From a candidate division WOR-3 bacterium (lineage in GTDB: Bacteria > Hydrothermota > UBA3072): a stretch of 64,000 nt of DNA. The stretch is from contig JAGLZA010000102.1 in assembly GCA_023131835.1 (NCBI GenBank), positions 616 through 64,615 of the forward strand, given 5' to 3'. Every line of letters begins with the position of its first letter. Positions within the stretch are counted from its first letter, which is position 1. Shown here piece after piece: positions 1 to 64,000 of the stretch. The notes under the pieces were generated by a model, which worked only from the letters and a program-made list of their open reading frames with translations, ran no database searches and was not told the origin of the DNA. A program made the translations under genes and the position numbers.

Positions 1-1067
1 GGTTCTTCAGCACGGATGAAACCTATACATCCACGCAAATGCCCATGCTTTTTCAAGGTTACAAATACCCCTGATTTTCTCTTCAGTTTTTCTGATTCAA
101 CACTGAATTCCGGAATCTTCTTATTCTTCAGATATTCATTTATTGTTTCCCGTACAATATTAAGAAGGGTTTCTTTCTCGTTATCTGAAAGTTCATAAAC
201 ACCCTCTTCTTCCCTCTTCCCCACCTTTTTATCATTTGTAGTTACAAAAGCCCATGTTCCATAACCCACTATATAGCCACTTCTTTGCCCTGTTATATCA
301 CCAGAATTCGTTCTGTGGAGAAACAAAGCTTTGTTGGCACCAAGTTTTTTTGCAGCAAGCATCATAGTAGCAATGGCCGACGCTCCACAGGCAGCACACT
401 CTCCTTCACTTCTTTTTTGACAATCATATTCCAATAATCCTTCACAGTCCAAATCCTTGATATAATCATTTACTCTATCCGTCACCCTTTTTGTTTCATC
501 ATAATTGTAACCGTGATAGAGATCAGACGAAGCTATTATCACCCAATCATCCCTATCCATCAATTCCGTATAGAGGGCATCGGAAAGGACTCTGCACTTA
601 TTTATATTATCCGTGCTCAACACGATTGGCACAATCTTGAAGTCTTTTAAAACCACCTGGAGAAAAGGAATCTCCACTTCAAGCGAATGTTCTCTTGTGT
701 GTCCCTCGGGAAAATAATCTATAAGGTCACTATGTTTTTTTAGATTGGATGTAAACTCTTCGGCAATTTCAACTTCACCAAGTGGTGTTTTCCAAAAACC
801 TTTATCATAGACAGAGAAACCCTGGATATAAGCATGATGAGAAGGCCCTAGCAGAATCACAAGATTGATATCTTTACCCTCTAAAGCCTTAAAGGCATAA
901 GCGGCTGTCCCGCCAGAGAATGGATAACCCGCATGTGGAACTATGAAGCCTAAAACCCTTTCGTCGATATTCACCCTGGCATTCTCTAAATATTGGTCTA
1001 TCATAGAACGTAACTTCTCAGGTTCCGCAGGATAAAAACTTCCAGCAACAACTGGCTCTCTTTTCAT
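1..1067 (-). CDS. Fused MEMO1-like (AmmeMemoRadiSam system protein B) + AMMECR1-domain protein; the 3' end runs off the window
   Basis: Reverse-strand translation gives MKREPVVAGSFYP...PHAGY (MEMO signature), followed by an AMMECR1-like GVFVTL..HGHLRGCIG motif near the window edge. A GGGAGGAG Shine-Dalgarno sits 6 nt upstream of the ATG at 1067. An alternative upstream ATG at 1139 would add a lipoprotein-like leader MKRIRLVTLIVLIVFSVCC. Confidence 0.7.
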   Translation of the reverse strand, partial: MKREPVVAGSFYPAEPEKLRSMIDQYLENARVNIDERVLGFIVPHAGYPFSGGTAAYAFKALEGKDINLVILLGPSHHAYIQGFSVYDKGFWKTPLGEVEIAEEFTSNLKKHSDLIDYFPEGHTREHSLEVEIPFLQVVLKDFKIVPIVLSTDNINKCRVLSDALYTELMDRDDWVIIASSDLYHGYNYDETKRVTDRVNDYIKDLDCEGLLEYDCQKRSEGECAACGASAIATMMLAAKKLGANKALFLHRTNSGDITGQRSGYIVGYGTWAFVTTNDKKVGKREEEGVYELSDNEKETLLNIVRETINEYLKNKKIPEFSVESEKLKRKSGVFVTLKKHGHLRGCIGFIRAEE

Positions 1068-1157
1068 TTCTCCTCCCTGTTTACAACAAACAGAAAAAAC
1101 AATCAGGACAATAAGTGTAACCAACCTTATTCGCTTCATATTATTTCACCAAATATA

Positions 1158-1247
1158 CGGAGAGGCAGGGATTCGAACCCTGGGAGGAGCGGGTAGCCCC
1201 TCAACCGATTAGCAATCGGTTGCCTTCGACCGCTCGGCCACCTCTCC
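1158..1247 (-). tRNA. tRNA-Ser (anticodon GCT), class II with long variable arm
   Basis: Reverse complement reads GGAGAGGTGGCCGAGCGGT...anticodon loop TTGCTAA...GGTTCGAATCCC...CCTCTCC with a 7-bp acceptor stem. Confidence 0.8.
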
Positions 1248-1249
1248 AA

Positions 1250-1332
1250 CGGAGGGTGAGGGATTCGAACCCCCAAGGGCTCATCGCCCGGCGGATTTCA
1301 AATCCGCTGCCTTACCGTTAGACTAACCCTCC
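1250..1332 (-). tRNA. tRNA-Ser (anticodon TGA), long variable arm
   Basis: Reverse complement reads GGAGGGTTAGTC...anticodon stem-loop GCGGA-TTTGAAA-TCCGC...GGGCGATGAGCCC variable arm...GGTTCGAATCCCTCACCCTCC. Confidence 0.7.
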
Positions 1333-1379
1333 GGCATTAAGATATTACTATGCTCCATCTAAATGTCAAGTCCCACACC

Positions 1380-2110
1380 ATCCCAATTATTAACCGCAGA
1401 TGAACGCAGATAAACGCAGAACCCACCCACCCCTTAAATTTGTAATTCGAGAGAAGAAAAGCATACGACCCTGCTGCCACTCCAGATAATTGTAGGAACG
1501 ACTTACACCAGTCGCGATAATGGAGTAGAGGCAATTCATGAATTGCCTCTACAAGTTTCGCGCAAGGGGAAATCGCAAAAGTAGGGGCGTTCAATTGAAC
1601 GCCCCTACAAAACAAAATTCTCTTTGCGGGCTTTATATTCCTTTGCGAACTTTGCGAGAAATCTTAAATCAATTCAATCAGTGGAAATCTGTGTCAAGAA
1701 AAAGGGTTTGGGTTCTGGGTGGGATTTTCGACTGATGACTCTTGGGCAACAGCCCCTCTTGACTCAGGCTCTATTTCAATCAGTGAGAATTAGAGCCTAA
1801 ATAGGATTTAGGGGTTGGGGATTGGGTTTTAGTTTTGCACGAATAAATTCGTGGCTACAACTTTTAGGTAACAAAAGATTTTTTCTTAAACCGTGCAGAA
1901 ACCGTGGCTAAAAAGGGGATGGTGGGGGACTTTCGACTGATGACTCTTGACTCACGACTCTATCTAAATCAGTGTGAATCTGTGGCAAAAAAAGGTTGGA
2001 GGGTCGTGTGTTCTTCTCTGAATCACAAAAAATTAAGGGGTGGTGAGGGGCTTTGTGTTCTCTGTGTACTCTGTGGTGAATATTCTTGGGAGAGGTAGGG
2101 TATTTTGCAC
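1380..2110. repeat. Composite intergenic repeat block (locus A): CGCAGATRAACGCAG motif, GTAGG-anchored REP-like hairpins, G-rich telomere-like heptads, ~100-bp periodic AATCAGTG.GAAT units, CTCTGTGGTTAAAAA motif
   Basis: Several modules recur at 11265-11545, 21120-21447, 32600-32670, 50690-50790, 59340-60060 and 63190-63345. There is no credible ORF; the six-frame ORFs here are short and overlap the repeats. Confidence 0.8.
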
Positions 2111-2180
2111 TTTGCAATCTTCATTTTACAATTATTTATACCCCCTTGACACTTTGCCTATATTTTGATAGTTTACTTTC

Positions 2181-2420
2181 ATGGAATTCGAAAAGAAACT
2201 TCAACGACTTGAGGAGATTGTTGAAAAAATGGAGAAAGGTGAACTCCCTTTAGATAAAACACTTAAATTCTTTGAAGAAGGGATGAAACTCCTCGACGAA
2301 TTGAAGAAATACCTCTCCAAAGCAGAAATCAGGATACAGGGATTGATTAAAGAGGGAGGAGAAAAATTAAAAACAGATGAATATAGAGAGTTATCTGGCG
2401 AATTGGAAGAACAGGATTGA
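2181..2420 (+). CDS. xseB: Exodeoxyribonuclease VII small subunit
   Basis: 79 aa, MEFEKKLQRLEEIVEKMEKGELPLDKTLKFFEEGMKLL is typical of XseB. Classical xseB-ispA-dxs synteny. TTGACA-17-TAGTTT promoter-like hexamers at 2146-2174 end about 7 nt before the ATG, so the transcript may be leaderless. Confidence 0.85.
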   Translation: MEFEKKLQRLEEIVEKMEKGELPLDKTLKFFEEGMKLLDELKKYLSKAEIRIQGLIKEGGEKLKTDEYRELSGELEEQD

Positions 2421-3252
2421 TGAGAAGTTAGACGAATATCTTCCTTCTCCAGAAACCTATCCGGAGACCCTGAGCAGGGCAATGCGATATACTGTGCTTG
2501 CCGGCGGTAAGAGGATCAGGCCCATCCTTCTTATCACAACATATCAACTCTGCGGAGGGAAGAATGTAGATGAAATCTTTCCTGTTGCCTGTGCGCTCGA
2601 ATTCATCCATTCATATTCACTCATCCATGATGATCTTCCATCCATTGATAATGATGACTACAGAAGGGGGCTCCTTAGTTCTCACAAGAAATTCGGAGAG
2701 GATATAGCAATACTTGCAGGTGATGCCCTCTTTTCCCATGCTTTCTATACCATAGCAGAATCATATATTGCCCCTAAAAAGAAGGATGAGATTCTAAAAA
2801 CACTTACTTTTGCCATAGGTAATAAAGGCATCATTGGAGGACAGATTAAGGATGTTGAGACAGATCCAACCAAAAGAAATCCAAAACTGCTTAGATATAT
2901 TCACTCCCATAAGACAGCCATTTTCTTCTCCGCAGCTTGTGAAATGGGTGGTATATTGGCAGAAGTAGATTCTAATATAATTACTCATCTCAGGAAGGGA
3001 GGACTCTTTATGGGAATGGCTTTCCAGATTATAGACGATGTTATCGATGTGGAAGGGGTTATGGAAGAGGCAGGAAAAGACATAAATTCTGATGAGAACA
3101 AATTGACTTATCCTTCAATATATGGAGTAGGGCATTCCAAGGAAATAGCTAAAAGATACACCCAGATTTCAATGAAGCATTTAAAAAATATAAACAATGA
3201 AAGTGATCTCCTTGAGGGAATCATTCTTTTCCTATTAAGAAGGATGAAGTAA
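2377..3252 (+). CDS. ispA: Polyprenyl (farnesyl/geranylgeranyl) diphosphate synthase
   Basis: Two Asp-rich motifs, LIHDDLPSIDNDDYRRG and FQIIDDVID. Overlaps the xseB 3' end by 44 nt. Confidence 0.85.
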   Translation: MNIESYLANWKNRIDEKLDEYLPSPETYPETLSRAMRYTVLAGGKRIRPILLITTYQLCGGKNVDEIFPVACALEFIHSYSLIHDDLPSIDNDDYRRGLLSSHKKFGEDIAILAGDALFSHAFYTIAESYIAPKKKDEILKTLTFAIGNKGIIGGQIKDVETDPTKRNPKLLRYIHSHKTAIFFSAACEMGGILAEVDSNIITHLRKGGLFMGMAFQIIDDVIDVEGVMEEAGKDINSDENKLTYPSIYGVGHSKEIAKRYTQISMKHLKNINNESDLLEGIILFLLRRMK

Positions 3253-3253
3253 A

Positions 3254-3691
3254 ATGGGATGGAAGGAATGGAACCTTATACTGATTCCTTACTTCAGTGG
3301 AATGTCATGTCAGGTGATAAAATTCATAATTTTTTGTATAAAAGAAAGGAAAATAAATTTTCATCGATTGGTTGAAATGGGTGGAATGCCCAGTGCGCAT
3401 TCCGCATCCACCGTAACGCTTACAACCTTGATGGCTCTATACAAAGGTATGGATTCTCCTTTCTTTGTGATTACCCTTTTTGTTTCTATATTTATAATGG
3501 GTGAAGCTGCAGGAGTAAGGAGGGCTACTGGCATACAGGCATTAGTGCTCAACCAGTTAGTAGAAGAATTTTCCAAGCATAGAAGAATCTCCGTCAATAA
3601 GATAAAAGTCCTTATAGGACACACTCCTGTTGAGGTTATATTAGGATCGATCTATGGTTTCTTCTTCGCGTTTGCTTTCCCAGGAGGATAA
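3254..3691 (+). CDS. Divergent PAP2/DUF212 family membrane protein
   Basis: GGMPSAHSA motif and multiple transmembrane segments. Confidence 0.6.
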   Translation: MGWKEWNLILIPYFSGMSCQVIKFIIFCIKERKINFHRLVEMGGMPSAHSASTVTLTTLMALYKGMDSPFFVITLFVSIFIMGEAAGVRRATGIQALVLNQLVEEFSKHRRISVNKIKVLIGHTPVEVILGSIYGFFFAFAFPGG

Positions 3692-5554
3692 ATGATACTG
3701 AAAAAAATAAAATCACCAGAGGATATTGATAGACTTTCCTTTAAAGAATTATCTATATTGGCCTCCGAAATGAGGAATAGAATAATTGAGGTTGCCTCGA
3801 AGCGCGGAGGACATGTCGCTCCAAGTTTAGGAGTGGTAGAACTAACAATTGCACTCCTTAAGGTATTCAAACCTCCGGTTGATAAAATTATCTGGGATGT
3901 ATCGCATCAATCTTATGGATATAAATTGTTAACAGGAAGGAATGATAGTTTTGATACGCTCCGACAGTTTGGTGGGATAAGTGGTTTCCTCTCACGTTCG
4001 GAGAGCATATATGATGCCTTCGGAGCAGGGCATGCAAGCACCTCACTTTCAGCAGCCATTGGGTTTGCCATAGCAAGGGATTTAAGAGGGGATGATTATG
4101 ATGTAATAGCTGTCATTGGTGATGGTGCCCTTACCGGAGGAATGGCTATGGAGGGATTGAATCAGATAGGCTATCATAATAATAATATCCTTGTAATCCT
4201 GAATGACAACAAGATGTCTATCGCAGAGAATGTAGGAGGAATGCGCGAATATCTTACCCGTTTACAATCAGCTGAGATCTATAATAAGATTATGGAAGAT
4301 GCGTGGGACCTTTTAGAAAAACTCCCGAAGGGTCTCAGCACAAAGGCAAAGAATTCTGCCAGAAAATTGAGCGAAGGGCTCAAGAATCTCATCGTTCCAA
4401 ATATCATCTTTGAAGAATTTGGTCTTTCCTATTATGGACCAATAGATGGACATAATATCCCTGAACTGATAACCCTTCTTTCGAAGATAAAAAAGATAAA
4501 AGGGGCTAAACTCCTTCATATTATAACAGAAAAGGGAAGGGGATACAAGCCAGCAGAGGAAGAACCAACCCTATTCCATGGGCTCGGGCCATTTGACCCA
4601 GAAAGTGGAAAACCAATTAAGAAAAAAGGACAAAAAAACTATTCGGATATTTTCGGAGAAATCATCGTAGAGGAAGCCAGAGAAAACGAAGATATTATTG
4701 CAATAACTGCTGCTATGCCAAACGGAACAGGTCTTGTCAATTTCTCAAAGGAGTTCCCAAATCGGTTTTATGATGTTGGTATAGCTGAGCAGCACGCTGT
4801 AACCTTTGCAGGAGGTCTTGCAGCAGGGGGTATGCGTCCGGTATGTGCAATCTATTCCACCTTTCTCCAGAGGGCTTTCGATCAGATAATACATGATATA
4901 GCACTCCAGAGGTTACCAGTTATATTCTGTATTGATCGGGGTGGACTCGTAGGAGAGGATGGTGCAACCCATCACGGTGCATTTGACTTAAGCTACCTTA
5001 GAATGATTCCAAATATGGTCATTATGACTCCAAGGGATGAATTGGAATTCAAAAGGATGTTTAAAACAGCCCTTGATTATGAAGATGGGCCTATTGCTAT
5101 AAGATATCCCAGGGGGCAAGTAGAAGGAGTAGAATCTCTGGATAGGATTACCTCTATCCCCATTGGAAAAGGAGAGATGCTACACAAAGGAGATAACCCT
5201 CTTGTTCTTGTTGTTGGTCCATTGGTCTACAGGGTTCTTAAAATAGCAAAGGAATCTGATGATATCAATCCAACCATTATAGATGCAAGATTCATAAAAC
5301 CCCTTGATGAGGAGCTCATACTAAAACTTGCAAGGAAAAGCGATAAGATAATAACAGTGGAAGATAATGCGATTGCAGGTGGATTCGGAAGTGCGGTAAT
5401 GGAACTCTTAAGCGATAATGGATTAAAAAGGGATATCTTCAGGATTGGTATACCTGATCGTTTTATAACTTATGGTAATCAATTGAGATTACACGAATCA
5501 ATAGGAATGGGAGAAGAGACGCTTAAGGAACGGATGAAGGAGTTTACCAAATGA
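3692..5554 (+). CDS. dxs: 1-deoxy-D-xylulose-5-phosphate synthase
   Basis: 620 aa, with the TPP-binding GDGALTGGMAMEGLN and a transketolase-like C-terminus. Follows ispA in the classical arrangement. Confidence 0.9.
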   Translation: MILKKIKSPEDIDRLSFKELSILASEMRNRIIEVASKRGGHVAPSLGVVELTIALLKVFKPPVDKIIWDVSHQSYGYKLLTGRNDSFDTLRQFGGISGFLSRSESIYDAFGAGHASTSLSAAIGFAIARDLRGDDYDVIAVIGDGALTGGMAMEGLNQIGYHNNNILVILNDNKMSIAENVGGMREYLTRLQSAEIYNKIMEDAWDLLEKLPKGLSTKAKNSARKLSEGLKNLIVPNIIFEEFGLSYYGPIDGHNIPELITLLSKIKKIKGAKLLHIITEKGRGYKPAEEEPTLFHGLGPFDPESGKPIKKKGQKNYSDIFGEIIVEEARENEDIIAITAAMPNGTGLVNFSKEFPNRFYDVGIAEQHAVTFAGGLAAGGMRPVCAIYSTFLQRAFDQIIHDIALQRLPVIFCIDRGGLVGEDGATHHGAFDLSYLRMIPNMVIMTPRDELEFKRMFKTALDYEDGPIAIRYPRGQVEGVESLDRITSIPIGKGEMLHKGDNPLVLVVGPLVYRVLKIAKESDDINPTIIDARFIKPLDEELILKLARKSDKIITVEDNAIAGGFGSAVMELLSDNGLKRDIFRIGIPDRFITYGNQLRLHESIGMGEETLKERMKEFTK

Positions 5555-6357
5555 ATGAACGCACATTAAAAGAAAGACTAAAATTTTCAGGTATTGGTGT
5601 TCATACTGGTATGTCTTCTACAATCCTCCTGCATCCTGAGGAAGAAGGAGGAATAAGGTTCTTAAAGGACGGAACTGTTATACCCGCAACCATTGACTCG
5701 GTAGTGGAAACAGAGAGAGGAGTCGTTCTATCCCGAGATGAAAAGCAGATCGCTACAGTAGAACATCTCCTTTCCGCTCTATATGGTTGTAAGATTGATC
5801 ACCTTACAATAGAGGTGATAGGTAAAGAGATACCTGCAATGGATGGGAGTGCATATCCTTTTGTCAAGGCAATGGAGGAGATTGGTTTTTCTTCCCTTGA
5901 TAGAAAAAAGAGAAAAACAAAACTTCAAAAGACTTATACAATAGAAGAGAAAGGTTGCTTTGCTTATGCCAGACCGTCTGAGGAACTTGAGATTCACTAT
6001 ATTATTTCATACGACCATCCCTTACTTTCTTATCAGGAATATTGCTATAATGGACGATCTGATTTTACCGGGGAATTAGCACCAGCAAGAACCTATGGTC
6101 TTCTATCATGGAAAGAAAAACTGAAAGCTATGGGTTATGCACTATCAGCATCCACTGATAATACACTGATTTATGATAAAGAGGGAGTTGTAAATAAGCC
6201 ACGTTTTCCAGATGAAGCAGTAAGACACAAGGTGTCCGACTTTCTTGGTGATCTTTACCTTTTGCAACCTCTCCCTGTTGGATATTATATAATTGTTCGC
6301 GGTGGTCATTATTTACATATTGAACTATTAAAAAAGATAAAAAGGAGTGAATATTGA
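5551..6357 (+). CDS. lpxC: UDP-3-O-acyl-N-acetylglucosamine deacetylase
   Basis: MNERTLKERLKFSGIGVHTGM... is an LpxC N-terminus, followed immediately by fabZ and lpxA. Confidence 0.8.
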   Translation: MNERTLKERLKFSGIGVHTGMSSTILLHPEEEGGIRFLKDGTVIPATIDSVVETERGVVLSRDEKQIATVEHLLSALYGCKIDHLTIEVIGKEIPAMDGSAYPFVKAMEEIGFSSLDRKKRKTKLQKTYTIEEKGCFAYARPSEELEIHYIISYDHPLLSYQEYCYNGRSDFTGELAPARTYGLLSWKEKLKAMGYALSASTDNTLIYDKEGVVNKPRFPDEAVRHKVSDFLGDLYLLQPLPVGYYIIVRGGHYLHIELLKKIKRSEY

Positions 6358-6797
6358 AGAATTTTAACATAGAACAGATATTGGACATTATGCCTCATCG
6401 CTATCCATTTTTATTAATAGACCGCATAGAATCTCTGGATGATAATGAGGTTGTTGGGATAAAGAATGTTACCTATAATGAACCATTCTTTATGGGACAT
6501 TTCCCGGGTGAGCCTATAATGCCTGGGGTTCTGATTGTTGAATCTATGGTTCAGACAGGAGGATTCCTCATTCTTAAGAAACTTGGCGATCCCAAAAAGA
6601 AGGTGGTTTATTTCAGCGCTATTAATAAAGTGAGATTCAGAAAGCCTGTCAGACCGGGTGATGTTCTAAAACACAAGGTCCAACTGACAAGTTTTAGATC
6701 TAACTTTTTTAAGTTAAAGAGTAAGTCTTTTGTCGAAGATACCCTTGTAGCTGAAGGTGAATTCACAGCCGTTGTGGCTGATAGAAAGGAAATATAA
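6354..6797 (+). CDS. fabZ: 3-hydroxyacyl-ACP dehydratase
   Basis: PHRYPFLLIDRI and FFMGHFPGEPIMPGVL hot-dog motifs. TTG start with an AAAGGAG SD. Confidence 0.85.
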   Translation: MKNFNIEQILDIMPHRYPFLLIDRIESLDDNEVVGIKNVTYNEPFFMGHFPGEPIMPGVLIVESMVQTGGFLILKKLGDPKKKVVYFSAINKVRFRKPVRPGDVLKHKVQLTSFRSNFFKLKSKSFVEDTLVAEGEFTAVVADRKEI

Positions 6798-6798
6798 G

Positions 6799-7560
6799 AT
6801 GGAGTTTGTACATCCTGAAGCCGAATTGGCTTCTGATGTCTCTATAGGAAAGGGATGCATAATAGAAAAGGATGTAAGTATCGGAAGTGGAACCAGGATT
6901 GATACAGGAGTTATCATAAAAGGCGGAGTAATAATCGGTAGAAACAACGAGATCCATCCCTATGCTGTCATCGGTGATACTCCTCAGGATATGTCATATT
7001 CTAAAGACAAAGGTGTGATTCAGATAGGGGACAATAATATAATAAGGGAATTTGTTACGATTCATGGAGCTGTTGGTAAAGATGAACGCACAATGATAGG
7101 CGATCACAACTATATAATGGCATATAGTCATATAGCACATAACTGTAAGGTTGGTAATCATGTATTACTGGTTAACGGTGCAACATTGGGTGGCCTGGTT
7201 GAGGTGCAGGACTATGCCTATATATCAGCTTTTGTTCCTGTTCATCAGTGGGTACGGATAGGAGCCTATTCTATAATAGGTGGAGGGCTCCGAATTACAA
7301 AGGACCTCGTTCCATATGCCCTCGCAGGAGGTTCGCCCCTCAGGGTAGTATCCCCTAACTTTATTGGTCTCAGAAGGAACGGATTCTCAAAAGAAAGAAT
7401 TGAGAGAATAAAAGAAGCATTTCGTATTCTCTTCCGTTCAAATCTTAATACAGGACAGGCTCTAAAAAAACTTAAAGAGGAATTCAAAGGGGATGAAGAT
7501 ATAGAGCGGATTATAACATTTATAAAGGGCTCAAGAAGAGGTATCATAAAGGGAGGCTGA
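6799..7560 (+). CDS. lpxA: Acyl-ACP--UDP-GlcNAc O-acyltransferase
   Basis: Left-handed beta-helix hexapeptide repeats. ATG at 6799 with an AAGGAAA SD immediately after the fabZ stop; the ORF-track start at 6757 is probably too long. Confidence 0.8.
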   Translation: MEFVHPEAELASDVSIGKGCIIEKDVSIGSGTRIDTGVIIKGGVIIGRNNEIHPYAVIGDTPQDMSYSKDKGVIQIGDNNIIREFVTIHGAVGKDERTMIGDHNYIMAYSHIAHNCKVGNHVLLVNGATLGGLVEVQDYAYISAFVPVHQWVRIGAYSIIGGGLRITKDLVPYALAGGSPLRVVSPNFIGLRRNGFSKERIERIKEAFRILFRSNLNTGQALKKLKEEFKGDEDIERIITFIKGSRRGIIKGG

Positions 7561-8331
7561 ATGATAAAGGATACAACTGTTTCTAAAGCTATACTAAAAA
7601 GAGGTTTTGCCGAATTGCTAAAAACAATAGACTCTGATGTAGTAATTGCAGGGGCCGGTCCCTCAGGTCTTTCTGCTTCCTATTATCTTGCAAGGGACGG
7701 AGTTAATGTTGTAATATTTGAAAGGGCATTGAAGGTCGGTGGTGGAATGCCTGGTGGCGGTATTGGATTCCCTGTTATAGTTATTCAGGAAGATGGGTTG
7801 GAGATCATAAATGAGTTTGGGATATCATACGAGGAATTTGAAAAAGGATACTATACAGCAAACTCTATAGAATGCACGGCAAAATTGGTAGCAGGAGCAA
7901 TTGATAACCATGTTAGAATAATCAATCTTACCACTGTTGAAGATATAATGGTGAAGGAGGGCAAAACTAATGGGGTAGTAATCAACAGGACGGCTATCGA
8001 ACTTGCAAAACTGCATGTGGATCCAATAAGCGTCCGTGCACGATTTACAATCGATGCAACCGGACATGCTACCGAGTTGGCAAAAACCCTTCTAAAGAGA
8101 AAGGGGATAAGACTTACTACTCCCTCCGGAGGAATTGAGGGCGAAGGACCTATGTGGGCAGAAAGGGGAGAGAAGGATATCCTTTTAAATACAAAGGAGA
8201 TATTCCCAAACCTTTATGTTACAGGTATGGCAGCCAATGCGGTATTTGGTTCGCCGAGGATGGGTCCCATATTTGGTGGTATGCTTCTTTCAGGAAAAAA
8301 GGTTGCGGAGCTGATAAAAGAAAGGTTATGA
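7561..8331 (+). CDS. thi4: Thi4-family thiazole synthase-like flavoprotein
   Basis: VVIAGAGPSGLSASYYLARDGVNVVIFERALKVGGGMPGGG is typical of Thi4/THI1. Confidence 0.7.
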   Translation: MIKDTTVSKAILKRGFAELLKTIDSDVVIAGAGPSGLSASYYLARDGVNVVIFERALKVGGGMPGGGIGFPVIVIQEDGLEIINEFGISYEEFEKGYYTANSIECTAKLVAGAIDNHVRIINLTTVEDIMVKEGKTNGVVINRTAIELAKLHVDPISVRARFTIDATGHATELAKTLLKRKGIRLTTPSGGIEGEGPMWAERGEKDILLNTKEIFPNLYVTGMAANAVFGSPRMGPIFGGMLLSGKKVAELIKERL

Positions 8332-8966
8332 ATTTTCTGAACTCCAGAATAGATCATACGATACTTTCACCCGATGCTACAGAAGATGACATAGAGAGGG
8401 TATGTAAGGAGGCCATAGAATATAGATTTCGGAGCGTCTGCATAAATCCAATATGGGTTGAATTTGCCGCACACCTATTAGAGGGAACAGAAGTGAAATT
8501 GGTCTCTGTGGGTGATTTTCCTTTAGGCTCCTCCTTCACAGAGATCAGAAAGCAGGAAGCAAGGATTGCCATAGAAAAAGGAGCTTCAGAGATAGATATT
8601 GTTCTGAATCTTGGATTGTTTAAGAGTGGTAGATTTGAAGAAGTAAAGAATGACCTTTCCGAGGTTGTACAAGTGGTCCATCCTGACGGATACCTGAAGG
8701 TAATAATAGAGGCTCCGATTCTATCCGATGAAGAGATAAAAAGAGCCTCGAAATTAGTAGAGGAAGCAGGTGCTGACTTTCTTAAAACCGGAACAGGAAC
8801 AAGAGGTCCGGTCACTATTCATCAGGTTAACCTGATAAAAGAAACTATCTCCCTGCCTATAAAGGCTGCAGGTGGAATACGAGATAGAGAAGGGGCATTA
8901 TCATTGATAAAAGCAGGCGCGAAGGTTCTGGGTAGTTCCTCGGGAATCCGGATAGTTCAAGGATAA
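8328..8966 (+). CDS. deoC: Deoxyribose-phosphate aldolase
   Basis: TILSPDATEDDIERVCKEA...FRSVCINP and the Schiff-base region LKAAGGIR. ATG at 8328 overlaps the thi4 stop; the ORF-track start at 8154 is an overlap artefact. Confidence 0.8.
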   Translation: MNFLNSRIDHTILSPDATEDDIERVCKEAIEYRFRSVCINPIWVEFAAHLLEGTEVKLVSVGDFPLGSSFTEIRKQEARIAIEKGASEIDIVLNLGLFKSGRFEEVKNDLSEVVQVVHPDGYLKVIIEAPILSDEEIKRASKLVEEAGADFLKTGTGTRGPVTIHQVNLIKETISLPIKAAGGIRDREGALSLIKAGAKVLGSSSGIRIVQG

Positions 8967-11173
8967 TGAATAAAAAGAAATTTCATCAATCCGAAAATAT
9001 CAAAGCTATAGTAATCCTATTCTTGTTGAATATCATCTATTTTCTCCCCATAATTATGAAGAAGGGATATCTATGGGAGGACTTTCTCTATCAAAATTAT
9101 CCCTATAGATTGTTTGCCGCTGTTAACCTGCGTAATGGGATATTCCCTTTCTGGAATCCCTATGTCTTCGGAGGAATACCTTTCTTTGCCGATGTCCAGG
9201 CATCTATCCTCTATCCTTTTAATCTGTTATTATCCCTATTTGTGAGAAATAATTTTCTTTCCTATTATGTAGTTCAGTTTCTTCCAATATTCCATATATT
9301 CCTTGCCGGGGTTTTTATGTTCTTGCTGCTTAAGAATCTGAAACTTAAATGGGAATCTTCCCTGATAGGTGCAATTATCTATATGTTCAATTTTAGATTT
9401 ATTTTACATCTTACTCACTTGAATCGAATCTTGACATTTGCCTGGTTCCCTTTAATTTTTCTCCTCTATAAAAAGGGATTAGATAATCTTGACTTGAAAT
9501 TTATTATAGGTGCCGGATTAACTATTGGAATTGTTGCTTTTGCAGGTTATCCTCAGGCACTTATAATAGAAATGCTTATCCTGTTCTACTATTTTATCTA
9601 CCGTTTAGTTATAGATAGAAAACAATGGAAGAGGATAATGCTTTTGAGTTTACTGGTAATGGGTATTGGAATAGGTATTGCTGCGTTCCAATACCTCCCC
9701 ACCGCCCATCTTATAAATTCCTCTATCAGGGCAGATTATACATACGAGCAGATTGTTCTGGATTCATACAACCCCGGAAGGTTCTTAACCTTTCTTGTAC
9801 CCAACCTATTCGGAACTGCAGCTCGCGGAATCATCAGTTATTTTGGCCCAGGACATTCATATTTCTTCTGGGAACAGACAACATACATTGGTATATTTGC
9901 TCTGTTCTTTGCTTTCCTCTCCTATCACAGAGAGAGGAAGAGTTTCTGGATATTTCTATTGATTTCAGCATTGTTTTCATTATCTATTTCAATGGGTAGA
10001 TATTTCTTTACCCACAGAATCCTCTATTTCAGCATCCCAATCTTCAAAATGATGAGAACTCCTCCCATACATATGAACTCTTTGGTATTTTTAGCGACAA
10101 TAATGGCTGCTCTGGGATTCGATCGGTTTCTTTTGAGAGAAAAACAGATCAAGAATAAATTCTTGATTGGAATTGTTGTTTTCAGTATTATATTAGCACT
10201 GATTCTTTATCAATATATCCCTTCTGAAATTCAGAAATCAGCAAGGGTGATTGTATCCAATTGCATATGGAGATTTTTATTACTTGTAGTAGCATTTGCT
10301 GTTATCGTCGGTTTATACACTCGAAAAAAAACGAATAGATGGCAGTTTGCCTTGCTTATCGGCATCGGAATATTTATTGATTTGTTCTTTACCGGAGCAT
10401 TCTATAATGCAAGTAGGGTTTCTCCTCATAGATTCTGGGCTAAAAGCAAATTTGTTAGTTATATCCAGGCTTCTCAGGAGAGCGAATTAACGAGGTTGGC
10501 GCAGAGGACGCCTGAAGGACATTTATTGCTTCCTCGAAATGTAGGTTCAGTGTTCAGAATTTTTGCTACAGACGGTTATAACCCAATGCAATTAAAAAGA
10601 TATGTCCACATACGCAGGGACCTCCGTCCCCTCAATCTAAATAATTGGTATCGTATTGATAATGTCCGATACGCAACATATCTTGATAAGAATAATTTAG
10701 GTGTTAGAGAGATAAAGAATTGTTTGCCAAGAGCGAAGCTATTCTTTGACTTTACTATAATAAAAGATGCAGATGAAGCAATAAGGATAATAGCCACCGA
10801 GGAATTCGACCCTGATAAAACAGTAATACTCGAAGAGTCTCCAAAAATACCCATTTCATATCCGGGAGAGGGAAGATTATCAATAGATAAATATACGCCC
10901 AATAGAATAGAGATATCTGTTGAAAGTAGAGATAATGCTATACTTTTCCTCTCGGAAAATTATTATGATAGATGGATAGCTACTATCGATGGTGAAAGGA
11001 CAGAGATTACTCCCTGCAATGTGACATTCAGAGCTATTTCTGTCCCTAAGGGCAAGCATAAGATTGTCTTTCAGTATAAGGAAATACTCTTCTATCCCCT
11101 CCTTGGAATTTCATTATCTTTAATATTAATCAGTTTCTTCCTCGTTATCTATCTACATAGAAAACAAAAATAA
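8966..11173 (+). CDS. YfhO-family polytopic membrane protein (GT-C-like glycosyltransferase)
   Basis: 735 aa with many transmembrane segments; the N-terminal YPYRLFAAVNLRNGIFPFWNPYVFGGIPFFAD resembles the YfhO family. Confidence 0.6.
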   Translation: MNKKKFHQSENIKAIVILFLLNIIYFLPIIMKKGYLWEDFLYQNYPYRLFAAVNLRNGIFPFWNPYVFGGIPFFADVQASILYPFNLLLSLFVRNNFLSYYVVQFLPIFHIFLAGVFMFLLLKNLKLKWESSLIGAIIYMFNFRFILHLTHLNRILTFAWFPLIFLLYKKGLDNLDLKFIIGAGLTIGIVAFAGYPQALIIEMLILFYYFIYRLVIDRKQWKRIMLLSLLVMGIGIGIAAFQYLPTAHLINSSIRADYTYEQIVLDSYNPGRFLTFLVPNLFGTAARGIISYFGPGHSYFFWEQTTYIGIFALFFAFLSYHRERKSFWIFLLISALFSLSISMGRYFFTHRILYFSIPIFKMMRTPPIHMNSLVFLATIMAALGFDRFLLREKQIKNKFLIGIVVFSIILALILYQYIPSEIQKSARVIVSNCIWRFLLLVVAFAVIVGLYTRKKTNRWQFALLIGIGIFIDLFFTGAFYNASRVSPHRFWAKSKFVSYIQASQESELTRLAQRTPEGHLLLPRNVGSVFRIFATDGYNPMQLKRYVHIRRDLRPLNLNNWYRIDNVRYATYLDKNNLGVREIKNCLPRAKLFFDFTIIKDADEAIRIIATEEFDPDKTVILEESPKIPISYPGEGRLSIDKYTPNRIEISVESRDNAILFLSENYYDRWIATIDGERTEITPCNVTFRAISVPKGKHKIVFQYKEILFYPLLGISLSLILISFFLVIYLHRKQK

Positions 11174-11200
11174 TCTCTTGTCTTTTCTAAACACCCAATC

Positions 11201-11236
11201 GTAGAGACGAGGCAATGCCTCGTCTCTACATTTTTC
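11201..11236 (+). terminator. Rho-independent terminator of the xseB-yfhO operon
   Basis: GTAGAGACGAGG-caat-GCCTCGTCTCTAC hairpin followed by ATTTTT. Confidence 0.75.
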
Positions 11237-11264
11237 ATCACAAATAAATTTGTGTCTTATTAAA

Positions 11265-11545
11265 GGGCATGCCTACAATCTGTAGGGGCGTGATTTATCA
11301 CGCCCATTTTGTTTCGGGTTCGATAAATCGAACCCCTACTCTTAAACCGTGCAGTAACCGTAGCATATATTAGGGGTTGGGATTTAGGGATTAGGATTTT
11401 GGGTTTAGAAAATTAGAATTAATTAAACTCTCTTCTGTGCTCATCTGCGTTAATCTGCGTTCATCCGCGGTTAAAAAAGGTGGGTGGTGATGGGAATTCC
11501 AATTTAACCATTCAACCATTTAACTATTTCTCAATTGGAGCGAAG
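11265..11545. repeat. Composite intergenic repeat (locus B): REP-like GTAGGGGC hairpins, AAACCGTGCAG motif, G-rich heptads, and a core that is inverted-identical to 59420-59560
   Basis: 11395-11530 is about 90% identical to the reverse complement of 59420-59560, including GCGTTAATCTGCGTTCATCCGCGGTTAAAAAAGGTGGGTGG. Confidence 0.85.
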
Positions 11546-11606
11546 CGACAATTCCTTTACGCCCTTGCTTGAAAAATGGGGAACCAGGCAGAAGATGTTT
11601 TTTTTC

Positions 11607-11634
11607 TTGACAAGTGATAAATCAACACTACAAT
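11607..11634 (+). promoter_or_regulatory. Sigma70-type promoter for the EBP gene
   Basis: TTGACA-16 nt-TACAAT. Confidence 0.55.
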
Positions 11635-11819
11635 AATAATATAATAAAAGAGGGAAAGGTACAGATTATCGTGAAGGTAAGAGTGTATGGGTTATTTGAT
11701 GTTTTTCGGAAATCTAAATACAAACACGAGAATCTCATGGGTGATAAGGAAGGTTGATGTGAAAAATAAATTTAACGAGAACAGATATTTATTACTAAAA
11801 TCACGTTTGTGGGGTAATT

Positions 11820-14800
11820 TTGGCAAAACAAGAGAAATCTAAGATAAATACTTCTCCTGGCAAATCTACATATACCCGGCCAAAGCTATTTGTGGGGAGG
11901 GAGAAGGAATTAACCCTTTTAAAGGAAGAATTCAATAAATTAGGTGAAGACCCACATAAACCAATTATAATAATTTCAGGTGAAGCGGGTATTGGCAAGA
12001 CCCGTTTATTAAAAAAGGTTAGAACTATATTAAAAAACTCAGTCTTTATAAAGGTAGAGTGTCAAAAAGAGGAAAAAGAACCCTATGCCTGTTGCAACAA
12101 AGTTGCCGACTCATTGATTAATCTCATTGAAAAGAACTATAAGGAATTTTTAAAAGTCTATGGAGATATACTTGTCACCCTGTCACCAAAGTTAAAGAGT
12201 AAAAGATACCTAAGGAAGATTAAACCCCTAAAGGAGATAGAGAAATACTATATCTTTGAAAAATTCCTGCAGTTTATTATAAATTTGCCAATAGAGAAAA
12301 ATATTGTGATAGCCCTGGAGGATTCTCAATATCTTAGCAAGGAATCAATTGAATTTCTTAAATATTTGACACTCGGGATGCCAGTTACATCAAATATAAT
12401 TTTCATTGTAACCTACAGAGAGGAAGAAAAACCTGATGACCTTATTGAGTTTGAAAAGGCAATAGAAGGTCACCTTATCAAGATTCTGCTTGAGAGATTA
12501 AATATTCAATCTACAAGGAAGTTTATAACTTCTATGATAGGAGAAATAGAAGAAAATGAACTTGAATATATTTCAGATAAAATATTTAAAAAGACCGCAG
12601 GCGTTCCACTCTTTATAGAACACTTTGTGAGACTATTGATAGAGGAAAAAGCCTTAAAAAAAGAAGAAGATACCTGGGTAATAAACAAAGATAGATTATC
12701 CGGAATAGAGTTAACCGGAACAACCCTGCAAATAATTCAGGAGAAACTAAAGAGGGTTCCCAATAAAAAGTTAATGAGAGTGATTCAATATGCATCTATT
12801 ATGGGTGGTGAATACATTAATAGTTTAATCTTGAATGAAATTATGGATAAAGATATTCAGGAGGAACTTGAGACATTAAACAACCAATGGATTTTGAGAA
12901 AAGAGAGCATAGAGGGGAATGAGAGATTCAAATTTGCTCATCCTATGATAAAAGAGATTGCATATCAAATGATACCCGAGGAGAAGAAAAAGGAATTACA
13001 TAAGAAGGTTGGACTTGTATTAGAGAAACATTTCCCGGAAGAAAAAGCGATGCTCGCATATCACTTTTCACTTGCCGGGGTCAAAAATAAAGCATACAAG
13101 TATTCACTTAAGGCAGCAGAGAATGCAGAGGGGAATTTTGCTTATCTGGACACAATACCACTCTATGAAACTGCCTTGAGATTCACACCTAATGAAACAA
13201 AGTCCACAGAAATAAAGATCAAATTAGCTGCATTATGTAGCATTAGCAGTAACTTTGAAAAAGGCGTAAAGTATTTAAATGAGGTAATTTCGCAAAAAAT
13301 ACGAGGAAAAATAAAAGTAAAGGCAATGGTAGAATTAATGAGGATTAAAATACTGCAGGGTAAAATTAACGAAGCCTATAAAATTGGGGAAAGCACTTTG
13401 AATTTAACCGCTAAAGGAACTTCCAAAGCAAAAGCTGAAATTTATACAATACTTGGACAAATATTTGCTCTCAAGGGTAAATGCGGTAAAGCAAAGGATT
13501 ATCTGATGCAATCTTTACCAATAGGAGACAAATTAGGGGATAAGGAACTCCAGGCAGAAACAAGAAATGTGATGGGAGCAATTTATTGGTTTATGGGTGA
13601 AAACAATATGGCAGTTAAAAGTTTTAAAGAAGCATTGAAATTTGCAAAGAATAAGAATACCATAGCTAAAATATGTTCAAACTTAGGGACTACATGTGAT
13701 GAAATGAACAATTCCAAAGAAGCAGAATTTTATTTTGAAAGGACAATAGAGATTAATAAAAAAATCGGGAATATGAGGGATTTAGGAGTAGCATATAATA
13801 ATTTTGGATTGAAACTTCAGGGACTGGGAAGAATAAATGATGCACTGAAGTATTATAAGATAGCTTTAGAATATACAAAAAGAATAGGATATAAAGCATT
13901 ACTTCCTCTGGTATATATCAATATAGGAAGAGTATACGCTATGTTTAATAATGCAACCATGGCAATAGAGTATTGCAATAAGTCCCTCAAGTTATTAGAT
14001 GATGAGCAAAGTGAAATTTGGATAATTTACAACGTTTACGAAATCGCCGGGGACATACATCTCTATTTAGAGGATTTTAGCGCCTCGATCCAATACTATA
14101 AAAAGTCAATGGAATTAGTAAAGAAATTAAATAATAATGAAAAATTGAACAGAACCCTTATTCAATTATCAGACATATACGCTGATAAAGGTAATCTTGA
14201 TAAGGCCAAAGACTTGTTGCTAAAAGTAGAAAAATACGCAAAAGATAAAAAAAATACAAAACTACTTGGGTTATGTCATAGGGTAAGAGCAAAGATTATA
14301 CAAAATAATTCACCACAGGATGCGATGAGGTATTTAGAAGACAGTCTGGAGGCATTTAATACCCCTCGATCAGGAACAGAGAAGGCGCTGAGCCTTTACG
14401 AAATGGGTAAATTATATCTAAAAATGAATAAATACCAGGACGCACTCGATGTGTTTTTAGAGACCAAGGAGATTCTACAGAAAAGAGAAGAGCTTTACTG
14501 GCTTAAAAAGGTGCAAAACTCAATTAAAGAGGTTGGAAAATTACTCTCTATCCTACCAAAACGGGTAAGTCTGGAGGCTAGTGTATTAACTTCTATAGTA
14601 AAATTTGCGAGTAGAAAGATCCCCTTGGATAGATTTATCAAGGAAGTGCTTACATTTGTAAAAAGTACCCTGCAGATAAATCAAACCGCTGTAATCATCT
14701 TTGCAGATGGAAAGATGCAAAAGGTTTATTCAAATGAAGAAATAAACGGAGAAACACAACAAGATATTGCAAGAATAAGTAAATCAGTCTACCAGAGGAA

Positions 14801-15974
14801 GGAATTTATGCTTACTCAAGAAGGATTATCACTCTATATTCCTATTAAGACAGAAGATAGGATTGAGGGCATTTTCTATATGAGAGAAGAATTAAACCGA
14901 TTTGAAACAGAGACAATAGAATTCCTGCAACTGTTGAGCTCCATTTTAGGTATAGGTATTGAATATATTAGATTACGCGAAAAATGCCCAACAGTACTTT
15001 TACAAAGAGAAAAGGTACCCCTTAGATTTGATAACATTATTGGTGAGAGTGAATCGATGCAGAAGGTTTATAATCTCATAAAATCCTGTATTGGATCAGA
15101 TGTAGCGATATTACTTGAGGGTGAGACCGGAGTTGGTAAGGAATTAGTGGCAAAGGCAATACATTCTCACAGTAAGAGGAAGGGGAATTTTGTACCTATC
15201 TATTGTGGTGGAATGCCGTACTCTTTATTTGAAGGAGAAATTTTTGGATATAAGAAGGGTTCATTCACCGGGGCATTCCATGACAAACGAGGATTACTTG
15301 AGGAAGCCGATGGAGGCACAATTCTCTTAGACGAGATAACCTCAATCCCTTTATCAATTCAGGCAAAACTCCTGCGTGTCCTACAGGAGGGTGAATTCAG
15401 AAGATTAGGTGAAACAAAACATAGAAAAGTAGATGCACAAATAATCTCGGCAACCAATCAAAACATCGAAGAATTGCTCAACAGAGGAGAATTTAGACTA
15501 GACCTGTTTTACAGAATCAGTACTATAAGGATAATAATACCACCTTTAAGAGAGAGAAAGGAAGATATCCCATTGCTGGCAAATTACTTCTTAGTAAGAT
15601 TTAATAAAAAAATTGACAGGGATATAAGAGGATTCTCTCAAGAAGCGATGCAAACAATGATAAATTATAGATGGGAAGGGAATGTGCGTGAACTCGAACA
15701 TGAAATAGAAAGATTGACAGCAATAACTGAGAAAGAGATTATATCAGTTGATGACCTCAAGAAAGAAATAAAAGAAACAAAACAAATCGACAGTAGAAAT
15801 CCTGCGAGCTTATATGAATTTATACAAGACAAAGAACGTAAATATATATCTAAGGCATTAACCCAATGCAATTTTAACATATCCAGAACAGCTAAATTAT
15901 TGAAAGTTAGCAGAACCACAGTATATAGAAAAATAGAAGAACTCCAAATACCCCTGCATCACAAATCGCAATAA
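11820..15974 (+). CDS. Giant sigma54-dependent transcriptional activator with N-terminal STAND-like AAA+ ATPase (AAA_16-like), TPR array and GAF-like domain (paralog 1)
   Basis: 1384 aa from a TTG start. It has an N-terminal P-loop GEAGIGKTRLL, TPR-like repeats centrally, a sigma54-interaction domain (GESESMQKVYNLI...LLEGETGVGKELVAKAIH...GAFTGA...) and a C-terminal Fis-type HTH ISRTAKLLKVSRTTVYRKI. Confidence 0.8.
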   Translation: MAKQEKSKINTSPGKSTYTRPKLFVGREKELTLLKEEFNKLGEDPHKPIIIISGEAGIGKTRLLKKVRTILKNSVFIKVECQKEEKEPYACCNKVADSLINLIEKNYKEFLKVYGDILVTLSPKLKSKRYLRKIKPLKEIEKYYIFEKFLQFIINLPIEKNIVIALEDSQYLSKESIEFLKYLTLGMPVTSNIIFIVTYREEEKPDDLIEFEKAIEGHLIKILLERLNIQSTRKFITSMIGEIEENELEYISDKIFKKTAGVPLFIEHFVRLLIEEKALKKEEDTWVINKDRLSGIELTGTTLQIIQEKLKRVPNKKLMRVIQYASIMGGEYINSLILNEIMDKDIQEELETLNNQWILRKESIEGNERFKFAHPMIKEIAYQMIPEEKKKELHKKVGLVLEKHFPEEKAMLAYHFSLAGVKNKAYKYSLKAAENAEGNFAYLDTIPLYETALRFTPNETKSTEIKIKLAALCSISSNFEKGVKYLNEVISQKIRGKIKVKAMVELMRIKILQGKINEAYKIGESTLNLTAKGTSKAKAEIYTILGQIFALKGKCGKAKDYLMQSLPIGDKLGDKELQAETRNVMGAIYWFMGENNMAVKSFKEALKFAKNKNTIAKICSNLGTTCDEMNNSKEAEFYFERTIEINKKIGNMRDLGVAYNNFGLKLQGLGRINDALKYYKIALEYTKRIGYKALLPLVYINIGRVYAMFNNATMAIEYCNKSLKLLDDEQSEIWIIYNVYEIAGDIHLYLEDFSASIQYYKKSMELVKKLNNNEKLNRTLIQLSDIYADKGNLDKAKDLLLKVEKYAKDKKNTKLLGLCHRVRAKIIQNNSPQDAMRYLEDSLEAFNTPRSGTEKALSLYEMGKLYLKMNKYQDALDVFLETKEILQKREELYWLKKVQNSIKEVGKLLSILPKRVSLEASVLTSIVKFASRKIPLDRFIKEVLTFVKSTLQINQTAVIIFADGKMQKVYSNEEINGETQQDIARISKSVYQRKEFMLTQEGLSLYIPIKTEDRIEGIFYMREELNRFETETIEFLQLLSSILGIGIEYIRLREKCPTVLLQREKVPLRFDNIIGESESMQKVYNLIKSCIGSDVAILLEGETGVGKELVAKAIHSHSKRKGNFVPIYCGGMPYSLFEGEIFGYKKGSFTGAFHDKRGLLEEADGGTILLDEITSIPLSIQAKLLRVLQEGEFRRLGETKHRKVDAQIISATNQNIEELLNRGEFRLDLFYRISTIRIIIPPLRERKEDIPLLANYFLVRFNKKIDRDIRGFSQEAMQTMINYRWEGNVRELEHEIERLTAITEKEIISVDDLKKEIKETKQIDSRNPASLYEFIQDKERKYISKALTQCNFNISRTAKLLKVSRTTVYRKIEELQIPLHHKSQ

Positions 15975-16090
15975 TACTCCTTCTTAACTCACCTTAAAAA
16001 TTAGTTATTCCTTCAATCCACAACAAAATTTCCAAAAGTGTTACATTTTCGGGATTCAAAAAACCAGTAATACCAATGCCTTCCGAATTG

Positions 16091-16107
16091 TGTTCAACTT
16101 TTGAACA
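16091..16107. promoter_or_regulatory. Perfect palindrome TGTTCAA-N3-TTGAACA, candidate enhancer (UAS) for EBP paralog 1
   Basis: Lies about 190 bp upstream of the sigma54 promoter at 16293, and a half-site TTGAACA repeats about 60 bp downstream. Confidence 0.35.
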
Positions 16108-16292
16108 TTTTTTGGTAGATGGGTTTTTTGTAATTCATTGAACATCAAGAAGATATCACTGGAACGAAATTTGTTTTAGAAATTAATGGAGGTACAAATG
16201 CAGGTTGAGCAGAAGGCGAAAACTAATGAAGTGAGTGAAAGTAGAGAGCGGTTCTATTATGGGTTCAATTCAAAAAAAGGAGGTCATCAAAC

Positions 16293-16310
16293 CTGGCTAA
16301 AATTATGCAC
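16293..16310 (+). promoter_or_regulatory. Sigma54 (-24/-12) promoter
   Basis: cTGGCtaaaattaTGCAc matches TGGC-N8-TGCA with the GG and GC elements 10 nt apart. Sits about 105 nt upstream of the T9SS cargo gene start and directly downstream of the EBP gene. Confidence 0.6.
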
Positions 16311-16415
16311 TCCTTTGCCCCTTGGGAGCAAAGAGATGAAAAAGGGGTACTATTCAGTTTTTTGGAAAGGATAAATATGTCGGGAAAAGTCAAAAACCAT
16401 AATAAAGGGGGAAAG

Positions 16416-18566
16416 ATGAGTAAGCATAGTAACTTTTCATGGGTAAGATTGTTTTTCTGTGTATGCTTAATTCTTATGTTTGCTATTCCAGTGTTTGCTG
16501 TTGATAAGGTAGTTCTATTTGTTGACCAGGATTACTATGATGCAGCAAGGGCTGATATACAAAAGTGGTATTGTTATATTAGCAATCATACAAAGTATGA
16601 CGCGGTAAAACAAGTAATTGACAATGATGAGATAGGTGATATTGAATCAATAAGGGATGCATTCTTTAGCTTGGACATCATGTATCGACAAAATGGAGAT
16701 AGACTTAAAGGAATAATCCTTATTGGTGATGAAAGTCAGATACCTGCTCCTCCAACAATAATCTCTGGAATATATGGTGTTAATGATAACATATATGGAG
16801 ATTTTGGTCGTGATGGTTCTGATTGGTTACCGAATGCGGATGGTTATTATACAAGTGCAACCTTCCCCACAGATTATCATCAGGAAGCCTGGGTTGCAAG
16901 ATATACTGCTCATTCCTATGGAGAAGGGAACGACCTTTCTTCCTCGCAGATTAATACAACCTTACATAACTATTATCTAAAAAGAGCAGGAGAGGATCAG
17001 CACGGTTCTGAAGGGAAGATTATTACAGACCTTACAAATAATAGTGACTTGACATGGGAAAACAGGCAAGAAATTATGCATGCATTTAGTAGTTGTGCCT
17101 GGTATGCTAATGAAAATATATTAACAAGGGCAAAGCAATGGTATAAGGATGATTGTAAGGCATTTATTATAAACGGTCATGGATCGTGGGCTCACTGTGG
17201 GGATTGGGAAGCTGAGAATGCTGACGAAGATGGTTCGTCAACATCGCCTAAGATAGCCATCTATGACGGTTGCTCTACTGGACGATGGACTATAAGTCCT
17301 ACCAATTCCCTGACCCTGTGCACTATCAATTCCAGCACTTCAAATACCATATCTGCCCTCGGTTATGGTATGGACGCCCTGATTGCGACTTATTATCATG
17401 GCTGGGAAGATTATCCTTATAAGAGTCTATATAGATGTATTCAGGAACAGCCATATATTGGGGAAGCCCTTGTTACCTGGATAAATAATGTGGTTAGAAC
17501 TGGATATTTTGATGGTGGGCATCCAATTGCTGCAACCACTCTTAATCTTTTTGGAGATGGTTCTATAAATTTTATCTATCAACCAGGGCATACTCATTGT
17601 TACGATGAGTTCGAAACCGATCCTACTTCTGATTTTACATGGTTTGGTGGAACTCATAGCTATAATACCACTGATGAATGGTTGAACTTAAATGCACATA
17701 ACTCACCCCAGTATGTTTGCGCTGATTATAAAGAACAAACAACTAAGCATACAGTTTTTCAGGCCGACTTTCGTTTTAAAAATAACTCAAATAATAATGC
17801 GATAATGATGCTCTTTGCCAGAGTGGATCCAAACACAAACCCCGGAACCAGCGGAAGTTCAGGAAGCTACTGGGGTGCTATTGGCTTTGATGGTGGTTCA
17901 GGTTATGCTAACTATTGGAGTGGAGTAGGTAAGGTTACAGGAACATCCTGGCAGAAATTGGCTTCTTATAACTCAGACGTACCAAAGCCTAAACTGAATC
18001 AGTGGTATACTATAAAGCTTACCGCAATTGGGTCTTCTATAAAGTTGTACCTCGATGACCGCCTTGTTGCTCAAGCAACGGATAATTCTATTACACACAA
18101 TGGCCAGGGAGCAATTCAGCCTTGCTATGGCGATGCTTACATCGATAACCTCGTTTTTGCCTGGGGTGAGTGCTTTGGTGATGCAAAGTCAGCAGGATCT
18201 GAATATGCTAAGAATGATTCACATTATCCGGTATTGATTGGCGAATACTTACCCCCCAGACCTCCAGAGATTTCTGAAACAACAATTCCTGATGTCTATT
18301 CCCTTTCTATCAGTCCAAATCCTTTTGTTAGCTCATCTACCATCAAATTTACATTATCAAAGAAAACTGGAGTTAGTCTTAAGATATATAATGTTTCCGG
18401 TCAGTGTGTAAAGACGCTCTTAAGGAAAGAATTTGAAGCTGGATATTATGATGTTCGATGGGACGGTAGAGATGAATCAGGAATAAGTTTGAGTAGAGGT
18501 GTTTACTTCTGCAGGATGGAAACCGAGAATTTTAGACAAACAAGAAAACTTATCTTTATGAAATAA
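16416..18566 (+). CDS. T9SS-sorted secreted protein, putative clan-CD (gingipain C25/caspase-like) cysteine peptidase with LamG/ConA-like domain
   Basis: ATG at 16416 with a GGGGGA SD; signal peptide MSKHSNFSWVRLFFCVCLILMFAIPVFA. His/Cys motifs IINGHGSWAHCG...IAIYDGCSTG. C-terminal T9SS sorting domain (SISPNPF...LKIYNVSGQCVKTL...GVYFCRM). Confidence 0.6.
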   Translation: MSKHSNFSWVRLFFCVCLILMFAIPVFAVDKVVLFVDQDYYDAARADIQKWYCYISNHTKYDAVKQVIDNDEIGDIESIRDAFFSLDIMYRQNGDRLKGIILIGDESQIPAPPTIISGIYGVNDNIYGDFGRDGSDWLPNADGYYTSATFPTDYHQEAWVARYTAHSYGEGNDLSSSQINTTLHNYYLKRAGEDQHGSEGKIITDLTNNSDLTWENRQEIMHAFSSCAWYANENILTRAKQWYKDDCKAFIINGHGSWAHCGDWEAENADEDGSSTSPKIAIYDGCSTGRWTISPTNSLTLCTINSSTSNTISALGYGMDALIATYYHGWEDYPYKSLYRCIQEQPYIGEALVTWINNVVRTGYFDGGHPIAATTLNLFGDGSINFIYQPGHTHCYDEFETDPTSDFTWFGGTHSYNTTDEWLNLNAHNSPQYVCADYKEQTTKHTVFQADFRFKNNSNNNAIMMLFARVDPNTNPGTSGSSGSYWGAIGFDGGSGYANYWSGVGKVTGTSWQKLASYNSDVPKPKLNQWYTIKLTAIGSSIKLYLDDRLVAQATDNSITHNGQGAIQPCYGDAYIDNLVFAWGECFGDAKSAGSEYAKNDSHYPVLIGEYLPPRPPEISETTIPDVYSLSISPNPFVSSSTIKFTLSKKTGVSLKIYNVSGQCVKTLLRKEFEAGYYDVRWDGRDESGISLSRGVYFCRMETENFRQTRKLIFMK

Positions 18567-18584
18567 ACACAACCTCCAGACAAT

Positions 18585-18614
18585 AAAAGGGAGGGATGCC
18601 CCTCCCTTTTATTT
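18585..18614. terminator. Bidirectional rho-independent terminator between convergent genes
   Basis: AAAA-GGGAGGG-atgc-CCCTCCC-TTTT. Confidence 0.7.
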
Positions 18615-20351
18615 TAACGCAAGCCAGAAGAGGAAATGCCTCCCCAATCCCGGATAATCCCTATCATCAAAGGTATAACCAAAATGACTCATATATTGTC
18701 GATCAAGGATATTCTCAACCCCTATCCCGATTGTACAATCAGCGAATATCTTCTCAACGGATGCATCTAATATGAGATAGGATTCCTCTTTTTTCCATTC
18801 TCCCGGATAGGAAAACCATTTCTTTCTCTCTCCGACCCAATTACCTGATATCTCCAATCTAACAGGGCCCTCATATGCTAATATCCCGGAGAAGGAATGC
18901 TCTGGTTGATATTGTAGATCCCTCTTTAAGGAATCGAGATCATCATACCCATCCATATAAGAATAGGAAACAGAATATGAGAGTGCTTTATATTCACCCC
19001 TGTATCCAACATCAACACCATATATCCTTGATCTATAGATATTATAAGGTTTCCAATCAGACCCATATCCTATCCTATCCGCTATCTCCTTTATATATGC
19101 AGACAGTGAAAATTCATCCACCCCTATTCCGGCATTTAAACCTGTGGAATATTCCGGAGACAGACTCTCGTTGGAATAAAGAGGCCAGTATAGATCGTTA
19201 AGCGTTGGTGCACGAAAGGCCGTACCAACAGATAGATGGGTATTAACTGAGCCAGTTGAGCGCAAACCCAGGGTAACAGATGGATGAAATCCAAAACTTC
19301 TAAACCAATCTCCGCGGAGAGAGCCGAATAGATTTAACATCCAGAGTTTAGAAGAACTTGATATACTGATACCTGCGTTCCTCTCCCCGGCATACCAGGA
19401 AACGGTATCACCACTGGATTTGAACTGATGCATCAATATGGAATCCTGTTCAAGATGTAAGGAGAGAGTAATTCCCTTATATAAAACTTTTGCATCTAAC
19501 TGTGCAACAAGGGTCGTATAATTATCATCCTCATCGATTGTGTCACCACTAAAATAATCCTTGTATCGATGACTCGGCTCCATTCGTTCCCACCTGATAC
19601 TCGGTGACAACAATAATCCAAAGTCCCCAATACCAAATCTCTTTTGATAGGAACCATCCAATAGTTTGGTATGTTGATGATCGTATAGGTTGGTTGTTTT
19701 GGCATCTCCAAATTCAGGGATAAAATTCTTATCTGGCATAGGCCCCGGCAATCCAACCTTGCGATATGTCCAGAGGAGATTAAAACCCTTCCAACCCAGG
19801 GAAGTAGAATACCGTTCATAATCTGTATTATTCCTGTCACCTCTCCCTTTATCTATATGTAGATTCCCGGATAGATCCCATCTTTTCCCTCCGATATCTG
19901 TCAAAAATCCCGGTAGAGAATTCCCTGACATCTTAAAATGGTTTTCTTTTGCCTCTGTTACGAAATTGACTATACCCCCCGAAGCATTAGAACCAAGCAA
20001 AACAGATGAAGGACCCTTTATTATCTCAACCCGCGAAACAGAATTTAACGGAATAGCAGAAAGGTCAAAGCCTCCAGTTCTTGGGTCATTTATCCTGTGT
20101 CCGTTAAGAAGTATAAGCGCGTGGCTCGGTGATGACCCACGTATGAGAACCTGCGAAAGCCCTCCCGGGGAACCATATTTAGTAATCCTGATTCCTGCCT
20201 TCTTTTCTAATAGTTCTCCGAGAGATGAAATAGTAGATACATCTTCTATTTTGATTATCCTTACATCATAGGGTAGATTATTGAATCTTTCTGCGGTCAC
20301 TGTGATCCCGGAAGATATCCATTCTGTGATACCTAAAAGAATTAGCAGCAT
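18609..20351 (-). CDS. btuB: TonB-dependent outer-membrane receptor (BtuB-like, cobalamin-linked)
   Basis: Plug domain ...LIRGSSPSHALILLNGHRINDP...IEIIKGPSSVLLGSNASGGIVNF and a beta-barrel. The AAGGAGG SD lies inside the upstream gene's 3' end, and the operon is controlled by a cobalamin riboswitch. Confidence 0.7.
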   Translation of the reverse strand: MLLILLGITEWISSGITVTAERFNNLPYDVRIIKIEDVSTISSLGELLEKKAGIRITKYGSPGGLSQVLIRGSSPSHALILLNGHRINDPRTGGFDLSAIPLNSVSRVEIIKGPSSVLLGSNASGGIVNFVTEAKENHFKMSGNSLPGFLTDIGGKRWDLSGNLHIDKGRGDRNNTDYERYSTSLGWKGFNLLWTYRKVGLPGPMPDKNFIPEFGDAKTTNLYDHQHTKLLDGSYQKRFGIGDFGLLLSPSIRWERMEPSHRYKDYFSGDTIDEDDNYTTLVAQLDAKVLYKGITLSLHLEQDSILMHQFKSSGDTVSWYAGERNAGISISSSSKLWMLNLFGSLRGDWFRSFGFHPSVTLGLRSTGSVNTHLSVGTAFRAPTLNDLYWPLYSNESLSPEYSTGLNAGIGVDEFSLSAYIKEIADRIGYGSDWKPYNIYRSRIYGVDVGYRGEYKALSYSVSYSYMDGYDDLDSLKRDLQYQPEHSFSGILAYEGPVRLEISGNWVGERKKWFSYPGEWKKEESYLILDASVEKIFADCTIGIGVENILDRQYMSHFGYTFDDRDYPGLGRHFLFWLALK

Positions 20352-20352
20352 A

Positions 20353-20859
20353 CTACCTCCTTTGTTTTATTCTTTGAATTATCGGAAAGAGAATCATCCC
20401 ATAGATTGCCGATTGAGTCCCTATATGCCATAGAACAAAGGGAAGTCCGACAATCAGATACGCAATGAAGGTCTTTTTGGTCGGAAACAAGAACCAGCCA
20501 ACAGATGTTGTAATCATATCATAGAAAAGAGTGGAGAGGATACCAAGGATAACTATTATATAAACTCTATGCAAACACTTTTTCCCATAAAAAGCCCCAA
20601 GGAGCCCGATGAACATTCCGCCTATTATCTGAGATAACAGAAGGGGAAGGGGGGAAGGGCCAAGAGGGTTAAAGAATCCAAAGATGAGAAAACTAATAGC
20701 ACCCACCATCATTCCGCCAACCGAACCAAGGAGAACACCGGACAAAAAAATGATAGAAGTTGTCAACTCAAAATTGGGTATAAAAGAGAGAACATAACCC
20801 ATTGCAATGGCTAAAGCAGAGAATATAGCAACCCTTGATATAAATCTTATCCGTTCCAT
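20353..20859 (-). CDS. Small 5-6 TM membrane protein, ECF S-component/BtuM-like putative cobalamin transporter
   Basis: 168 aa, hydrophobic, first gene after the B12 riboswitch and translationally coupled to btuB. Confidence 0.45.
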   Translation of the reverse strand: MERIRFISRVAIFSALAIAMGYVLSFIPNFELTTSIIFLSGVLLGSVGGMMVGAISFLIFGFFNPLGPSPLPLLLSQIIGGMFIGLLGAFYGKKCLHRVYIIVILGILSTLFYDMITTSVGWFLFPTKKTFIAYLIVGLPFVLWHIGTQSAIYGMILFPIIQRIKQRR

Positions 20860-20874
20860 TCTTTATAAACAAAA

Positions 20875-21062
20875 ATGGCTACCGAGGTAGCCAAAATCAT
20901 AAAATCTCCCTCCCCTCGGAGTTTTTTAGATAGCAGGTCTCCTGACTTATGACCAACCTACTCATCGCGCCTTCCCATCAATTTGACAGTGGCTATATGC
21001 GACTTTCGCTGTCAAATACAGTAGCGGGGCTGCAACGGATTCTCACCGTTTTCCCTTAACTA
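20875..21062 (-). promoter_or_regulatory. Cobalamin (B12) riboswitch
   Basis: Minus-strand reading shows GGTGAGAATCCGTTGCAGCCCCGCTACTGT...GCCACTG...B12 box AGTCAGGAGACCTGCT, followed by a GGCTACCTCGGTAGCC hairpin next to the start codon. Confidence 0.75.
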
Positions 21063-21119
21063 TCTACTATGTTAAATAATAAATAATGTTTTTTTTGAGA
21101 TTGTCAAGGGGGATAGCAA

Positions 21120-21447
21120 TTCCCTACTCCCCATTTTTAACCACAGAGAACACAGAGCCCCACCTCTCCCCTTTATTTTTTATGTTTTCAGAGGAAGAAA
21201 GGGAGAAAGATCTAGTCAGGGATATCCCTCTTACATTGTAGGAGGGACTTCTTGAGTCCCGACTATCACGGAGTAGCAAGACTTGTCTTGCGCTCTTGTT
21301 GTAGGGGTCGGGTTCCCTGACCCTTGTAGGAGCGACTTCCCAGTCGCGACCTTCCTGAAGTAGGGGCAATTCATGAATTGCCTCTACAAGTCTCGCGCAA
21401 GGGGAAATCGCAGAAGTGGGGGCGTTCGATTGAACGCCCCTACCTCT
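21120..21447. repeat. Intergenic repeat block (locus C): CTCTGTGGTTAAAAATGGGG motif plus six GTAGG-anchored hairpins
   Basis: 21330-21440 is near-identical to 59710-59830 and 1491-1610. Confidence 0.8.
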
Positions 21448-21482
21448 GGCTTCCTATTTCTGAAATAAGTGCAAAAGACCGC

Positions 21483-24400
21483 CTATCTAATCAGAATTAA
21501 CTTTTCCGTCTGTCTGCTTCTTCCACATTCAAGATGAAGGAAATATATACCCGTGGTAATTCTATACCCCTTACCATCTGTACCATCCCAGATGGCTTCA
21601 ACCACTGGACCCCCTCTATCAGATATTGATGGGGAAAACTCTTTAATCAGTCTACCGTTCACATCAAAAATCTTCAATTTGACCTGTGTATTCTTTCCAT
21701 TTCCTAAAGCCTGTATTCTAATGGCGATCTTTTCGGTAAATGGATTTGGATAGACTGAAAGCAATCTTCCATTATGAATAAAGGGATTCTCATCCTCAGT
21801 AACAATTGATACAATCACACCTGTATATTTTCCAATACCACTTTTGTCACTACCAAACCATACATCCTTATTATTATCAACAAAGACGCAGGTTAAATCA
21901 TCATCAACCAAACTGTCTTCTTGATGATATACAAGCCACTCTGTATCATTAAAGACAGCCGCACCACTCGGCGTGGAAACCCAGACCATATCTGAATCGT
22001 AGATTGAAATCCCTGTTATTTCATTGGAGGGAAGTCCATCAGCAGTAGTCCAATTCTGCCAGGAAGTGCCGTCGAATTTACTCACACCTCCTTTCGTACC
22101 GAACCACTTATTGTTCATAGAGTCAATCGCCACAGAAAGAATATAATCGTGCACAAGACCACTATTGCCGGTGTCGTAATTCGTCCAGCTACTGCCATCA
22201 AACTTAGATATCCCTTCTTCTGTTCCAACCCAGACTGTATCGACTCTATCAACCTTTACAATCAAACCGTCATCATCAATCAATCCGCTGTTCTGGAGAT
22301 AGTAATTCGTCCAGGCACTTCCATCATAACGACACAAAGCCCCATCCTGCCCCAATGGACCATCCCAACCCGCAGTTCCTATCCAGAGGACATTATCTGA
22401 TGCTTTATCAAGGGAAAGTATGATATTACCCAGAAGACCACTGTTAACAGTATCGTAATTCGTCCAGGTTACACCGTCGAACTCCCATATACCGGAATAT
22501 TGACTGCCAATCCATAGAGTATCACCGTCATCAAGATATACGACATTTATATAATTATCTCCCAGTCCGCTGTTATCAGTAGTGTAACTCGACCATCCTA
22601 CCCCATCATAAGTTATCACTCCATAATATGCGGTCCCCAAAAAGATTTTGTTAGTACTGGAGGCATCTATTGAGGAGATATAGTTACAATGTGGCTCATT
22701 TGATGTCTTGTAATTCTTCCAGATAGAAGAACCATCAAAACTGCTTACTCCTTTGGTCGCAGCGCCAAAATAATAGAGATTATTCAGGGTATCGATTGCG
22801 ATATCGAAGATCTGCTTCTCTACAAGGCCTGAGTTATTCGGTGTATAGTTCGTCCAGGTGTTTCCATCATATTTAGAAACACCACTGTTGTCATTCGTGG
22901 CACCACTGCCTCGATGATTTGCAAACCAGATGATTGTGTCTTTCTCAACCTCAATTGCTTCAATCTGTTGCCCTAAAAGACCCGAATTTACATCATCATA
23001 GTGTGTCCAGGAGGAACCATTATACATATATACCCATTTTAGCCAGGTGCCTGCCCATACCTGATTTTGACCATCCACATTAAGACATAGCAGATAATCA
23101 TCCTGCCAGGTGGATGCATCCAGATCCCAGTTTGTCCATATTGAACCATCAAACATAGAAACCCCACCCGGGTCACCAAAACTATTGGGATTATTTGCTG
23201 TCCATATTCGATCCAATGTATCCACAGCAATACCCCTTACTGCAACATCTGTCGCCCCACCACCAAGGTCTGTATAGGCAGTCCAGATAACACCATCAAA
23301 TTTAGCACATCCAAAACCGGTGCCAAACCAGTAATTCCCACTACTGTCCTGAGTAATAGCATAAACAACATTACCAGGTAATCCGCTATTTGAAGTGTTA
23401 TAGGTAATCCAGGAAGTGCCATCAAACTTTGTAACACCCTCAGAAGTTCCAAACCATTTATTCCCATCTTCATCGACATAGACATCCTTTACTATATTGT
23501 CACCAAGTCCATTAACAGTCGTATATTTCACATAACTACTGTCAAATAAATCCCATCTAACTATACCATCCCTCGCTCCAACCCAGAATACATCCCATTC
23601 CATTGCCAGACCTGAAATGCTATTACTGTTTACATAACAAAACCAATTTGCCGAATCAGAAATTTCTGAAATCGTTATAGTCGCAGGTGAAGACCAGCCA
23701 GATTCAGCACCAAACTTATCAATGGCCTTGGCGCTTATCGAATAAGGAGCTGTACCCGTCCACGAATGAGCATAATATCCACTTAAACCCGAAGGAAGTA
23801 GATTTGTTTGTGTCTGCACCCCATCCCCCCAATCAAATATATAGTAGATACTATCACCATCAGGATCGGTCGCTGATGTAGAAAATTCATAAAAGTTGAG
23901 TATATATCCAGTTGTGGGACCCGTAGGTATAGATGGTGTATTAGGTGGATTATTAGCTTCACTTATATCCACGGGAAATGGGAAAGACAATGAAGAAGAA
24001 GCACCCTTTATATCCGTTGCCTTTACCCGGACATTGTAAGTCCCTGCAGAAGTCCAGGTATGACTGGCATTGGCAGTTGCTCCTGATGCATAGAAGCCTG
24101 TTACCGTAGAATCACCATCATCCCAGTTAAAGGTGTATTTTACTGAATCGCCATCCGGATCAGTGGTTGATGTTGAATAAGAATACGAAACACCGGTATA
24201 TCCAGATGCAGTACCCGAAGGCGTTGATGGTTCATTGGGTGGTTGATTCGCCGATTCGGTGATAGCAGTGAGGTCTAACCATCCTCCACCAGAACTTGAA
24301 GTAAATCCTTTCAACCATTCACCCGGAGAATTATAGGCACTGAAGAAAATTGAATCAGAGGAGGTAGTTATTATATCTTTCTCTCCACCATTGGATAGTT

Positions 24401-24728
24401 TTGCGGTCAGGTAAAGAAAGCCTCCGGATACAGAAGTGGTAAAACCATTGATATAGACCCCATCAGGTGCAGTCCAATTCCCCACAAAATAAACATCAGT
24501 CCTTGATGTAGTTATTATATCTTTTTCACTACCTCCTGTTGTTTTCGCGGTAAGATATAAATACCCTCCCGATGAAGATGAACGGAAATGATTGATGTGT
24601 TCACCAGAAGGGGCAGTCCACTCAGTGGTAAAATAGATGCCTGAAGCATTTGTAGTGATAATATCATGCTCGGCACCAATAAGAAATGTTGGTATACACA
24701 ACAACAAAACAATACATAACTTTTTCAA
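21483..24728 (-). CDS. T9SS-sorted secreted protein with three N-terminal repeats, PKD domains and a long Reg_prop/Y_Y_Y beta-propeller repeat array
   Basis: 1081 aa; signal peptide; three copies of DIITT..YF...WTAP.G..I..F..S.GG.LYLTAK; PKD-like NVRVKATD; about 14 repeats of the form GTSWTNY.T.NSGL; C-terminal T9SS domain LSVYPNPF...GIYFLHLE. Confidence 0.7.
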   Translation of the reverse strand: MKKLCIVLLLCIPTFLIGAEHDIITTNASGIYFTTEWTAPSGEHINHFRSSSSGGYLYLTAKTTGGSEKDIITTSRTDVYFVGNWTAPDGVYINGFTTSVSGGFLYLTAKLSNGGEKDIITTSSDSIFFSAYNSPGEWLKGFTSSSGGGWLDLTAITESANQPPNEPSTPSGTASGYTGVSYSYSTSTTDPDGDSVKYTFNWDDGDSTVTGFYASGATANASHTWTSAGTYNVRVKATDIKGASSSLSFPFPVDISEANNPPNTPSIPTGPTTGYILNFYEFSTSATDPDGDSIYYIFDWGDGVQTQTNLLPSGLSGYYAHSWTGTAPYSISAKAIDKFGAESGWSSPATITISEISDSANWFCYVNSNSISGLAMEWDVFWVGARDGIVRWDLFDSSYVKYTTVNGLGDNIVKDVYVDEDGNKWFGTSEGVTKFDGTSWITYNTSNSGLPGNVVYAITQDSSGNYWFGTGFGCAKFDGVIWTAYTDLGGGATDVAVRGIAVDTLDRIWTANNPNSFGDPGGVSMFDGSIWTNWDLDASTWQDDYLLCLNVDGQNQVWAGTWLKWVYMYNGSSWTHYDDVNSGLLGQQIEAIEVEKDTIIWFANHRGSGATNDNSGVSKYDGNTWTNYTPNNSGLVEKQIFDIAIDTLNNLYYFGAATKGVSSFDGSSIWKNYKTSNEPHCNYISSIDASSTNKIFLGTAYYGVITYDGVGWSSYTTDNSGLGDNYINVVYLDDGDTLWIGSQYSGIWEFDGVTWTNYDTVNSGLLGNIILSLDKASDNVLWIGTAGWDGPLGQDGALCRYDGSAWTNYYLQNSGLIDDDGLIVKVDRVDTVWVGTEEGISKFDGSSWTNYDTGNSGLVHDYILSVAIDSMNNKWFGTKGGVSKFDGTSWQNWTTADGLPSNEITGISIYDSDMVWVSTPSGAAVFNDTEWLVYHQEDSLVDDDLTCVFVDNNKDVWFGSDKSGIGKYTGVIVSIVTEDENPFIHNGRLLSVYPNPFTEKIAIRIQALGNGKNTQVKLKIFDVNGRLIKEFSPSISDRGGPVVEAIWDGTDGKGYRITTGIYFLHLECGRSRQTEKLILIR

Positions 24729-25085
24729 GTTAACCTCCTTCTTTTACATATTTCTGATTTGAGCAATTATACATAATTCAACAAATAATGTTATCATTCA
24801 TGGTAGGGCTGTCAGGGTTTTCCAGATTCACCCTCTACTCCCCATTTTTTAAACCGCATATATTTAGCAAAAATTAATGGACATAATATCATACTGTCAA
24901 ACTCCGAGCTTGAGGGTATCCATTTCAATTAGTGCGAGGTGATATCGCTTAGAAACCCTCTCGGAGGCCGAGCGGGAGCCACAATTTCCTCGGCTTTCGG
25001 AAATTGACCTCGTTTTCGAAAACGATATTACCGAGCAACTAATCATAAAAATACACCTGCTTTTTAAAGTGATTCTACATTAGTG

Positions 25086-27941
25086 TCAGAATAGAATCAG
25101 CTTCTCTGTCCTCTGAAAAGCCCTCTTATCTCTTATGGACTTTGCTTCCATCCTGATAAAGTAGATTCCTACAGAGAGTTTCTCTTGAGCTTTAGAATTT
25201 TTCCAGTGTAATTGATAAACTCCAGCATCTCTCTTTTCATCCATCAGTGTCTTTCGCAGCCGTCCGAGAGGTCCATATATCTTCAATGTAACCCTACTCT
25301 CCACAGGAAAACTGAAGTCTATCCTGAAATCTCCTTTTGAGGGATTCGGATATACAGGACTCAAAGAGAATGAAACTGGTGCGCCCACGATAGGATTCTC
25401 TTGAATTCCCGTTGGATCTGTCAGCCACTGGACGCACTTCTGCAGAAGGAGAGGACGGGCAATAGAATCGATCTCATAAAAATTAAAGGTTATATACACA
25501 GCATTATGCGTGGTATCCTCTACCTGTAAACCGCAGGCCTGGTTTGTATCTCCATGGGCAACCCAGGCACCATCCCCGTAGGTAAAGATACTCCTGGAAA
25601 AAGACATCAAAAGGTCAGGAGCGACTACATCCGGAGCACGGGCTGTTACAGGAATCGTATCTCCCTCTGTAAAGAACCCGGGCACACCCCATATCTCGCC
25701 ACTGGTGATTGTAGTGGGATCGTCATCCAATCCATCATTCCCACCTCCCAGATAGTCAGCCCAGAGATAATGCTGGAAGAGTTCCAGGTTTGGATATCCG
25801 TTGGGATGTCCATGCTGCTGATATCCAAGATCACCACTGGTGATAAAAAACTTTTGCTTATTAAGGGAATCCCCTGAATCGAGCCAGGTTAGCAGTGCAT
25901 TAACCTCATTTGAGTCCGGAGACCCTGGTGTAGGCATACCGAAAAAGATATACTCATAAAAATCCAAAACAGAATTTTCCTGGTCCCTGTCATAGGTATC
26001 AAACGAATATCCTGCTTCAGTAAGGGCCGTGACATAGGCGTTATAATCAGCCCCTGTATAGTCCTGTGTTCCACTATAGTTGAATAGCATCGTTACACCT
26101 GAAGAAGGAAGGATAGTAAAGGTATAGAAAGAAGTAGGTGCATCGGAAGGGTCAGTTCCCCTGTTTTGATCTGCCGAGGCATCTGTGGCAGCAAAGTAGT
26201 AGTTTACAACAGTCCCTCTGGGTTGTGCAGGTATATGATAATAATATGTATTGGTAGATGGATTCATACTATCGGATGGAACGGGTATCCATCCACCCCC
26301 GACATCATAGTAAAGGGAGTCTAAATCCAGACCAGAAGCATCAACAATCTGTGTGGTAATCACAGGGATTGTATCAAAGGTGTTCTTCTTAGGAGAAGTG
26401 GTAAAAACAGGGGATTGATTATCCTCACCTATATAAAACCTGATGGCAAGCGAATCTATCAGAATATTTCCAATAGGTTCTCCATCAACAAGATAGGCAA
26501 GACCATCTGTGCCATCGCTGTTCTCCATTCCTGTTGTAGCACTCTTACCCTGGGTATAATTATCATCGTTTAATGAAGCATCCAGATACTGGTATGCGAT
26601 GTCTCCATTCTCATGAAGGAGTATCTCAAAGGTTAAAGAATCATTAAATACGCCAACCCTCCGCACCTTATGCCATTCGATTACAAAGATTCGGTCAGGG
26701 GAGGTTCCGATTAACTTGGAATAGATATTTCCGCCGGTAACAACATTAAGGTCATCCCAGAAGATATAACAGGCATTGTTGGGAACGCTAACATCAGGGA
26801 TAGAACCATTGAATGGACTGATAATCCCTGAAGACGGACCAAATCCTATGAGACCATTTGTTCCCACATATAATGTATCATACGAAAAACCATAAAACGA
26901 GAAAGAAAAATCTATCGGGATTCCAAAACATTCATCATCTCCGGAGCCAACAATCGTTCCATCTGTAGCATCTATCCACTGAAAAACAGGACCATCGGTT
27001 GTATCACTATCAATCCATCTATAGCCAAAGGCATCCGGTCCACCTGTATGTAGCCTTGAATATATAACCTTATGTTTTAGATCATTGGTCGTGTCTGAAT
27101 CATCTGCAAGAAGTGTCTTAACATAGACCGTATCTATACCACTTGAAGTCGGGGTCCATTGTAAGAAGTTGATAGTATCCTCATCATCAGGTGCAAGGGT
27201 GAGGGAATAAGTGGTAGTATCATTGTAGAGCATCGCCCCTGATGAATTCTTGATCCAGCAGGTAACCTCAAAATCCGTCTCCGAAGAAGTCCCATAATTC
27301 TTGATAATAGCCGATGGAATGTAAGATGAATCCGGATAGAAGAGATCCGGTGGGGTCAGGATTGAAACAACCCCTATATCATGGTTTACTGCAGTAGTTG
27401 CAACTAACTTAATGTCGTCAAGACACCAGGCATCAGCATAGCCATTGGCTGAGGTATGGACAAAGGCGATATAGATGGTTTTACCTGCATATACAGAACC
27501 CAGACCGAGGTTCACAGAATCCCATGATATGGGTGTAGTTCCTGGTAGAGTAAAGACTGTATCTGTAAACGATGAGGTGCTTGTATCACTCTCGGATATC
27601 AGGATATACTCAGGTCCATCCGAGTAACTTGCCCACTGGAGATAATGCCAGAAAGCAAGGTTTAAGTTATTTCCCGATGGGATGATTATGGAATCCGTAA
27701 CAAGCCGCTCATTCATAGTATCTCCGGATACACCATCCTGGGAAAAAGCTCTATAGGTTCCTGAATGTGGACTATAACTACTCTGCATCCAGGTTTCTCC
27801 GGATGTCTGGGTTCCGAGATTCTTTATATGCCAGCCCGTTGGTGGAAAAGTTCCTTCAAATCCTTCATCTAAAAGTACGGTCTGTGCCCACAATGATGCA
27901 GGAATTAATAAGACAAAGAGAAACAACAAACATCTACGCAT
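25086..27941 (-). CDS. T9SS-sorted secreted protein of unknown function (choice-of-anchor-J-like N-terminus)
   Basis: 951 aa; signal peptide MRRCLLFLFVLLIPASLWAQT; N-terminal DEGFEGTFPPTGW; C-terminal T9SS domain SLSPVYPNPSKG...LKIYGPLG...GIYFIRMEA. Confidence 0.65.
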   Translation of the reverse strand: MRRCLLFLFVLLIPASLWAQTVLLDEGFEGTFPPTGWHIKNLGTQTSGETWMQSSYSPHSGTYRAFSQDGVSGDTMNERLVTDSIIIPSGNNLNLAFWHYLQWASYSDGPEYILISESDTSTSSFTDTVFTLPGTTPISWDSVNLGLGSVYAGKTIYIAFVHTSANGYADAWCLDDIKLVATTAVNHDIGVVSILTPPDLFYPDSSYIPSAIIKNYGTSSETDFEVTCWIKNSSGAMLYNDTTTYSLTLAPDDEDTINFLQWTPTSSGIDTVYVKTLLADDSDTTNDLKHKVIYSRLHTGGPDAFGYRWIDSDTTDGPVFQWIDATDGTIVGSGDDECFGIPIDFSFSFYGFSYDTLYVGTNGLIGFGPSSGIISPFNGSIPDVSVPNNACYIFWDDLNVVTGGNIYSKLIGTSPDRIFVIEWHKVRRVGVFNDSLTFEILLHENGDIAYQYLDASLNDDNYTQGKSATTGMENSDGTDGLAYLVDGEPIGNILIDSLAIRFYIGEDNQSPVFTTSPKKNTFDTIPVITTQIVDASGLDLDSLYYDVGGGWIPVPSDSMNPSTNTYYYHIPAQPRGTVVNYYFAATDASADQNRGTDPSDAPTSFYTFTILPSSGVTMLFNYSGTQDYTGADYNAYVTALTEAGYSFDTYDRDQENSVLDFYEYIFFGMPTPGSPDSNEVNALLTWLDSGDSLNKQKFFITSGDLGYQQHGHPNGYPNLELFQHYLWADYLGGGNDGLDDDPTTITSGEIWGVPGFFTEGDTIPVTARAPDVVAPDLLMSFSRSIFTYGDGAWVAHGDTNQACGLQVEDTTHNAVYITFNFYEIDSIARPLLLQKCVQWLTDPTGIQENPIVGAPVSFSLSPVYPNPSKGDFRIDFSFPVESRVTLKIYGPLGRLRKTLMDEKRDAGVYQLHWKNSKAQEKLSVGIYFIRMEAKSIRDKRAFQRTEKLILF

Positions 27942-28018
27942 AATAACCTCCCCTTCAAATTCTTAGGTTTCATGTTCTATACCTCTTTCCAAATTGAATA
28001 ACTCAATATATTATATTT

Positions 28019-28035
28019 ATACAAATTTCGTGCCA
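28019..28035 (-). promoter_or_regulatory. Sigma54 (-24/-12) promoter for the 25086-27941 gene
   Basis: Minus strand reads TGGCACG-aaat-TTGTA, a near-consensus TGGCACG-N4-TTGCW, about 75 nt upstream of the start codon. Confidence 0.7.
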
Positions 28036-28120
28036 AAAAATGTATATAAAACGGAACATCTTTAATTTCAAGGCTTTGTAAGCATATATTACTGAATATG
28101 ATAAGAAAGTCGCCTATTCG

Positions 28121-28136
28121 GTCTCAAAAATGAGAC
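28121..28136. promoter_or_regulatory. Palindrome GTCTCA-N4-TGAGAC, candidate UAS for EBP paralog 2 (second copy AGTCTCA-caat-TGAGACT at 28210-28227)
   Basis: Two similar palindromes 85 and 175 bp upstream of the sigma54 promoter, the second overlapping the EBP2 stop codon. Confidence 0.35.
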
Positions 28137-28225
28137 AAAAAAATTGTTAAAATATTCTGAAGGGCTTTATTTGCAAAGTTTGCTCCAGATTCTGTATGTT
28201 TTTTGGTGAAGTCTCACAATTGAGA

Positions 28226-31200
28226 CTATTCTTGCTCTTTGAATTCTTTGAGTTTTCTGTATAGTGTAGCTCTGCCAATTCTTAATAATTTGGCTGCTTC
28301 GGGTGCATTAAAATTGCATTGTTCCAATGCCCTTAAGATATATTCGCGCTCCCTGTTTTTCATAAATTTATCTAATCTCACAATACTCTTGTTTTTAGTT
28401 AGTTTTGTCTCTCTTATTTCTTCCTTTAAATCATCAATTGTTATGCTTTCTTTCTTACTCATTGCTACTAATCTTTCTATTTCATGTTCAAGTTCGCGCA
28501 CATTCCCTTCCCATCTATAATTAATCAGTGCTTGCATTGCTTCCTCTGTAAATCCTTTCATGTTTTTGCCAAATCTCTTATTAAATTTCTCCAAAAAGTG
28601 ATTTACTGATAATGGAATATCATCTTTTCGTTCTCTTAAAGTTGGTATTTTCATCCTCATAGTGGTAATTCTATAGAACAGGTCCTTTCTAAATTCACCT
28701 CTTGCGATTAATTTTTCAATGTCTTGATTGGTTGCTGAGATTATACGAGCATCTACTTTTTTAAGTTTTGTCTCGCCTAACCTTCTGAATTTGCCATCTT
28801 GTAATACACGTAAGAGCTTCCCCTGAATTGATAAAGGAATTGAGGTTATTTCGTCGAAAAAAATCGTACCTCCATTGGCTTCTTCCAGTAATCCAAGTTT
28901 ATCATGTATCGCCCCGGTGAATGCACCCTTTTTATATCCAAAAAATTCGCCCTCAAATAGAGAATGCGGCATTCCACCACAATAGATTGGTACAAAACTT
29001 CCCTTTCTCCGGCTGTAAGAATGTATTGCACTGGCTACTAATTCCTTCCCAACTCCTGTTTCACCCTCAAGCAAAACTGTTACATCTGATTCGGCGCAGT
29101 TTTTTATGAGATTATAAATCTTCTGCATTGCTTTACTCTCACCAACGATATTACCGAAGTGCAAAATTGCCTTTTTTCCTTGCAAAGACTTTGTCGGAAA
29201 TTCTTCGCGTAATTTAATATGTTCAATCCCTATCCAAAAAATAGAGCTTAGTAGTTTTAGGAATTCTATTACTTCGGGTTCAAATTGGCTTAACTTTTTT
29301 TGCATATAAAAAGCACCCTTAATCCTACTTTCTACCTCAATGGGTATACAGAGTGTTAATCCTTTCTGTTTAAGCACTAATTCCTTCTTCTGATAGACTG
29401 ATTTACCTGTCAGGGTAATATCTCGTTGTGTTTTTTCGTCTATTTCTTCATTCGAATAAACCCTCTGTATTTCTCCATCTTCAAAAAATATTATTGCAGT
29501 CTGACCGATCTGCAGAGTACTCCTCACGAGTGTTAACGCCTCTTCTATAAACCTATCCAATGAGATCTTGCTACTAATAAGTCTCACTATTGGTAATAAT
29601 ACTCCAATCTCCAGGCTCACCTGTTTTGGTAAGACAGGTAGTAGTTCTTCAACTTCTCCAATTGATTTTTCTATCTTTTCAAGCCAGTAAGCCTCTTCTC
29701 TTTCTTGTTGAATCTCTTTTGCCTGTAGAAGCACATCAAGTGCATCCTGGTATTCATCCATTTTTAGGTATAATATACCCATTTCATAAAGGGTCTGCAC
29801 CTTTTCTGTCTCTAATAATGGGTTACCAAATGCATCTAAACTATTTTCTAAATACCTCATCGCTTCTTGCGGTGAATCCTTTTTTATAATTTTAGATCTT
29901 GTCCTGTAACTTAAACCAAGCAGTGTTGTATTCTTATTATCTCTTTCGTACTCTTCTACTTTTGACAACAAGTCTTCGGCTTCGTCAAGATTGCCTTTAT
30001 CAGCATATATGTCAGAGAGTAGGAGGCGTACCTTGCTCAATTCTGGTAAATTATTTAATTCTTTTCCTAATTCCATTGATTTTTTCAGATAAAGGATCGC
30101 TGTATCAAAATCCTCGCAGAGGAAATATATGTCCCCGGCATTTCGGTAAACATTAAAAACTATCCAGGGTTCCCTATGGCTCTCATTCTCTAATAACTCC
30201 AGGGCTTTATTACAATACTCTATTGCCAGGTCTGATTTATTAATTTGAGCGTACACTCTCCCTATATTGGAATATACCAGGGGTAAGAATACTTTATATG
30301 CTATTCGTTTTGCATACTCTAAAGATAACCTATAGTATTTCAGTGCATCATTTGATCTTCCTCTTATCTGATGGGTTGATGCAAGATTATTATATGCTAT
30401 TCCCAGACGTCTTATATTTCCGATTTTCCTACTTAATTCTATTGACTTTTGAGTATAAAAATCACTTTTTTCGATATCCTCCATTCCATGGTATACAAAC
30501 CCTAAGTTTATATATATTTTAGCCTTGGTATCTTTACGCTCGGCAAGCTCCAATGCTTCTTTCAAATGCTTAATTGCAATATTAAATTCACCCCAACGAC
30601 CATAAGTTACTCCTATTATAGTCCTTGTTTCTGCTTGAAGTTCCTTATCCTCCAATTTATCTCCTATCAATAGAGCCTTATTTAGATAATTCAATGCTTT
30701 ACTATATTCATTCTGTAAGACGAATATTTTTCCAAATATTATATACACTTCAGCTTTTGCTTTAGAGACTCCTTTACCGATTAACTTCAAAGCGTTTTCA
30801 CCAAGTTTAACTGCTTCATCATTCTCACCTTGCAACCTTTTAATCTCCATTAATTCTACCATTGCCTTTACTTTAAGCTCCCTATCTTTTTTTTGCGAAA
30901 TCACCTCATTTAAATGCTTCACGCCTTTCTCAAAATTACGGGTGATTCTATATAACCTTGCTAATCGGACCCTTATTTTTGCGTTTTTAACCCCAGTAGG
31001 TGCAAATCGAAGTGCGGTTTCATAGAGTGATATTGTGTCCAGATAAGCAAAATTCCTTTCTGCATTTACCCCTGCCGCAAGTGAATACTTATATGCTTTG
31101 TCTTTGACCCCGGCGAGTGAAAAATGATATGCAAGCATCGCTTTTTCTTCCGGGAGATGTTTCTCTAATACAAATCCAACCTTCCTATGTGATTCCTTTT

Positions 31201-32368
31201 TCTTATCTTGAGGTATCATTTGATATGCAACCTCTTTTATCATGGGATGAGCAAATTTGAATCTCTCTTTTCCTTCTATGGTTTCCTTTCTCAAGATCCA
31301 TTGGTTATTCAATACTTTAAGTTCCCTGCGAATATCTTTATCCATAATCTCATTCAAGATTACACTATCTATATATTCACCACCCATAATAGATGCATAT
31401 TGAACCACTCTCATTAACTTTTTATTATGAATCTTTTCCAACTTCTCTTGTATTATTTGTAAACATGTCCCGGTTAACTCTATTCCGGATAATTTATCTT
31501 CGTTTATTATCCAGGTATCTTCTTCTTTTGCTAAGGCTTTCTCCTCTATCAATAATTTCACAAGGTGTTCAATAAAGAGCGGAACACCCGCAGTCTTTTT
31601 AAATATTTTATCTGAGATATATTCAAGTTCATTTTCTTCTATTTCTCCTATCATAGAAGTTATAAACTTCCTTGTAGATTGAATATTCAATCTCTCAAGC
31701 AGAATCTTGATAAGATAACCTTCTATTGCCTTTTCAAATTCAATAAGGGCATCAGGTTTTTCTTCTTCTCTGTAGGTTATAATAAAAATTATATTTGATG
31801 TAATCGGCATACTGAGTGTTAAATACTTAAGAAATTCAATTGACTCCTTCCTGATGTATTGAAAATCCTCAAGGGCTATCACAATACTTTTCTCTATCGG
31901 CAGATTTATGATGAATTGCAAGAATCTTTCGAAGATGTAGTATTTCTCTATCTCTTTTAAGGGTTCAACCGTTCTCAAGTATCTTTTGTTTCTTAACCCT
32001 GGAGATAGGCTTACAAGTATATCTCCGTAACCCTTTATAAATTCCTTATAATTCTCTTCAATTAGATCAATCAATGAGTTGATTATCTTGTTAAAACAGG
32101 TATAAGGCTCCTCTTCCTCTTTCTGACATTCTGCCTTTATAAAAACTTCGTTTTTTAATATAGTTCTAACTTCTTCCAATAAGCGGGTTCTGCCAATGCC
32201 TGCTTCACCTGAAATTATTATAACTGGTTTATGTGGAAAATTCCCTAATTTATTGAGTTCTTCCTTTAGAAGGACTAATTCTTCCTCTCTCCCTACAAAC
32301 GCCTTTGGTCGAGTATATGTAAGTTTGCCAGGAGAAGTATTTATCTTAGATTTCTCTTGTTTTGCCAA
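28226..32368 (-). CDS. Giant sigma54-dependent activator with STAND-like AAA+/TPR/GAF N-terminal region (paralog 2)
   Basis: Collinear with 11820-15974 with the same domain order, but a different HTH (APEAAKLLRIGRATLYRKL). A TTG start at 32368 with a GGAGGGGG SD matches paralog 1; the ORF-track ATG at 32383 would add only 5 aa. Confidence 0.8.
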   Translation of the reverse strand: MAKQEKSKINTSPGKLTYTRPKAFVGREEELVLLKEELNKLGNFPHKPVIIISGEAGIGRTRLLEEVRTILKNEVFIKAECQKEEEEPYTCFNKIINSLIDLIEENYKEFIKGYGDILVSLSPGLRNKRYLRTVEPLKEIEKYYIFERFLQFIINLPIEKSIVIALEDFQYIRKESIEFLKYLTLSMPITSNIIFIITYREEEKPDALIEFEKAIEGYLIKILLERLNIQSTRKFITSMIGEIEENELEYISDKIFKKTAGVPLFIEHLVKLLIEEKALAKEEDTWIINEDKLSGIELTGTCLQIIQEKLEKIHNKKLMRVVQYASIMGGEYIDSVILNEIMDKDIRRELKVLNNQWILRKETIEGKERFKFAHPMIKEVAYQMIPQDKKKESHRKVGFVLEKHLPEEKAMLAYHFSLAGVKDKAYKYSLAAGVNAERNFAYLDTISLYETALRFAPTGVKNAKIRVRLARLYRITRNFEKGVKHLNEVISQKKDRELKVKAMVELMEIKRLQGENDEAVKLGENALKLIGKGVSKAKAEVYIIFGKIFVLQNEYSKALNYLNKALLIGDKLEDKELQAETRTIIGVTYGRWGEFNIAIKHLKEALELAERKDTKAKIYINLGFVYHGMEDIEKSDFYTQKSIELSRKIGNIRRLGIAYNNLASTHQIRGRSNDALKYYRLSLEYAKRIAYKVFLPLVYSNIGRVYAQINKSDLAIEYCNKALELLENESHREPWIVFNVYRNAGDIYFLCEDFDTAILYLKKSMELGKELNNLPELSKVRLLLSDIYADKGNLDEAEDLLSKVEEYERDNKNTTLLGLSYRTRSKIIKKDSPQEAMRYLENSLDAFGNPLLETEKVQTLYEMGILYLKMDEYQDALDVLLQAKEIQQEREEAYWLEKIEKSIGEVEELLPVLPKQVSLEIGVLLPIVRLISSKISLDRFIEEALTLVRSTLQIGQTAIIFFEDGEIQRVYSNEEIDEKTQRDITLTGKSVYQKKELVLKQKGLTLCIPIEVESRIKGAFYMQKKLSQFEPEVIEFLKLLSSIFWIGIEHIKLREEFPTKSLQGKKAILHFGNIVGESKAMQKIYNLIKNCAESDVTVLLEGETGVGKELVASAIHSYSRRKGSFVPIYCGGMPHSLFEGEFFGYKKGAFTGAIHDKLGLLEEANGGTIFFDEITSIPLSIQGKLLRVLQDGKFRRLGETKLKKVDARIISATNQDIEKLIARGEFRKDLFYRITTMRMKIPTLRERKDDIPLSVNHFLEKFNKRFGKNMKGFTEEAMQALINYRWEGNVRELEHEIERLVAMSKKESITIDDLKEEIRETKLTKNKSIVRLDKFMKNREREYILRALEQCNFNAPEAAKLLRIGRATLYRKLKEFKEQE

Positions 32369-32486
32369 ATATACCCCCTCCAACTGATTTTAATAATAAT
32401 ATCTGTTCTCGATAAGTTTCTTTTCCATATTGAGCTTCAAATTCTTTAGGCCTCATATATCTCAAATTACTATATATATACAATTT

Positions 32487-32515
32487 AATATAGTCAACTT
32501 TAACCTAATTGTCAA
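32487..32515 (-). promoter_or_regulatory. Sigma70-type promoter for EBP paralog 2
   Basis: Minus strand reads TTGACA-17 nt-TATATT. Confidence 0.4.
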
Positions 32516-32599
32516 TTAGAAAAGTTCAGCACACCACCCCCTTCTTTCGCAAAGAACGAAACCAGAGCAAAGCCCGCAAAGAAATATTTGTTGTAACGA

Positions 32600-32670
32600 A
32601 AAATGTAGGGGCAAGACATGTCTTGCCATTTTTGTAGGAACGGTTTCCAAACCGCGATTTTCCGATATCC
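32600..32670. repeat. REP-like hairpins (locus D): TGTAGGGGCAAGACATGTCTTGCC and TGTAGGAACGGTTTCCAAACCG
   Basis: Same GTAGG-anchored hairpin family as the other loci; sits where the Rex coding sequence breaks off. Confidence 0.7.
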
Positions 32671-32699
32671 CCCACACCAATAAGTGCAACAGGACGCTC

Positions 32700-32944
32700 T
32701 TTTTTGTATAAACAACCTGATTTATTCTTTTGAGGACTTTTTCTATATTAAAACCTGTCCCTCTCCTTCCTAACGGTCCAATATAAGAAAGGTCCTTCCT
32801 CACTAATGTAGGCTTGAGTTTGAGTCTTTTTGCAATCTCCGAAGATGAAAATTGTTTTCTTCCTGTCTCTTGAAAAGTTACCAGACATTCTGTATAAAAG
32901 AGGAGCCTTTCAATAGTTCCTTAAGGGATACCCTCTTTATCCAT
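32700..32944 (-). pseudogene. rex: Remnant of the redox-sensing repressor Rex (N-terminal winged-helix only; frameshifted and truncated)
   Basis: AGGGAGA SD then ATG at 32944 gives MDKEGIP-stop. The +1 frame continues ...IERLLFYTECLVTFQETGRKQFSSSEIAKRLKLKPTLVRKDLSYIGPLGRRGTGFNIEKVLKRI, matching the Rex signature (QVRKDLSYFGSxGxRGVGY), then runs into repeat DNA with no Rossmann domain. Confidence 0.55.
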
Positions 32945-32956
32945 TTTATTCTCCCT

Positions 32957-34819
32957 TTATTCATTCTTTGAAATAAACCTATCGATACCTTTTGCAGTTT
33001 TATGTCCGGTATCAATTGCGGTTATAACATCGGGCCCTCCGATAAGGTCACCTCCCAGGAATAGCCATGGGAGAGAGGTCTGTCCATATTCGTTTATCTT
33101 TATTCTTCTTCCCTCATACTCAAGTTCCTCTTTTATCCCACCAAGGAGAAAAGTAAAGTCAGGTCCCTGCCCTATTGCTTCAACCACCATCGAACCTTTA
33201 AGTTCCATCTTTTCATGGGCATCGAATTCCGGATTGAAACGACCTTCCTTGTCAAAAACTCTGAGGCATTTCTTCATAACCACACCTGTTATTTTGGCAT
33301 CCTCGATTATAATTTCCTCAGGACCCCATCCGGGATAAAGGTCAATACCCTCCTCCAGAGCTTCCTCAATCTCTTCGGGAGTGGCAGGCATAATATCTCT
33401 TGTTTCCAAACAACTTACAGCAATATCAACCCTACTAAACTCCTGCATCTGTAACCGAATAAGTGTTCTTGCAATATCCATAGCAACATCTCCACCACCA
33501 ATCACCACAATCTTGTCGGTGACTTTTATCTCTTCTCCCATTGTTACCTTTCTGAGTTGTTCGATTGCCTGAAAAACATCAGGATGATCTGTTCCAGGAA
33601 CACCAGTTGTCCTTCCAACATGTAACCCTGTGGATACAAAAACAGCATCATATTTTTCTTTCAAATCCTTTAATATAATATCCTTTCCAATCGTTGTATT
33701 ACATCTTATCTCAACACCAGTTGATTTAATATAATCAATATCCTTATCCATATCCTCATAAGGAAGCCGATATTCAGGTATTCCATACCTCATCATTCCA
33801 CCGGGTTTGGGTAATTTCTCAAAAACAACGGTTTCATAACCCATCAATCTGAGATAATATGCAGTTGCCAATCCTCCGGGACCTGAACCAACAATGGCAA
33901 TTTTCTTACCTATTGATTCTATTTCTTGGGTTCCCAGCACCCTCTGATATTTTTCAAGAGGAATATTATCTACCGCATATCGCTTTAACCATCTTATAGA
34001 TACTGGGTCACCCTGGTGGCCCAAAACACAGGCGGATTCACAATTGTGAGTGCAAACTCTCCCGCAGATCCCGGGTAAAGGATTTGTTTTATAAATATCT
34101 CTAATGGCTCCTTCCAGATTATCATCCCATATATTGCGTACATAATCAACTATGTCCATTCCAGCAGGACAAACTTCTTCACATAGTTTGCACTCCAGAC
34201 ATCGTGATGCTTCCTTCTGTGCTTCCTCTTGGCTGAAACCTTTAACCTGTTCAATGAAGGATGATTTTCTCTCTCCAGGTGGAATCTGGGACATCGGTAT
34301 GCGTTCGGGGTCGAATAATGCATATATCAGATCAGGTGCAAATCCTTCATAGTCTTCCTTACGATGTGCGAGAGATGCTTTAAAAATAGAATATTTCTCA
34401 GGGGGAAGAAAATGTTCCTTATCCGTTTTCTCATCCCTTGCCAGAAGTTTGAAAGTATCCGGGTCAAAGTGTATGTGGAGGTAATCTCTGGAGAGCCTGA
34501 GAGAACCTGTAGGACAGATATCCACACATAATCCGCAAAAACAGCATCTGCCGTAATCGACCTCGGGTCTTTCGTTTTTTTCTCCTTCCTCAGGTTTAAT
34601 TTCTGGTATTTCTTTCATCTCAATCGCTACATTTGGACATATATCAGCACAATTTCCACACCCTGTGCATTTATCCCAATTATTAAGATGCAAACCTCTA
34701 TATCTTTCTGAGGGTTCCTTTAATTCAAATGGATATCTTAAAGTTTTGGGTTTTTTGAAAAGATATTTTATAGCCTTAAGAGGCCTTAAACTTTTAGGTT
34801 TTTTGTTCATCTTTTCCAC
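32957..34819 (-). CDS. Fusion of a NuoI-like 2x[4Fe-4S] ferredoxin subunit with a GltD/SudA-like NAD(P)H-dependent FAD oxidoreductase
   Basis: N-terminus TLRYPFE...CTGCGNCADICP...CCFCGLCVDICP (NuoI/MbhN-like). Then CLECKLCEEVCP, PLPGICGRVCTHNCESAC, IAIVGSGPGGLATAYYL and VVIGGGDVAMD (glutamate synthase small-subunit family). Confidence 0.7.
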   Translation of the reverse strand: MEKMNKKPKSLRPLKAIKYLFKKPKTLRYPFELKEPSERYRGLHLNNWDKCTGCGNCADICPNVAIEMKEIPEIKPEEGEKNERPEVDYGRCCFCGLCVDICPTGSLRLSRDYLHIHFDPDTFKLLARDEKTDKEHFLPPEKYSIFKASLAHRKEDYEGFAPDLIYALFDPERIPMSQIPPGERKSSFIEQVKGFSQEEAQKEASRCLECKLCEEVCPAGMDIVDYVRNIWDDNLEGAIRDIYKTNPLPGICGRVCTHNCESACVLGHQGDPVSIRWLKRYAVDNIPLEKYQRVLGTQEIESIGKKIAIVGSGPGGLATAYYLRLMGYETVVFEKLPKPGGMMRYGIPEYRLPYEDMDKDIDYIKSTGVEIRCNTTIGKDIILKDLKEKYDAVFVSTGLHVGRTTGVPGTDHPDVFQAIEQLRKVTMGEEIKVTDKIVVIGGGDVAMDIARTLIRLQMQEFSRVDIAVSCLETRDIMPATPEEIEEALEEGIDLYPGWGPEEIIIEDAKITGVVMKKCLRVFDKEGRFNPEFDAHEKMELKGSMVVEAIGQGPDFTFLLGGIKEELEYEGRRIKINEYGQTSLPWLFLGGDLIGGPDVITAIDTGHKTAKGIDRFISKNE

Positions 34820-34827
34820 TCCCCCTT

Positions 34828-35925
34828 TTATCTATCTATCTCCGGAGCAACAACATACAGGCTTATCATAGTATTGCCCACATCTGCGATATTTTCACCC
34901 ACTAACACTTTTTCTAAAATGGTCAAACCGTGAGGGTATGAAGGTGTTCTGAAGTGAACTCTATAGGGTTTATCTTTACCATTGCTGACCATGTAAAGTC
35001 CCAGTTCTCCCCGGGAAGATTCAACTCGAACATAGGCTTCTCCTTTCGGAACTTTCCATTTGAATGGATTGGGAACCTTATTGTATACTTCACCCTCAGG
35101 TAACTTGTCCAGTAACTTAAATATTAAATGAACAGATTCTATTAGTTCATCTCTTATCACCCATATCCTTGAATATGCATCACCATTTTCTCGGGTAGGG
35201 ATGTCAAAATCAACCTTATCATAAGCAGCATAAGGTTCGACTTTTCTTATATCATACGGTATCCCTGTTGCCCTTAATACCTGACCTACCGCTCCCCATT
35301 CCTTTGCTTCTTCCTGTGTTATTTTCCCTATGCCGTGGGCTCTTTCATAAAACAGTGGATTATTAAAAAACGTATCATCATAATCAGGAACACACTTCCC
35401 TATGGAATGTAATGTCTCCACTATTTTATTCGCAAAACCATCCGGAAAATCACGCCTTACCCCCCCGGGCCAGATATAAATATGATAAACTCTACCACCT
35501 GTTAATTCTTCAAAGAGGTCTAAAATGAGATCCCTGTGATACATTGCCCATTGAGCAATGGTATCAAAACCCAGCATATTGGCATAAGCCCACAAGCCAA
35601 AGAGGTGCGAACCAACTCTGGCAAGTTCAAGATATATACTTCTTATCCATTGTGCCCTCTCCGGGACTTCTATCCCGGCTAACTTCTCCACCGCCATTGC
35701 ATATACCATTTCCATATGGTCAGGCTCTATCACATTTAATCTACAGACAAGGGGGAAATTCTGTATCCAGGTTCTGTACTCCATAAGTTTCTCAAACCCG
35801 CGATGGAGGTATCCAGGATTTGCAGTTGCTTTTAAAATGCGGTCTCCTTCAACCTTCAATGTAATGCTAAAATTCCCCACCATTCCGAGATGCTGCGGTC
35901 CAAAATAAAGTTCAAGTTCTCTCAC
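34828..35925 (-). CDS. NuoD/[NiFe]-hydrogenase large-subunit homolog lacking NiFe-binding cysteines (Ehr/Mbx-type)
   Basis: 365 aa. Where hydrogenases have RxCGxCxxxH it reads LVCRLNVIEPDHM with a single Cys, and the C-terminus ...VVAPEIDR has no DPCxxC. Confidence 0.7.
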   Translation of the reverse strand: MRELELYFGPQHLGMVGNFSITLKVEGDRILKATANPGYLHRGFEKLMEYRTWIQNFPLVCRLNVIEPDHMEMVYAMAVEKLAGIEVPERAQWIRSIYLELARVGSHLFGLWAYANMLGFDTIAQWAMYHRDLILDLFEELTGGRVYHIYIWPGGVRRDFPDGFANKIVETLHSIGKCVPDYDDTFFNNPLFYERAHGIGKITQEEAKEWGAVGQVLRATGIPYDIRKVEPYAAYDKVDFDIPTRENGDAYSRIWVIRDELIESVHLIFKLLDKLPEGEVYNKVPNPFKWKVPKGEAYVRVESSRGELGLYMVSNGKDKPYRVHFRTPSYPHGLTILEKVLVGENIADVGNTMISLYVVAPEIDR

Positions 35926-36437
35926 TTTTTCTCCCCTTTAATAGGAGGAATTGAATCAAAAACATCCTTAACGTACTCCCTTGTATCAAAATCTTTCCTG
36001 AACGGAGGTATCGCATAATCTCTTTCCAGAAGTAGGTGAGTCAGTCGTGGATGGCCAGCGAATTTTATTCCGAAGAGTTCATGAATTTCCCGTTCATAAG
36101 GCTCGGCATTGGCAAAGATTGGAATTACCGTTTCAAATTCCGGATTCTCTCTGGGAATTCTCATCTTCAGATGAATATCCCCTATCTCCTTGTATGCTTC
36201 ATAATCCTGCAAATAAGGAGTAAGGATATAGACTAACTCAAATTCTGCCTTCTCGATCCAGTCCACACAGGAGATAAGGGCTAAATGGTTATATCCCTTA
36301 TCTTTAAGAAATCTCAAGATTGTTAAAACCTGCTCCTTGTGTGCAAAGATTTCTATTTTGGTATCCTCAGGTGTACTTACCTCAATATCCTTAAACGTTA
36401 ATTCTAATTCTTCCGCTAACTTTTTATTCATCTTCAT
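35922..36437 (-). CDS. NuoC (30-kDa subunit)-like
   Basis: 171 aa at the position between NuoB and NuoD homologs; sequence ...NHLALISCVDW.... Confidence 0.6.
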   Translation of the reverse strand: MKMNKKLAEELELTFKDIEVSTPEDTKIEIFAHKEQVLTILRFLKDKGYNHLALISCVDWIEKAEFELVYILTPYLQDYEAYKEIGDIHLKMRIPRENPEFETVIPIFANAEPYEREIHELFGIKFAGHPRLTHLLLERDYAIPPFRKDFDTREYVKDVFDSIPPIKGEKK

Positions 36438-36981
36438 CTATTGGATATAACGGAGGCCATTCGAGTTCACCCAGCACCATCTCCTGATTCCTCCTATAAT
36501 ATTTATATTGTTCTCTGTACTTTTTGTATGCATCTGCCATTCCCTTGTCAATCATAGTCCAAAGATGTGTGACTGCAATAAATATCGCTTCAGGCCTTGG
36601 CATACAGCCGGCAATCCAACCATCAATTGGTATATATTTATCCAGATGTTTTATTGTATTGTACGAATCCCAGTACATACCGCCGTTTATCGGGCAGGAA
36701 CCAAATCCTACTGTATATTTCGGCTCCGGCATCTGTTCATAGGTCCTGATAATAGCCCTCAATGTTTTCAGAGAAACATAACCGGTAATCAAAAAGAGAT
36801 TTGCCTGCCTTGGGGTTGCTACGGGGATAACGCCAAATCTCTCCGCATCCCAGCGAGAGGTTATTACCGGAGGGATTTCAATTATTCCACAACCGGTGCA
36901 GAAATAAACAACCCAGAAAGAATATTTATGACCCCACTTGCCTGAATCCTTTAAAGCCTTTATGACCTGTTCTCTATCCAT
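36424..36981 (-). CDS. NuoB/hydrogenase small-subunit-like, N2-type [4Fe-4S]
   Basis: FCTGCGIIE...GSCPINGG...AGCMPRP give four Cys in NuoB-like spacing. Confidence 0.7.
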   Translation of the reverse strand: MDREQVIKALKDSGKWGHKYSFWVVYFCTGCGIIEIPPVITSRWDAERFGVIPVATPRQANLFLITGYVSLKTLRAIIRTYEQMPEPKYTVGFGSCPINGGMYWDSYNTIKHLDKYIPIDGWIAGCMPRPEAIFIAVTHLWTMIDKGMADAYKKYREQYKYYRRNQEMVLGELEWPPLYPIDEDE

Positions 36982-36984
36982 TAT

Positions 36985-37872
36985 TTACCTCCAGATAACG
37001 AGTAATAATCCTAAAAATGCTATTATTGTAGGCCACTTTATACAGTAATTGAATGCCTGTTCAATTCTGAACCTTGGATACACTGTGCTTATAAGAAGAA
37101 CAATTAAGAATATCGGCAGCATTTTCATGAAGAAGGTCAAAGGTTCCGACCCTCCGCCCATAAATAGAGCGACGAATAGTGCAATATCTATAAATATCAG
37201 GTATATATGCTGAATCTTTGATAATGCGAGATAGATTCCTCCATACTCAACTTCAGGTCCGGAAGAGATCTCCTGGGGTGCACCAACTTGATCAAATGGC
37301 TTCATTCCCATCATTACAGGGAGTATGAGTAACAAGGCAATTCCTGAGAGGGGCATTGAGATTATACCCCAGTGACTTGCTCTCTGCAGTTCCACTATTT
37401 CAACAAAAGAGGTTGTTCCATAATTGGTCATAACAGAAAGAGCAACAAGAAGAAAAGGAATCTCATAACCAAGAGCAAGTATAAATTTCCGGGAGATACC
37501 GATTGAGACATTTGGGTTGGCTGCTTCAACGCTGGATAAAGCAATACCCAACGGCGCAATGAGCATTAGATATAAAACAACTAATAAACCACCTGACCCA
37601 TGCAGGGGAACAATATTTCCGATTGGTATGAAAAGTAAGGTTACTATTGCTCCTCCGAGAGAAAGAAGAATTCCAAAATCAAAGAGGAAGCCATGAGATA
37701 CGCTTTCCTGATGGAACAATTTTACTATATCTATAATGGGCTGGTATAATGGTGGGCCATATCTCCAGTGAATTCTTGCTTTGATTTTTCTTGAAAATCC
37801 CAAAAAGAGTACTCCAACCATAAAACCAATGACTATTGAACCTACTATAAGCAATATCACCATAAATTCCAC
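36985..37872 (-). CDS. NuoH/HyfC/MbhM-like membrane subunit
   Basis: 295 aa with 8 transmembrane segments; WRYGPPLYQPIIDIVKLF is a NuoH-family signature. Confidence 0.65.
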   Translation of the reverse strand: MEFMVILLIVGSIVIGFMVGVLFLGFSRKIKARIHWRYGPPLYQPIIDIVKLFHQESVSHGFLFDFGILLSLGGAIVTLLFIPIGNIVPLHGSGGLLVVLYLMLIAPLGIALSSVEAANPNVSIGISRKFILALGYEIPFLLVALSVMTNYGTTSFVEIVELQRASHWGIISMPLSGIALLLILPVMMGMKPFDQVGAPQEISSGPEVEYGGIYLALSKIQHIYLIFIDIALFVALFMGGGSEPLTFFMKMLPIFLIVLLISTVYPRFRIEQAFNYCIKWPTIIAFLGLLLVIWR

Positions 37873-39701
37873 CCCATTCTTAGAATTAAAAGGAATGCAA
37901 GGAAGAGAACTATATAAAGCACATAAGTTCCGAGATCGCCCACGTATATTTTTCTAATTGTATCGGATAAAGTCCCTCCGAATTTTACTATTTTCTCGAA
38001 GAATATTGAAACCCATTCCCTGAAAATAGGTTTCATTTCCCGGAATAAAGGAGCATAGAACTCCGACGTATATGCATATTTATCTCTTGGGGCAGGATGC
38101 CCGGCAGCATAAGTATCTTCCTGAGTAACCCTTTTTGACCTGAATCCAATTCTGTATAGGATGTAAATTCCAAAAACTACCAGTATTATTGCAAAGAAGA
38201 TGTTTACAGTATTAAGCGTTCCCATTTCAGTAACTATTCCCCAGATATTTACCTGCATTGAAGCAAAACCCATATTTTCCATCATCTTACCTATTATATT
38301 AAGAGGAATCCCAGGAAGCACTCCAAAGAGAATAATTGTAAATGAAAAAACAATAATGGGAAATTGCATTGAAAATGGTGCTCTTTTTATATTTGAATAT
38401 TTTTCAGGTAATTGCCCTAAGAACATATTATGGAGAAATTTATAAACTGAGAGGATAGTTCCCCATGTCCCAATAAGAGCTGCAAACGCTAAAAAGGGTG
38501 AATGATTTAAAATTAATGACTTGTAAAGCAACCATTTTGATACAAACCCGTTGGTCAACGGGACCCCGATAAGCCCTGAAATACCCAGGAGAGCTCCCAT
38601 GAATGCAATCGGCATTTTCTTTATTATGCCACCAAGGCTATTCAGGTCCCTCGTATGAGTTCTGTATTCAACTGCACCTACGCTAAAGTAAAGTAAAACT
38701 ATATATATAGCATGGTTCAGGGTGTGGAATATACCTCCGGCAACAGCGAGACTAGATCCATAGGCGATTCCTAAAATCATATATCCACCCTGTCCTATTC
38801 CATGCCAGGCGAGCAGTTTCTTGGCATCGTTCTGAAGTAGAGCAATGAAAGTTCCCATAATAATGGTAATGGCTCCCAGCCACGACAAAATAAAGGAATA
38901 ACCACCTGACCCCACCTCTAAATATCTCCCTAACCCTATGATTACGAACAAAATTAGAAGGAAACCGTATATCCCCATTCTTGTGAGCATACCGGAAATA
39001 ACGGCAGAAAAAGGAGATTCTGATTCTGTATAAGCATCAGGAAGCCATGTATGGAGCGGCATAAGTGCATTTTTAATACCAAAGGAAATGGAGAATAATA
39101 GTAAAGTTGAGAAAATATACCCTGGTGAAAGGGTATGCATTTGCTCCATAATAGCACTAATGTTAAAGGTCCCCAACTGTGAATAAATGACAAGCATACC
39201 AACAAGCATTGAAAATGAGCCAATAATTGATAAAATAATATACTTTAATCCCGCACTCCATCCTTCTTTTTTAAATGATATCAACAGGAAAGTTGACCAG
39301 CTCATTATCTCCCAGTAGATATAGAAAGATATAAGATCACCACTGAACACCACCCCCAACATACCTGCATTTACAAGGAGCATTAAGAGATAAAATAAAT
39401 CCACTCTCTTTTTATGGTTCATATCTGATAGAGAGAATATCATAGCAAAGAGATTTATGGATACGACAGCAATCCCGAAAAACCAGGAAATCCAATCCAT
39501 CTTTAACCTGAGAGGATAGTCAAGGAAAGAAAAGTATGTCAACTCTATTCCCGGCGTCCTGTACATTAAAGAAACAAGAACCACCAGGACAACCGATAAT
39601 AAGATAGCAAAGAAATCCCGGACTCTGGCAGAAATCTTACCGAGAAGGTAAACAAGAAATGCTCCTCCAAAGCCGATGAGTAAAGTGCATTCAAGTAGCA
39701 T
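37857..39701 (-). CDS. MrpA/NuoL/HyfB-like proton-pumping antiporter subunit
   Basis: 614 aa polytopic; Proton_antipo_M-type motifs (WLPDAY..., HAIYI...). Confidence 0.65.
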   Translation of the reverse strand: MLLECTLLIGFGGAFLVYLLGKISARVRDFFAILLSVVLVVLVSLMYRTPGIELTYFSFLDYPLRLKMDWISWFFGIAVVSINLFAMIFSLSDMNHKKRVDLFYLLMLLVNAGMLGVVFSGDLISFYIYWEIMSWSTFLLISFKKEGWSAGLKYIILSIIGSFSMLVGMLVIYSQLGTFNISAIMEQMHTLSPGYIFSTLLLFSISFGIKNALMPLHTWLPDAYTESESPFSAVISGMLTRMGIYGFLLILFVIIGLGRYLEVGSGGYSFILSWLGAITIIMGTFIALLQNDAKKLLAWHGIGQGGYMILGIAYGSSLAVAGGIFHTLNHAIYIVLLYFSVGAVEYRTHTRDLNSLGGIIKKMPIAFMGALLGISGLIGVPLTNGFVSKWLLYKSLILNHSPFLAFAALIGTWGTILSVYKFLHNMFLGQLPEKYSNIKRAPFSMQFPIIVFSFTIILFGVLPGIPLNIIGKMMENMGFASMQVNIWGIVTEMGTLNTVNIFFAIILVVFGIYILYRIGFRSKRVTQEDTYAAGHPAPRDKYAYTSEFYAPLFREMKPIFREWVSIFFEKIVKFGGTLSDTIRKIYVGDLGTYVLYIVLFLAFLLILRMGWNLW

Positions 39702-41170
39702 TATAATGCTCCAAGAACTTGTTCAATATAACCCATTTTATCAATCAGATTATGAGAAGCAAGGTGCAGAAACTGATTTATAGCCTGTGGATATACACCG
39801 ATTCCTACGATAAGAAGAGTCAGAATCACCATTGGGACCAGGGCGGTCAAAGGAGCTTCGTCTATCCCTGTCTCTTCGGTTTTCGAAAAAATTCCTTGCA
39901 GGAGTTTAAAGAAATAGGATATCTCGATTACTGTTCCCAGCAAAACGGCACCAACAAGAAAATAGAAATAAGCCTGATGGGTTAATAAAGCAGACTTTAT
40001 AATAATAAACTTACTGGGAAATCCGATAAAAGGAGGTAAGCCCACGAGAGAGAATGCACCAATCAGGAAACAAAAAGAGGTAATGGGCATTCTGACTCCA
40101 ATTCCCTTCATTTCTTCAATTTTTCTGGAACTAACCTTCCATATCATATAGCCGGCTGCAAGGAAGAGGAGTGCCTTAGAAAGAGCATGCGATAAAACCT
40201 GGAAAAGTCCTCCGGAAATACTCTCGGCAGTTCCAATAGAAATGGCAAAAAGAATGAGACCAATCTGTCCAATTGATGAATAAGCAAGAAGCCTCTTAAT
40301 ATCGTTCTGCTTAAACGCTGATAACTCTCCTATTAACAGAGTCAGTATCCCCAATCCCGCAAGGAAGTGGAGGAGATTTGATGCTCCAAACACGGTCCAG
40401 ACAAATCGCACCACTGCATAGATTCCTACTTCGATTGCAAAACCAGAAAGCACGGCGCTTATAGTCGATGGAGCCGACGAATGAGCATCAGGCAACCAGG
40501 CATTCAAAGGAAATATTGCCCCTTCAATTCCAAAACCGGTAATAAAAAGAAAAAGAGCAAGAAATAATAATGGAGAATTTACAGAATGGATTTGATTTGC
40601 GATATCTGCCATATTGAGTGAACCGCAGAGACCATAGATTAAACCAATTCCTATGAGAATAAAGGCTGAACCTACAGACCCCTGAATGAGATATTTTATC
40701 CCTGCTTCCACACCATCCTTATCTCTGTTATAGGCAACGAGCGCATAAGAAGAAATACAGAGTATCTCAAAAAAGACAAACATGTTAAATATGTCACCGG
40801 TAAGGACAACTCCTACCGAACCCGCCAGAAAGAGAAGGAAAAGTAGATGATATTTATCAATATCTCCCTTTTGGATATATTTTATTGCATAAATGGATAC
40901 GAGAAAGCCCACAAGGCTTACAATTCCTGCAAAGAAGAGGGAAAAGGGGCTTACCACAAGGTTTATTCCAAAAGGAGGTCGAAAACCTCCAATCTTCACC
41001 ACTATTGGATTTTTTGAGACAGCCGGAATCAGTACACCCACTATTATTAACATTGCCAGAGCTACAATCATGGATATGTATTTGGATAGATGTTTGGATA
41101 TAAATGCGAATAAAGGTATAGCGAATGCTCCGCCAAGGGGTATAACGATAAGTAGAACAGGGTTTACCAT
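39701..41170 (-). CDS. MrpD/NuoM/MbhH-like antiporter subunit
   Basis: 489 aa polytopic; AWLPDAHSSAPSTISA... is typical of the antiporter-like family. Confidence 0.65.
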   Translation of the reverse strand: MVNPVLLIVIPLGGAFAIPLFAFISKHLSKYISMIVALAMLIIVGVLIPAVSKNPIVVKIGGFRPPFGINLVVSPFSLFFAGIVSLVGFLVSIYAIKYIQKGDIDKYHLLFLLFLAGSVGVVLTGDIFNMFVFFEILCISSYALVAYNRDKDGVEAGIKYLIQGSVGSAFILIGIGLIYGLCGSLNMADIANQIHSVNSPLLFLALFLFITGFGIEGAIFPLNAWLPDAHSSAPSTISAVLSGFAIEVGIYAVVRFVWTVFGASNLLHFLAGLGILTLLIGELSAFKQNDIKRLLAYSSIGQIGLILFAISIGTAESISGGLFQVLSHALSKALLFLAAGYMIWKVSSRKIEEMKGIGVRMPITSFCFLIGAFSLVGLPPFIGFPSKFIIIKSALLTHQAYFYFLVGAVLLGTVIEISYFFKLLQGIFSKTEETGIDEAPLTALVPMVILTLLIVGIGVYPQAINQFLHLASHNLIDKMGYIEQVLGAL

Positions 41171-41523
41171 TTAAGATCCCTTATCTTTCTAGTGTTGAGG
41201 GTTCCATAATGCCTGTAAAGGACTATTGTCAGGGAAAGAGCAAGAGCAATGATTGCCAATCCTATTACAATAGCGGTTAACACCAGAGCCTGGGGCACGG
41301 GATCAACCATCCTGGAGGGCAAGAGATTCTCACGTGAGAAGATAGGAGCCGTCCCTCCGGATAAATATCCCATGGAAATCAATAAAATATTTACTCCCGT
41401 ATCCATAATTGAAAGACCAATAATCATCTTTATCAGGTTTTTCTTTATCAAAATTATATAAAGACCTATGAGGATTAAACCAAAAGAGGCAATATAATAG
41501 AGATAATTCTCAATAAATTCCAT
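41164..41523 (-). CDS. MrpC/NuoK-like small membrane subunit
   Basis: 119 aa with 3 transmembrane segments, positioned within the Mrp set. Confidence 0.5.
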   Translation of the reverse strand: MEFIENYLYYIASFGLILIGLYIILIKKNLIKMIIGLSIMDTGVNILLISMGYLSGGTAPIFSRENLLPSRMVDPVPQALVLTAIVIGLAIIALALSLTIVLYRHYGTLNTRKIRDLKW

Positions 41524-42239
41524 TATCCACTCCTAATCATGTCATCTATAATGCCGGTTATTTCTGAGCCCACCTTGAATCCTATTGCAATATAGATAAT
41601 AGGAATGATACCGGCACTGAAGAGTTCATTGGGAATTCCTTTTGGCAAATAATTCAAGAGAAAATGTCCACCATAAAGGAGTCCCAGTAGACCTACAACC
41701 ACAAAAATTAGTCCCGAAAGGGACTCTGTTATCTTCATTTTACTTCTATTAAAACCCCACCAACTTCGTGAACCAAGAATAACAAGGAGGAAACCGGAAG
41801 CTACTATAGCACCTCCCTGAAAACCTCCTCCAGGAGTTAAGTGTCCATGAATAAAGATATAAGCGCCGAAAAGAAGAATCAGGGGGAACAGAAATTTGCA
41901 ACCCGTATATAAAATCAAACTGCTCCTTCTCCTATTTTTTCTTTCCCCTTCTTTTTCCCTGTAAAGAATCGCAGAGAGACCAATTGCAGCAAGAAAGAGC
42001 ACTGTCACTTCCCCAAGGGTATCAAATCCACGATAATTGACCACCACTGAGGTTACTATGTTTGTTGCTCCTGTCTGTTCAATTCCTTTTTCCAGGCAGT
42101 ATTTTCTCACTTCACTTTTCGTCTTTCCAAAGGGTACCTCCTGAAGGGAGAGCCCAATCCCTATTGCTATTATGACAACAAGGATAAAACTAACTGCCTT
42201 CCTCATCTTCTTCAAACCTTTTCGTCTTCTTAATTGCAA
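41523..42239 (-). CDS. MrpB/MnhB-domain (MbhE-like) membrane subunit
   Basis: TGATNIVTSVVVNYRGFDTLGEVTVLFLA is an MnhB-domain signature. The start may be the internal Met at about 42206. Confidence 0.55.
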   Translation of the reverse strand: MQLRRRKGLKKMRKAVSFILVVIIAIGIGLSLQEVPFGKTKSEVRKYCLEKGIEQTGATNIVTSVVVNYRGFDTLGEVTVLFLAAIGLSAILYREKEGERKNRRRSSLILYTGCKFLFPLILLFGAYIFIHGHLTPGGGFQGGAIVASGFLLVILGSRSWWGFNRSKMKITESLSGLIFVVVGLLGLLYGGHFLLNYLPKGIPNELFSAGIIPIIYIAIGFKVGSEITGIIDDMIRSG

Positions 42240-42450
42240 TGATGAAAATAGCTACGGTCAGGGCTGCGCCGATGGAAGCCTCAGCCATCGCAACATCCGG
42301 AGCCTGGAGAAAATAGAACAGGATTGCAGCAATGAAACTAACAAAGCCTACGGCAATAACAGCGTTCAATAGATCTTTAAAAATTCCTGCTGCGGCTGCT
42401 GCAATCAGCATTACGAAAACAAGTATTATCTCAAGTATCATTATCTTCAT
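42190..42450 (-). CDS. MbhD/MrpB-N-like small membrane subunit
   Basis: 86 aa with 2-3 transmembrane segments, positioned between MrpG and MnhB homologs. Confidence 0.4.
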   Translation of the reverse strand: MKIMILEIILVFVMLIAAAAAGIFKDLLNAVIAVGFVSFIAAILFYFLQAPDVAMAEASIGAALTVAIFIIAIKKTKRFEEDEEGS

Positions 42451-42763
42451 CCCTGCAGAAATCTTCTGATTGATTCACTTTGGTCTTCTCACAGAACGAA
42501 ACTGAAGACATGTATGATGCCCTTCCGAATGCGTGACTTGATATTGGATTTGTCAGTAAAACAAATACAGCAATTATTAATGTAGTCCAGAACCAGGAAG
42601 GTTCTATTATCCCAACACCAAGAATAGCACAGAAGGCTCCAAGTGTTGTGCATTTTGTCCCTGCCTGAAGCCTGTTGTATACATCAGGCATCCTGTAAAT
42701 GCCAAGACTACCCAGAAATAAAAATATTACTCCAAAACCTGTGACCCACCAACCCCAGGTCAT
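42431..42763 (-). CDS. mrpG: Na+/H+ antiporter subunit G (MrpG/MnhG)-like
   Basis: GIYRMPDVYNRLQAGTKCTTLG matches the MnhG motif. Confidence 0.65.
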   Translation of the reverse strand: MTWGWWVTGFGVIFLFLGSLGIYRMPDVYNRLQAGTKCTTLGAFCAILGVGIIEPSWFWTTLIIAVFVLLTNPISSHAFGRASYMSSVSFCEKTKVNQSEDFCRDEDNDT

Positions 42764-43014
42764 TCAATCCCTCCTTCAAGATATCTTGCAATTGCGACAG
42801 AACCGATAAAGGTTAAAACAGCGTATACAAGCGAGACATCCAGATATATTTTTCTTTTCAGGATAAGACCAATCAGGACCAATAGTGCCGTGGTAACCGT
42901 TACCGATGTATCCAGAGCAACTGCGCGGTCGGGAGCAGTCGGTCCCTTCATCATCCGTAGCAAACACAATACAACTCCCAATCCAATAATTATGAGATAA
43001 ATAGTTCCAATCAT
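42760..43014 (-). CDS. mrpF: Na+/H+ antiporter subunit F (MrpF/MnhF)-like
   Basis: 84 aa; MMKGPTAPDRAVALDT matches the MnhF motif. Confidence 0.65.
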   Translation of the reverse strand: MIGTIYLIIIGLGVVLCLLRMMKGPTAPDRAVALDTSVTVTTALLVLIGLILKRKIYLDVSLVYAVLTFIGSVAIARYLEGGIE

Positions 43015-43535
43015 TGGAATATAATCCTCAGATACTTTTCAAATCTTCCACCTATTATTTCAGTGGCTTCTTCAATAGCGGTGGCTCTGACGTCAATCCA
43101 GTGAATCAGCAATCTATCCTCCTGAATATCAAGAGTAAACGTTCCCGGTGTCAGGGTTATGGAATTAGCAAGGATTATTTTTGCCAGATCTGATTTAAGC
43201 CGGGTCTTTATAATCACCACACCGGGATTTATGGGTAAAGACGGACGAATGATCCGTGAAGCAACATCCAGATTAGCCCTTATTATCTCCCAGAAGAGAA
43301 TGAATATATAAAGGATAAAAAATCCGAATCTTTTAGGTGTTACAGGGGGGAAACCGAGTCGAATATAAAATTCATGAGTGGTGATAGCGATTATAAAAGA
43401 TATAACAATTCCAACCCAGAATTCCTGGTAATAGAAGGTCGATGTAAGGAGAAGCCAGAGTATAAAAAGAGAGAAAAATAGCCACAAAAAACCTTTTATT
43501 CTATCTTTTCCAGAATAATTATTATTCTTATACAT
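43011..43535 (-). CDS. mrpE: Na+/H+ antiporter subunit E (MrpE/MnhE)-like
   Basis: 174 aa; ...ANSITLTPGTFTLDI... matches the MnhE motif. Confidence 0.6.
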   Translation of the reverse strand: MYKNNNYSGKDRIKGFLWLFFSLFILWLLLTSTFYYQEFWVGIVISFIIAITTHEFYIRLGFPPVTPKRFGFFILYIFILFWEIIRANLDVASRIIRPSLPINPGVVIIKTRLKSDLAKIILANSITLTPGTFTLDIQEDRLLIHWIDVRATAIEEATEIIGGRFEKYLRIIFQ

Positions 43536-43537
43536 CT

Positions 43538-45196
43538 TTAAAATATATCTATCATTCTTGCCAGAGATTCTTTACCTCTATATTCTGGTAAAAGGATTGG
43601 AGACCTTCTTTCGGGTTTGATGCCTGCTTCCTTAAGCATTTCAACATATCTTTTCTGATGCTCAAGGGTAAGTTTGCCCTGTTTTGCCCCTGATTTCACA
43701 TATTCAGCAGTTGAAATTCCAGACCTTCTACCGAATACCATGGTATCCAGGGTTGAATTTCCCATAAGTCTGTTCTTTCCATGGACTCCTCCTGAAACTT
43801 CGCCTGCTACCCATAATCCATCAATAGTGGTATGACCATGGGGATCTGTTTCCACTCCTCCATTTTGATAGTGAAGTGTGGGGAAGACGAGAACAGGATT
43901 TTTTGTCATATCAATATCATACCGACTGAACATCCTGTTCATTCCGGGAAAGGCTTTCTCAATATAGCCCTTACCGTACTTTTCATCAATCAGAGGAGTA
44001 TCCAGCCAGACACCTCTGAGGCCAGTTGGAGTGGTGATTCCTTTATCTCTGACATAACACTCCCTTATTATCGCAGAGGCTTCCACATCCCTTGGTTCGA
44101 GAGGAAAAACAAAGGCTTCTCCATCTATATTAACAGGTTGCGCTCCGGAACTTCTTAGTTTCTCTGTGAGAAGATAGCCTACAATCTGAATCGGATATGC
44201 TGCTCCAGTGGGATGATATTGGACTGTATCAGTATCCCTCAATTTTGCCCCTGCCCGGTATGCTAATACGATTCCATCAGCAGTGGCTCCGTAATGATTG
44301 GTGGTCGGGAATCCTCTTATATGTAGTCGTCCGAAACCACCGGTAGCAAGAATTGTTGCGGTAGCCTCCACAATCTTATATTCTCCGGTTTCAAGATTAT
44401 AAAGAACCGCTCCTGTAACTCTATTTTCTCCATCAGTAAGGAATTCAATAGCAGGGTAATGTTCAATACATCCTATCTCCTTACTTCGAAATTCATCCCT
44501 AATAACCCTTAATTCTTCAAGACCTGTATAGTCCTTGCAGGAGTGCAACCTCCTGATTGATGTCCCACCTCCCCATTTCTCCACAAAATTTCCATTCTCT
44601 TCTTTATCAATAATTGCACCTAATTCGTGCAACCAGTGCATTATAAAGGGTGCATCTTCAACCAATCCACGCAGAACTTCCGGTTTATTTGTGAAGTGCC
44701 CTCCCCCCATAGTATCGATATAATGCCTCTTCAGGGAATCAACCTCCCTGTCTGCTGCTTGAGTCCCCCCTTCTGCCATAATTGAATTGGCATCTCCGTG
44801 TCTTAATTTATTAACAAGTAAAATTTTATCTTTGGATATCCCTTCATTATTTGCCCAGATTGCGGCAGTGGTTCCTGCAAGTCCTCCCCCAATTATTAAG
44901 ATATCTACACTGTAATCTGCAGAGGAAATATCAATCTCCTCCTCTTCCACAAGTGGATAGGCTTCGAGCAAATTCACGACCGGGTCCGGAGCAATATCTC
45001 CTTTATTCTGCCCGATGGAAATCTTTCTTTTACCTCCGGGTGCATAATCAGGATGAAGATTTAAGACCTCCTCCTGCTCCTCCCTGCTCATTGGCTCGGG
45101 AGTGTAGTCCTTTCTCTTCTGCCTTGTGGCATGAACTTTATCAATAAGTTTATACATATTCTCAGGATAACCTTCAATATACTTTAATTCAGCCAT
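43538..45196 (-). CDS. Succinate dehydrogenase/fumarate reductase-family FAD flavoprotein (paralog 1) with ~110-aa N-terminal extension
   Basis: AGGAGG SD. ILIIGGGLAGTTAA Rossmann fold; NSIMAEGG; active-site region VQYHPTGAAYP; C-terminal capping domain. The FAD fold is preceded by an extra N-terminal region not typical of SdhA. Confidence 0.7.
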   Translation of the reverse strand: MAELKYIEGYPENMYKLIDKVHATRQKRKDYTPEPMSREEQEEVLNLHPDYAPGGKRKISIGQNKGDIAPDPVVNLLEAYPLVEEEEIDISSADYSVDILIIGGGLAGTTAAIWANNEGISKDKILLVNKLRHGDANSIMAEGGTQAADREVDSLKRHYIDTMGGGHFTNKPEVLRGLVEDAPFIMHWLHELGAIIDKEENGNFVEKWGGGTSIRRLHSCKDYTGLEELRVIRDEFRSKEIGCIEHYPAIEFLTDGENRVTGAVLYNLETGEYKIVEATATILATGGFGRLHIRGFPTTNHYGATADGIVLAYRAGAKLRDTDTVQYHPTGAAYPIQIVGYLLTEKLRSSGAQPVNIDGEAFVFPLEPRDVEASAIIRECYVRDKGITTPTGLRGVWLDTPLIDEKYGKGYIEKAFPGMNRMFSRYDIDMTKNPVLVFPTLHYQNGGVETDPHGHTTIDGLWVAGEVSGGVHGKNRLMGNSTLDTMVFGRRSGISTAEYVKSGAKQGKLTLEHQKRYVEMLKEAGIKPERRSPILLPEYRGKESLARMIDIF

Positions 45197-45210
45197 CTTA
45201 TCCTCCTGAA

Positions 45211-45999
45211 TTAATCTTCTTCTCTTTTTCTTTCTGCATACATCCGCTCCAGTTCTTCTCTGCTTAGTTTTGTAATTTCTTTCATCTCTTTATCGAATTT
45301 GCCTTCTTCTATCTCTTCTAATCTTTTCTTAAGGTGTTCAGGTTCCGGACTATCATACCTTCCATACAGTCTTCTTCCTAATTGAGCAATATTGTATTGC
45401 ACAATTTCAGAAGGACATCTTATTGCGCAGAGCCCACACTGTATACAATCAAAGGATTCCTCGGCAAGTCCTTTAAAATCGCCCTTAATAGCTGCCTGAA
45501 CGTAATCCATAACTTCCAGATCCTGAGGGCAGGCTTTTGTACAGGTATTGCAGGATACACATCTTGCAAGTTCCGGATAATATTCAAAAAGCACATTAAC
45601 ATCGTATTCATGTTCTGTTAGGTCATAAGAAGGTTTCTCGGCAGGGACAAAAGGTATCTGAACAAGATACATCTCATCTTCAACCCTGGTCTGACATGCC
45701 ATACCGGTCTGAAGTTTATATTCACCCTTTTTTCTATAGACCGTGGAACAGGCCCCACAGAATCCCTGCCTGCAACCAACACCTCTAACGAATTTATACC
45801 CTGCATACTCCATTGCAGTCAATATAGTAAGGTCGGCAGGAACTTCATAGGCTCTCCCCATTATATAAATAGTTACCCAGTTCTCCACCTCTTCATCTTC
45901 AACCCCGGAAACCACCTGCCTGCTTGCTTCAGCAATTCTGTCCATAATCTCTTTCGAATCTAATTTCTTATCTGATGAGGTTTCTTCTTTATTTGGCAT
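45211..45999 (-). CDS. SdhB/FrdB-like iron-sulfur subunit ([2Fe-2S]+[4Fe-4S]+[3Fe/4Fe-4S])
   Basis: CRQGFCGACS; CVSCNTCTKACP; CIQCGLCAIRCP. Start reassigned to the ATG at 45999 (GGGAGG SD) rather than the longer ORF-track start. Confidence 0.7.
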   Translation of the reverse strand: MPNKEETSSDKKLDSKEIMDRIAEASRQVVSGVEDEEVENWVTIYIMGRAYEVPADLTILTAMEYAGYKFVRGVGCRQGFCGACSTVYRKKGEYKLQTGMACQTRVEDEMYLVQIPFVPAEKPSYDLTEHEYDVNVLFEYYPELARCVSCNTCTKACPQDLEVMDYVQAAIKGDFKGLAEESFDCIQCGLCAIRCPSEIVQYNIAQLGRRLYGRYDSPEPEHLKKRLEEIEEGKFDKEMKEITKLSREELERMYAERKREED

Positions 46000-46900
46000 T
46001 GTTCCTCCCAATAAGATTTTTCTCCTTTAACAATGGCTCTGGATTCACATAATTCAGGTCAAAACCATAATAATCTTCATTTAATCCAAAACCAATCGCC
46101 ATAAGCTGGGTAAAATAAAACACTGGAATCCTGGTAAAATCAGAATGTTTCTCCTTAATTTCCTTCTGTCTGGAATCAAGATTAAAAGCACAGAGAGGGC
46201 AACTTAACGAAATAGCCTCTGCTCCTGCGTTTTGAGCGTGAGTCAGGATGTCATAGGCAAGATTGGAAACGACCTGTTTATCCCGGATTGTCTGATAACT
46301 ACCGCAACAAACTTTCTTATAAGGATTATCGATAACCTCTGCACCCAAAGCGAAAATCAATTCTTCCTGAATTACAGGTTCCTCAGGGTCGTCAATTCCA
46401 ACTTCCTTAGGTCTTAAAAGCATACATCCATAGTATGGAGCTATTTTTAATCCTTTGAAAGGATTCGTTACATTCTCTTTTATTTTCTCAAAACCTATAT
46501 CCTTTATTAGTTCTAAAAAATGTATAACTTCCACATTACCTTTATAATCTTCTTCCAGATACATAAAGTCATTTATCTTTTTAAGATCATCAGGTTTTTC
46601 TTTTACTCGAATATTCGCTCTCTTTAACGTGTTATAACACATTGAACATAAGGTAACGAGCCTGTGGTCGTTTTCCACCAGTCCATTTTTATTCATCTCC
46701 TGCACCCTTATCAGATTTCTGATTGGGGCTACATGATGAATCAAATCATCATCGGTAAGCGAAAAAACGGTTCCACAGCAGTTCCATCTGGAAAGTTCAA
46801 TCAACTCTATACCTAACTTTTCGGCAACAGCGAGGGCAGAGGTTTCAAAATTTCTTGCCTTTGTTTTAAGAGTGCATCCGGGATAATATGAAACCTTCAT
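45989..46900 (-). CDS. hdrB: Heterodisulfide reductase subunit B-like (two CCG domains)
   Basis: MKVSYYPGCTLK...WNCCG is the N-terminal CCG motif, with a second CCG domain (...KKVCCGS...). Confidence 0.75.
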   Translation of the reverse strand: MKVSYYPGCTLKTKARNFETSALAVAEKLGIELIELSRWNCCGTVFSLTDDDLIHHVAPIRNLIRVQEMNKNGLVENDHRLVTLCSMCYNTLKRANIRVKEKPDDLKKINDFMYLEEDYKGNVEVIHFLELIKDIGFEKIKENVTNPFKGLKIAPYYGCMLLRPKEVGIDDPEEPVIQEELIFALGAEVIDNPYKKVCCGSYQTIRDKQVVSNLAYDILTHAQNAGAEAISLSCPLCAFNLDSRQKEIKEKHSDFTRIPVFYFTQLMAIGFGLNEDYYGFDLNYVNPEPLLKEKNLIGRNNAK

Positions 46901-46904
46901 TAAT

Positions 46905-47309
46905 CTATCCTGTAAATTTTCTCATACCGCTTATCAGAGCAATCTGAGGTAATCGCTTCATTTCATCCTTCGAGAGTTTCTTTACATCAATATGATCTAT
47001 AGCCTGACGGAGTTCCACCTGTCTTAGTGCCTCTGCTACCTTGGACAAATCCAATCCGCGGGGACATCTTACAGTGCAAGTAAAACAGGAGGCGCACAAC
47101 CACATGGCTTTTGACTCCATAACCTCAGATTCTCCAAGCTGTACCATTCTCATCAACTGGGAAGGTGTAATATCCATCTCGGATACCATGGGGCAACTTG
47201 CCGAACAGATTCCACATTGGTCACATCGAGTTATCACCTCACCTGATAATTCTTCAATCTTCTTCAGAAAATCCACATTTTTGTCAGATAGTTTAAGTTT
47301 CTTAATCAT
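46905..47309 (-). CDS. hdrC: Heterodisulfide reductase subunit C-like (2x[4Fe-4S])
   Basis: CDQCGICSASCP and CASCFTCTVRCP. Confidence 0.75.
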   Translation of the reverse strand: MIKKLKLSDKNVDFLKKIEELSGEVITRCDQCGICSASCPMVSEMDITPSQLMRMVQLGESEVMESKAMWLCASCFTCTVRCPRGLDLSKVAEALRQVELRQAIDHIDVKKLSKDEMKRLPQIALISGMRKFTG

Positions 47310-49719
47310 ACTCTTCTCCGAATAATCTTTTATTTACATTTTCAACCAATTTCTCTCGCTTTTCCGGGGATATAGCCCCTGCTTCCCTTGCGTAATTCAC
47401 CAATCCGTTCACATTATCAACGAAGCCCTTCAACATTATAGTAACAAATTGTACAAATCGTAACCTTTCCGGCTTTATGCCTTCTTCCTTCAAAATTTCC
47501 CGTACTTTTGTTATATTCTCTCTGATAACCTGACCACTATGAGGAAAAGGAGAAGTCCTATCTTCACATTCACCAATGAATATTCCATCGGCACCCAATT
47601 TGAAAGCAGCTAACATGAGTTTAGGTGTAATCCGGCTTCCACTGGGAACTCTTATAATAATGGAATCCGTGGTGTATGAAAGTTTTGCAGTTCCTACTGA
47701 ATCCGCAAGTCGGTAGGTGCAGGTATCATCAGCAACTACAAGTATTCTTGTTTCTCCTTCTTCTTTTCCCTCCAGGGCATTTTTAATCTCTTCCAGTAAT
47801 TGCTTATTCGTATACATATGCAAATCCAGAGCATCCCGTGGACAGGAAGCAACACAACTCCCACATCCTCTACATAATGCTTCGTTTACTTCGGCTACCT
47901 CTGCGGAAATTGAGATTGCATTTAGGGGACAGCTATCAATACAAAGTTCACATCCATCGCACTGTTCTTCATGGACAAACGCTACTATGGGCTCTATTGG
48001 GTACTCTCTCTGGTTCATCAATCTTACGGCTCTGGATGCAGCTGCAGATGCCTGGGCTACCGTATCAGGTATATCTTTAGGACCCTGGACGGTTCCAGCC
48101 AGAAATATACCCTCTCTATTAGTGTCAACAGGTTTGAACTTTGGATGAGCCTCTTTAAGAAATCCGTCTTCACTCTTTGCAAGCCTTAACATTTCTGCAA
48201 TTTTATCGGTACTCTTTGACAGACCCATACCCACTGACAATACAACGGTATCGAATTCAGCTTCTATTATCTGACGGGTAAGTGTATCTTCTGCTTTTAG
48301 TATTACCTTATTTGAACCTGAATCCTCCATTACCTCCGCAACTCTACCTCTTATGAATTTGACACCCATATTCTGAGCCCTCTTATAATACTCTTCAAAT
48401 CCTTTGCCAAAAGCGCGGAGGTCCGTATAGAAAACATAAATATCCCTTTCTGGCTTGGAATGTTTCAGCAGACTCGCAAGTTTTGTTGCATACATGCAGC
48501 ACACTCTTGAGCAGTACTCTCTTCCCACCTGCTCATCTCTTGAACCAACACATTGAATAAATCCAATTCTCTTTCCCGGATCTCTTATTGGATTCCCTTC
48601 TGCAGCTTTAACTATCATTCGTTCCATCTCCAGAGCAGTTATTACATTCTTAAACTTATCATATCCGTAGACCTTCTTTTCTGAAGGGTTGAAAATATCA
48701 TAGCCGGTTGCTACTATTATTGTATCAACCGTAAATTCTATTTCTTCAGGCTTGTCATTAAAATTTATTGCATCTTCTTTACATACTTCTATACAATTAC
48801 CACAAGAATTTATATCCCTCTGGAGATTGATACAGGCTTCCGGATCGATCAAATTCCTGTGTGGTACAGCAAAGCCAAACGGAGTATAAATTGCAGTGTG
48901 AGTTGTCAGTCCTTCCTCAAATTCATCAGGAATATCCACAGGACATACCTCTTCACAATCACCGCAAGCAACGCACTTATCCATATCTACATATCTTGGT
49001 TTTTTAGTAACTTTCACCTTAAAATTGCCAAGATAACCTTCAACATTCTCCACCTCAGAGTAGGTAAGTAAATTTATATTAGGGTTGGACTGGACATCAG
49101 CCATCTTCGGGCTAAGGATACAGGCAGAACAGTCTTCAGTTGGAAAGGTTCTTGAAAGTTGTGCCATGTGTCCTCCGATACTTGGCTCTTTTTCGACCAG
49201 GTAAATCTCAAAACCCGCATCTCCCAGATCAAGTGAAGCCTGAATCCCTGCAATACCACCCCCTATCACCAGAACTCTTTTCCCTATGGGCATGGTCTTT
49301 TTCTCCAGGGGCTCGGAGAATCTCACTTTTGCTATTGCTGCGTTAACCAGTTCTTTTGCTTTTTTGGTAGCAAGTTCCGGAGTATCAAAGTGAGGCCAGG
49401 CACATTGCTCGCGAATATTTGCCATCTGAACCACATAGGGTGACAAGCCTGCTGTCTCGAGTACCCTCATGAATGTTTCACCCTGGAATTGAGGGGAACA
49501 GGCTGCAACAACAACTTTGTCCAAATCGTGTTCCTCAATATCATCTATGATAAGTTGTTGACCAATATCTGAACACATATGAGTATGGTTTTTCGACAGT
49601 ATAACACCCGGCTGTTTCCCCGCAAATCCAACTACCTCTTCAACATCCACAACCTCGGATATATTCCCACCACAATGACAAACATATACCCCTATTCTTG
49701 CTCTACTATCTTTTTTCAT
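47302..49719 (-). CDS. hdrA: Heterodisulfide reductase subunit A-like FAD/FeS flavoprotein with C-terminal MvhD-like domain
   Basis: N-terminal IGVYVCHCGGNI, FAD site VLVIGGGIAGIQASLDL and multiple ferredoxin CxxCxxCxxxCP motifs. The C-terminal 150 aa resemble MvhD (...IRVPSGSRI...GADGIFIGEC...) with most Cys ligands replaced. Confidence 0.75.
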   Translation of the reverse strand: MKKDSRARIGVYVCHCGGNISEVVDVEEVVGFAGKQPGVILSKNHTHMCSDIGQQLIIDDIEEHDLDKVVVAACSPQFQGETFMRVLETAGLSPYVVQMANIREQCAWPHFDTPELATKKAKELVNAAIAKVRFSEPLEKKTMPIGKRVLVIGGGIAGIQASLDLGDAGFEIYLVEKEPSIGGHMAQLSRTFPTEDCSACILSPKMADVQSNPNINLLTYSEVENVEGYLGNFKVKVTKKPRYVDMDKCVACGDCEEVCPVDIPDEFEEGLTTHTAIYTPFGFAVPHRNLIDPEACINLQRDINSCGNCIEVCKEDAINFNDKPEEIEFTVDTIIVATGYDIFNPSEKKVYGYDKFKNVITALEMERMIVKAAEGNPIRDPGKRIGFIQCVGSRDEQVGREYCSRVCCMYATKLASLLKHSKPERDIYVFYTDLRAFGKGFEEYYKRAQNMGVKFIRGRVAEVMEDSGSNKVILKAEDTLTRQIIEAEFDTVVLSVGMGLSKSTDKIAEMLRLAKSEDGFLKEAHPKFKPVDTNREGIFLAGTVQGPKDIPDTVAQASAAASRAVRLMNQREYPIEPIVAFVHEEQCDGCELCIDSCPLNAISISAEVAEVNEALCRGCGSCVASCPRDALDLHMYTNKQLLEEIKNALEGKEEGETRILVVADDTCTYRLADSVGTAKLSYTTDSIIIRVPSGSRITPKLMLAAFKLGADGIFIGECEDRTSPFPHSGQVIRENITKVREILKEEGIKPERLRFVQFVTIMLKGFVDNVNGLVNYAREAGAISPEKREKLVENVNKRLFGEEYD

Positions 49720-50005
49720 TAATTTAATAACCTTAAGTTAATAAAAAAATATCCCCTTTATTATTCAATTTAAAAACCCCTATCCTAAATTGGGCAATTC
49801 TTTGTTCACAAAAAAACTAATAGGATATTCCAATTTGTCAACCCCTCACAGACTTGAAATCTGTTTTCCTCCTTCTGGAGAATGGAATATAGAAGATTTT
49901 AGTCCAATTTAACCATGTTCCAGCTATTCTATGCCTTTCTCAGATTTTTAAGACAGACCTCTCCCGTGAATCAAGAAAATTATATTTTCTGGGGAAAGGA
50001 ATTAT

Positions 50006-50368
50006 CTATGCTGTAGATATTGCAGATGGACTGTTTGCCTTCTCCCAGAGTTTCTGGATCTTTATCCTCTCCCAAACTGCTCCTGTTGCTTTCAGAATAA
50101 TTTCTCTACCAGTTCGGACTATCTTTGCTGCAAAATCTATTATACGCCTTCTGAAAGTAGTTGCATAACCCTTTTCTTCTATAATAGTGACAACTCTTTC
50201 TACAACATCTTTCTTAAATACCTCATAAAGAAAAGATGCTATAAGCATTGTATAATAAAAACCAGCATTACACTCAAATCGGGAGTTTGTCAAAAATTGT
50301 GTCTGAGTGAAAGGAAACTTGTATAAAAGGTAACGGTTATTATCCCAGAAGAGTGCAAGCTGGATCAA
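50006..50368 (-). pseudogene. C-terminal fragment of an IS4/IS1380-family transposase (remnant)
   Basis: ...RRRIIDFAAKIVRTGREIILKATGAVWERI... resembles the conserved C-terminal tail of IS1380/IS4 transposases. No DDE core is present, and it sits in an 1.1-kb non-coding gap between the two Hdr clusters. Confidence 0.4.
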
Positions 50369-50619
50369 TGGGATTGGATGTGGAAATTCCTCGGGATAGA
50401 AAAGACGAATTTCGCTCTCTTCTTTTACACGGAAGAAAATGGGAAAGGAGTGATGAAGGATACAAGAGACTACTTTTATCTCTTGTGGAAAGCGGATATT
50501 CTAAAAAAAGAGTAAGGGAGGTTCTAAGAAAATTAGGTCTTTCCTACAACAAGGAGAAGATGGAGAGGATAAAAGAGGAATTTCTCCGTGAAGTAAAGGA
50601 ATCAAACAAAGAGAGATAG
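50353..50619 (+). other. Small ORF (88 aa) of unknown function, possibly another IS-related fragment
   Basis: Basic, Lys/Arg/Glu-rich; overlaps the transposase remnant on the opposite strand. Confidence 0.2.
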
Positions 50620-50819
50620 AGAGTGAGTAGTTCGCCATCTTCATAGACGCAGAGGAATCAGTCTGCGTGCAACGCACTCCCAGGCGCAGAGAAGATGTAG
50701 GGAACGCATATATGTGTTCCTTTAATCCTTTGGATCCTTTAGAAAGCAAGAAAACGGAGGGGTGCAAACGCTATACGCCCCTACAATTATTTATCGCGGA
50801 CGCAAGGTCCTGAGTGACT

Positions 50820-52481
50820 TCAGCGCAGGGTTCCCAAATATTGCGTGGTGAGTTGTTTCTCCTTTGTCTCCTTCCTCGTATAATCCGGCAGGACCATAGG
50901 AGCTACTTTATCCTCCGCAATATCTATCTCCCTTAGTTCTTTTACATATTTTTTAACATGCTTAAGGGAGAGTTTACCAGGAGTTACTCCCTTAATATAC
51001 TCAGTCGCTGCCCTTCCGGCTCTCTGTCCGAAGACTAAAACACCAAGTAATGAATTACCCATAAGACGGTTTCTACCGTGAACTCCCCCGCTAACTTCTC
51101 CTGCTACATAGAGACCAGGAACCGTTGTAGAACAATCATCGGATATCTCCAAACCACCGTTCTGATAATGCAGAGTAGGATAAACAAGAATAGGAGTCTC
51201 TGTTATATTGATGCCGAATCGCATATTCTGTCTGAACATTGCAGGGAAACCCTTCTCTATTGCTCCCTTTCCCGCTTTCATCTCTATAAGAGGAGTATCC
51301 AGCCAGACCCCTTTCATTCCGGTGGGAGTCTCTACACCCTTCCCGGTTGCACATTCCCGTATCAATGATGCAGCTTCTATATCCCTTGGTTCCAATGGAT
51401 AGACGAATTGTTCACCAATGACATTTACCGGCTCTGCGCCTGCTCCCCTTATCTTCTCTGTTACCAACTGCCCTACTATCTGCTCCGGATAGGCAGCACC
51501 CGTGGGATGATACTGGACGGTATCCATAAACACCAACTTAACCCCAGCCCTGTACCCCATTATTAACCCATCAGCCGTAGCTCCGTAATGATTCGTCGTT
51601 GGGAATCCCTGGATATGTAATCTTCCAAAACCACCAGTAGAAAATATTACTGAGGTTGCTCTTGCAACAAGATATTCCTCTGTCTCAAGGTTGAAAAGGA
51701 TTGCACCTGATACTTTGCCATCTTCATCAAGAAGCAACTCCACTGCAGGAGAAAACTCTAATATATTTATTGAATCCGGATGATTTTGCACCTCATCGCG
51801 GAGGCATTTCATTATCTCTCCACCGGTGTAATCCCTTGCTGAATGCATCCTCTTTCTCGATGTCCCCCCACCGTGGAGGGTAATCATCGTGCCATCTTTT
51901 TCCTTATCGAACATTACACCGAGATCTTCAAGCCATCCGATAACCCCTGGCGCATCCATTACCAGTGCTTTCACCAATTCAGGAATATTGCGAAAATGCC
52001 CCCCACCAATAACATCAAGGTAGTGAATGGCAGGCGAATCATTTTCCTTATCCGCTGCCTGAATACCACCCTGAGCCATCATTGTATTAGCATCTCCCAA
52101 TCTCAATTTTGTGACAATGGTAACACTGGCACCACTCTCTGCGGCAATGATTGCTGCAGACGCTCCTGCACCTCCACCTCCAATCACAAGAATATCTGTT
52201 TCCAGATCCGTTTTCGTAAGGTCAATCTTATCCGGATCGATTCTCGGATATGCCTCAAGGAGGTCAACAACCTCCTGGACCACGGATGTTCCTTTAGATG
52301 AACCAACCCTCAATTCTCTTGTATTACCTTCCTTATAATCGGGATGATATTTCTTTAACAGTGCATCGCCTTCCTCTAAACTCATTGCAGGATGGAGCTT
52401 TTCTACTCTGGACTTACGTGTCGCTTCTACCTTTTCAATAGACTGCCACATCTCATTTGTATACCCGCCCTTCAAATCCAT
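50820..52481 (-). CDS. Sdh/Frd-family FAD flavoprotein (paralog 2) with conserved N-terminal extension
   Basis: GAAGGAGG SD; ILVIGGGGAGASAA; TMMAQGG; VQYHPTGAAYP. The N-terminal region shares HPDY and LLEAYP blocks with paralog 1. Confidence 0.7.
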   Translation of the reverse strand: MDLKGGYTNEMWQSIEKVEATRKSRVEKLHPAMSLEEGDALLKKYHPDYKEGNTRELRVGSSKGTSVVQEVVDLLEAYPRIDPDKIDLTKTDLETDILVIGGGGAGASAAIIAAESGASVTIVTKLRLGDANTMMAQGGIQAADKENDSPAIHYLDVIGGGHFRNIPELVKALVMDAPGVIGWLEDLGVMFDKEKDGTMITLHGGGTSRKRMHSARDYTGGEIMKCLRDEVQNHPDSINILEFSPAVELLLDEDGKVSGAILFNLETEEYLVARATSVIFSTGGFGRLHIQGFPTTNHYGATADGLIMGYRAGVKLVFMDTVQYHPTGAAYPEQIVGQLVTEKIRGAGAEPVNVIGEQFVYPLEPRDIEAASLIRECATGKGVETPTGMKGVWLDTPLIEMKAGKGAIEKGFPAMFRQNMRFGINITETPILVYPTLHYQNGGLEISDDCSTTVPGLYVAGEVSGGVHGRNRLMGNSLLGVLVFGQRAGRAATEYIKGVTPGKLSLKHVKKYVKELREIDIAEDKVAPMVLPDYTRKETKEKQLTTQYLGTLR

Positions 52482-52482
52482 C

Positions 52483-53160
52483 CTAAGCCTCCTTCTCTCT
52501 CTTTTTGTATCTCTTTTTCAACTCTTCTTCAGATAGAGACATCAATTCCTCGACCTCTTTTTTCCACATTCCCTTATTCAGTTCTTCTATTCGTTTTTCT
52601 GTATGCAAAGACCTCGGAGCCAAATATTTACCATACAATCGCCTTACAAGGATTGCAACATTATACTGAACTATCTCTGCAGGACATCTCATAGCACAGA
52701 GTCCACACATTATACAGTCAAATGAGATATCTGCTGCCCTTTCTATATCCTCTCTAATGATCGCCTGAACATAATCCATTACATTTATATCCTGAGGACA
52801 GGCCTTGGTGCAGGTATTACAACTCACGCATTTAAATGTCTCGGGATATAACCGTTGAAATACTCCAACTGTAGGCGAGAGTTGATCGATGTCGTAGCGA
52901 GCCCTCTGAGCAGGTACAAATGGCAGTTGAGCGAGAAACATACCATCTTCCACCTTGGTCTGACAGGCAAGATCTGCTCTGAGTTTATAATCGTCTTCTA
53001 GGCGGTATACGGTAGCACAGGCTCCACAGAATCCTTCCCTGCACCCTGCTCCCCGCTTCACCTGGTAACCTGCATATTCCATCGCTGTCAGGATGGTGAG
53101 ATTGCTGGGAACACGGTATTCCTTCCCCATTATATATATTCTTACCATATTATCATCCAT
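52483..53160 (-). CDS. SdhB/FrdB-like iron-sulfur subunit (paralog 2)
   Basis: CREGFCGACA; CVSCNTCTKACP; CIMCGLCAMRCP. Confidence 0.7.
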   Translation of the reverse strand: MDDNMVRIYIMGKEYRVPSNLTILTAMEYAGYQVKRGAGCREGFCGACATVYRLEDDYKLRADLACQTKVEDGMFLAQLPFVPAQRARYDIDQLSPTVGVFQRLYPETFKCVSCNTCTKACPQDINVMDYVQAIIREDIERAADISFDCIMCGLCAMRCPAEIVQYNVAILVRRLYGKYLAPRSLHTEKRIEELNKGMWKKEVEELMSLSEEELKKRYKKREKEA

Positions 53161-53602
53161 TGTTAAGAACCTCCTTTTGAGTCAAAACCTCCTCCGTTGA
53201 AAAGTTTAGAGGACCTAAAGCCCTTATCTCCTCAATAAATTCATCAACAATAACTGCATAACGTTTCCCCTCACTCGCAGAGATCCACTCCAATCTTAAT
53301 CTTTCAGGTTCAATTCCAAGATCCGCAAGTAAACGTTGCAATATCATAATCCTCTTCCGGGTCTTATAGTTTCCATTTATATAATGACAATCACCTGGAT
53401 GACAACCTCCAACAAAAACACCATCAGCCCCCTCCCTGAAACTCTCCAATATTTGCTCCATATTCAACCGAGAGGAACACATAAGTCGTATATTGGTTGT
53501 ATCGGGTTTATGCTTTATTCTTGAGGTTCCGGCAAGGTCCGCACCTGCATAGGTACACCATTTACACACAAAACTCACTATCTTTGGTTCAAATTCACTC
53601 AT
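53153..53602 (-). CDS. mvhD: Methyl-viologen-reducing hydrogenase delta subunit
   Basis: 149 aa; FVCKWCTYAGADLAG...IRLMCSSRL...GADGVFVGGCHPGDCHY with the Cys ligands retained. Confidence 0.8.
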   Translation of the reverse strand: MSEFEPKIVSFVCKWCTYAGADLAGTSRIKHKPDTTNIRLMCSSRLNMEQILESFREGADGVFVGGCHPGDCHYINGNYKTRKRIMILQRLLADLGIEPERLRLEWISASEGKRYAVIVDEFIEEIRALGPLNFSTEEVLTQKEVLNNG

Positions 53603-55567
53603 TTATACATCCTTTCCTTTTACTAAAACTGCCTTTGCCATAGATGCTATCTGGAGATCGGTCAGATTTCTCTGCTCTGTAGCCCCTGATGGACAGGCAA
53701 CAACACACGAACCGCAGGCTTGACAGAGTGCCTCATTGACCCTGACAATCCCATCTACCTCATCCATCTCTCTTGCCTGGTAGGGACAAACAGAAATACA
53801 TATTCCACAACCACTGCATAGATCTTCATCCACTGTAGCAATAATTGGTTCCAATTGTAGATAATCCCCGGAAAAGATACTGACAACCTTGGATGCTGCA
53901 CCGGATGCCTGACTCACCACATCCGGTATATCCTTAGGAGCCTGAGCACACCCTGCGAGATAGAATCCTGCGGTCGTGCTCTCAAGTGGTCTCAGTTTTG
54001 GATGCGTCTCCTTGAGAAAGCCGTGCTCACCCACCTGAATCTTCAAGGTGTTTGCAAGTTCCTCACTCCCGGGGGTGGGAATTATAGCCATAGAAAGAAC
54101 TACAAGATCCGCTTCTATTTCCACCGGTTTATTCGCGATGGTATCTACTCCTACTATTCTTACCTTCCCATTATCTCTATAAAGTTTGGATACCTTACCG
54201 CGAATATAAATAACACCATCTTCCCTCTGAGCTCTCTCTACGAATTCCTCATAACCCTTACCCCCGGATCTTATATCTATATAGAATATATAAGGCTGTC
54301 CATCATAAATATGATGCTTGTAGAGCATCGCCTGTTTGGTTGTATACATACAACATATTTTTGAACAATATGGCTTATGCTTTTCTGGATCTCGCGAGCC
54401 CGCACACTGGATAAATACTATATCCTTCACAACTTTCCCGTCACTCGGTCTTTTTATCTCGCCCCCTGTTGGTCCGGATGAAGAAAGGAGACGTTCAAAT
54501 GCCAACCCATCTATCACATCCTCAACCTCACCCCCACCATACTCCTTTAGATTAAGTATGGGATAGAGTTCATACCCTGTAGCCACCACAATAGCACCAA
54601 CCTCTTCCTTCCTGTAATTGGGTTCGCTTGAGAAATTGACAGCATCAACATCACACACACTTTCACAGAGTCCGCAAGCCCCTGTCTTGAACTTCAGACA
54701 GTTCTCCATATCTATTACAGGTTTATTGGGAACCGCCTGAGGAAAGGGAGTATAGATTAGAGCTCTCTCCCCCATATTTCGTTCAAACTCTGAGGGAACA
54801 GATATAGGACAAATTTCAGAACACTCTCCACAGCCTGTGCACTTCTCCCAATCTACTCCCTTTGGTTTTTCTTCTATTGTTACAGTGAAATTACCTATAT
54901 AACCCTCTACCTCCTTAACCTCAGCGTATGTACAGAGTTCAATATTTGGATGGGATGCTACTTCAACCATCTTTGGTGTAAGGATACACTGGGAACAATC
55001 CAGTGTAGGGAAGGTCTCAGATAATTGAGCCATATGTCCTCCAATGGAAGACTCTTTTTCCACAAGAAGGACAGGATAACCAGCATCAGCTATATCAAGC
55101 GCTGCCTGGATCCCGGCTATTCCTCCACCTATAACCAGGGCTTTCCTGGTTACCTCTACCTTAATGGGGTCCAGATCTTCGTTCAAACGGACCTTTTCTA
55201 TTATGGATCTGACGATACGGTTTGCTTTTTCGGTTGCTTTTTCCTTATCAGTATGCACCCAGGAACACTGCTCCCTTATATTGGCTATTTCGCATTGATA
55301 GGGATTTAATCCTGCTTTCTTTGTAACTCCCCTGAAGGTTATTTCATGGAGTGTAGGTGAACACGCCGCGATTATCACACCATCAAGTTTATTCTTCTTT
55401 ATTTCATTTATGAGAAGTTCCTGTCCGGGGTGGGAACACATATATTTATAATTCGTGCTGTATACAACTCCAGGATAACCCTCCAAACTCTTTGTCAATT
55501 TTTCAACATCAACAGTCTTTGCTATATTGGTGCCACAATGGCAGATAAACACTCCCATTCGTTTCAT
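53603..55567 (-). CDS. hdrA: Heterodisulfide reductase subunit A-like (paralog 2, no fused MvhD)
   Basis: AAGGAGG SD; MGVFICHCGTNI; ALVIGGGIAGIQAALDI; ferredoxin motifs CTGCGECSEICP and CSGCGICISVCP. Confidence 0.8.
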   Translation of the reverse strand: MKRMGVFICHCGTNIAKTVDVEKLTKSLEGYPGVVYSTNYKYMCSHPGQELLINEIKKNKLDGVIIAACSPTLHEITFRGVTKKAGLNPYQCEIANIREQCSWVHTDKEKATEKANRIVRSIIEKVRLNEDLDPIKVEVTRKALVIGGGIAGIQAALDIADAGYPVLLVEKESSIGGHMAQLSETFPTLDCSQCILTPKMVEVASHPNIELCTYAEVKEVEGYIGNFTVTIEEKPKGVDWEKCTGCGECSEICPISVPSEFERNMGERALIYTPFPQAVPNKPVIDMENCLKFKTGACGLCESVCDVDAVNFSSEPNYRKEEVGAIVVATGYELYPILNLKEYGGGEVEDVIDGLAFERLLSSSGPTGGEIKRPSDGKVVKDIVFIQCAGSRDPEKHKPYCSKICCMYTTKQAMLYKHHIYDGQPYIFYIDIRSGGKGYEEFVERAQREDGVIYIRGKVSKLYRDNGKVRIVGVDTIANKPVEIEADLVVLSMAIIPTPGSEELANTLKIQVGEHGFLKETHPKLRPLESTTAGFYLAGCAQAPKDIPDVVSQASGAASKVVSIFSGDYLQLEPIIATVDEDLCSGCGICISVCPYQAREMDEVDGIVRVNEALCQACGSCVVACPSGATEQRNLTDLQIASMAKAVLVKGKDV

Positions 55568-56439
55568 ACTATCCTCCTTAATAAATCCTCTGGTGAGCGA
55601 TAGTTTAACTCAAAATGACACACTTCGTGGTCAAGGTCAAAACTAACAGCCAAAGCCTGTGTGAAGTAGAGGATAGGAATATTCTCAAAGTCGGGATATT
55701 TTGCCAAAACATCCTCCTGTCTGTTATCAAGATTAAAGGCACAGAGTGGGCAGGAAACAAGAATGGCATCTGCCCCATTCCTTTTCGCATTACCAATGAT
55801 ATTACGGGTTCGTTCTACTACAAGTTCGACCTCTGAGACTGTCTGATATGCACCACAACATTCGTTCTTGAATGGAAAATAGATAGGTTCCGCTCCCATT
55901 GAAGTTATGAGATCCTCAAGGATAGATGGAGAATCGGGATTGTCAATTGCCGCCTCATCCGGCCGCAAGAGAAGACATCCATAATATGGTGCAAGTTTTA
56001 TACCATTAAGTGGTTTTTTTACTGCATTTTTAATCTTATCAAATCCAATTTCATCTCTTAAGATCTGAAGATAGTGAATCATCTCAACCTTGCCATTATA
56101 ATCATTTTCCTCTTTATACATAAAGGAATTGAGCTTTTCTCTTTCTTCCTCATCATTGTTTATGCGGATACTACTCCTCTTTATCGTATTATAACACATA
56201 GAACATAGGGTTGTAAATCTTTCTCCTCCTGCATCCTGAACCTTGAGTAGATTCCTTACAGATGCAATATGATGCATAAGGTCATCACTCGTCAGGGAAT
56301 AGACCGTTCCACAGCAATACCAGTCTACCATCTCTTTCAGTTTATATCCCAATTTTTCTGCACATGCCAGAGCCGAATCTTCAAATCCCTTGGCTGTATT
56401 CTTCAGGGTGCAACCGGGGTAGTAGAGTAATTCCTTCAT
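55564..56439 (-). CDS. hdrB: Heterodisulfide reductase subunit B-like (paralog 2)
   Basis: MKELLYYPGCTLK...WYCCG and a second CCG domain. Confidence 0.75.
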   Translation of the reverse strand: MKELLYYPGCTLKNTAKGFEDSALACAEKLGYKLKEMVDWYCCGTVYSLTSDDLMHHIASVRNLLKVQDAGGERFTTLCSMCYNTIKRSSIRINNDEEEREKLNSFMYKEENDYNGKVEMIHYLQILRDEIGFDKIKNAVKKPLNGIKLAPYYGCLLLRPDEAAIDNPDSPSILEDLITSMGAEPIYFPFKNECCGAYQTVSEVELVVERTRNIIGNAKRNGADAILVSCPLCAFNLDNRQEDVLAKYPDFENIPILYFTQALAVSFDLDHEVCHFELNYRSPEDLLRRIV

Positions 56440-56840
56440 GATGATAGTTTCCTCTGAGCACTGACCACAGCTATTGGCGGTAGGTCGGCCAACCTATCCG
56501 AATATTTCTTTATATCTATATAATCCTCATTCTCTCTCAATATCATCTGCCTGACTCCTTCCATTATGGCGCAGAGGTCTATTCCCCTCGGGCATCGGAT
56601 AAAGCACATATTACAGGAAGCACATATCCATGGGGTATTGGATGTCTTGAGCGTTTCAATATCACCAATCTGAATCGCACGGATGATCTGATTTGGCAAC
56701 CTATCCATTGAGTCGACCGAGGGACAACCCGCAGAACACTTGCCACAATGATAACAGGCATTGATATCTTCACCCGATAACTCCTTAATCTTTTTGATGT
56801 ATTCTGATTCGATACCTTCCTTTGATATTAGAAATGCCAC
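56436..56840 (-). CDS. hdrC: Heterodisulfide reductase subunit C-like (paralog 2)
   Basis: CYHCGKCSAGCP and CASCNMCFIRCP. Confidence 0.75.
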   Translation of the reverse strand: MAFLISKEGIESEYIKKIKELSGEDINACYHCGKCSAGCPSVDSMDRLPNQIIRAIQIGDIETLKTSNTPWICASCNMCFIRCPRGIDLCAIMEGVRQMILRENEDYIDIKKYSDRLADLPPIAVVSAQRKLSS

Positions 56841-56841
56841 A

Positions 56842-58311
56842 TTACTCTCCTTTTTTGAAGTTTACGAGGGTATCTATAATTTTTCCTTCTTTATTCCGCA
56901 GATTTATTTGCAGAGGGACCTTCCCCAATTGATGTGAGGCACAAGCCATACAGGGGTCAAATGCTCTGAAGAACATTTCAACCATATTGAAAATCCCATC
57001 ATCATACTTTCCCTTGTGTATAAATGCGGATGCTGCCTGTCGAATAGCCATATTTATCACTCCGTTGTTATTGGTAGTAGCAACGATAAGATTAAGATCT
57101 TCGATTAAATCATTCTCACCAACGGTATAATCGTGTATCAGTGTCCCTCGGGCAGCCTCTACGATTCCAACCCCCCTTCCGGGATTTTCTGTTATCGGAT
57201 TCCTCAGGGTATTTCCTGTGATTCCTTCCTTTTTTACTAATTCCAGTGCACGTTCAGAAGCGTAAATAAGTTCAATAAGCCTTGCCCAGTGATAGGCAAG
57301 GGTCTGATTTATCGGTTTTCCATGGTAGAAATCTATTATTTCCTCATATTCTTTTTGTGCCAGAGGGGTGGCAATTCCCTCTGCTGCATTTATCCTTCCA
57401 AGAGGCCCCACCCTGTACAATCCTGATTTGCTTCCGTCTTTCAAACCCTGATAGCCAACATTCTTCAGGTAGGGAACCTTGACATAGCTCCAGGGAAGAA
57501 CCTTCTCAGAGATATATTCTCTATAATCTTCCTGCTCAAACTTTATAAACTCTGAACCATCTGGTGCTGTAACCCTGACCTTGCCCTTATAGAAGTTCAG
57601 TTTATTATCTTCATCTACAAGCCCCATATTATAGGTGGAGAGTGCAAGACGCTTTGAACTTATAAGTCTTTTATAGCCTTCATTGGATAGAGCAATATTC
57701 TTGAATAACTCGATAGTCCCTTTTGAGAAATCCAGACATGACAATGCCATTTTCTCTATCTCGTTTCTCTCTTCGTCATTTAATCCCTTACTGATTCCTC
57801 CCGGCATTCCACACACCGGATGAGTGGCTTTCCCTCCAAGTATCTCTGTTATCTTCTGTCCATAGGCTCGGTGTTTTATAACCTTATTTACTGTATCCAA
57901 ACCGACCTTTTCTAAAACACCAAGAATATTCCTCTTTTCCGCAGCAGCCCTTGGACCTACAATAAAATCAGGAGAGGCCAGAAAATAAAAATGTAGTATG
58001 TGGTCATAAATAATATAACCCATATATAAGAGCTCACGGAGATCCTCTGCAAGAGGAGTTGGTTTTACCCCAAATGCAGAATCCAGAGCTTTTGTGGAAG
58101 CCACATGATGGGCAACAGGACAAACTCCGCAGATGCGGCTGGTTAGCTGAGGCATCAATTCTGCTCTTCTTCCCCTACAGAAGGTCTCAAAACCCCTGAT
58201 CTCCGGGACCTGTAGATATGCCTCTTCTACATCCCCCTTATCATCAAGGAATATTTCAATCTTCCCATGCCCTTCAAGACGGGTTATTGGGTCAATTGTC
58301 AATCTCTCCAC
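56842..58311 (-). CDS. mvhA: [NiFe] hydrogenase large subunit, Mvh (F420-non-reducing) type
   Basis: N-terminal RICGVCPVAHH and C-terminal DPCMACASHQ NiFe-ligand motifs. Confidence 0.85.
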   Translation of the reverse strand: MERLTIDPITRLEGHGKIEIFLDDKGDVEEAYLQVPEIRGFETFCRGRRAELMPQLTSRICGVCPVAHHVASTKALDSAFGVKPTPLAEDLRELLYMGYIIYDHILHFYFLASPDFIVGPRAAAEKRNILGVLEKVGLDTVNKVIKHRAYGQKITEILGGKATHPVCGMPGGISKGLNDEERNEIEKMALSCLDFSKGTIELFKNIALSNEGYKRLISSKRLALSTYNMGLVDEDNKLNFYKGKVRVTAPDGSEFIKFEQEDYREYISEKVLPWSYVKVPYLKNVGYQGLKDGSKSGLYRVGPLGRINAAEGIATPLAQKEYEEIIDFYHGKPINQTLAYHWARLIELIYASERALELVKKEGITGNTLRNPITENPGRGVGIVEAARGTLIHDYTVGENDLIEDLNLIVATTNNNGVINMAIRQAASAFIHKGKYDDGIFNMVEMFFRAFDPCMACASHQLGKVPLQINLRNKEGKIIDTLVNFKKGE

Positions 58312-59270
58312 TTCTTACCTCCCACTATAGAACTTGCAAGATTATACATATAGAAAGTCCCGACAGGATCGTCTATCTTATCTACCAGCTCTTTTATCTT
58401 TTCAATGTCGTTATCTATTTCTTCTCCGCCAAGTATAGAACCTATTGCTGATATAAAGCGCGCTCCCTGATCAGTAACCTTAGAGGTCGGCCCCATACAG
58501 CCGGTGCAGGGGAAATTTGCATTGATACATCTGGTAGAACAACCACTCCTTGTAACCGGTCCCATGCAGAGAACTCCCTGGAGAAGAAAACAATCACCAT
58601 TATCCTCCTTCAATCGGTGGGGGCGAATAATATCAGGCAATATCTTTTCTTCCTTAGGATTTCTGTCGCAATCTTCACAGACAGATATATCTGGAGCAAG
58701 GTTTGCACCAAAGGGTATTTTCTTTCCGGCTGCCACCATATCTATAAAGCTGGCTATGAGTTCGGGTGGGGGAGGGCATCCCGGGACAAAAGCATCCACT
58801 GTAACCACCTGCTCTAATGTAGATACTCGTGGTTCCAATTCCGGAAGGGTAAGTTTTCTATCACCATATACCAACTCTGGCATTATCCCTTCAGGATTAT
58901 CGGTGGTTACAGTCCTTTTGAATGCATTCTCTAATACCTCTTCCCTCTTAGAGAGGTTGGCCAATCCAGGAATGCATCCATCAACCGCACAGGAACCAAA
59001 GGCGATCAGGAGTTTTGATTTCTCACGTAGAAGTTCTGCCATCTCCCTGTTTTCTTCAGATCTAATGGCTCCATTAAAGAGCGTGATATCGATGCTTCCA
59101 TCACCCATTGCCCTTACATCCTTATACTTGGTATCTATGGCTACGGGCCAGAGAACGATATTCGCCACCTCTACAAGTTCTAAAATCTTTTCATTGGTAT
59201 CCAGAACGGCAACCTCACATCCTCCGCAAGAAGCAGCCCAATAAAGTGCTATATTCAATTTTTTAGACAT
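58299..59270 (-). CDS. mvhG: [NiFe] hydrogenase small subunit, Mvh type
   Basis: ATG at 59270 with an AAGGGAGAAG SD; MSKKLNIALYWAASCGGCEVAVLD and further FeS Cys clusters. The ORF-track upstream TTG start is rejected. Confidence 0.8.
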   Translation of the reverse strand: MSKKLNIALYWAASCGGCEVAVLDTNEKILELVEVANIVLWPVAIDTKYKDVRAMGDGSIDITLFNGAIRSEENREMAELLREKSKLLIAFGSCAVDGCIPGLANLSKREEVLENAFKRTVTTDNPEGIMPELVYGDRKLTLPELEPRVSTLEQVVTVDAFVPGCPPPPELIASFIDMVAAGKKIPFGANLAPDISVCEDCDRNPKEEKILPDIIRPHRLKEDNGDCFLLQGVLCMGPVTRSGCSTRCINANFPCTGCMGPTSKVTDQGARFISAIGSILGGEEIDNDIEKIKELVDKIDDPVGTFYMYNLASSIVGGKKWRD

Positions 59271-59339
59271 AACTTCTCCCTTTATTTTTCCCTTTAACAC
59301 TGAATAGTGTCCTTGTCTCAATCATTGCCTCAATATAGT

Positions 59340-60060
59340 AGAAGCAATCGTAATGTCAAGATTATTTCTCACTAAATCCCCCTTTTTTTAACCGCAGATA
59401 AACGCAAAGGACACAGAGGAAAAGTAGTTAAATAGTTGAATGGTTGAATAGTTAAATTGGAACTCCCATCACTACCCACCTTTTTTAACCGCGGATGAAC
59501 GCAGATAAACGCAGATGAACACAGAAGAGAGTTTAATTAATTCTAATTTTCTAAACCCGAAATCCTAAACCCGAAATCCTAAACCCTAAATCCTAAAATA
59601 CTCTTGAACCCTTATCACATATCACATATAACCCTACGAACTCCACGAACCCTATGAACTCCACAAACTCAATAAACCCCATTTTTAGCCACGGTTTCTT
59701 CACGGTTTTTGTAGGAGCGACTTCCCTATCGCGACCTTCCTGAAGTAGGGGCAATTCATGAATTGCCTCTACAAGTCTCGCGCAAGGGGAAAACGCAAAA
59801 GTAGGGGCGTTCGATTGAACGCCCCTACCAAATTCCCTTTTTCTCTTTCATCCTCTGGAAACATAAAAAATAAAGGGAAGTGGTGGGACTCTGCGTCCTC
59901 TTTCGTTCTCTGCGGTTAAAAATGGGGGGTGATGGTGGGTTCTTCCTCTCGAATTACAAATTAAAGGGGAGCGGTTGGGTTCTTTAGTTCTCTGTGCCCT
60001 CTGTGGTTAAAAAATTGGGGAGGTAGGGAGAAAAAGTTCCAGGGTTGTAAATATCGCAGG
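59340..60060. repeat. Composite intergenic repeat (locus E) upstream of the mvh-hdr operon
   Basis: 59420-59560 is an inverted copy of 11395-11530. (CCTAAAYCCGAAAT)n C-rich heptads at 59548-59600. 59710-59830 is near-identical to 21330-21440. Two CTCTG[CT]GGTTAAAAA copies at 59900-60030. Confidence 0.85.
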
Positions 60061-60090
60061 AGTTATTATATTAGAAAAGGTAATAATAAA

Positions 60091-60606
60091 ATGCGAAAGG
60101 ATGAAGGTATATTCTATTTAGATATAATAAGAGCATTTAATCATGAAGGGGTTAAGTATCTTGTAGTAGGGGGAGTCGCTGTAAATCTCTACGGTATCCC
60201 AAGGATGACCGTAGACCTTGATATTGCCGCAGACCTTTCTATAGAGAACCTGAAAAAAATCTTAAAAGTTATGAAAAAAAGAAGACTAAAACCCCATATA
60301 CCTGTTTCCCCTGAAGACCTGCTTGATTCTGAAAAGAGAAAAGAATGGATAGAAAAAAGAAATATGTTTGTTTTTTCCTTTGAAAATCCGGATAGACCAT
60401 TTGAAATCCTTGACATAATATTAGAGTATCCGATACCCTTTGAAAAGATGTATGCAAGGAAAGTAATCCTTGAGGCAGAAGGAATAGAAATACCGTTAAT
60501 ATCAAGGGATGATCTAATTGAGATGAAGAAAAATTCCGGTAGAAAACAGGACCTATCAGATGTAGAGATTCTAAAAAGGATTGCTAAAATTGAAAAAGGG
60601 ATTTGA
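60091..60606 (+). CDS. Minimal nucleotidyltransferase-fold protein (hypothetical)
   Basis: 171 aa; LVVGGVAVNLYGIPRMTVDLDIAAD fits the GG/GS...D.D pattern of NTase-fold proteins. Confidence 0.4.
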   Translation: MRKDEGIFYLDIIRAFNHEGVKYLVVGGVAVNLYGIPRMTVDLDIAADLSIENLKKILKVMKKRRLKPHIPVSPEDLLDSEKRKEWIEKRNMFVFSFENPDRPFEILDIILEYPIPFEKMYARKVILEAEGIEIPLISRDDLIEMKKNSGRKQDLSDVEILKRIAKIEKGI

Positions 60607-60760
60607 GTACGACATCGAGGACAGAATCTTAAAGATGTATATATCACTTACCCCCATCCAGAAGCTCGAATGGCTGGAATCAGTTCGTAGATTTATATCG
60701 TCCACCTTACCTGAAAAAACCCGAAAAATCCTTTTCAAGGTAAAGAAAGGGGAAATATAA
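60590..60760 (+). CDS. Small ORF (56 aa, TTG start) overlapping the NTase gene's stop
   Basis: (M)KKGFEYDIEDRILKMYISLTPIQKLEWLESVRRFISSTLPEKTRKILFKVKKGEI; coupled geometry, but no recognisable domain. Confidence 0.25.
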   Translation: MKKGFEYDIEDRILKMYISLTPIQKLEWLESVRRFISSTLPEKTRKILFKVKKGEI

Positions 60761-60815
60761 AGAACAACATTAAACCATATTTTTGGCGTGAGAACTCCCT
60801 CCTCCATGTCCTGAC

Positions 60816-61460
60816 CTACATCTGTATCCAAAAGAAAATAAGCTGAAGTCCAAACAGGATAAGAATTATTCCACAAACTACTCGAAAAACCCTTAACCAT
60901 TTAGCCGACCTGAATAATTTCCCGGGGATGATACCCATCACGGTTCCCAATACCACAGGAGCAATTGCTGTGCCTATTGCAAATAAAGCAGCATACAATA
61001 CACCAACTAAAATACTGTTTTCCGCCACACAGGCAATATATGTGAGGATTGCCACATACGGAACACAGGGGGCAATCCCCATCAAGAATCCAAATAAGAA
61101 CATGCTTTTATCGCCCTTATCTAATATACTCTTCCCAATATGTACCTTAAATCCTTTATCTAAGATGATAAGAATACCCATTATTATCATAAAAAATGCC
61201 ACAATCAGATAGAGCCAACCGGATTTCTGAGGTGGGAAAAAGCGATTAATAAAACTAAAAATTACAGTTGCAAGTCCACCTAAAATGGCAAGCGCCAAAA
61301 GCCTACCCATTGAAAACACTAACCCAACTTTTAAGCCATCCTGCCAATTTCTCTTGGTGGCCCCAATGTAAGGCAAAAGTAATGGAGCAGTATATGCAAG
61401 GCAGGGGCCCCAACCCATTGTAAAACCAGCCATTAATAATTTTAAGGAATCAGAAAGCAT
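60816..61460 (-). CDS. DsbD_2/CcdA-like or HupE/UreJ-like 6-TM membrane protein with two intramembrane Cys
   Basis: GWGPCLAY and GIAPCVPY motifs in transmembrane helices. Confidence 0.4.
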   Translation of the reverse strand: MLSDSLKLLMAGFTMGWGPCLAYTAPLLLPYIGATKRNWQDGLKVGLVFSMGRLLALAILGGLATVIFSFINRFFPPQKSGWLYLIVAFFMIIMGILIILDKGFKVHIGKSILDKGDKSMFLFGFLMGIAPCVPYVAILTYIACVAENSILVGVLYAALFAIGTAIAPVVLGTVMGIIPGKLFRSAKWLRVFRVVCGIILILFGLQLIFFWIQM

Positions 61461-62256
61461 CCTTTATTCTTATTTTCTTTCCTGCACCCGAAAGAATAAA
61501 GTTTTTTCCATAGGCTTTCTTAAACAGTTTTCTGGCAAGATCACCTGAGCAATGAGAAGGAGCTACTTTTTCGACCTTCTCTTTTTTAACTCCGTTAATG
61601 ATTCCTTTAACCTGCCAGGCATTCATCCAGCATAGATGAAAACCACCCAATACTAAATAAACCCCTTTGGGGTGAACATCTTTTCCTAACATCTCTTTCG
61701 CCTTCTTAATAATATTTACAACCCCTGGATGAGCACAACCTGTAATTATTATTAGCCCTTTATCTGTCTTTATTATAAGAGACTGCTCTTTTATAAAAGT
61801 CCCCAATTCCCCTGTAGAATAGGCATTCTTACATATTCCTATCGAACTATGAACCTCAATTAGTTTTGCATCTACCTTTTTAACCTTGTTTTTGATACTC
61901 TGCGGAAAAGACCCTGGCAGATAAACGCATGCACCAGGATTTTCCTTCAAAAAAGCAGATAGACCACCAATATGGTCATGATGAATATGGGATAGGACTA
62001 TTATATCTATTGCCTTCGGGTCAATCCCTAACTTCTCCATATTATTAAGAAGTATATCCCCTTCACCACCAACATCAAAAAGAATGGTCTTCTCAAGACC
62101 TTCTACCAAACAGGAAAAACCCCATCTTGTCTCTAATTCCTCATCATAGGTATTATTATCGTAAACTATGGTAAGCGTCAAATCCTTTGCCTTTGCTAAG
62201 GGTGCAAATAATATGACCAACATTAACAATAGAAACATTCTGTTTAGTTTATTCAT
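61450..62256 (-). CDS. Secreted metallo-beta-lactamase-fold hydrolase
   Basis: Signal peptide MNKLNRMFLLLMLVILFAPLAKA; HIHHDHIGG zinc-binding motif. Confidence 0.7.
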   Translation of the reverse strand: MNKLNRMFLLLMLVILFAPLAKAKDLTLTIVYDNNTYDEELETRWGFSCLVEGLEKTILFDVGGEGDILLNNMEKLGIDPKAIDIIVLSHIHHDHIGGLSAFLKENPGACVYLPGSFPQSIKNKVKKVDAKLIEVHSSIGICKNAYSTGELGTFIKEQSLIIKTDKGLIIITGCAHPGVVNIIKKAKEMLGKDVHPKGVYLVLGGFHLCWMNAWQVKGIINGVKKEKVEKVAPSHCSGDLARKLFKKAYGKNFILSGAGKKIRIKDAF

Positions 62257-62309
62257 TTAATTGAAGGCAGCATATCCTGCAAAATATAGTTCCTTCGTAT
62301 CCTTCACCT

Positions 62310-63062
62310 TCACCCCCCAGATTTCCTTGCTACCAGGAATAACCGCAAAGACCCGAATTCAAATGGCTCCTCTTTCAATGATCCAAATGCCTCGAAATGC
62401 TCAAACCCATTTTGATTTAACTGATTTACAACTTCTCTGTAGGTGTAGATTCTAATGCTACTGTGATAAGTCTCCTGCTCTTTTTGTCGGATAAAGGTCC
62501 AATCCACCTCTAACCGCCCAGTTGTATGGTCAAAACATCTATCTTCTAATACAATAACATCGCCTATCGTGCTCCACCCCTTTGATTGGTATTTTGGAAA
62601 CAGTGTCTCAACAACAGGGATATCTAAAAGAAAACTCCCACCATTCTTTAATGAGCAACTCACAACCTTAATGAATTCTAAGTCTCCCACTCCATCGAAG
62701 TAGCCGAAACTCCCCCACATACAGAAAGCAGCATCGAATTTATCCTCCCATGGGACTTTACGCATATCTCCCTGATGCCAGGCAATATCGAGGCCTCTTT
62801 TATCAGCCTTTTCTCTTGCATCTTCAAGAAAAACCTCATTTATATCAATGCCACTCATTCTATATCCACGAGAAGCCAATTCAACGGTTAAACGACCTTC
62901 CCCACAGGGCACATCAAGTATCTCGGCAGGAGGCTGAATCTTTAGTACGCTTTCGATAAAATCCGCTTCCTTCTGAGTTTGTTCGGGACTTCTACAAAGG
63001 GGTTGAACTTGCTGCCATGTCCCTTTAAAAAACTTCTTCCACCATTCAGAATCAAAACCCAT
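62310..63062 (-). CDS. Class I SAM-dependent methyltransferase
   Basis: ILDVPCGEGRLTVELASRGYRMSGIDIN (motif I) and DAAFCMWGSFGYF. Confidence 0.7.
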   Translation of the reverse strand: MGFDSEWWKKFFKGTWQQVQPLCRSPEQTQKEADFIESVLKIQPPAEILDVPCGEGRLTVELASRGYRMSGIDINEVFLEDAREKADKRGLDIAWHQGDMRKVPWEDKFDAAFCMWGSFGYFDGVGDLEFIKVVSCSLKNGGSFLLDIPVVETLFPKYQSKGWSTIGDVIVLEDRCFDHTTGRLEVDWTFIRQKEQETYHSSIRIYTYREVVNQLNQNGFEHFEAFGSLKEEPFEFGSLRLFLVARKSGG

Positions 63063-63189
63063 AGATTTACTCTCCTCTAAGTCTCATTCCATATAACAAC
63101 CGACGCCGCAAAGATTCCTGCGTATAATATTCCACTTAATAATTATAAAGGTAAAACCAATAAATTCAAGTGGGAAAAATCACTGGAGA

Positions 63190-63345
63190 TGTAGGGAAAC
63201 CACATGTCTTTTCCGTCTGTAGGGGCAAGATATATCTTGCCCTCTTGTGGGAGTAGGCTTCTGCCTACGATTTTCAGAGGTAGGGGCGTGATTTATCACG
63301 CCCTCCGTTCCTAACGCAATGTAGGAGCGGTTTCCTTGCCCCGCC
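63190..63345. repeat. REP-like hairpin array (locus F), five GTAGG-anchored palindromes
   Basis: TGTAGGGGCAAGATATATCTTGCCC, GGTAGGGGCGTGATTTATCACGCCC (identical to 11281-11305) and TGTAGGAGCGGTTTCC. Confidence 0.75.
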
Positions 63346-63533
63346 TTCTTATCAGAACAACCGCAAGGGTTGCCACTACTTAAAAATGATAAACTCCGAA
63401 TCTCCACTCCTTGACTTTTGGATTTCTTACAGTATGATTATATTAAATAAAGAAGGAAAATGCAAGGGTTTACATATAGCCTGATGTTAGGCATGAATGT
63501 ACATAATTCAATTAAAAAGAGGAGGTAAAAGAG

Positions 63534-63773
63534 ATGGGAGAAAAAGATTTGAAGAAAAATCTTGATTTCGTTACTAAAAAGAGAAAAACTTTACTCAGAG
63601 AGCATAGGAACAAATTCCTTCTTGTATTTAATGAAAAATTAGTGGATTCTTATGATACTTATGAACGGGCAGCCGAGGAAGGTGTGCGTTTATATGGTTT
63701 GGATGCAAACTTTCTTGTTTATCATTTAGTCGAAAAAGAACCCTTAAACTTCATTATGGAAGCCGCACTGTGA
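63534..63773 (+). CDS. Small hypothetical protein (79 aa), probable partner of the downstream retropepsin-like gene
   Basis: GGAGG SD; charged helical protein immediately upstream of the protease gene. Confidence 0.4.
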   Translation: MGEKDLKKNLDFVTKKRKTLLREHRNKFLLVFNEKLVDSYDTYERAAEEGVRLYGLDANFLVYHLVEKEPLNFIMEAAL

Positions 63774-64000
63774 TAAACACATTCAGGTATGGGGGTCAAG
63801 GTAAAGTTGAAAAGAACGGTAAAAAATCAATTGTTCAGATTCCACCGCCAGTTATTTTAAATCAAATGGGTGCTTTTATCAAGGTTACCATTACTCACCC
63901 TCAGATCATCCAGGAAAAATTTAAACAGCAAGGAAAAAGTGCTCCATCAGTCAGCGTAAATGCCTTAATTGATACCGGAGCAAGTGGCACTGTAATAACA
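63770..64000 (+). CDS. Retropepsin-like (clan AA) aspartic peptidase; the 5' part runs off the window end
   Basis: ...SVSVNALIDTGASGTVIT contains the D-T-G-A catalytic motif. GTG 63770 or ATG 63887 are the possible starts. Confidence 0.5.
   Translation, partial: MINTFRYGGQGKVEKNGKKSIVQIPPPVILNQMGAFIKVTITHPQIIQEKFKQQGKSAPSVSVNALIDTGASGTVIT

Follow-up and report, generated by a model that had tools for sequence, protein, structure and literature searches.

A bacterial Mrp-Mbx complex of candidate division WOR-3 with a fused NuoI-NfnB/GltD-type subunit: a possible ion-pumping NADH:sulfane-sulfur oxidoreductase

We analyzed a 64,000-nucleotide stretch of DNA from a candidate division WOR-3 bacterium (the window), in which positions 32957-43535 of the minus strand carry 13 intact genes, arranged as MnhE, F, G, MbhD, MnhB, MnhC, two MrpD-like genes, and NuoH, B, C, D and I. 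This arrangement matches the mbx/mbs operon of Pyrococcus furiosus, as checked against Table 4 of PMC2678158. The four minus-strand ORFs of 32957-36981, the subject of a preliminary description, are all intact, and the 13-subunit Mrp-type pump proposed there was borne out, its 13 genes including an 84-aa MrpF-like ORF in an apparent gap at 42760-43014. The features are as follows.

43011..43535, minus: gene 1, MnhE/MbsA-like membrane subunit, 174 aa, opening the Mrp module (Pfam MNHE, 1.3e-42)
42760..43014, minus: gene 2, MrpF/MbsB-like, 84 aa (Pfam MrpF_PhaF, 1.1e-19)
42431..42763, minus: gene 3, MnhG/MbsC-like, 110 aa (Pfam PhaG_MnhG_YufB, 7.4e-25)
42190..42450, minus: gene 4, MbhD/MbsD-like, 86 aa (Pfam MbhD, 1.2e-19)
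41523..42239, minus: gene 5, MbhE+MnhB/MbsE-like, 238 aa (Pfam MnhB, 4.8e-26; MbhE, 3.8e-12)
41164..41523, minus: gene 6, MnhC/NuoK/MbsG-like, 119 aa (Pfam Oxidored_q2, 1.7e-27)
39701..41170, minus: gene 7, antiporter-like pump subunit, MrpD/MbsH-like, 489 aa (Pfam Proton_antipo_M, 2.1e-67; NCBIfam PRK08377, 1.9e-138)
37857..39701, minus: gene 8, second antiporter-like subunit, C-terminally extended, MbsH'-like, 614 aa (PDB 6u8y_X)
36985..37872, minus: gene 9, NuoH/MbsM-like subunit anchoring the peripheral arm in the membrane, 295 aa (Pfam NADHdh, 1.3e-54)
36424..36981, minus: gene 10, NuoB/MbsJ-like subunit of the proximal [4Fe-4S] cluster, 185 aa (Pfam Oxidored_q6, 1.7e-20)
35922..36437, minus: gene 11, NuoC/MbsK-like, 171 aa (Pfam Complex1_30kDa, 2.1e-31)
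34828..35925, minus: gene 12, NuoD/MbsL-like large subunit without NiFe site or quinone ligands, 365 aa (Pfam Complex1_49kDa, 3.7e-76)
34475..34819, minus: gene 13, N-terminal MbsN/NuoI-like 2x[4Fe-4S] domain, aa 1-115 (6u8y_N, 1.2e-33 over aa 2-114)
34313..34474, minus: gene 13, family-specific linker, aa 116-169 (without PDB homolog)
32957..34312, minus: gene 13, C-terminal NfnB/GltD-type module with 2x[4Fe-4S], FAD and an NAD(H) site, aa 170-620 (PDB 4ylf_B)
32669..32953, minus: Rex-type (NADH/NAD+-sensing) repressor gene, present as a remnant immediately past the operon (tblastn with the Rex of locus L004)

Gene 1 starts 2 nt past the stop of an upstream TfrA-like gene, and the operon is preceded in the window by an Mvh-type hydrogenase and two Hdr/MvhD/TfrA-like sets.

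The Mbx/Ehr-type complex of the preliminary description was borne out by domain searches, synteny and comparison with PDB structures, and its membership in the bacterial "Mrp-Mbx" family, here in a WOR-3 host, is well supported by sequence. Five subunits were compared with solved structures, and all were closest to MBS (PDB 6U8Y). The best matches were 6u8y_J for the NuoB homolog (1.9e-68, 60% identity, gapless), 6u8y_L for the NuoD homolog (6.3e-108, 48% identity), 6u8y_M for gene 9 (3.2e-58, vs 2.1e-16 for MBH, 6cfw_M) and 6u8y_X (618 aa) for gene 8 (2.8e-73; aa 16-606 against 17-615), while the matches of the L and M homologs to complex I were far weaker (∼1e-108 vs 1e-74 and ∼3e-58 vs 4e-11). 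Across related loci, identity was 82-87% for NuoB, 78-87% for NuoD (overall range, 68-93%), 71-83% for the NuoI domain, 52-67% for the membrane subunits and 45-50% for the flavoprotein half. Conservation within the complex is highest in the pocket subunits, which argues for chemistry at the pocket. The system is real, conserved and of an already described kind; gltD-type subunits in mbx-like operons of Thermotoga and proteobacteria were reported by Degli Esposti in 2015 (PMC4758237).

The only cysteines of the NuoD homolog are C61 and C178. In an alignment to MbsL, C61, which lies in LVCRLNV (aa 59-65), corresponds to the first Cys of the former RxCGxC motif, and the remaining three NiFe ligand positions are N64, V and E; the protein ends in YVVAPEIDR. 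On this sequence evidence a NiFe site is excluded, as had been claimed, with the amendment that one of the four ligands is kept rather than none. Because the same residues occur at these positions in 13 NuoD orthologs from other assemblies, sequencing error is not the cause of the missing cysteines. The NuoB homolog has the four cysteines previously noted (28, 31, 96 and 126), and these align without gaps with MbsJ C25, C28, C93 and C123; their motif is the hydrogenase/MbsJ CxxC and not the tandem CC of complex I cluster N2, so the label "N2-like" does not hold. In MBS, C25 of MbsJ does not coordinate the cluster, and catalysis is proposed to occur at the free iron (PMC7684303). Judging by homology, C28, the first Cys of the NuoB homolog, probably does not coordinate it either, and the Thermotogae NuoB ortholog has Ala at this position.

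Quinone or polysulfide had been proposed as the acceptor. The quinone head-group ligands of Nqo4, H38 and Y87, are V16 and V65 in the NuoD homolog, as in MBS (PMC7684303), and no NuoA or NuoJ homolog was detected in the operon with Pfam, Mrp-type subunits standing in their place. With the CxxC motif of NuoB and the much closer relationship of all tested subunits to MBS, these substitutions make it improbable that the complex is an alternative complex I, that is, an NADH:menaquinone oxidoreductase with an NfnB-like module in place of NuoEFG. Such an enzyme would have ample energy for two pumps, the NuoD homolog exceeds the NCBIfam cutoff for "NADH-quinone oxidoreductase subunit D" (PRK06075, 433 vs 360 bits), the substrate chambers of MBS and complex I are equally wide (PMC7684303), and WOR-3 surveys label these genes nuo or complex I (PMC12542636). 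Of the two proposed acceptors, sulfane sulfur is thus favored and quinone is not.

The last gene encodes a 620-aa protein with two Fer4 domains (aa 47-105), Fer4_20 (aa 185-285, 5e-30) and Pyr_redox_2 (aa 306-599, 5.8e-27) in Pfam, so that, with the Complex1_49kDa match of the NuoD homolog, all three domains for which a search had been suggested were found. Its start is most likely the ATG at 34810, 8-9 nt past a GGGGGAG ribosome-binding site, rather than the GTG at 34819; the resulting 617-aa protein is 100% identical to a public candidate division WOR-3 protein (P0001). Pfam, PDB comparisons and synteny all place a NuoI-like 2x[4Fe-4S] domain and a GltD/SudA-type flavoprotein in one polypeptide, as first described. 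Cysteines 51, 54, 57, 61, 92, 95, 98 and 102 are the cluster ligands of the N-terminal domain, and in 121 fused homologs all 16 Cys of the four [4Fe-4S] clusters are strictly or almost strictly conserved (C95 is present in 120), which suggests a continuous electron wire from FAD to the NuoB cluster. The linker had no PDB homolog at E≤10 and is partly ordered in the AF2 model (pLDDT ∼80-85 at aa 121-140, <50 at aa 160-169).

The fusion had been called unusual, but its family is large and conserved and is covered by a dedicated NCBIfam model, and the gltD-type subunit of bacterial mbx-like operons has been published (PMC4758237). The full-length architecture occurs in >1,000 protein clusters at 90% identity, the same NuoI-flavoprotein junction recurs in ∼12 full-length representatives (50% identity level), and the NF010590 model spans the subunit end to end (positions 10-609 of 611), at a score of 839 bits that is below the equivalog cutoff of 946. 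A survey for such fusions had been proposed; the fusion recurs, in frame and 3' of nuoD, in each of the 17 related loci, whose names refer to six bacterial groups. A 753-aa rubrerythrin form (P0099) is the last gene of the same operon type elsewhere. We also considered that a frameshift or assembly error might have merged separate nuoI-like and gltD-like genes, or that sequencing error had removed NiFe cysteines. The source is apparently a metagenome-assembled genome, and the in-frame stop and truncation of the neighboring Rex gene indicate that local errors or decay are possible. No evidence for the artefact was found at the locus, its probability is negligible, and it is refuted by the reading frame in 17 of 17 independent loci, the >1,000 clusters, NF010590 and the 13 NuoD orthologs.

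The C-terminal module matched T. maritima NfnB (4ylf_B, 1.6e-74), 5jca_L (2.9e-71; Foldseek TM 0.87), NfnABC (9n5u_A, 1.5e-75), StnC (8oh5_C) and GltD (6s6s_G, 6.4e-52). In NfnB, Y310-R311-R312 bind the NADPH phosphate, and a homolog lacking this YRR, DsrL-1, is NAD(H)-specific by experiment (PMC7596348). The triplet aligns with C470-L471-E472 of the fused subunit, and (C/S)-L-E stands there across the fused homologs, with L-E invariant. Because the NADPH-specifying YRR is replaced in this way, the nucleotide is predicted to be NADH and not NADPH, which keeps the nicotinamide-nucleotide site of the earlier NAD(P)H proposal and drops its NADPH half. That the flavoprotein half is nearer to bifurcating NfnB-type proteins than to GltD raises the prospect of flavin-based bifurcation or confurcation, in which the FAD would split or merge electrons of NADH, ferredoxin and the membrane-arm acceptor. 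We consider this very improbable, since no NfnA/SudB-like partner or second electron path was found in the operon or the whole window, a conserved Lys occupies the position of Glu117, a proximal-cluster ligand in NfnB (numbering from PMC7596348), and in the related modules of GltD and DsrL NAD(P)H electrons simply enter or leave (PMC7596348).

For donor, acceptor, direction and ion coupling, we infer from these features an ion-pumping NADH:sulfane-sulfur oxidoreductase, to which we give a probability of about one-half. NADH would reduce the FAD of the C-terminal module by hydride transfer, and electrons would then travel singly through its two [4Fe-4S] clusters, the two clusters of the NuoI/MbsN domain and the proximal cluster of the NuoB/MbsJ homolog, which, as in MBS, would probably have three Cys ligands and a free iron. 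The latter could reduce polysulfide or other sulfane sulfur in a hydrophobic pocket of the NuoD, NuoB and NuoH homologs, and this chemistry would power H+ or Na+ export by the two antiporter-like subunits and the Mrp module. If so, the enzyme would resemble complex I but take in NADH through a non-homologous module and deliver electrons to sulfur in place of quinone. Sulfur reduction is the most likely activity, ahead of hydrogen production and quinone reduction. T. maritima mbxA is upregulated 4.4-fold with S0 (PMC9431562), and the WOR-3 isolate sy37, which has neither psr nor dsr, respires S0 and encodes a "SudA-like" protein of 750 aa (PMC12285271) that may be a fused subunit of the present type.

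An NADH-sensing Rex beside the operon in relatives was also counted in support. The gene lies directly 3' of the operon in WOR-3 relatives and Aerophobetes, and an intact Rex (PF06971 + PF02629) occupies this position in L001, L002, L004, L006 and L015. No Rex box was found in any locus examined. In the window this support is limited to a remnant, 75% identical to the intact Rex of L004 over aa 2-96 (tblastn), with an in-frame TAA at codon 8 and without the C-terminal half.

Standard potentials are ∼-320 mV for NADH and ∼-260 to -270 mV for the reduction of polysulfide or S0 to sulfide. The energetics of NADH-driven sulfur reduction would therefore be tight, at only about 10 kJ per 2 e-, so that pumping would depend on a low sulfide level or on an acceptor of more positive potential; ferredoxin-driven MBS yields 42 kJ (PMC8165549). 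MbsL C85 and C385, which are dispensable for catalysis, are absent from the NuoD homolog, in which C61 is invariant instead; with this different cysteine set the pocket is not identical to that of MBS.

The literature mostly assumes ferredoxin:NAD(P)+ activity (PMC4758237, bioRxiv 322537) or, alternatively, ferredoxin-driven sulfur reduction (PMC9431562). An ion-translocating ferredoxin:NAD+ oxidoreductase analogous to Rnf, or its gradient-driven reverse from NADH to ferredoxin, follows the original MBX proposal: ferredoxin would dock on the NuoI domain and NAD+ would be reduced at the fused flavoprotein. This role, given in the literature for mbx-like operons in Thermotoga and proteobacteria (PMC4758237) and for Mesotoga Mbx (bioRxiv 322537), is thermodynamically comfortable (roughly 100-180 mV) and fits the predicted NAD(H) site. 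The upstream Hdr/MvhD/TfrA-like sets and Mvh-type hydrogenase could supply reduced ferredoxin, but this neighborhood is missing in those related loci that extend upstream. Moreover, a path from ferredoxin over the NuoI clusters to FAD bypasses the NuoB/NuoD/NuoH pocket, which is the coupling site in all characterized relatives as well as the most conserved part of the complex. P. furiosus MBX proved to be a sulfane reductase and not a ferredoxin:NADP+ oxidoreductase (PMC7684303, PMC8165549), and Rnf has already been reported in WOR-3 genomes (PMC12542636). We thus regard this activity as unlikely and favor NADH-dependent sulfane-sulfur reduction.

Among known systems, MBS shares with the WOR-3 complex the identical order of 13 genes, the closest PDB matches (for the L, J, M, H' and N-domain homologs), the MbsJ Cys spacing, the absence of a complete NiFe site and of quinone ligands, and two antiporter-like subunits plus an Mrp module. 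It differs in that MbsN is a stand-alone, ferredoxin-accepting protein of 208 aa, whereas its counterpart here is fused to a ∼450-aa NfnB/GltD-type FAD/NAD(H) module; in that MbsL keeps the second and third NiFe Cys (C85, C385) and the NuoD homolog only the first; and in its host, an archaeal hyperthermophile rather than a bacterium of ∼40% GC. Bacterial Mrp-Mbx complexes (the 13-subunit MBX of T. maritima, Mesotoga Theba_1796-1808 and the Endoriftia "Mrp-Mbx") share the operon type and, by published description for Thermotoga and proteobacteria, a gltD-type subunit (PMC4758237); some of these operons end in a rubrerythrin form like P0099. With the NF010590/PRK13984 family the fused subunit aligns end to end, yet below the equivalog cutoff. 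The WOR-3 complex appears to have been read previously as "complex I" plus a "SudA-like" protein (PMC12542636, PMC12285271). With complex I it has in common homologs of NuoB, C, D, H, I, K and L/M/N, the lateral-helix subunit, a [4Fe-4S] chain to a pocket at the membrane interface and, by prediction, NADH as donor; complex I, however, has the FMN-containing NuoEFG as NADH module instead of the FAD-containing NfnB/GltD type, a tandem CC and the quinone ligands instead of CxxC and their loss, and NuoA and NuoJ instead of Mrp subunits. The NfnB/GltD/DsrL family shares the Fer4_20 + Pyr_redox_2 architecture with all eight cluster Cys, the fold (TM 0.87 for NfnB) and, in DsrL-1, the missing YRR linked to NAD(H) specificity (PMC7596348). 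Its members lack the N-terminal NuoI/MbsN fusion and its integration into a membrane complex, while the WOR-3 operon lacks an NfnA/SudB or GltB partner and has Lys for Glu117 of NfnB. Finally, in Staphylothermus marinus a SudA/GltD-type flavoprotein, Smar_1055, adjoins the mbh/mbx-related, Mrp-Mbx-type cluster Smar_1057-1071, for which participation in sulfur respiration was proposed (PMC2678158). Smar_1055 is a gene of its own and shorter, unlike the fused subunit described here.

Thirteen tightly packed or overlapping ORFs were called on the minus strand of the window, from 43535 to 32957, and their families were assigned in order with Pfam and NCBIfam:

Gene 1 (-): MnhE-like
Gene 2 (-): MrpF-like, 84 aa
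Gene 3 (-): MnhG-like
Gene 4 (-): MbhD-like
Gene 5 (-): MbhE/MnhB-like
Gene 6 (-): MnhC/NuoK-like
Gene 7 (-): MrpD-like subunit, 489 aa
Gene 8 (-): second antiporter-like subunit, 614 aa
Genes 9-12 (-): NuoH-, NuoB-, NuoC- and NuoD-like proteins
Gene 13, 32957-34819 (-): fused subunit, 620 aa, in which a linker joins a NuoI-type 2x[4Fe-4S] domain (aa 1-115) to a complete Fer4_20 plus Pyr_redox_2 flavoprotein module (aa 170-620)

The families follow the mbx order, in agreement with the 13-subunit Mrp-type complex proposed in the preliminary description, whose coordinates (32957-36981) take in genes 10-13. Gene 13 probably starts at the ATG at 34810, which is preceded at a distance of 8-9 nt by a GGGGGAG ribosome-binding site; translated from there, the protein has 617 aa and matches at 100% identity a public entry, 'FAD-dependent oxidoreductase [candidate division WOR-3 bacterium]'. 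Scans for tRNAs and Rfam families found nothing within or beside the operon, and promoter and terminator scans, which returned fewer sites than in shuffled controls, were left unused. Other features of the window were as follows:

1157-1333 (-): adjacent pair of tRNA-Ser genes with the anticodons GCT and TGA
11820-15974 (+) and 28226-32383 (-): paralogous giant regulators of ~1385 aa (AAA_16 NTPase, long TPR array, sigma-54 AAA+ activator, HTH_8), in stretches with a GC content of 0.33-0.35 versus ~0.40 elsewhere
16305-18566 (+), 21483-24728 (-) and 25086-27941 (-): large secreted proteins, each bearing a C-terminal sorting domain for type IX secretion (Por_Secre_tail); PKD and Reg_prop repeats occur in one of them as well
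20915-21079 (-): cobalamin riboswitch (Rfam RF00174, 103.8 bits) with genes for an ECF-transporter S component (20353-20859) and a TonB-dependent receptor (18609-20351) downstream of it
43538-59321 (-): three gene groups directly upstream of the operon on the same strand, the last gene ending 2 nt before mnhE

The first of these upstream groups encodes an Mvh/Vhu-type group 3c [NiFe] hydrogenase (MvhG, MvhA); the second HdrC-HdrB-HdrA-MvhD, a 2Fe-2S/4Fe-4S protein, and a TfrA-like fumarate-reductase-type flavoprotein; and the third, a paralogous Hdr set, an 805-aa HdrA2-MvhD fusion, HdrC, HdrB, an FeS protein, and a TfrA-like protein, which are 46-61% identical to the first Hdr set. Together they may form a bifurcating system driven by H2, with an acceptor of the fumarate or thiol type. 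Since no such cluster was found upstream of mbx in the related loci that extend that far, we rejected it as a part of the system and treat it as neighbourhood only.

Gene 13 had been read as a NuoI-GltD fusion in one polypeptide, and this proved correct. A scan of species-representative genomes gave 17 related loci, and in all 17 the two domains share a reading frame and form the last gene of an Mrp-Mbx operon, immediately behind the NuoD homolog; those with taxon names belong to WOR-3/Stahlbacteria, Aerophobetes, Pirellulales, Actinomycetota, Spirochaetia, and Thermotogae MAGs. The same holds for the loci L019 and L020. In another lineage, the same 13-gene operon closes with a 753-aa protein, P0099, in which the NuoI domain and NfnB/GltD module are followed by rubrerythrin:

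L019, 10001-12262: triple fusion NuoI-NfnB/GltD-rubrerythrin
L020, 5038-7299: triple fusion NuoI-NfnB/GltD-rubrerythrin

In a protein search, >120 clusters matched the window protein over the full length with 54-88% identity, and a Thermotogae MAG protein used as the query returned 1,289 clusters at E<=1e-150, almost none of which carried organism names. NCBIfam model NF010590 (PRK13984, 'putative oxidoreductase') was matched over positions 10-609 of 611 (E 1.6e-252, 839 bits; equivalog cutoff, 946), and judged by this match the fused subunit is a divergent lineage of the same architecture. With the junction alone (aa 100-215) as the query against 1.84 billion representatives, 35 matches were found, among them ~12 full-length fused proteins (50%-identity representatives) whose junction lies at the same point; this number is a lower bound only. 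Synteny, family size, and the NF010590 match exclude a frameshift or merged-gene artefact as the explanation of the fusion. The linker (aa 105-200) had no PDB match at E<=10 and is not detectably the MbsN C-terminal extension, and a PDB comparison found no solved chain that combines NuoI-type and NfnB/GltD-type halves.

In PDB searches, the C-terminal module was nearer to NfnB-type proteins (T. sibiricus NfnABC, 1.5e-75; T. maritima NfnB, 1.6e-74; P. furiosus NfnI, 2.9e-71) than to glutamate synthase GltD (6.4e-52). An AlphaFold2 model of the fused subunit (pLDDT 82.4, pTM 0.72) gave a TM of 0.87 to NfnI, and Foldseek with this model returned NfnB, GltD, and DPD only. Four [4Fe-4S] clusters require 16 cysteines in the fused subunit, and across 121 fused homologs these are invariant or almost invariant, C95 being Phe in one of them. 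In T. maritima NfnB, Y310-R311-R312 bind the phosphate of NADPH, and among DsrL homologs kinetics showed NADP(H) to be used where YRR is present and NAD(H) where it is missing (PMC7596348). YRR aligns with C470-L471-E472 of the fused subunit, and (C/S)-L-E is invariant across the family. Because of this replacement and by homology to the DsrL cases, we predict that the nucleotide is NADH, not NADPH. Of the NAD(P)H proposed before as donor, NADH would thus be kept and NADPH dropped. The fold and cluster cysteines of NfnB are common to the window module; however, NfnB of NfnAB has YRR, Glu117 as a proximal-cluster ligand (numbering as in PMC7596348), and an NfnA partner, whereas the window module has C-L-E and Lys at these positions and no NfnA-like gene. 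Flavin-based bifurcation, which the likeness to NfnB brings to mind, is disfavoured by the lack of any NfnA-like partner in the window and by the Lys at the Glu117 position.

All subunits compared with solved structures, five subunits or domains in PDB searches, had their best match in the P. furiosus membrane sulfane reductase complex (MBS; 6U8Y):

NuoD-like: MbsL, 6.3e-108, 48% identity; then T. thermophilus Nqo4, 8e-74, and MbhL, 5e-44
NuoB-like: MbsJ, 1.9e-68, 60% identity, no gaps
NuoH-like: MbsM, 3.2e-58; next MbhM, 2e-16
614-aa subunit: MbsH', 2.8e-73, whole length
N-terminal domain of the fusion: MbsN, 1.2e-33

The MBS-type H' trait, a C-terminal lateral helix with a TMH15-16 extension, is present in the 614-aa subunit, of which aa 16-606 align to aa 17-615 of 6u8y_X at the E value listed. 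The earlier assignment to an Ehr/Mbx-type complex agrees with these MBS-like subunits and with the broad Ehr definition, under which NiFe-ligand-free group-4-hydrogenase-like subunits occur with Mrp antiporter-like subunits, as they do here; that definition, as quoted in PMC6349859, lists Mbx as one type.

The NuoD homolog has two cysteines only, C61 and C178. In a HMMER alignment to MbsL, C61 takes the place of the first Cys in the former RxCGxC and N64 that of the second, and the C-terminal DPCxxC has become YVVAPE. With one of four ligands kept, a NiFe site in this protein is excluded by its sequence; because 13 orthologs from independent assemblies share the residues at the former NiFe positions, a sequencing error behind the lost cysteines is ruled out. 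The preliminary description was therefore right that the protein cannot bind Ni-Fe. A group 4 membrane-bound [NiFe] hydrogenase (MBH, Ech, Hyc) was likewise rejected, as only the first of the four Cys ligands is present and the C terminus reads YVVAPEIDR; the match to the MBH large subunit was 5.4e-44 only. A cluster seen in L007, from a related MAG, ~3 kb downstream of its Mbx-like operon, may encode a genuine group 4 hydrogenase or else a different complex of the Ehr type:

L007, 9881-17144: second and much more divergent cluster of NuoH/NuoB/NuoD/MrpD, 33-41% identical to the proteins of the window

The quinone ligands H38 and Y87 of Nqo4 align with V16 and V65 of the NuoD homolog, and the complex I quinone ligands are likewise absent in MBS (PMC7684303). 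No NuoE, NuoF, or NuoG homologs were found in the operon or among the scanned ORFs of the window. Respiratory complex I was rejected on the lack of this module, of H38/Y87, and of the tandem CC in NuoB.

The four cysteines of the NuoB homolog (28, 31, 96, and 126) correspond to MbsJ 25, 28, 93, and 123, the alignment being gap-free at 60% identity. In MBS, the proximal cluster is ligated by MbsJ C28, C93, and C123 only, C25 being too distant, and polysulfide reduction is proposed to be catalysed by its free iron (PMC7684303). In the ortholog of the Thermotogae MAG, the first of the four Cys is replaced by Ala. Because of this substitution and the gapless alignment, the proximal cluster is probably of the three-Cys MBS type with one free Fe. 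Complex I NuoB carries a tandem CC on cluster N2, whereas the window protein has FCTGC; of the 'N2-like four-Cys cluster' first described, the four cysteines are present, but they include an MbsJ-type CxxC instead of a tandem CC and probably three of them are ligands. An NADH:menaquinone activity is disfavoured by the missing quinone ligands and the MBS-type NuoB.

Taken together, these data suggest a route in which NADH would reduce the FAD of the flavoprotein module, the electrons would pass through four [4Fe-4S] clusters to the proximal cluster of the NuoB homolog, and this cluster would reduce sulfane sulfur (polysulfide) in a hydrophobic pocket, a reaction that would drive the two antiporter-like subunits and the Mrp module. 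We regard this mechanism as the most likely one; the homology, cofactor ligands, and motif losses are observed, and from here we infer donor, acceptor, direction, and ion. The fuller proposal is that the complex is an energy-conserving NADH:sulfane-sulfur oxidoreductase (a 'sulfur complex I') with an NADH module recruited separately from NuoEFG, that it is the sulfur-respiration enzyme of WOR-3 sy37 and occurs also in Thermotogae and other carriers, and that Cys61 marks a bacterial adaptation of the catalytic pocket; we hold it tentatively, at a probability of roughly 0.4. The literature offers physiological hints: T. maritima mbxA is up 4.4-fold with S0 (PMC9431562), and S0 is required for optimal growth of a thermophile that carries a 13-gene MBS cluster (PMC10356935). 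The first WOR-3 isolate, sy37, respires S0 without psr and dsr, and its 750-aa 'SudA-like' protein was left unexplained (PMC12285271). This protein may be the fused subunit in its rubrerythrin form; the 753 aa of P0099 are close to 750 aa.

The main weakness of the mechanism is energetic, and ions could be pumped only at low sulfide or with an acceptor of more positive potential. At textbook standard potentials, electron transfer from NADH to polysulfide yields only ~10 kJ per 2 e-. For ferredoxin-driven MBS, the value is 42 kJ (PMC8165549). Energetically easy is the older MBX proposal, also stated for bacterial operons, of a Rnf-like ferredoxin:NAD+ oxidoreductase (PMC4758237, bioRxiv 322537), which fits the NAD(H) site as well; however, this route would bypass the coupling pocket, the most conserved part of the complex, and the archaeal prototype MBX turned out to be a sulfur reductase. 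Across loci named for other groups, identity was 78-87% for NuoD, 82-87% for NuoB, and 71-83% for the NuoI domain, compared with 52-67% for the membrane subunits and 45-50% for the flavoprotein half. Selection for chemistry at the NuoB/NuoD pocket would be expected to give this pattern, and horizontal transfer of the core could add to the conservation of the pocket subunits. Cys61 is invariant in 14 of 14 bacterial NuoD-homolog sequences.

An intact gene for a repressor of the Rex type, an NADH/NAD+ sensor (PF06971 plus PF02629), lies directly 3′ of the fused gene in three WOR-3 relatives and two Aerophobetes loci, and the window holds a remnant:

L004, 3665-4318: Rex
L001, 3420-4052: Rex
L002, 3650-4273: Rex
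L006, 10913-11500: Rex
L015, 8544-9161: Rex
Window, 32669-32953 (-): decayed Rex remnant, N-terminal part only, with an in-frame TAA at codon 8, a frameshift, and the Rossmann half lost

No canonical Rex operator (TTGTGAAN6TTCACAA) with <=2 mismatches was present in any locus, and the window had 4 matches at 3 mismatches versus 5.6 expected; the regulatory support from Rex is one of synteny alone.

If the NADH-to-sulfane-sulfur mechanism is true, many anaerobic bacteria could build up ion-motive force directly by oxidizing NADH with polysulfide or elemental sulfur, with no need for quinones, molybdopterin enzymes, or ferredoxin; the sampled carriers with names are WOR-3, Aerophobetes, Thermotogae, Pirellulales, Spirochaetia, Actinomycetota, and Bipolaricaulota. 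The first WOR-3 isolate was described without a mechanism of sulfur reduction (PMC12285271), for which this complex would be a candidate, and complex-I-type machines would have taken up a module for NADH input on two or more occasions, each time from an unrelated flavoprotein. Two WOR-3 papers name 'complex I (nuo)' and a 'SudA-like' protein and do not link the complex to sulfur respiration (PMC12542636, PMC12285271); 'nuo / complex I' calls in WOR-3 surveys may then include the Mrp-Mbx complex (PMC12542636). Annotation is of immediate practical value, 'FAD-dependent oxidoreductase' and 'glutamate synthase small chain' being uninformative names for the fused subunit.

Bacterial Mrp-Mbx operons are known in Thermotoga, Mesotoga, and Endoriftia, among others (PMC9431562, bioRxiv 322537, PMC11636981), and a 2009 study pointed out a SudA-like gene beside an mbx-like cluster of S. 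marinus (PMC2678158). For these reasons the locus is one more member of a known architecture, and its novelty is below that first estimated. The fused input subunit, once called unusual, belongs to a large family with its own NCBIfam model and with bacterial operons already in the literature; overall, the original observation was confirmed and its interpretation supported, with refinements on cluster, nucleotide, and novelty. The gene order equals that of the P. furiosus mbx operon, in which, as here, seven Mrp-type genes, two of them MrpD-like, precede NuoH/B/C/D/I (Table 4 of PMC2678158). Archaeal MbsL has the vestigial cysteines C85 and C385, the second and third of the NiFe set, reported for MBS to be dispensable for catalysis; both are absent in the window NuoD homolog, which keeps C61 instead. 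In MBS, MbsN stands alone and electrons come from ferredoxin, whereas the window N subunit is fused to a ~450-aa FAD/NAD(H) module, and because of this fusion the complex is, by its predicted subunits, a bacterial fused variant and not MBS sensu stricto.

Follow-up and report, generated by a model that had tools for sequence, protein, structure and literature searches.

The five genes at positions 43538-49719 of the window, the whole 64-kb stretch of DNA analysed, probably encode a cytoplasmic, quinone-independent and presumably electron-bifurcating Hdr-coupled fumarate reductase. This gene set is referred to here as module 2, and the neighbouring set of related genes as module 1 (Table 1). 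Gene content, cofactor motifs, catalytic residues, MvhD cysteine loss, conservation and genomic associations were observed; which substrate is used and in which direction, whether the complex bifurcates and what its donor is are inferred. Module 2 belongs to an enzyme class that has been proposed in the literature, of which no member has been purified or characterised biochemically.

Table 1. Coordinates of the two modules and adjoining features in the window
Feature	Coordinates	Strand	Description	Basis
Mbx-like membrane complex	32957..43535	-	13 genes, ending in NuoI-GltD fusion	Domain searches, Cys motif check
Flavoprotein	43538..45196	-	FrdA/TfrA-like, 552 aa	Pfam FAD_binding_2, NCBIfam TfrA, AF2 model
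FeS subunit	45211..46011	-	SdhB/TfrB-N-terminal-like, 266 aa, 12 Cys	Pfam, NCBIfam, Cys motifs
hdrB2	45989..46900	-	Two CCG motifs, 10 Cys, 303 aa	Pfam CCG x2
hdrC2	46905..47309	-	2x[4Fe-4S] subunit, 134 aa, 8 Cys	Pfam, NCBIfam, Cys motifs
hdrA2	47302..49719	-	HdrA of 805 aa with FAD site, six 4Fe-4S motifs and an MvhD-like domain fused at the C-terminus	Pfam, NCBIfam, 8rvu_a alignment
MvhD* domain	47383..47745	-	MvhD/FlpD fold without [2Fe-2S] cysteines, HdrA2 residues 659-779	Pfam FlpD
Spacer	49720..50819	.	1.1 kb, with IS1380-like and Mutator/IS256-like transposase fragments	Sequence matches
Module 1	50820..59321	-	mvhG-mvhA-hdrC-hdrB-hdrA-mvhD-FeS-flavoprotein	Pfam, NCBIfam, NiFe motifs

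The five genes of the hydrogenase-free module

Module 2 consists of five intact, closely spaced ORFs, located where the sequence-only reading had placed them. Pfam searches of HdrA2 identified Pyr_redox_2 and Fer4 domains followed by FlpD/MvhD. The best NCBIfam model for this protein was HdrA2 (944 bits, below the cut-off of 1100), and alignment with the methanogen HdrA 8rvu_a scored 735 bits over residues 6-650 (645 residues), with the cysteine motifs aligned. The equivalents of E356 and K409, named as critical for bifurcation in HdrA (PMC12054007), align in HdrA2 within ALEMERM and CCMYATK.

HdrC2, whose gene overlaps hdrA2 by 8 nt, matched the Pfam 4Fe-4S dicluster, and HdrB2 scored 181 bits with the NCBIfam model for HdrB and 146 bits with that for the SdhE membrane-anchor type, neither of which reaches its cut-off. 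That the curated NCBIfam cut-off was reached by none of the five proteins counts against our preferred explanation. The FeS subunit combines Pfam Fer2 and dicluster domains with a CxxxxCxxC...C motif and two CxxCxxCxxxCP motifs, and no CCG domain was found in it by Pfam or NCBIfam.

Catalytic residues of the flavoprotein

The flavoprotein matched Pfam FAD_binding_2 (E=4e-62), and its AF2 model (pLDDT 82) gave E. coli FrdA as the best fold match. Residues H328, T344, E345, R369, H442 and R476 align to E. coli FrdA H232, T244, E245, R287, H355 and R390, and all six of these fumarate/succinate catalytic residues were invariant in 58 sequences covering both flavoprotein clades. In the alignment an invariant Asn occupies the position of the covalent-FAD His, and the FAD is therefore predicted to be bound non-covalently. 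In FrdA/SdhA enzymology, non-covalent FAD favours fumarate reduction over succinate oxidation, the direction that the Asn would thus favour here.

Distribution and gene context in relatives

Relatives are encoded in at least 594 stretches of a one-genome-per-species collection, and the gene context was surveyed for relatives at 67-89% identity. The FeS subunit lies beside the flavoprotein in every locus (L005-L086) whose contig extends upstream of the flavoprotein, and in relatives the pair is interleaved with hdr genes. In 19 of 80 loci, genes for 2-oxoacid:ferredoxin oxidoreductase share a gene chain with the pair. Genes for succinyl-CoA synthetase are present in L011, L024, L056, L066 and L089, those for malic enzyme with a two-subunit fumarase in L007, and those for aconitase, IDH and malic enzyme in L091. 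A point against the fumarate reductase reading is that no fumarase, 2-oxoacid:ferredoxin oxidoreductase or succinyl-CoA synthetase gene was found within the 64-kb window itself.

This type of module, with frdAB/tfrAB-like genes inside hdr clusters, is widespread, and published work has already considered that it may be a bifurcating fumarate reductase (PMC7282089, PMC6315080, PMC8542988); Hdr-coupled bifurcating fumarate reductases have a further precedent in PMC13147460.

Proposed electron path and a possible thiol shuttle

The products of module 2 would form a soluble five-subunit complex, HdrA(MvhD*)-HdrC-HdrB-FrdB-like-FrdA-like, in which an Hdr-type electron-transfer and bifurcation core has a fumarate reductase as its high-potential terminus, instead of or besides a disulfide. 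Electrons would pass from the HdrA flavin through HdrC to the non-cubane clusters of HdrB, then through the [2Fe-2S]/2x[4Fe-4S] subunit to the non-covalent FAD of the flavoprotein, where fumarate would be reduced to succinate. The exergonic fumarate branch would pay for the reduction of ferredoxin at the HdrA ferredoxin domains. In locus L093, organised as HdrA-MvhD-MvhGA-FeS-flavoprotein, HdrBC is missing, which suggests that the FeS-flavoprotein pair can serve as the acceptor module of HdrA.

Since HdrB keeps both CCG motifs, with all 10 cysteines, it may also act on a thiol/disulfide substrate. Two enzymes could then be linked by a thiol shuttle: HdrABC would reduce a bacterial heterodisulfide, and the FeS-flavoprotein pair would re-oxidise the thiols as a thiol:fumarate reductase comparable to TfrAB of Methanothermobacter, for which the thiols are CoM-SH and CoB-SH. 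In favour of this, NCBIfam ranks TfrA first for the flavoprotein, with 299 bits against a cut-off of 718, and a model of this kind was drawn for Cloacimonadota (PMC8542988). We consider the shuttle unlikely: the FeS subunit lacks the CCG domain, which is the thiol-oxidising part of TfrB, and HdrB is the only CCG protein of module 2; in L093 and L056 the pair adjoins HdrA/MvhD/Mvh with HdrBC absent from the same gene chain; and the tight translational coupling of the five genes suggests one complex. It also counts against the shuttle that CoM and CoB are not known to occur in these bacteria.

The fused MvhD-like domain has lost cluster cysteines

The C-terminal domain of HdrA2, MvhD*, covers positions 1-121 of the 123 in the FlpD profile and scores 77 bits; the score of the free-standing MvhD in module 1 is 167 bits. 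MvhD* contains two cysteines in total, and the residues equivalent to C13/C16/C42/C67/C72 (M. thermolithotrophicus numbering) are D/C/S/C/S. Four positions (C13, C42, C67 and C72) are invariant across 44 free-standing MvhDs and only one of them is retained in MvhD*, in agreement with the sequence-only reading, which had called the fused domain cysteine-poor.

Invariant cluster cysteines were missing in all 13 fused domains examined and were kept in the 44 free ones; Asp, Ser or Thr stand in place of the ligands both in HdrA2 and in 12 bacterial homologues. The mean pairwise identity of the 13 fused homologues was 57% for MvhD* against 39% for the adjacent linker, and the domain is still under purifying selection.

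In module 1, H2 would be the donor, its electrons passing through MvhAG to the [2Fe-2S] cluster of MvhD. Because MvhD* has lost invariant cluster cysteines, this usual route appears closed in module 2: the domain would be kept as a structural element that cannot bind a [2Fe-2S] cluster, and the electrons would have to come from another donor. The earlier proposal that they are exchanged with a partner other than MvhAG is reasonable with three of the four invariant cysteines gone. NAD(P)H is the likeliest candidate. It could react directly at the HdrA flavin or enter through the GltD-type flavoprotein that is joined to NuoI in the last gene of this operon; alternatively, the complex might simply run from ferredoxin to fumarate.

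No dedicated donor module was found beside any MvhD*-type module examined. A fused form that contains the cysteines is present in the close relative L007, beside mvhGA. The lack of a donor module, and one MvhD* locus, L059, that lies directly downstream of mvhA-hycI, count against our preferred explanation.

Predicted co-transcription with an Mbx-like membrane complex

The 13 genes that follow module 2 encode MnhE/F/G, MbhD, MbhE-MnhB, NuoK, two NuoL/M/N-type antiporter subunits, NuoH, NuoB, NuoC, NuoD and NuoI-GltD, with intergenic gaps of 8 nt or less. The flavoprotein stop codon and the mnhE start codon are separated by 2 nt, and no junction from hdrA2 to nuoI-gltD exceeds 14 nt, which bears out the contiguity with Mrp/complex-I-like genes noted before; the 18 genes are predicted to be co-transcribed as one operon. 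No hydrogenase gene was found in 32957-49719 and no NiFe cysteine motif in the NuoD-like protein, so this copy, as had been claimed, has no hydrogenase of its own. The Mbx-like complex would be a second ferredoxin-linked enzyme, a proposed ion-translocating ferredoxin:NAD(P)+ oxidoreductase. If this is true, the whole operon would couple fumarate reduction to the formation of an ion gradient without quinones.

The close junctions of the 18 genes, and a NuoD-like subunit in which neither NiFe cysteines nor a quinone-site His was found, would also suit a membrane supercomplex, with Hdr-Frd as the soluble arm through which electrons leave or enter the Mbx-like complex, MvhD* as docking domain, and ion-translocating ferredoxin/NAD(P)H:fumarate oxidoreductase as the joint activity. 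An Mbx-like operon lies near a Frd-type module in L008, L014 and L050 as well, and in the relative P0264 a GltD NAD(P)H module is inserted into HdrA, and so physically joined to it, together with MvhD*, an arrangement that equally speaks for our preferred explanation. Such a supercomplex is nevertheless improbable: Mbx-like genes are absent from the 10 kb around most MvhD*-type modules, the Mbx-like unit occurs without Hdr-Frd genes in L095-L097, six unrelated genes including rex separate the two units in L008, and the Thermotoga-type Mbx-like/GltD operon was described without Hdr (PMC4758237). The contiguity is lineage-specific: relatives do not conserve it, and it is better taken as a sign of co-regulation within this lineage than of an obligatory supercomplex.

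Possible other substrates of the flavoprotein

NCBIfam NadB models scored almost as high on the flavoprotein as TfrA/FrdA, the catalytic residue set is common to NadB and Frd, and the protein has a family-specific N-terminal extension of 94 aa and no SdhA C-terminal domain detectable by Pfam, NCBIfam or in the AF2 model, features that would fit a different function. It could accordingly be imagined as an enzyme similar to L-aspartate oxidase, as another enoate or dicarboxylate oxidoreductase, or as oxidising succinate to feed HdrA. The very high cross-phylum identity (75-92%) could likewise reflect a different dicarboxylate-like substrate. These readings are quite unlikely in our judgement, given the obligatory pairing with an SdhB-like FeS subunit, which is absent from NadB, and the neighbouring genes, which encode fumarase, malic enzyme, succinyl-CoA synthetase and 2-oxoacid:ferredoxin oxidoreductase and not NAD biosynthesis; succinate oxidation is disfavoured by the Asn-for-His replacement, from what is established for SdhA/FrdA.

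Relation between the two modules

Module 1 has a sigma-70-like site upstream (59359-59332), and its MvhA carries the RICGVC and DPCMAC NiFe motifs. Identities between the modules (HdrA 46%, HdrB 52%, HdrC 48%, FeS subunit 59%, flavoprotein 54%) indicate old paralogues or xenologues and not a recent duplication. The order of module 2, hdrA-hdrC-hdrB-FeS-flavoprotein, differs from that of module 1, and the set is, as first described, a second copy that has diverged. Because the two flavoproteins fall in two separately widespread clades, it is as probable that one copy was acquired horizontally as that the two arose by duplication within the lineage.

A decaying pseudogene set, or a tandem produced by chimeric assembly of two strains, was tested and rejected as highly improbable: transposase fragments lie between the modules and GC3 differs slightly (0.34-0.35 in four of the five module 2 genes and 0.42 in hdrC2; 0.35-0.46 in module 1), but all ORFs are full length with cofactor motifs intact except for the MvhD* cysteines, a loss common to 13 homologues, the 1.1-kb junction was recovered at 99% identity, with SNPs, in an independent assembly from a different sample (L002), and close full-length relatives of each copy occur in many genomes. 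Several independent assemblies, and a second MAG that contains both copies, encode identical proteins in the same context. Each copy is intact as well as conserved, in line with the sequence-only reading that the two are maintained.

Comparison with known systems

Putative electron-bifurcating Hdr-linked fumarate reductases have been reported for Pseudoclostridium thermosuccinogenes, whose 'succinate operon' is given as fumarase-FlxABCD-HdrABC-Frd in PMC7282089 (citing Koendjbiharie & van Kranenburg 2019), for tubeworm symbionts and Thioflavicoccus (tfrAB-flxABCD-hdrABC-korABCD clusters; PMC6315080) and for Cloacimonadota (Mvh-Hdr-TFR-OGOR clusters; PMC8542988). Module 2, likened to the Firmicute and gammaproteobacterial genes by description, shares with them frdAB/tfrAB-like genes within hdrABC clusters, interleaving in relatives with 2-oxoacid:ferredoxin oxidoreductase, fumarase and succinyl-CoA synthetase genes, and the proposed acceptors, fumarate at high and ferredoxin at low potential. 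It differs in lacking both an Flx (NADH) and an Mvh (H2) donor module, in the cluster-less MvhD within HdrA and in the predicted co-transcription with the Mbx-like complex.

As in methanogen MvhADG-HdrABC (PDB 5ODC, 8RVU), the FAD and FeS motifs of HdrA2, the two CCG motifs of HdrB and the two clusters of HdrC are conserved, and module 1 has the full MvhAGD set. In contrast, CoM-S-S-CoB is not known from the present host, a bacterium, and module 2 adds FrdAB-like subunits, has no hydrogenase, and carries a fused MvhD without three of the four invariant cysteines. Both halves of Methanothermobacter TfrB, SdhB-like and HdrB-like CCG, are found in module 2, but as separate genes (FeS and HdrB) with HdrA and HdrC in addition; TfrA is the best-scoring curated family of the flavoprotein, which falls far below its cut-off and has an extra N-terminus and a shorter C-terminus.

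Hydrogenobacter thermophilus FrdABCDE is, as described in PMC13147460 (after Miura et al. 2008), a soluble, cytoplasmic, five-subunit NADH-dependent fumarate reductase, quinone-independent and irreversible, that operates in the reductive TCA cycle with an FrdA-like flavoprotein core. Module 2 resembles it as a multi-subunit, quinone-independent system around such a flavoprotein. The extra subunits of the Hydrogenobacter enzyme are reportedly GltD-like and HdrB/HdrC-like; in module 2, HdrA takes the place of the GltD-like NADH subunit, and the only GltD-like domain is the one fused to NuoI in the last gene of the operon.

Type Ia HdrA of Methanosarcina and other archaea, an HdrA2 with fused MvhD, is described with a [2Fe-2S] cluster, and a donor independent of hydrogenase has been proposed to act on it at the flavin or close by (PMC12054007). 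The present protein has the same HdrA core followed by a C-terminal MvhD and HdrA2 as its best NCBIfam model, whereas its cluster ligands, like those of the 12 bacterial homologues, are replaced. The 13 downstream genes share the Mrp-plus-NuoBCDHI layout of Mbx/MBS-type and Thermotoga-type Mbx-like complexes (PMC4758237) and, like the Thermotoga type with its GltD-related subunit, combine a NuoD-like subunit without NiFe site with a NuoI that carries a GltD-type NAD(P)H flavoprotein; unlike in L095-L097, the operon is predicted to be transcriptionally fused to an Hdr-Frd module here. Two points are new with respect to the literature: the loss of cysteines from a retained MvhD* domain, and the operon link to an Mbx-like complex with a NuoI-GltD NAD(P)H subunit.

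Subunits and organization of the second Hdr-Frd module

Five minus-strand ORFs make up the second Hdr-Frd-like module (module 2), exactly as the sequence-only reading had described them. That observation was confirmed, and its interpretation as a hydrogenase-less paralogue of the upstream cluster (module 1) was supported.

The first gene codes for an HdrA of 805 amino acids (HdrA2), in which Pfam identified a Pyr_redox_2/FAD domain and several 4Fe-4S motifs; towards the C-terminus, residues 659-779 make up a FlpD/MvhD domain. The FAD domain is TrxR-like and is accompanied by N-terminal, inserted and C-terminal 4Fe-4S cysteine motifs, as is characteristic of HdrA. Residues 6-650 matched 8rvu_a, the methanogen HdrA of the solved Mvh-Hdr complex, with 735 bits and with the cluster cysteine motifs in register; in this alignment the residues described as critical for bifurcation (PMC12054007) are apparently kept. 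HdrB2 has exactly 10 cysteines and two CCG motifs, as expected for non-cubane clusters, and HdrC2 has the 8 cysteines and two 4Fe-4S motifs of an HdrC. The top NCBIfam models for module 2 were HdrA2, HdrC, HdrB (SdhE second) and TfrA; none of the five proteins reached a curated equivalog cut-off (944 versus 1100 for HdrA2, 181 versus 345 for HdrB and 68 versus 160 for HdrC).

Within both modules the genes are separated by -23 to +14 nt. Paired subunits of the two modules share 46-59% identity, and the free-standing MvhD of module 1 shares just 29% with the fused domain of HdrA2. No dedicated donor module (FlxABCD or MvhADG) was found within module 2, whereas module 1 does carry MvhAGD, its MvhA having both NiFe motifs. 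The frdAB-like genes are contiguous with hdrABC, the arrangement that defines the Hdr-linked putative bifurcating fumarate reductases and that recurs in the homologous loci L005-L093. The host is bacterial, with LPS, T9SS and sigma-54 genes present.

Features of the window discussed in the text
Feature	Position	Strand	Remarks
Module 2	43538-49719	-	hdrA2-hdrC2-hdrB2-FeS subunit-flavoprotein
Module 1	50820-59321	-	mvhG-mvhA-hdrC-hdrB-hdrA-mvhD-FeS subunit-flavoprotein
Inter-module spacer	49720-50819		
IS1380-like C-terminal fragment	50006-50368	-	within spacer
Mutator/IS256-like transposase fragment	50353-50619	+	within spacer
Mbx-like operon	32957-43535	-	MnhE/F/G, MbhD, MbhE-MnhB, NuoK, two antiporter-type subunits, NuoH, NuoB (4 Cys), NuoC, NuoD-like, NuoI-GltD
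NuoD-like subunit	34828-35925	-	
NuoI-GltD	32957-34819	-	
Predicted 18-gene operon	32957-49719	-	
STAND-type sigma-54 activator	11820-15974	+	
STAND-type sigma-54 activator	28226-32383	-	
-24/-12-like sigma-54 site	16160-16175	+	after activator
-24/-12-like sigma-54 site	28020-28035	-	after activator
T9SS-tailed 753-aa protein	16305-18566		
951-aa protein	25086-27941		

The flavoprotein and its iron-sulfur partner

The flavoprotein matched FAD_binding_2 with 211 bits (Pfam). Alignment with E. coli FrdA placed its residues H328, T344, E345, R369, H442 and R476 at FrdA H232, T244, E245, R287, H355 and R390, and Asn137 at the position of the histidine that binds FAD covalently (8-alpha-FAD). The six catalytic positions and Asn137 did not vary among 58 sequences drawn from both paralogue clades. 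In the FrdA/SdhA enzymes, non-covalent FAD suits fumarate reduction over succinate oxidation; since the covalent-FAD histidine is replaced, the flavoprotein is predicted to work in the fumarate-reducing direction.

An AF2 model of the flavoprotein (pLDDT 82, pTM 0.86) was matched best by E. coli FrdA and other SdhA/FrdA chains, the top match being 1kf6_A (TM 0.64). The best fold alignments cover only about 455 of 552 residues, and residues 1-94 form a confidently predicted extra domain. No match to Succ_DH_flav_C (PF02910) was obtained in the flavoprotein, the family profiles ending at about position 430 of SdhA.

The FeS subunit contains a plant-type 2Fe-2S (Fer2) motif and two complete CxxCxxCxxxCP motifs, which predict 2x[4Fe-4S] and not 4Fe-4S plus 3Fe-4S. 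It is a partner of the SdhB type, and its pairing with the flavoprotein is retained in every locus reaching far enough. The two proteins do not qualify as TfrAB: NCBIfam scores were 299 versus a cut-off of 718 bits for TfrA and 29 versus 385 for TfrB, and TfrB joins an SdhB-like and a CCG part in one polypeptide, whereas the FeS subunit of module 2 has no CCG domain. For this last reason a thiol shuttle, in which a heterodisulfide reductase and a thiol:fumarate reductase would act separately, is disfavoured. An aspartate-oxidase-like role of the flavoprotein is also disfavoured, in view of the FeS partner and the genomic context. An AprAB/Qmo-type function was ruled out by the Fer2 domain of the FeS partner and by the flavoprotein, which matches TfrA/FrdA/NadB best.

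HdrA2 carries a cysteine-poor MvhD domain

The domain fused to HdrA2 has the FlpD fold: it matched PF02662 with 77 bits (cut-off 22.3) over profile positions 1-121 of 123. With the cysteines numbered according to the M. thermolithotrophicus MvhD sequence, C13, C42, C67 and C72 were kept in 44/44 free-standing MvhDs of the fetched loci, C16 being missing in four. HdrA2 has D, S, C and S at the four positions and does not hold the [2Fe-2S] ligands: three of the four invariant cysteines are gone, which agrees with the cysteine-poor domain claimed earlier. Twelve further fused homologues have lost 3 or 4 of these cysteines, and all 13 HdrA2-type fused domains have Asp at C13, Ser at C42, Ser, Asn or Ala at C72 and Ser or Cys at C67.

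Mean identity among the fused proteins was 69% for the HdrA core, 57% for the MvhD domain and 39-40% for linker and tail; the higher value for the MvhD domain than for linker and tail indicates that it is maintained as a domain. Judged by these residues, the HdrA of module 2 represents a subtype of its own, which keeps the MvhD domain but is predicted to have lost the cluster of that domain.

A word-index search with this domain alone returned 5 fragments only, and an exhaustive search of 1.84 billion representatives yielded 7 clusters at E<=1e-30, many representatives being fragments. The top 20 sequences inspected included further HdrA-like proteins whose MvhD-like tails are more distant and lack the cysteines. 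One of them, P0264 (1229 aa), is an HdrA into which a GltD-type NAD(P)H/FAD module has been inserted and which ends in a Cys-less MvhD-like domain; it resembles the archaeal 'type III' HdrA (PMC12054007), but combined with the cysteine-poor MvhD.

Beside modules of this type no conserved donor gene was found, the neighbours being unrelated genes or ferredoxin enzymes (OFOR, AOR), and a FlxABCD/MvhADG donor module is absent beside most of the others too. One such locus, L059, comes after mvhA-hycI; in L007 a Cys-containing fused MvhD form adjoins mvhGA. A quick NJ tree of HdrA cores, built without support values, set an HdrA1-type clade (gene order C-B-A-D; A, B, C for HdrA, HdrB, HdrC and D for MvhD) apart from an A-first HdrA2-type clade, where cysteine-poor fused forms and free-MvhD forms were mixed and the former were not resolved as monophyletic.

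Intactness and origin of the tandem

All ORFs are full length when compared with homologues. The source MAG bears the label candidate division WOR-3; both copies recur in a second MAG. Contigs of several independent assemblies carry an identical flavoprotein in the same context, and the 1.1-kb inter-module spacer is 99% identical in another sample's assembly, from which it differs by about a dozen SNPs and one indel. These results rule out a pseudogene or an assembly artefact: neither the decaying gene set nor the strain chimera that the sequence-only reading had named as fatal to its view was found, and both copies are intact and real.

The spacer is the scar of two different insertion sequences, and the scar is kept in a second sample. 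Its presence suggests that the tandem was born of IS-mediated rearrangement or acquisition. GC3 of module 2 equals that of the housekeeping genes of the window and GC3 of module 1 is slightly above; this comparison gave no clear sign of recent transfer.

Module 2 is contiguous with an Mbx-like operon

Only 2 nt separate the flavoprotein gene of module 2 from mnhE, and all later junctions through nuoI-gltD are of 8 nt or less. Given these tight junctions, hdrA2 to nuoI-gltD are predicted to form one operon of 18 genes, in accordance with the claim that module 2 is contiguous with Mrp/complex-I-like genes.

No minus-strand terminator was found between the modules or before mnhE. The promoter and terminator scan gave counts not higher than the shuffled expectation, the sole notable site lying upstream of mvhG. 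A search for the Rex operator (TTGTGAAN4TTCACAA) gave three weak matches, below chance expectation and none near the modules, and no sigma-54 promoter was found upstream of hdrA2 or mvhG. All good sigma-54 sites are at the loci of two STAND-type (AAA_16 + TPR) activators, which are 1384 and 1385 aa long, 69% identical, of GC 0.34 and in inverted orientation. Each sigma-54-like site fronts a large gene, for the T9SS-tailed protein and for the 951-aa protein; the latter had no Pfam match.

The genes downstream of module 2 correspond to the 'Mbx-like' operon with a GltD-related subunit of Thermotoga and proteobacteria, for which electron transfer between ferredoxin and NAD(P)+ has been proposed (PMC4758237). 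The NuoD-like subunit has only 2 Cys and neither NiFe motifs nor the quinone-site histidine. The final gene fuses NuoI to a GltD-type NAD(P)H flavoprotein and scored 839 bits against the NCBIfam model PRK13984 'putative oxidoreductase' (cut-off 946).

In L008 an Mbx-like complex lies 4.3 kb downstream of a Frd-type module, the intervening genes being lgt, an MFS transporter, a methyltransferase, two small genes (Nitro_FeMo-Co and TauE families) and rex; L014 and L050 carry it close by, on the opposite strand. A metagenome scan with MnhE for conserved linkage gave 4 loci only, the 3 long ones being related stand-alone Mbx-like operons (L095-L097) that have no Hdr- or Frd-like gene within 7-10 kb upstream. 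The linkage of Hdr-Frd and Mbx-like genes is not general.

Distribution and gene order of related modules

The flavoproteins of the two modules fall into different clades. Each clade is widespread in its own right; the two share about 52-56% identity, and there are no intermediates. Relatives of flavoprotein 2 (75-92% identity) occur in MAGs labelled WOR-3, Fermentibacteria, Aminicenantes, Deltaproteobacteria, Phycisphaerae and Thermoplasmatota, and those of flavoprotein 1 (60-80%) in Chloroflexi, WOR-3, Aerophobetes, Cloacimonetes and Armatimonadetes. At least 594 stretches of a one-genome-per-species collection encode a relative; the best 80 of them have 67-89% identity, and nearly all of these bear the label of uncultured MAGs.

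Synteny mapping showed that the FeS-flavoprotein pair (S-F) is constant and that the order of the hdr genes varies: A-C-B-S-F with the cysteine-poor MvhD fused to A in 12 loci, A-D-C-B-S-F in 9, C-B-[OFOR]-A-D-S-F in three (L053, L069 and L018, the last with no MvhD labelled) and G-H-C-B-A-D-S-F in one (L084). In the three OFOR loci a four-gene 2-oxoacid:ferredoxin oxidoreductase set stands between hdrB and hdrA (in L053, C-B-OFORd-a-b-g-A-D-S-F); such interspersing has been reported for tubeworm symbionts, and here it occurs in MAGs labelled Aminicenantes and Eubacteriales.

In L093 (JGI Ga0346505_11335809, 4489-11668) the FeS-flavoprotein pair comes immediately after HdrA-MvhD-MvhG-MvhA, and both HdrB and HdrC are absent within 10 kb. 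In some lineages, the Frd-like pair may take the place of HdrBC as the acceptor module of HdrA.

Genes for 2-oxoacid:ferredoxin oxidoreductase are in the same gene chain in 19/80 loci, and succinyl-CoA synthetase is downstream in several. L091, a relative of module 1, has aconitase, isocitrate dehydrogenase and malic enzyme upstream, and L007 has the order OFOR-HdrA-C-B-S-F-malic enzyme-fumarase alpha-fumarase beta-MvhG-MvhA. This gene context is that expected for a putative fumarate-to-succinate step in a reductive TCA branch that would use and produce ferredoxin.

L007 (5431-17581) shares 89% identity with the window in the flavoprotein, 85% in the FeS subunit and 76% in HdrB, and its HdrA and HdrC, which are of a different type from those of module 2, reach only 44% and 49%. 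These differences between subunits indicate modular recombination inside Hdr-Frd clusters.

Proposed function and relation to known systems

The best-supported reading of module 2 is a putative soluble Hdr-coupled fumarate reductase. HdrA would be the site of flavin-based bifurcation. On the high-potential side, electrons would run through HdrC, HdrB and the FeS subunit to the fumarate site; the low-potential partner would be ferredoxin. Candidate electron donors are chiefly NAD(P)H, direct or via a GltD-type domain, or ferredoxin alone. Since about 2019 gene clusters have led to proposals of Hdr-coupled fumarate reductases, none of which is known to have been purified, and we know of no demonstration of fumarate-dependent ferredoxin reduction by any member of the class.

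It is conceivable, though we consider it improbable, that the 18-gene operon encodes a complete quinone-free fumarate respiration. The Hdr-Frd complex with the cysteine-poor MvhD would then bifurcate electrons of NAD(P)H to fumarate and ferredoxin, and the Mbx-like complex would pump ions as it passes electrons from ferredoxin back to NAD(P)+ through NuoI-GltD. The loop would thereby be closed in a manner analogous to caffeate respiration in Acetobacterium. Physical docking of the two units via the cluster-less MvhD domain is even conceivable. If true, the operon would represent a new mode of anaerobic respiration.

The Hdr-Frd part by itself occurs widely among candidate phyla (WOR-3, Fermentibacterota, Aminicenantes, Cloacimonadota and others), and its FeS-flavoprotein pair is extremely conserved, reaching 92% identity between MAGs that bear different phylum labels. 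If these complexes bifurcate, the organisms would make low-potential ferredoxin from fumarate reduction, which could power reductive carboxylations or ion pumping without quinones. The subtype with the cysteine-poor domain would separate the structural role of MvhD from its role in electron transfer, and would flag complexes that need an electron donor other than the usual MvhD route. A single genome offers a natural side-by-side comparison of an H2-fed and a hydrogenase-free copy.

A bifurcating Hdr-fumarate reductase has been suggested for the Flx-Hdr-Frd 'succinate operon' of P. thermosuccinogenes (PMC7282089), and likewise for the tfrAB-flx-hdr-kor clusters of tubeworm symbionts (PMC6315080; PMC13147460) and for the Mvh-Hdr-TFR clusters of Cloacimonadota (PMC8542988). 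A survey of WOR-3 mentions mvhADG-hdrABC only for CoM-S-S-CoB reduction, with no link to fumarate reduction (PMC12542636). The kind of enzyme has already been proposed in the literature and module 2 is a predicted variant of it, which differs from the proposed Hdr-Frd systems in having no donor module, a cluster-less MvhD domain and a predicted transcriptional fusion to an Mbx-like operon.

Follow-up and report, generated by a model that had tools for sequence, protein, structure and literature searches.

A conserved Mvh-Hdr operon with fumarate-reductase-like subunits in a WOR-3 bacterium: a candidate H2-dependent, ferredoxin-reducing fumarate reductase

The window analysed here, a 64,000-nucleotide stretch of DNA from a candidate division WOR-3 bacterium, encodes the six subunits of the MvhADG-HdrABC complex of hydrogenotrophic methanogens (5odc, 8rvu), but in a bacterial host in which CoM-S-S-CoB is not expected and with two fumarate-reductase-like subunits packed behind mvhD. 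This leads to the question of which acceptor the electrons from H2 would reach in such an organism. Eight open reading frames occupy positions 50820-59321 of the minus strand, all at the coordinates given in an earlier note on this DNA, and the family matches agree with its gene order mvhG-mvhA-hdrC-hdrB-hdrA-mvhD-FeS subunit-flavoprotein. The operon (module 1) and its flanking signals are:

59332..59359, minus strand: promoter-like site TTGACA-16-TATATT, 5' of the operon
58299..59321, minus strand: mvhG, [NiFe] hydrogenase small subunit, group 3c type (Oxidored_q6 E=2.9e-24; VhuG model 181 bits)
56842..58311, minus strand: mvhA, [NiFe] hydrogenase large subunit, VhuA/MvhA-like (407 bits)
56436..56840, minus strand: hdrC, 134 aa, two CxxCxxCxxxCP [4Fe-4S] motifs
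55564..56439, minus strand: hdrB, two CCG domains (CCG E=1.8e-17 in two stretches)
53603..55567, minus strand: hdrA, presumed electron-splitting flavoprotein (bifurcating type; HdrA2 model 799 bits)
53153..53602, minus strand: mvhD, [2Fe-2S] connector subunit (FlpD E=2.6e-49)
52483..53160, minus strand: FeS subunit, Fer2 plus 4Fe-4S dicluster
50820..52481, minus strand: flavoprotein, TfrA/FrdA-like, 553 aa (FAD_binding_2 E=8e-67)
50741..50782, minus strand: weak terminator-like hairpin AGGGG...CCCCT with a T-rich tail, 3' of the last gene

The genes are tightly packed, as had been noted, but the overlaps of 4-14 nt described for almost every junction were found at only four of the seven (13, 4, 4 and 8 nt), the other three being spaced by 0-1 nt. 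This packing, together with the 8-nt overlap of mvhD and the FeS gene, supports the predicted translational coupling of all eight genes into one unit. With the stop codon of mvhD overlapping the start codon of the FeS gene, the sdhAB-like pair is unlikely to be transcribed separately. The promoter-like site has 11 of 12 matches and is the best in the region, where such matches as a whole are at chance level (21, with 21.5 expected). The mvhG gene probably begins at the ATG at 59270, served by a GGGAG Shine-Dalgarno sequence and located just downstream of this site; gene callers give a product of 323-333 aa. A 13-bp terminator-like hairpin (59829-59800) ends the unit upstream of the operon. The hairpin at the 3' end was read by eye, is absent from the output of the terminator scan and is weak evidence. 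Inside the operon, no minus-strand terminator-like site was found save a weak 6-bp stem within hdrA.

The hydrogenase and Hdr subunits follow the methanogen pattern. Both Ni-Fe ligand motifs claimed for MvhA, RICGVC and DPCMAC, are present in the translation, and the bifurcating-flavoprotein architecture ascribed to HdrA is borne out by a full-length alignment with the Methanothermococcus structure 5odc_A (690 bits, residues 3-642 against 5-644) and a CxGSRD...CSxxCC motif. The MvhD connector, the two 4Fe-4S motifs of HdrC and the two CCG motifs of HdrB are likewise shared with the methanogen complex, from which the window proteins differ in the short HdrC and in NCBIfam scores that all lie under the equivalog cut-offs. 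HdrB scored 173 bits with the HdrB model and 150 bits with that of SdhE (MFR anchor), and ten of its ten CCG-motif cluster cysteines align with methanogen HdrB (8rvv_B). The proposal that the SdhAB-like pair takes the place of the disulfide-handling partner was thus not upheld, since HdrB is still present with both CCG motifs intact.

Nor is the pair a complete SdhA/SdhB. The flavoprotein has no match to Succ_DH_flav_C, that is, the C-terminal SdhA domain is missing, and it carries a conserved 95-aa N-terminal extension. Asn132 sits at the position of the covalent-FAD histidine, the FAD is non-covalent, and 75 of the 76 family members share this replacement. Efficient succinate oxidation by FrdA/SdhA enzymes depends on covalent FAD, and the family therefore fits a reductase better than a succinate dehydrogenase. 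Every fumarate-site residue is kept (invariant: H325-P-T327, T341-E342, R366, H438 and R472), and E376-C377 forms an extra near-invariant motif. The top PDB match in a fold search was E. coli FrdA (1kf6_A, E=1.8e-31); the structure model has a mean pLDDT of 82.6. The best NCBIfam match was TfrA, at 328 bits well below the cut-off of 718, followed by NadB models at 282 bits; because all family scores fall under the curated cut-offs, the flavoprotein belongs to a distinct clade. AprA (E=2e-5 only) and L-aspartate oxidase (NadB), the identities raised by the earlier note, were both rejected, and the protein was placed in the Frd/Sdh/Tfr group.

A substrate other than fumarate, either L-aspartate as for NadB or another unsaturated or amino dicarboxylate with Hdr as electron sink or source, nevertheless deserves consideration: the NadB score is nearly that of TfrA, NadB shares the non-covalent FAD and the same His/Arg set, and the distinct clade and the E376-C377 motif, which has no known role, would also accord with it. 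We consider it improbable. The position aligned to NadB Glu121, a residue which we take from the NadB mutagenesis literature to be needed for aspartate oxidation, is never Glu in the family (H, W, L, P, A or S). Furthermore, an FeS partner always accompanies the flavoprotein, whereas NadB has none, and in many genomes its neighbours include genes for fumarase, malic enzyme and succinyl-CoA synthetase.

The FeS subunit contains 2Fe-2S ligands (C40/C45/C48/C66) and two full CxxCxxCxxxCP motifs for [4Fe-4S] clusters (C111-C121 and C149-C159), and therefore no 3Fe-4S site. These cysteines are invariant, and both cluster motif types occur in at least 64 of 66 homologues. The subunit matches the N-terminal part of TfrB (E=1.8e-12) and dhsB (E=2.5e-9), and no CCG domain was found in it. 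Three proteins of the operon together match successive stretches of the methanogen TfrB model: the FeS protein (19-85), HdrC (121-222, the central part of the NCBIfam model) and HdrB (265-473). As TfrB is a natural fusion of their parts, it can be argued that the three proteins form one electron chain.

A second, paralogous module, absent from the earlier note, starts about 1 kb downstream of module 1, and its proteins share 46-59% identity with those of the first. The features in this part of the window are:

50006..50619, strand not given: IS256- and IS1380-family transposase fragments, between modules 1 and 2
43538..49719, minus strand: module 2, paralogous Hdr-Frd
47302-49719, minus strand: module 2 hdrA~mvhD fusion
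46905-47309, minus strand: module 2 hdrC
45989-46900, minus strand: module 2 hdrB
45211-46011, minus strand: module 2 FeS subunit
43538-45196, minus strand: module 2 flavoprotein
32957..43535, minus strand: Mrp/Mbx-like membrane complex, directly after module 2 (2-nt gap)

Transposase_mut was also called on sister contigs. The membrane complex comprises MnhE, MrpF, MnhG, MbhD, MbhE/MnhB, a NuoK-like and two antiporter-M subunits, followed by NuoH, NuoB, NuoC, a NuoD-like subunit without NiFe cysteines and a NuoI~GltD fusion. Each module in the window has only one hdrB-hdrC pair, which makes a shared complex the simplest reading.

The flavoprotein family was found in at least 596 species, distributed over more than 15 phyla of bacteria and several lineages of archaea. 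Gene neighbourhoods were surveyed at 80 species-level loci, with Hdr, MvhD and Mvh counted within 10 kb at the 48 loci with full flanks. In 75 of 77 loci the gene immediately upstream of the flavoprotein gene is that of the FeS subunit. The survey proposed in the earlier note was strongly positive, with Hdr or MvhD genes within 10 kb in 40 of the 48 loci (83%); Mvh occurs in 11, about a quarter. The gene order of the window operon recurs in L023, L024 and L027, and in L008 a single strand carries malic enzyme-fumA-fumB-hdrCBA-mvhDGA-FeS-flavoprotein. In the remaining eight loci (L011, L017, L034, L055, L060, L062, L072, L073) no Hdr gene lies within 10 kb of the pair, as would be expected if the linkage were genomic only, with the Frd-like pair drawing on ferredoxin or NAD(P)H through other proteins and Mvh-Hdr serving an unrelated acceptor. 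That explanation is very unlikely in view of the co-localisation across so many lineages, the overlapping mvhD and FeS-gene codons, and the interchange of electron-input modules (Mvh, Flx-like, giant HdrL-like, NuoF-like) around a constant Hdr-Frd core. Four enzymes recur as neighbours: 2-oxoacid:ferredoxin oxidoreductase at 18 loci, fumarase at 11, malic enzyme at 10 and succinyl-CoA synthetase at 8. At least one of them is present in 36 of the 80 loci. Because these genes recur nearby, fumarate is the likely substrate, as had been suggested.

With gene content, packing, intact cofactor and catalytic motifs and the conserved linkage to Hdr and fumarate-branch enzymes as direct observations, we think it somewhat probable that the operon is one functional unit, a cytoplasmic H2-dependent, ferredoxin-reducing (bifurcating) fumarate reductase on an Mvh-Hdr chassis. 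MvhA would oxidise H2 and pass electrons via MvhG and MvhD to the FAD of HdrA, where each pair would be split. One electron would go uphill to ferredoxin and the other downhill via HdrC/HdrB and the 2Fe-2S/2x[4Fe-4S] subunit to the non-covalent FAD of the TfrA-like flavoprotein, which would reduce fumarate to succinate. The overall reaction would be 2 H2 + fumarate + Fd(ox) -> succinate + Fd(red) + 2 H+. We infer that the subunits form a physical complex, that fumarate is the terminal high-potential acceptor of the bifurcation and that the wiring is direct, with no free thiol carrier in between. The potentials are +33 mV for fumarate/succinate and -414 mV for H2, so that the exergonic arm would be larger with fumarate than with CoM-S-S-CoB. 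Three observations were counted against the proposed reading: no fusion of the FeS subunit to Hdr or MvhD domains occurs among its best 120 homologues, no TCA-branch gene lies within the 64-kb window, and the SdhB-likeness of the FeS subunit is weak by sequence.

HdrB retains a full disulfide-reducing site that a pure electron relay would not need, a point against direct wiring. The operon could instead encode two enzymes linked by a thiol/disulfide carrier: Mvh-HdrABC would split electron pairs from H2 between ferredoxin and a bacterial disulfide at HdrB, and a split thiol:fumarate reductase (flavoprotein and FeS protein with an HdrBC-type CCG site) would re-oxidise the thiols and reduce fumarate. 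Mvh-Hdr and TfrAB cooperate in this way in methanogens, and TfrA is the best family match of the flavoprotein. Loci with hdrC-hdrB-FeS-flavoprotein but without hdrA inside 10 kb (L076, L085, L029, L020) and those with two hdrCB pairs (L010, L067) fit a stand-alone thiol:fumarate reductase beside a separate Hdr, and were counted against a single complex; in L001 a TusA gene adjoins the pair. Rubin-Blum et al. (PMC6315080, supplement) offer this scheme as the first of two options, and Williams et al. (PMC8542988) adopt it as their reading. We regard it as possible but doubtful here. With one hdrB and one hdrC per module and an FeS subunit devoid of CCG, the 'Tfr' must borrow the HdrBC of Hdr, which would make a free carrier superfluous; the window shows no evident candidate for a thiol carrier or for its biosynthesis, and CoM and CoB are not expected in WOR-3.

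The earlier note also considered the reverse direction, a confurcating succinate dehydrogenase that forms H2 from succinate and reduced ferredoxin, for example in syntrophic propionate or succinate oxidation. Enzymes of the Mvh-Hdr type are reversible in principle, carriers include Syntrophaceae, Syntrophobacterales and Cloacimonadota, and ferredoxin could supply the energy input that succinate oxidation to H2 needs. The family-wide loss of the covalent-FAD histidine speaks against it, as do the nearby OGOR-type enzymes and malic enzyme, which fit the reductive direction. Moreover, succinate (+33 mV) and ferredoxin (about -450 to -500 mV) average by calculation about -210 to -235 mV, well above H2/H+ even at 1 Pa H2 (about -266 mV), and confurcation is most improbable.

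The pairing of Mvh/Hdr with a Frd-like pair is genuine; hundreds of anaerobic species have it, and the literature already contains proposals of it. The earlier remark that no Mvh-Hdr-Frd assembly has been characterised remains true, but gene clusters of this or a related kind have been published (PMC8542988, PMC6315080, PMC11636981, bioRxiv 10.1101/2023.11.26.568696). In Ca. Celaenobacter (Cloacimonadota), an Mvh-Hdr-TFR-OGOR-fumarase-SCS cluster was read, from genomics alone and with a heterodisulfide intermediate, as an H2-driven reductive TCA step (Williams et al. 2021, PMC8542988). It likewise combines a group 3c hydrogenase, Hdr and a TFR-like pair, whereas the window operon belongs to another phylum and has no OGOR, fumarase or SCS genes nearby; Cloacimonadota loci of the survey (e.g. 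L007, L075) carry the same flavoprotein family. Tubeworm symbionts and Thioflavicoccus mobilis possess a frdBA-hdrCB-korDABC-hdrA-flxDCBA cluster (Rubin-Blum 2019, PMC6315080; Mitchell 2024, PMC11636981), and bifurcation to fumarate was explicitly proposed for Flx-Hdr-TfrAB-KorABCD clusters of these organisms and Bipolaricaulia (PMC6315080, PMC11636981, bioRxiv 10.1101/2023.11.26.568696). In Endoriftia the cluster genes are co-expressed, except for tfrAB with a different differential-expression pattern (PMC6315080, PMC11636981). There too an Hdr core stands beside a two-subunit soluble fumarate reductase, with bifurcation to it and to ferredoxin/OGOR hypothesised, but the donor is NADH via FlxABCD rather than H2 via MvhAG. 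The surveyed Flx-type loci share this layout.

Methanothermobacter TfrAB is a soluble, quinone-independent thiol:fumarate reductase (Heim et al. 1998, as cited in PMC6315080). It resembles the window proteins in its TfrA subunit and in electron transfer via FeS clusters linked to CCG domains, but TfrB is one 488-aa protein instead of the products of three genes (FeS protein, HdrC, HdrB), and the window flavoprotein lacks the C-terminal ~120 residues of TfrA and has the N-terminal extension. Hydrogenobacter thermophilus has a soluble, quinone-independent, irreversible five-subunit NADH-dependent fumarate reductase of the reductive TCA cycle (Miura 2008, described in PMC13147460). It also has electron-input subunits beyond A and B; its donor is NADH, its genes are dispersed, and neither HdrA nor a hydrogenase belongs to it. 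Its D and E subunits are reportedly HdrB/HdrC-like. In QmoABC-AprAB of sulfate reducers an HdrA-like module similarly feeds an SdhA-superfamily flavoprotein with a small FeS partner, but AprA is distant and acts on APS, in a system linked to the membrane and to quinones.

If the H2-dependent bifurcating reading is true, the operon would carry out the step from fumarate to succinate in a reductive TCA branch, or let fumarate serve as an electron sink, and would also provide reduced ferredoxin for 2-oxoacid synthases.

Module 1 consists of eight head-to-tail ORFs on the minus strand, from 59321 to 50820, in which mvhG, mvhA, hdrC, hdrB, hdrA and mvhD, all identified with Pfam and NCBIfam, lie contiguously on one strand ahead of an FeS gene and a flavoprotein gene. 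The components and the signals at the ends are as follows:

59829-59800: strong hairpin, closing the unit upstream of the operon
59359-59332: promoter-like site TTGACA-16-TATATT just 5' of the operon, the best scoring in the region
59270: ATG, probable start of mvhG, with a GGGAG Shine-Dalgarno sequence
mvhG: MvhG/VhuG-like small subunit, by Pfam and NCBIfam (VhuG 181 bits, cut-off 450)
mvhA: MvhA/VhuA-like large subunit of a group 3c [NiFe] hydrogenase (VhuA 407 bits, cut-off 800)
hdrC: HdrC, identified by Pfam and NCBIfam
hdrB: HdrB with two CCG domains (HdrB model 173, cut-off 345)
hdrA: HdrA (HdrA2 model 799, cut-off 1100)
mvhD: MvhD (FlpD), identified by Pfam and NCBIfam
52483-53160, minus strand: FeS subunit, 225 aa
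50820-52481, minus strand: flavoprotein, 553 aa, with a Pfam FAD_binding_2 domain
3' of the last operon gene: weak hairpin with a T-tract

According to the ORF coordinates, four of the seven junctions overlap (by 13, 4, 4 and 8 nt) and three are gapped (1, 0 and 1 nt). Because the junctions run from a 13-nt overlap to a 1-nt gap the operon is tightly packed, although the claim of the earlier note that almost every junction overlaps was overstated. A scan of the region for promoters and terminators gave an overall total at chance level, and the end signals are thus suggestive only. The host is a WOR-3 bacterium, the source given in the annotation of a 99%-identical protein, and the locus recurs on several metagenome contigs and in two WOR-3 MAGs. 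The operon is real, far beyond chance.

The operon shares with the methanogen MvhADG-HdrABC the same six subunits, the Ni-Fe motifs, the two CCG motifs and a full-length HdrA, whereas its VhuA, HdrB, HdrA2 and VhuG scores are all under the curated equivalog cut-offs. In the translation of mvhA the Ni-Fe ligand motifs RxCGxC and DPCxxC are kept as RICGVC and DPCMAC, as the earlier note had read them, and the bifurcating architecture it assigned to HdrA is borne out by an end-to-end match to the methanogen chain 5odc_A (690 bits, residues 3-642 against 5-644). HdrB has ten CCG cysteines, belonging to non-cubane clusters, all of which align with methanogen HdrB. The further proposal that an SdhAB-like pair had replaced the disulfide-handling partner has to be abandoned, since HdrB is kept with its whole disulfide site. 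This intact site fits a rival reading, in which a stand-alone thiol:fumarate reductase operates beside Hdr and is joined to it by a thiol carrier; we regard that arrangement as rather unlikely.

The flavoprotein scores far under the curated cut-offs of all family models. Its top match is methanogen TfrA (328 bits, yet under the equivalog cut-off of 718, and covering only model positions 5-426 of 546), followed by NadB (282 bits, cut-off 452) and then by SdhA/FrdA models. The closest solved chain by sequence is SdhA of Mycobacterium Sdh1. With an AlphaFold model (mean pLDDT 82.6, pTM 0.87) as query, the best fold matches were E. coli FrdA and further FrdA/SdhA chains, and the protein has the FAD-binding and capping domain fold with the HPT, Arg, His and Arg of the fumarate site. 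A 95-residue N-terminal extension is confidently modelled and occurs family-wide, including in the paralogue from a second module described below. In alignments of 14 and 54 relatives H325-P-T327, T341-E342, R366, H438 and R472 are invariant, and these are the dicarboxylate-binding and proton-transfer residues of fumarate reductases. A Glu-Cys pair in the capping-domain region, with E376 invariant and C377 at least 90% conserved, has no counterpart in the SdhA and NadB sequences of the alignment.

Two other identities were considered and rejected. Chains of AprA in the PDB matched only at E=2e-5, in the N-terminal FAD motif region, and no AprA model was among the top matches. NadB requires Glu121 for aspartate oxidation; the flavoprotein has His203 at the aligned position, which in relatives is H, W, L, P, A or S and never Glu. 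The missing Glu121 equivalent, the obligatory FeS partner and the neighbour genes all speak against NadB. The homology searches favour TfrA/FrdA/SdhA and place the flavoprotein outside the AprA and L-aspartate oxidase clades, in keeping with the fumarate-reductase-like assignment of the earlier note.

The fold and the fumarate-site residues are common to the flavoprotein and the SdhAB/FrdAB pair of complex II, but the operon lacks the covalent-FAD histidine, the C-terminal helical domain and the membrane anchors. The position of the histidine is occupied by Asn132, and 75 of the 76 relatives surveyed likewise have Asn there. Loss of the covalent FAD link leaves fumarate reduction intact and cripples succinate oxidation. 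Pfam gave no match to the helical domain Succ_DH_flav_C in the flavoprotein, where about 75 residues follow the FAD domain, and an ORF and domain search of the operon found no SdhC/D or FrdC/D anchor subunits. The residue-level features argue for a putative unidirectional fumarate reductase. The missing histidine and unfavourable thermodynamics both stand against reverse operation, and the succinate-linked confurcation that had been offered as a second option is therefore disfavoured.

The FeS subunit contains a plant-type 2Fe-2S motif and two CxxCxxCxxxCP motifs, with the ligand sets C40/45/48/66, C111-121 and C149-159 invariant. Having two 4-Cys motifs, it is therefore without a 3Fe-4S site. 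It reaches 36.9 against the dhsB model (cut-off 88) and E about 1.5e-3 against SdhB chains in the PDB, and its predicted model (pTM 0.50) has fold matches up to TM 0.25-0.30 only. A kinship to SdhB/TfrB appears possible and is weakly supported by sequence. A Pfam domain search detected no CCG domain in the subunit. The methanogen TfrB is a single subunit with FeS clusters and two CCG domains, whereas the window has three proteins, which cover the TfrB model piecewise (FeS subunit 19-85, HdrC 121-222, HdrB 265-473). Because the TfrB model spans all three, a natural fusion of the FeS, HdrC and HdrB elements exists. The small subunits of the Hydrogenobacter fumarate reductase may be HdrBC-like. 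Neither the best 120 of 7730 homologues nor 66 surveyed genes showed the FeS subunit fused to CCG, FlpD or FAD domains, which leaves the methanogen TfrB model as the one fusion precedent. The lack of fusions among those 120 counts against direct wiring and fits the thiol carrier.

A species-level scan with one genome per species recovered the flavoprotein family from at least 596 species. The best 80 loci, 56-65% identical to the query flavoprotein, were surveyed by labelling their ORFs by phmmer with the window proteins and clustering the remaining neighbours. The bacterial carriers among them belong to Cloacimonadota, WOR-3, Anaerolineae/Dehalococcoidia, Bacillota, Aminicenantes, Neomarinimicrobiota, Thermodesulfobacteriota and other delta-type lineages, Fibrobacterota, KSB1, BRC1, Spirochaetota, Fermentibacteraceae and Hydrothermota, the archaeal ones to Thermoplasmata, Theionarchaea, Methanofastidiosum and Thermococci. 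In 75 of 77 loci this gene-neighbourhood survey, which the earlier note had suggested, placed the FeS gene directly 5' of its flavoprotein partner. Where at least 9 kb of upstream sequence was available, Hdr or MvhD genes were present in 40 of 48 loci and Mvh in 11 of 48. Across the 80 loci the input module is Mvh in 15-16 and a set of Flx-like HydG/HydB-type proteins in 10-12; giant HdrL-like HdrA proteins of 1000-1600 aa also occur, and one locus (L004) has a NuoF-like/FeFe-type set. Three Neomarinimicrobiota loci (L023, L024 and L027) have a gene order identical to that of module 1. Outside the redox modules, enzymes of the TCA branch are recurrent neighbours:

2-oxoacid:ferredoxin oxidoreductase subunits: 18 loci
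class I fumarase: 11 loci
malic enzyme: 10 loci
succinyl-CoA synthetase: 8 loci
any of the four: 36 of 80 loci

One locus (L008) carries malic enzyme-fumA-fumB-hdrC-hdrB-hdrA-mvhD-mvhG-mvhA-FeS-flavoprotein on a single strand. Because fumarase and the preceding and following enzymes of the reductive branch adjoin the reductase genes, fumarate is indicated as the substrate, and this is the strongest evidence for it. The survey also yielded arrangements that speak against direct wiring and fit a thiol shuttle: four loci (L020, L029, L076 and L085) have only hdrC-hdrB-FeS-flavoprotein, with hdrA not within reach, and two (L010 and L067) have two hdrC-hdrB pairs beside one FeS-flavoprotein pair. 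In a 6.5-Mb genome (L001) a TusA-family sulfur-carrier gene (11748-11963) lies immediately 3' of the flavoprotein gene, with a C-terminal fumarase fragment upstream; the TusA gene may hint at a thiol partner that is a protein. In 30 of the 80 loci (e.g. L019:8153-9280), but not in the window, the gene of a conserved protein of roughly 376 aa separates mvhD from the FeS gene. At its C-terminus this protein carries a two-[4Fe-4S] motif, and Pfam and NCBIfam give generic 4Fe-4S dicluster matches only.

A direct, bifurcation-coupled, H2-driven reduction of fumarate is judged somewhat probable for module 1. On the simplest reading the operon would then encode a single H2:fumarate oxidoreductase, in which HdrA would split the electron pair, sending one electron to ferredoxin and the other via HdrC/HdrB and the FeS subunit to the flavoprotein. 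A shared complex is favoured over two enzymes because each module has one hdrB and one hdrC, because the FeS subunit is without a CCG domain of its own, and because TfrB fuses the FeS, HdrC and HdrB elements. The potential of H2 is -414 mV. The exergonic arm is ample, because against this value the fumarate/succinate couple lies at +33 mV (PMC5861303). Another substrate, reverse operation and mere co-location of the genes share the small probability that direct coupling and the thiol carrier leave.

The earlier note missed a paralogous module nearby, which lies one kilobase downstream of module 1, beyond transposase fragments:

50353-50619, plus strand: IS256-family transposase fragment, between modules 1 and 2
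50006-50368, minus strand: IS1380-family transposase fragment, between modules 1 and 2
49719-43538, minus strand: module 2, with an hdrA~mvhD fusion, hdrC, hdrB, an FeS gene and a flavoprotein gene
to 32957, minus strand, after a 2-nt gap: 13 genes of an Mrp/Mbx-like membrane complex, comprising MnhE, MrpF, MnhG, MbhD, MbhE, NuoK-like, two antiporter subunits, NuoH, NuoB, NuoC, a NuoD-like protein without Ni-Fe cysteines and a terminal NuoI~GltD fusion

The module-2 proteins are 46-59% identical to their module-1 counterparts. As module 2 joins the membrane complex, the Hdr-Frd core is used twice with different partner modules. The layout is repeated on two further contigs (L086 and L087), and since a NuoH gene is nearby in one of 80 related loci, also from WOR-3, the arrangement is rare. 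On sister contigs Transposase_mut fragments were likewise called between the modules. A tentative extension, which we hold to be doubtful, is that HdrA/B/C, the FeS subunit, the flavoprotein and MvhD form one hard-wired complex in which the terminal high-potential acceptor of flavin-based bifurcation is fumarate instead of a disulfide and the input modules are interchangeable. Module 2 on its Mrp/Mbx-like, NiFe-less NuoI~GltD module would then carry out a fumarate respiration that is linked to ferredoxin or NAD(P)H, translocates ions and needs no quinone. If true, such respiration would be previously undescribed, and the hard-wired core would identify the substrate of bacterial HdrABC in these lineages.

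Two sigma-54 activators of 1384 and 1385 aa with AAA_16 and TPR N-terminal regions, 69% identical and in opposite orientation, are encoded at 11820-15974 (plus strand) and 28226-32383 (minus strand). The latter, encoded directly 3' of the Mbx-like operon, might act as its regulator. A cobalamin riboswitch (20915-21079, minus strand, 103.8 bits) precedes both a small ORF and the gene of a TonB-dependent receptor of the BtuB-like type (18609-20351). Two adjoining tRNA-Ser genes with GCT and TGA anticodons occupy 1157-1333 (minus strand), and the housekeeping set near them at 2377-8331 (plus strand; polyprenyl synthetase, DXP synthase, LpxC, FabZ-like, LpxA-like and Thi4) fits a diderm bacterium.

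In MAGs of Ca. Celaenobacter, Williams et al. [quoted passage not shown] The order frdB-frdA-hdrC-hdrB-korDABC-hdrA-flxDCBA was reported from tubeworm symbionts and Thioflavicoccus mobilis by Rubin-Blum et al. 2019 (PMC6315080), who proposed two alternatives, a thiol shuttle and a novel complex whose bifurcation would feed OGOR and fumarate reductase directly. Endoriftia co-expresses most of the cluster, with a differing pattern for tfrAB (Mitchell et al. 2024, PMC11636981). The Hdr-fumarate reductase idea has been repeated for Bipolaricaulia and in a 2026 survey (PMC13147460), whereas a 2025 WOR-3 paper found Mvh-Hdr in 34 MAGs, assumed CoM-S-S-CoB and made no link to fumarate reductase. The window shares with the published 'tfrAB' clusters (Rubin-Blum 2019, Williams 2021) the FeS and flavoprotein genes adjoining hdrC/hdrB/hdrA and MvhD/FlxD. 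Co-location with reductive-TCA genes, seen in 36 of 80 related loci, is absent from it, as no OGOR, fumarase, SCS or ACL genes were found within the 64 kb.

Literature phrase searches retrieved no characterised 'bifurcating fumarate reductase' and no biochemical characterisation, in agreement with the earlier note, which knew of no characterised Mvh-Hdr-Frd assembly. Its idea of an H2-driven bifurcating fumarate reductase is reasonable and largely supported by the comparative evidence, but as a hypothesis it had already been published. The operon is a further member of a known, experimentally uncharacterised type of system. The present analysis adds how widely the linkage is spread among species, the arguments drawn from single residues, the TfrB fusion argument and the join of module 2 to the Mbx-like complex. 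Being compact (eight genes, 8.5 kb), module 1 is suited to heterologous expression.

What HdrABC reduces in bacteria and other non-methanogens is a long-standing question, to which this flavoprotein family offers a testable answer for several hundred species, namely fumarate, served via a two-subunit reductase of its own. Should the coupling be real, the conversion of fumarate to succinate and the reduction of ferredoxin for 2-oxoacid synthases would both be driven by H2 (or NADH). The reductive TCA branch would then cost less, and the coupling would explain how organisms without a quinone-linked fumarate reductase close the fumarate step.
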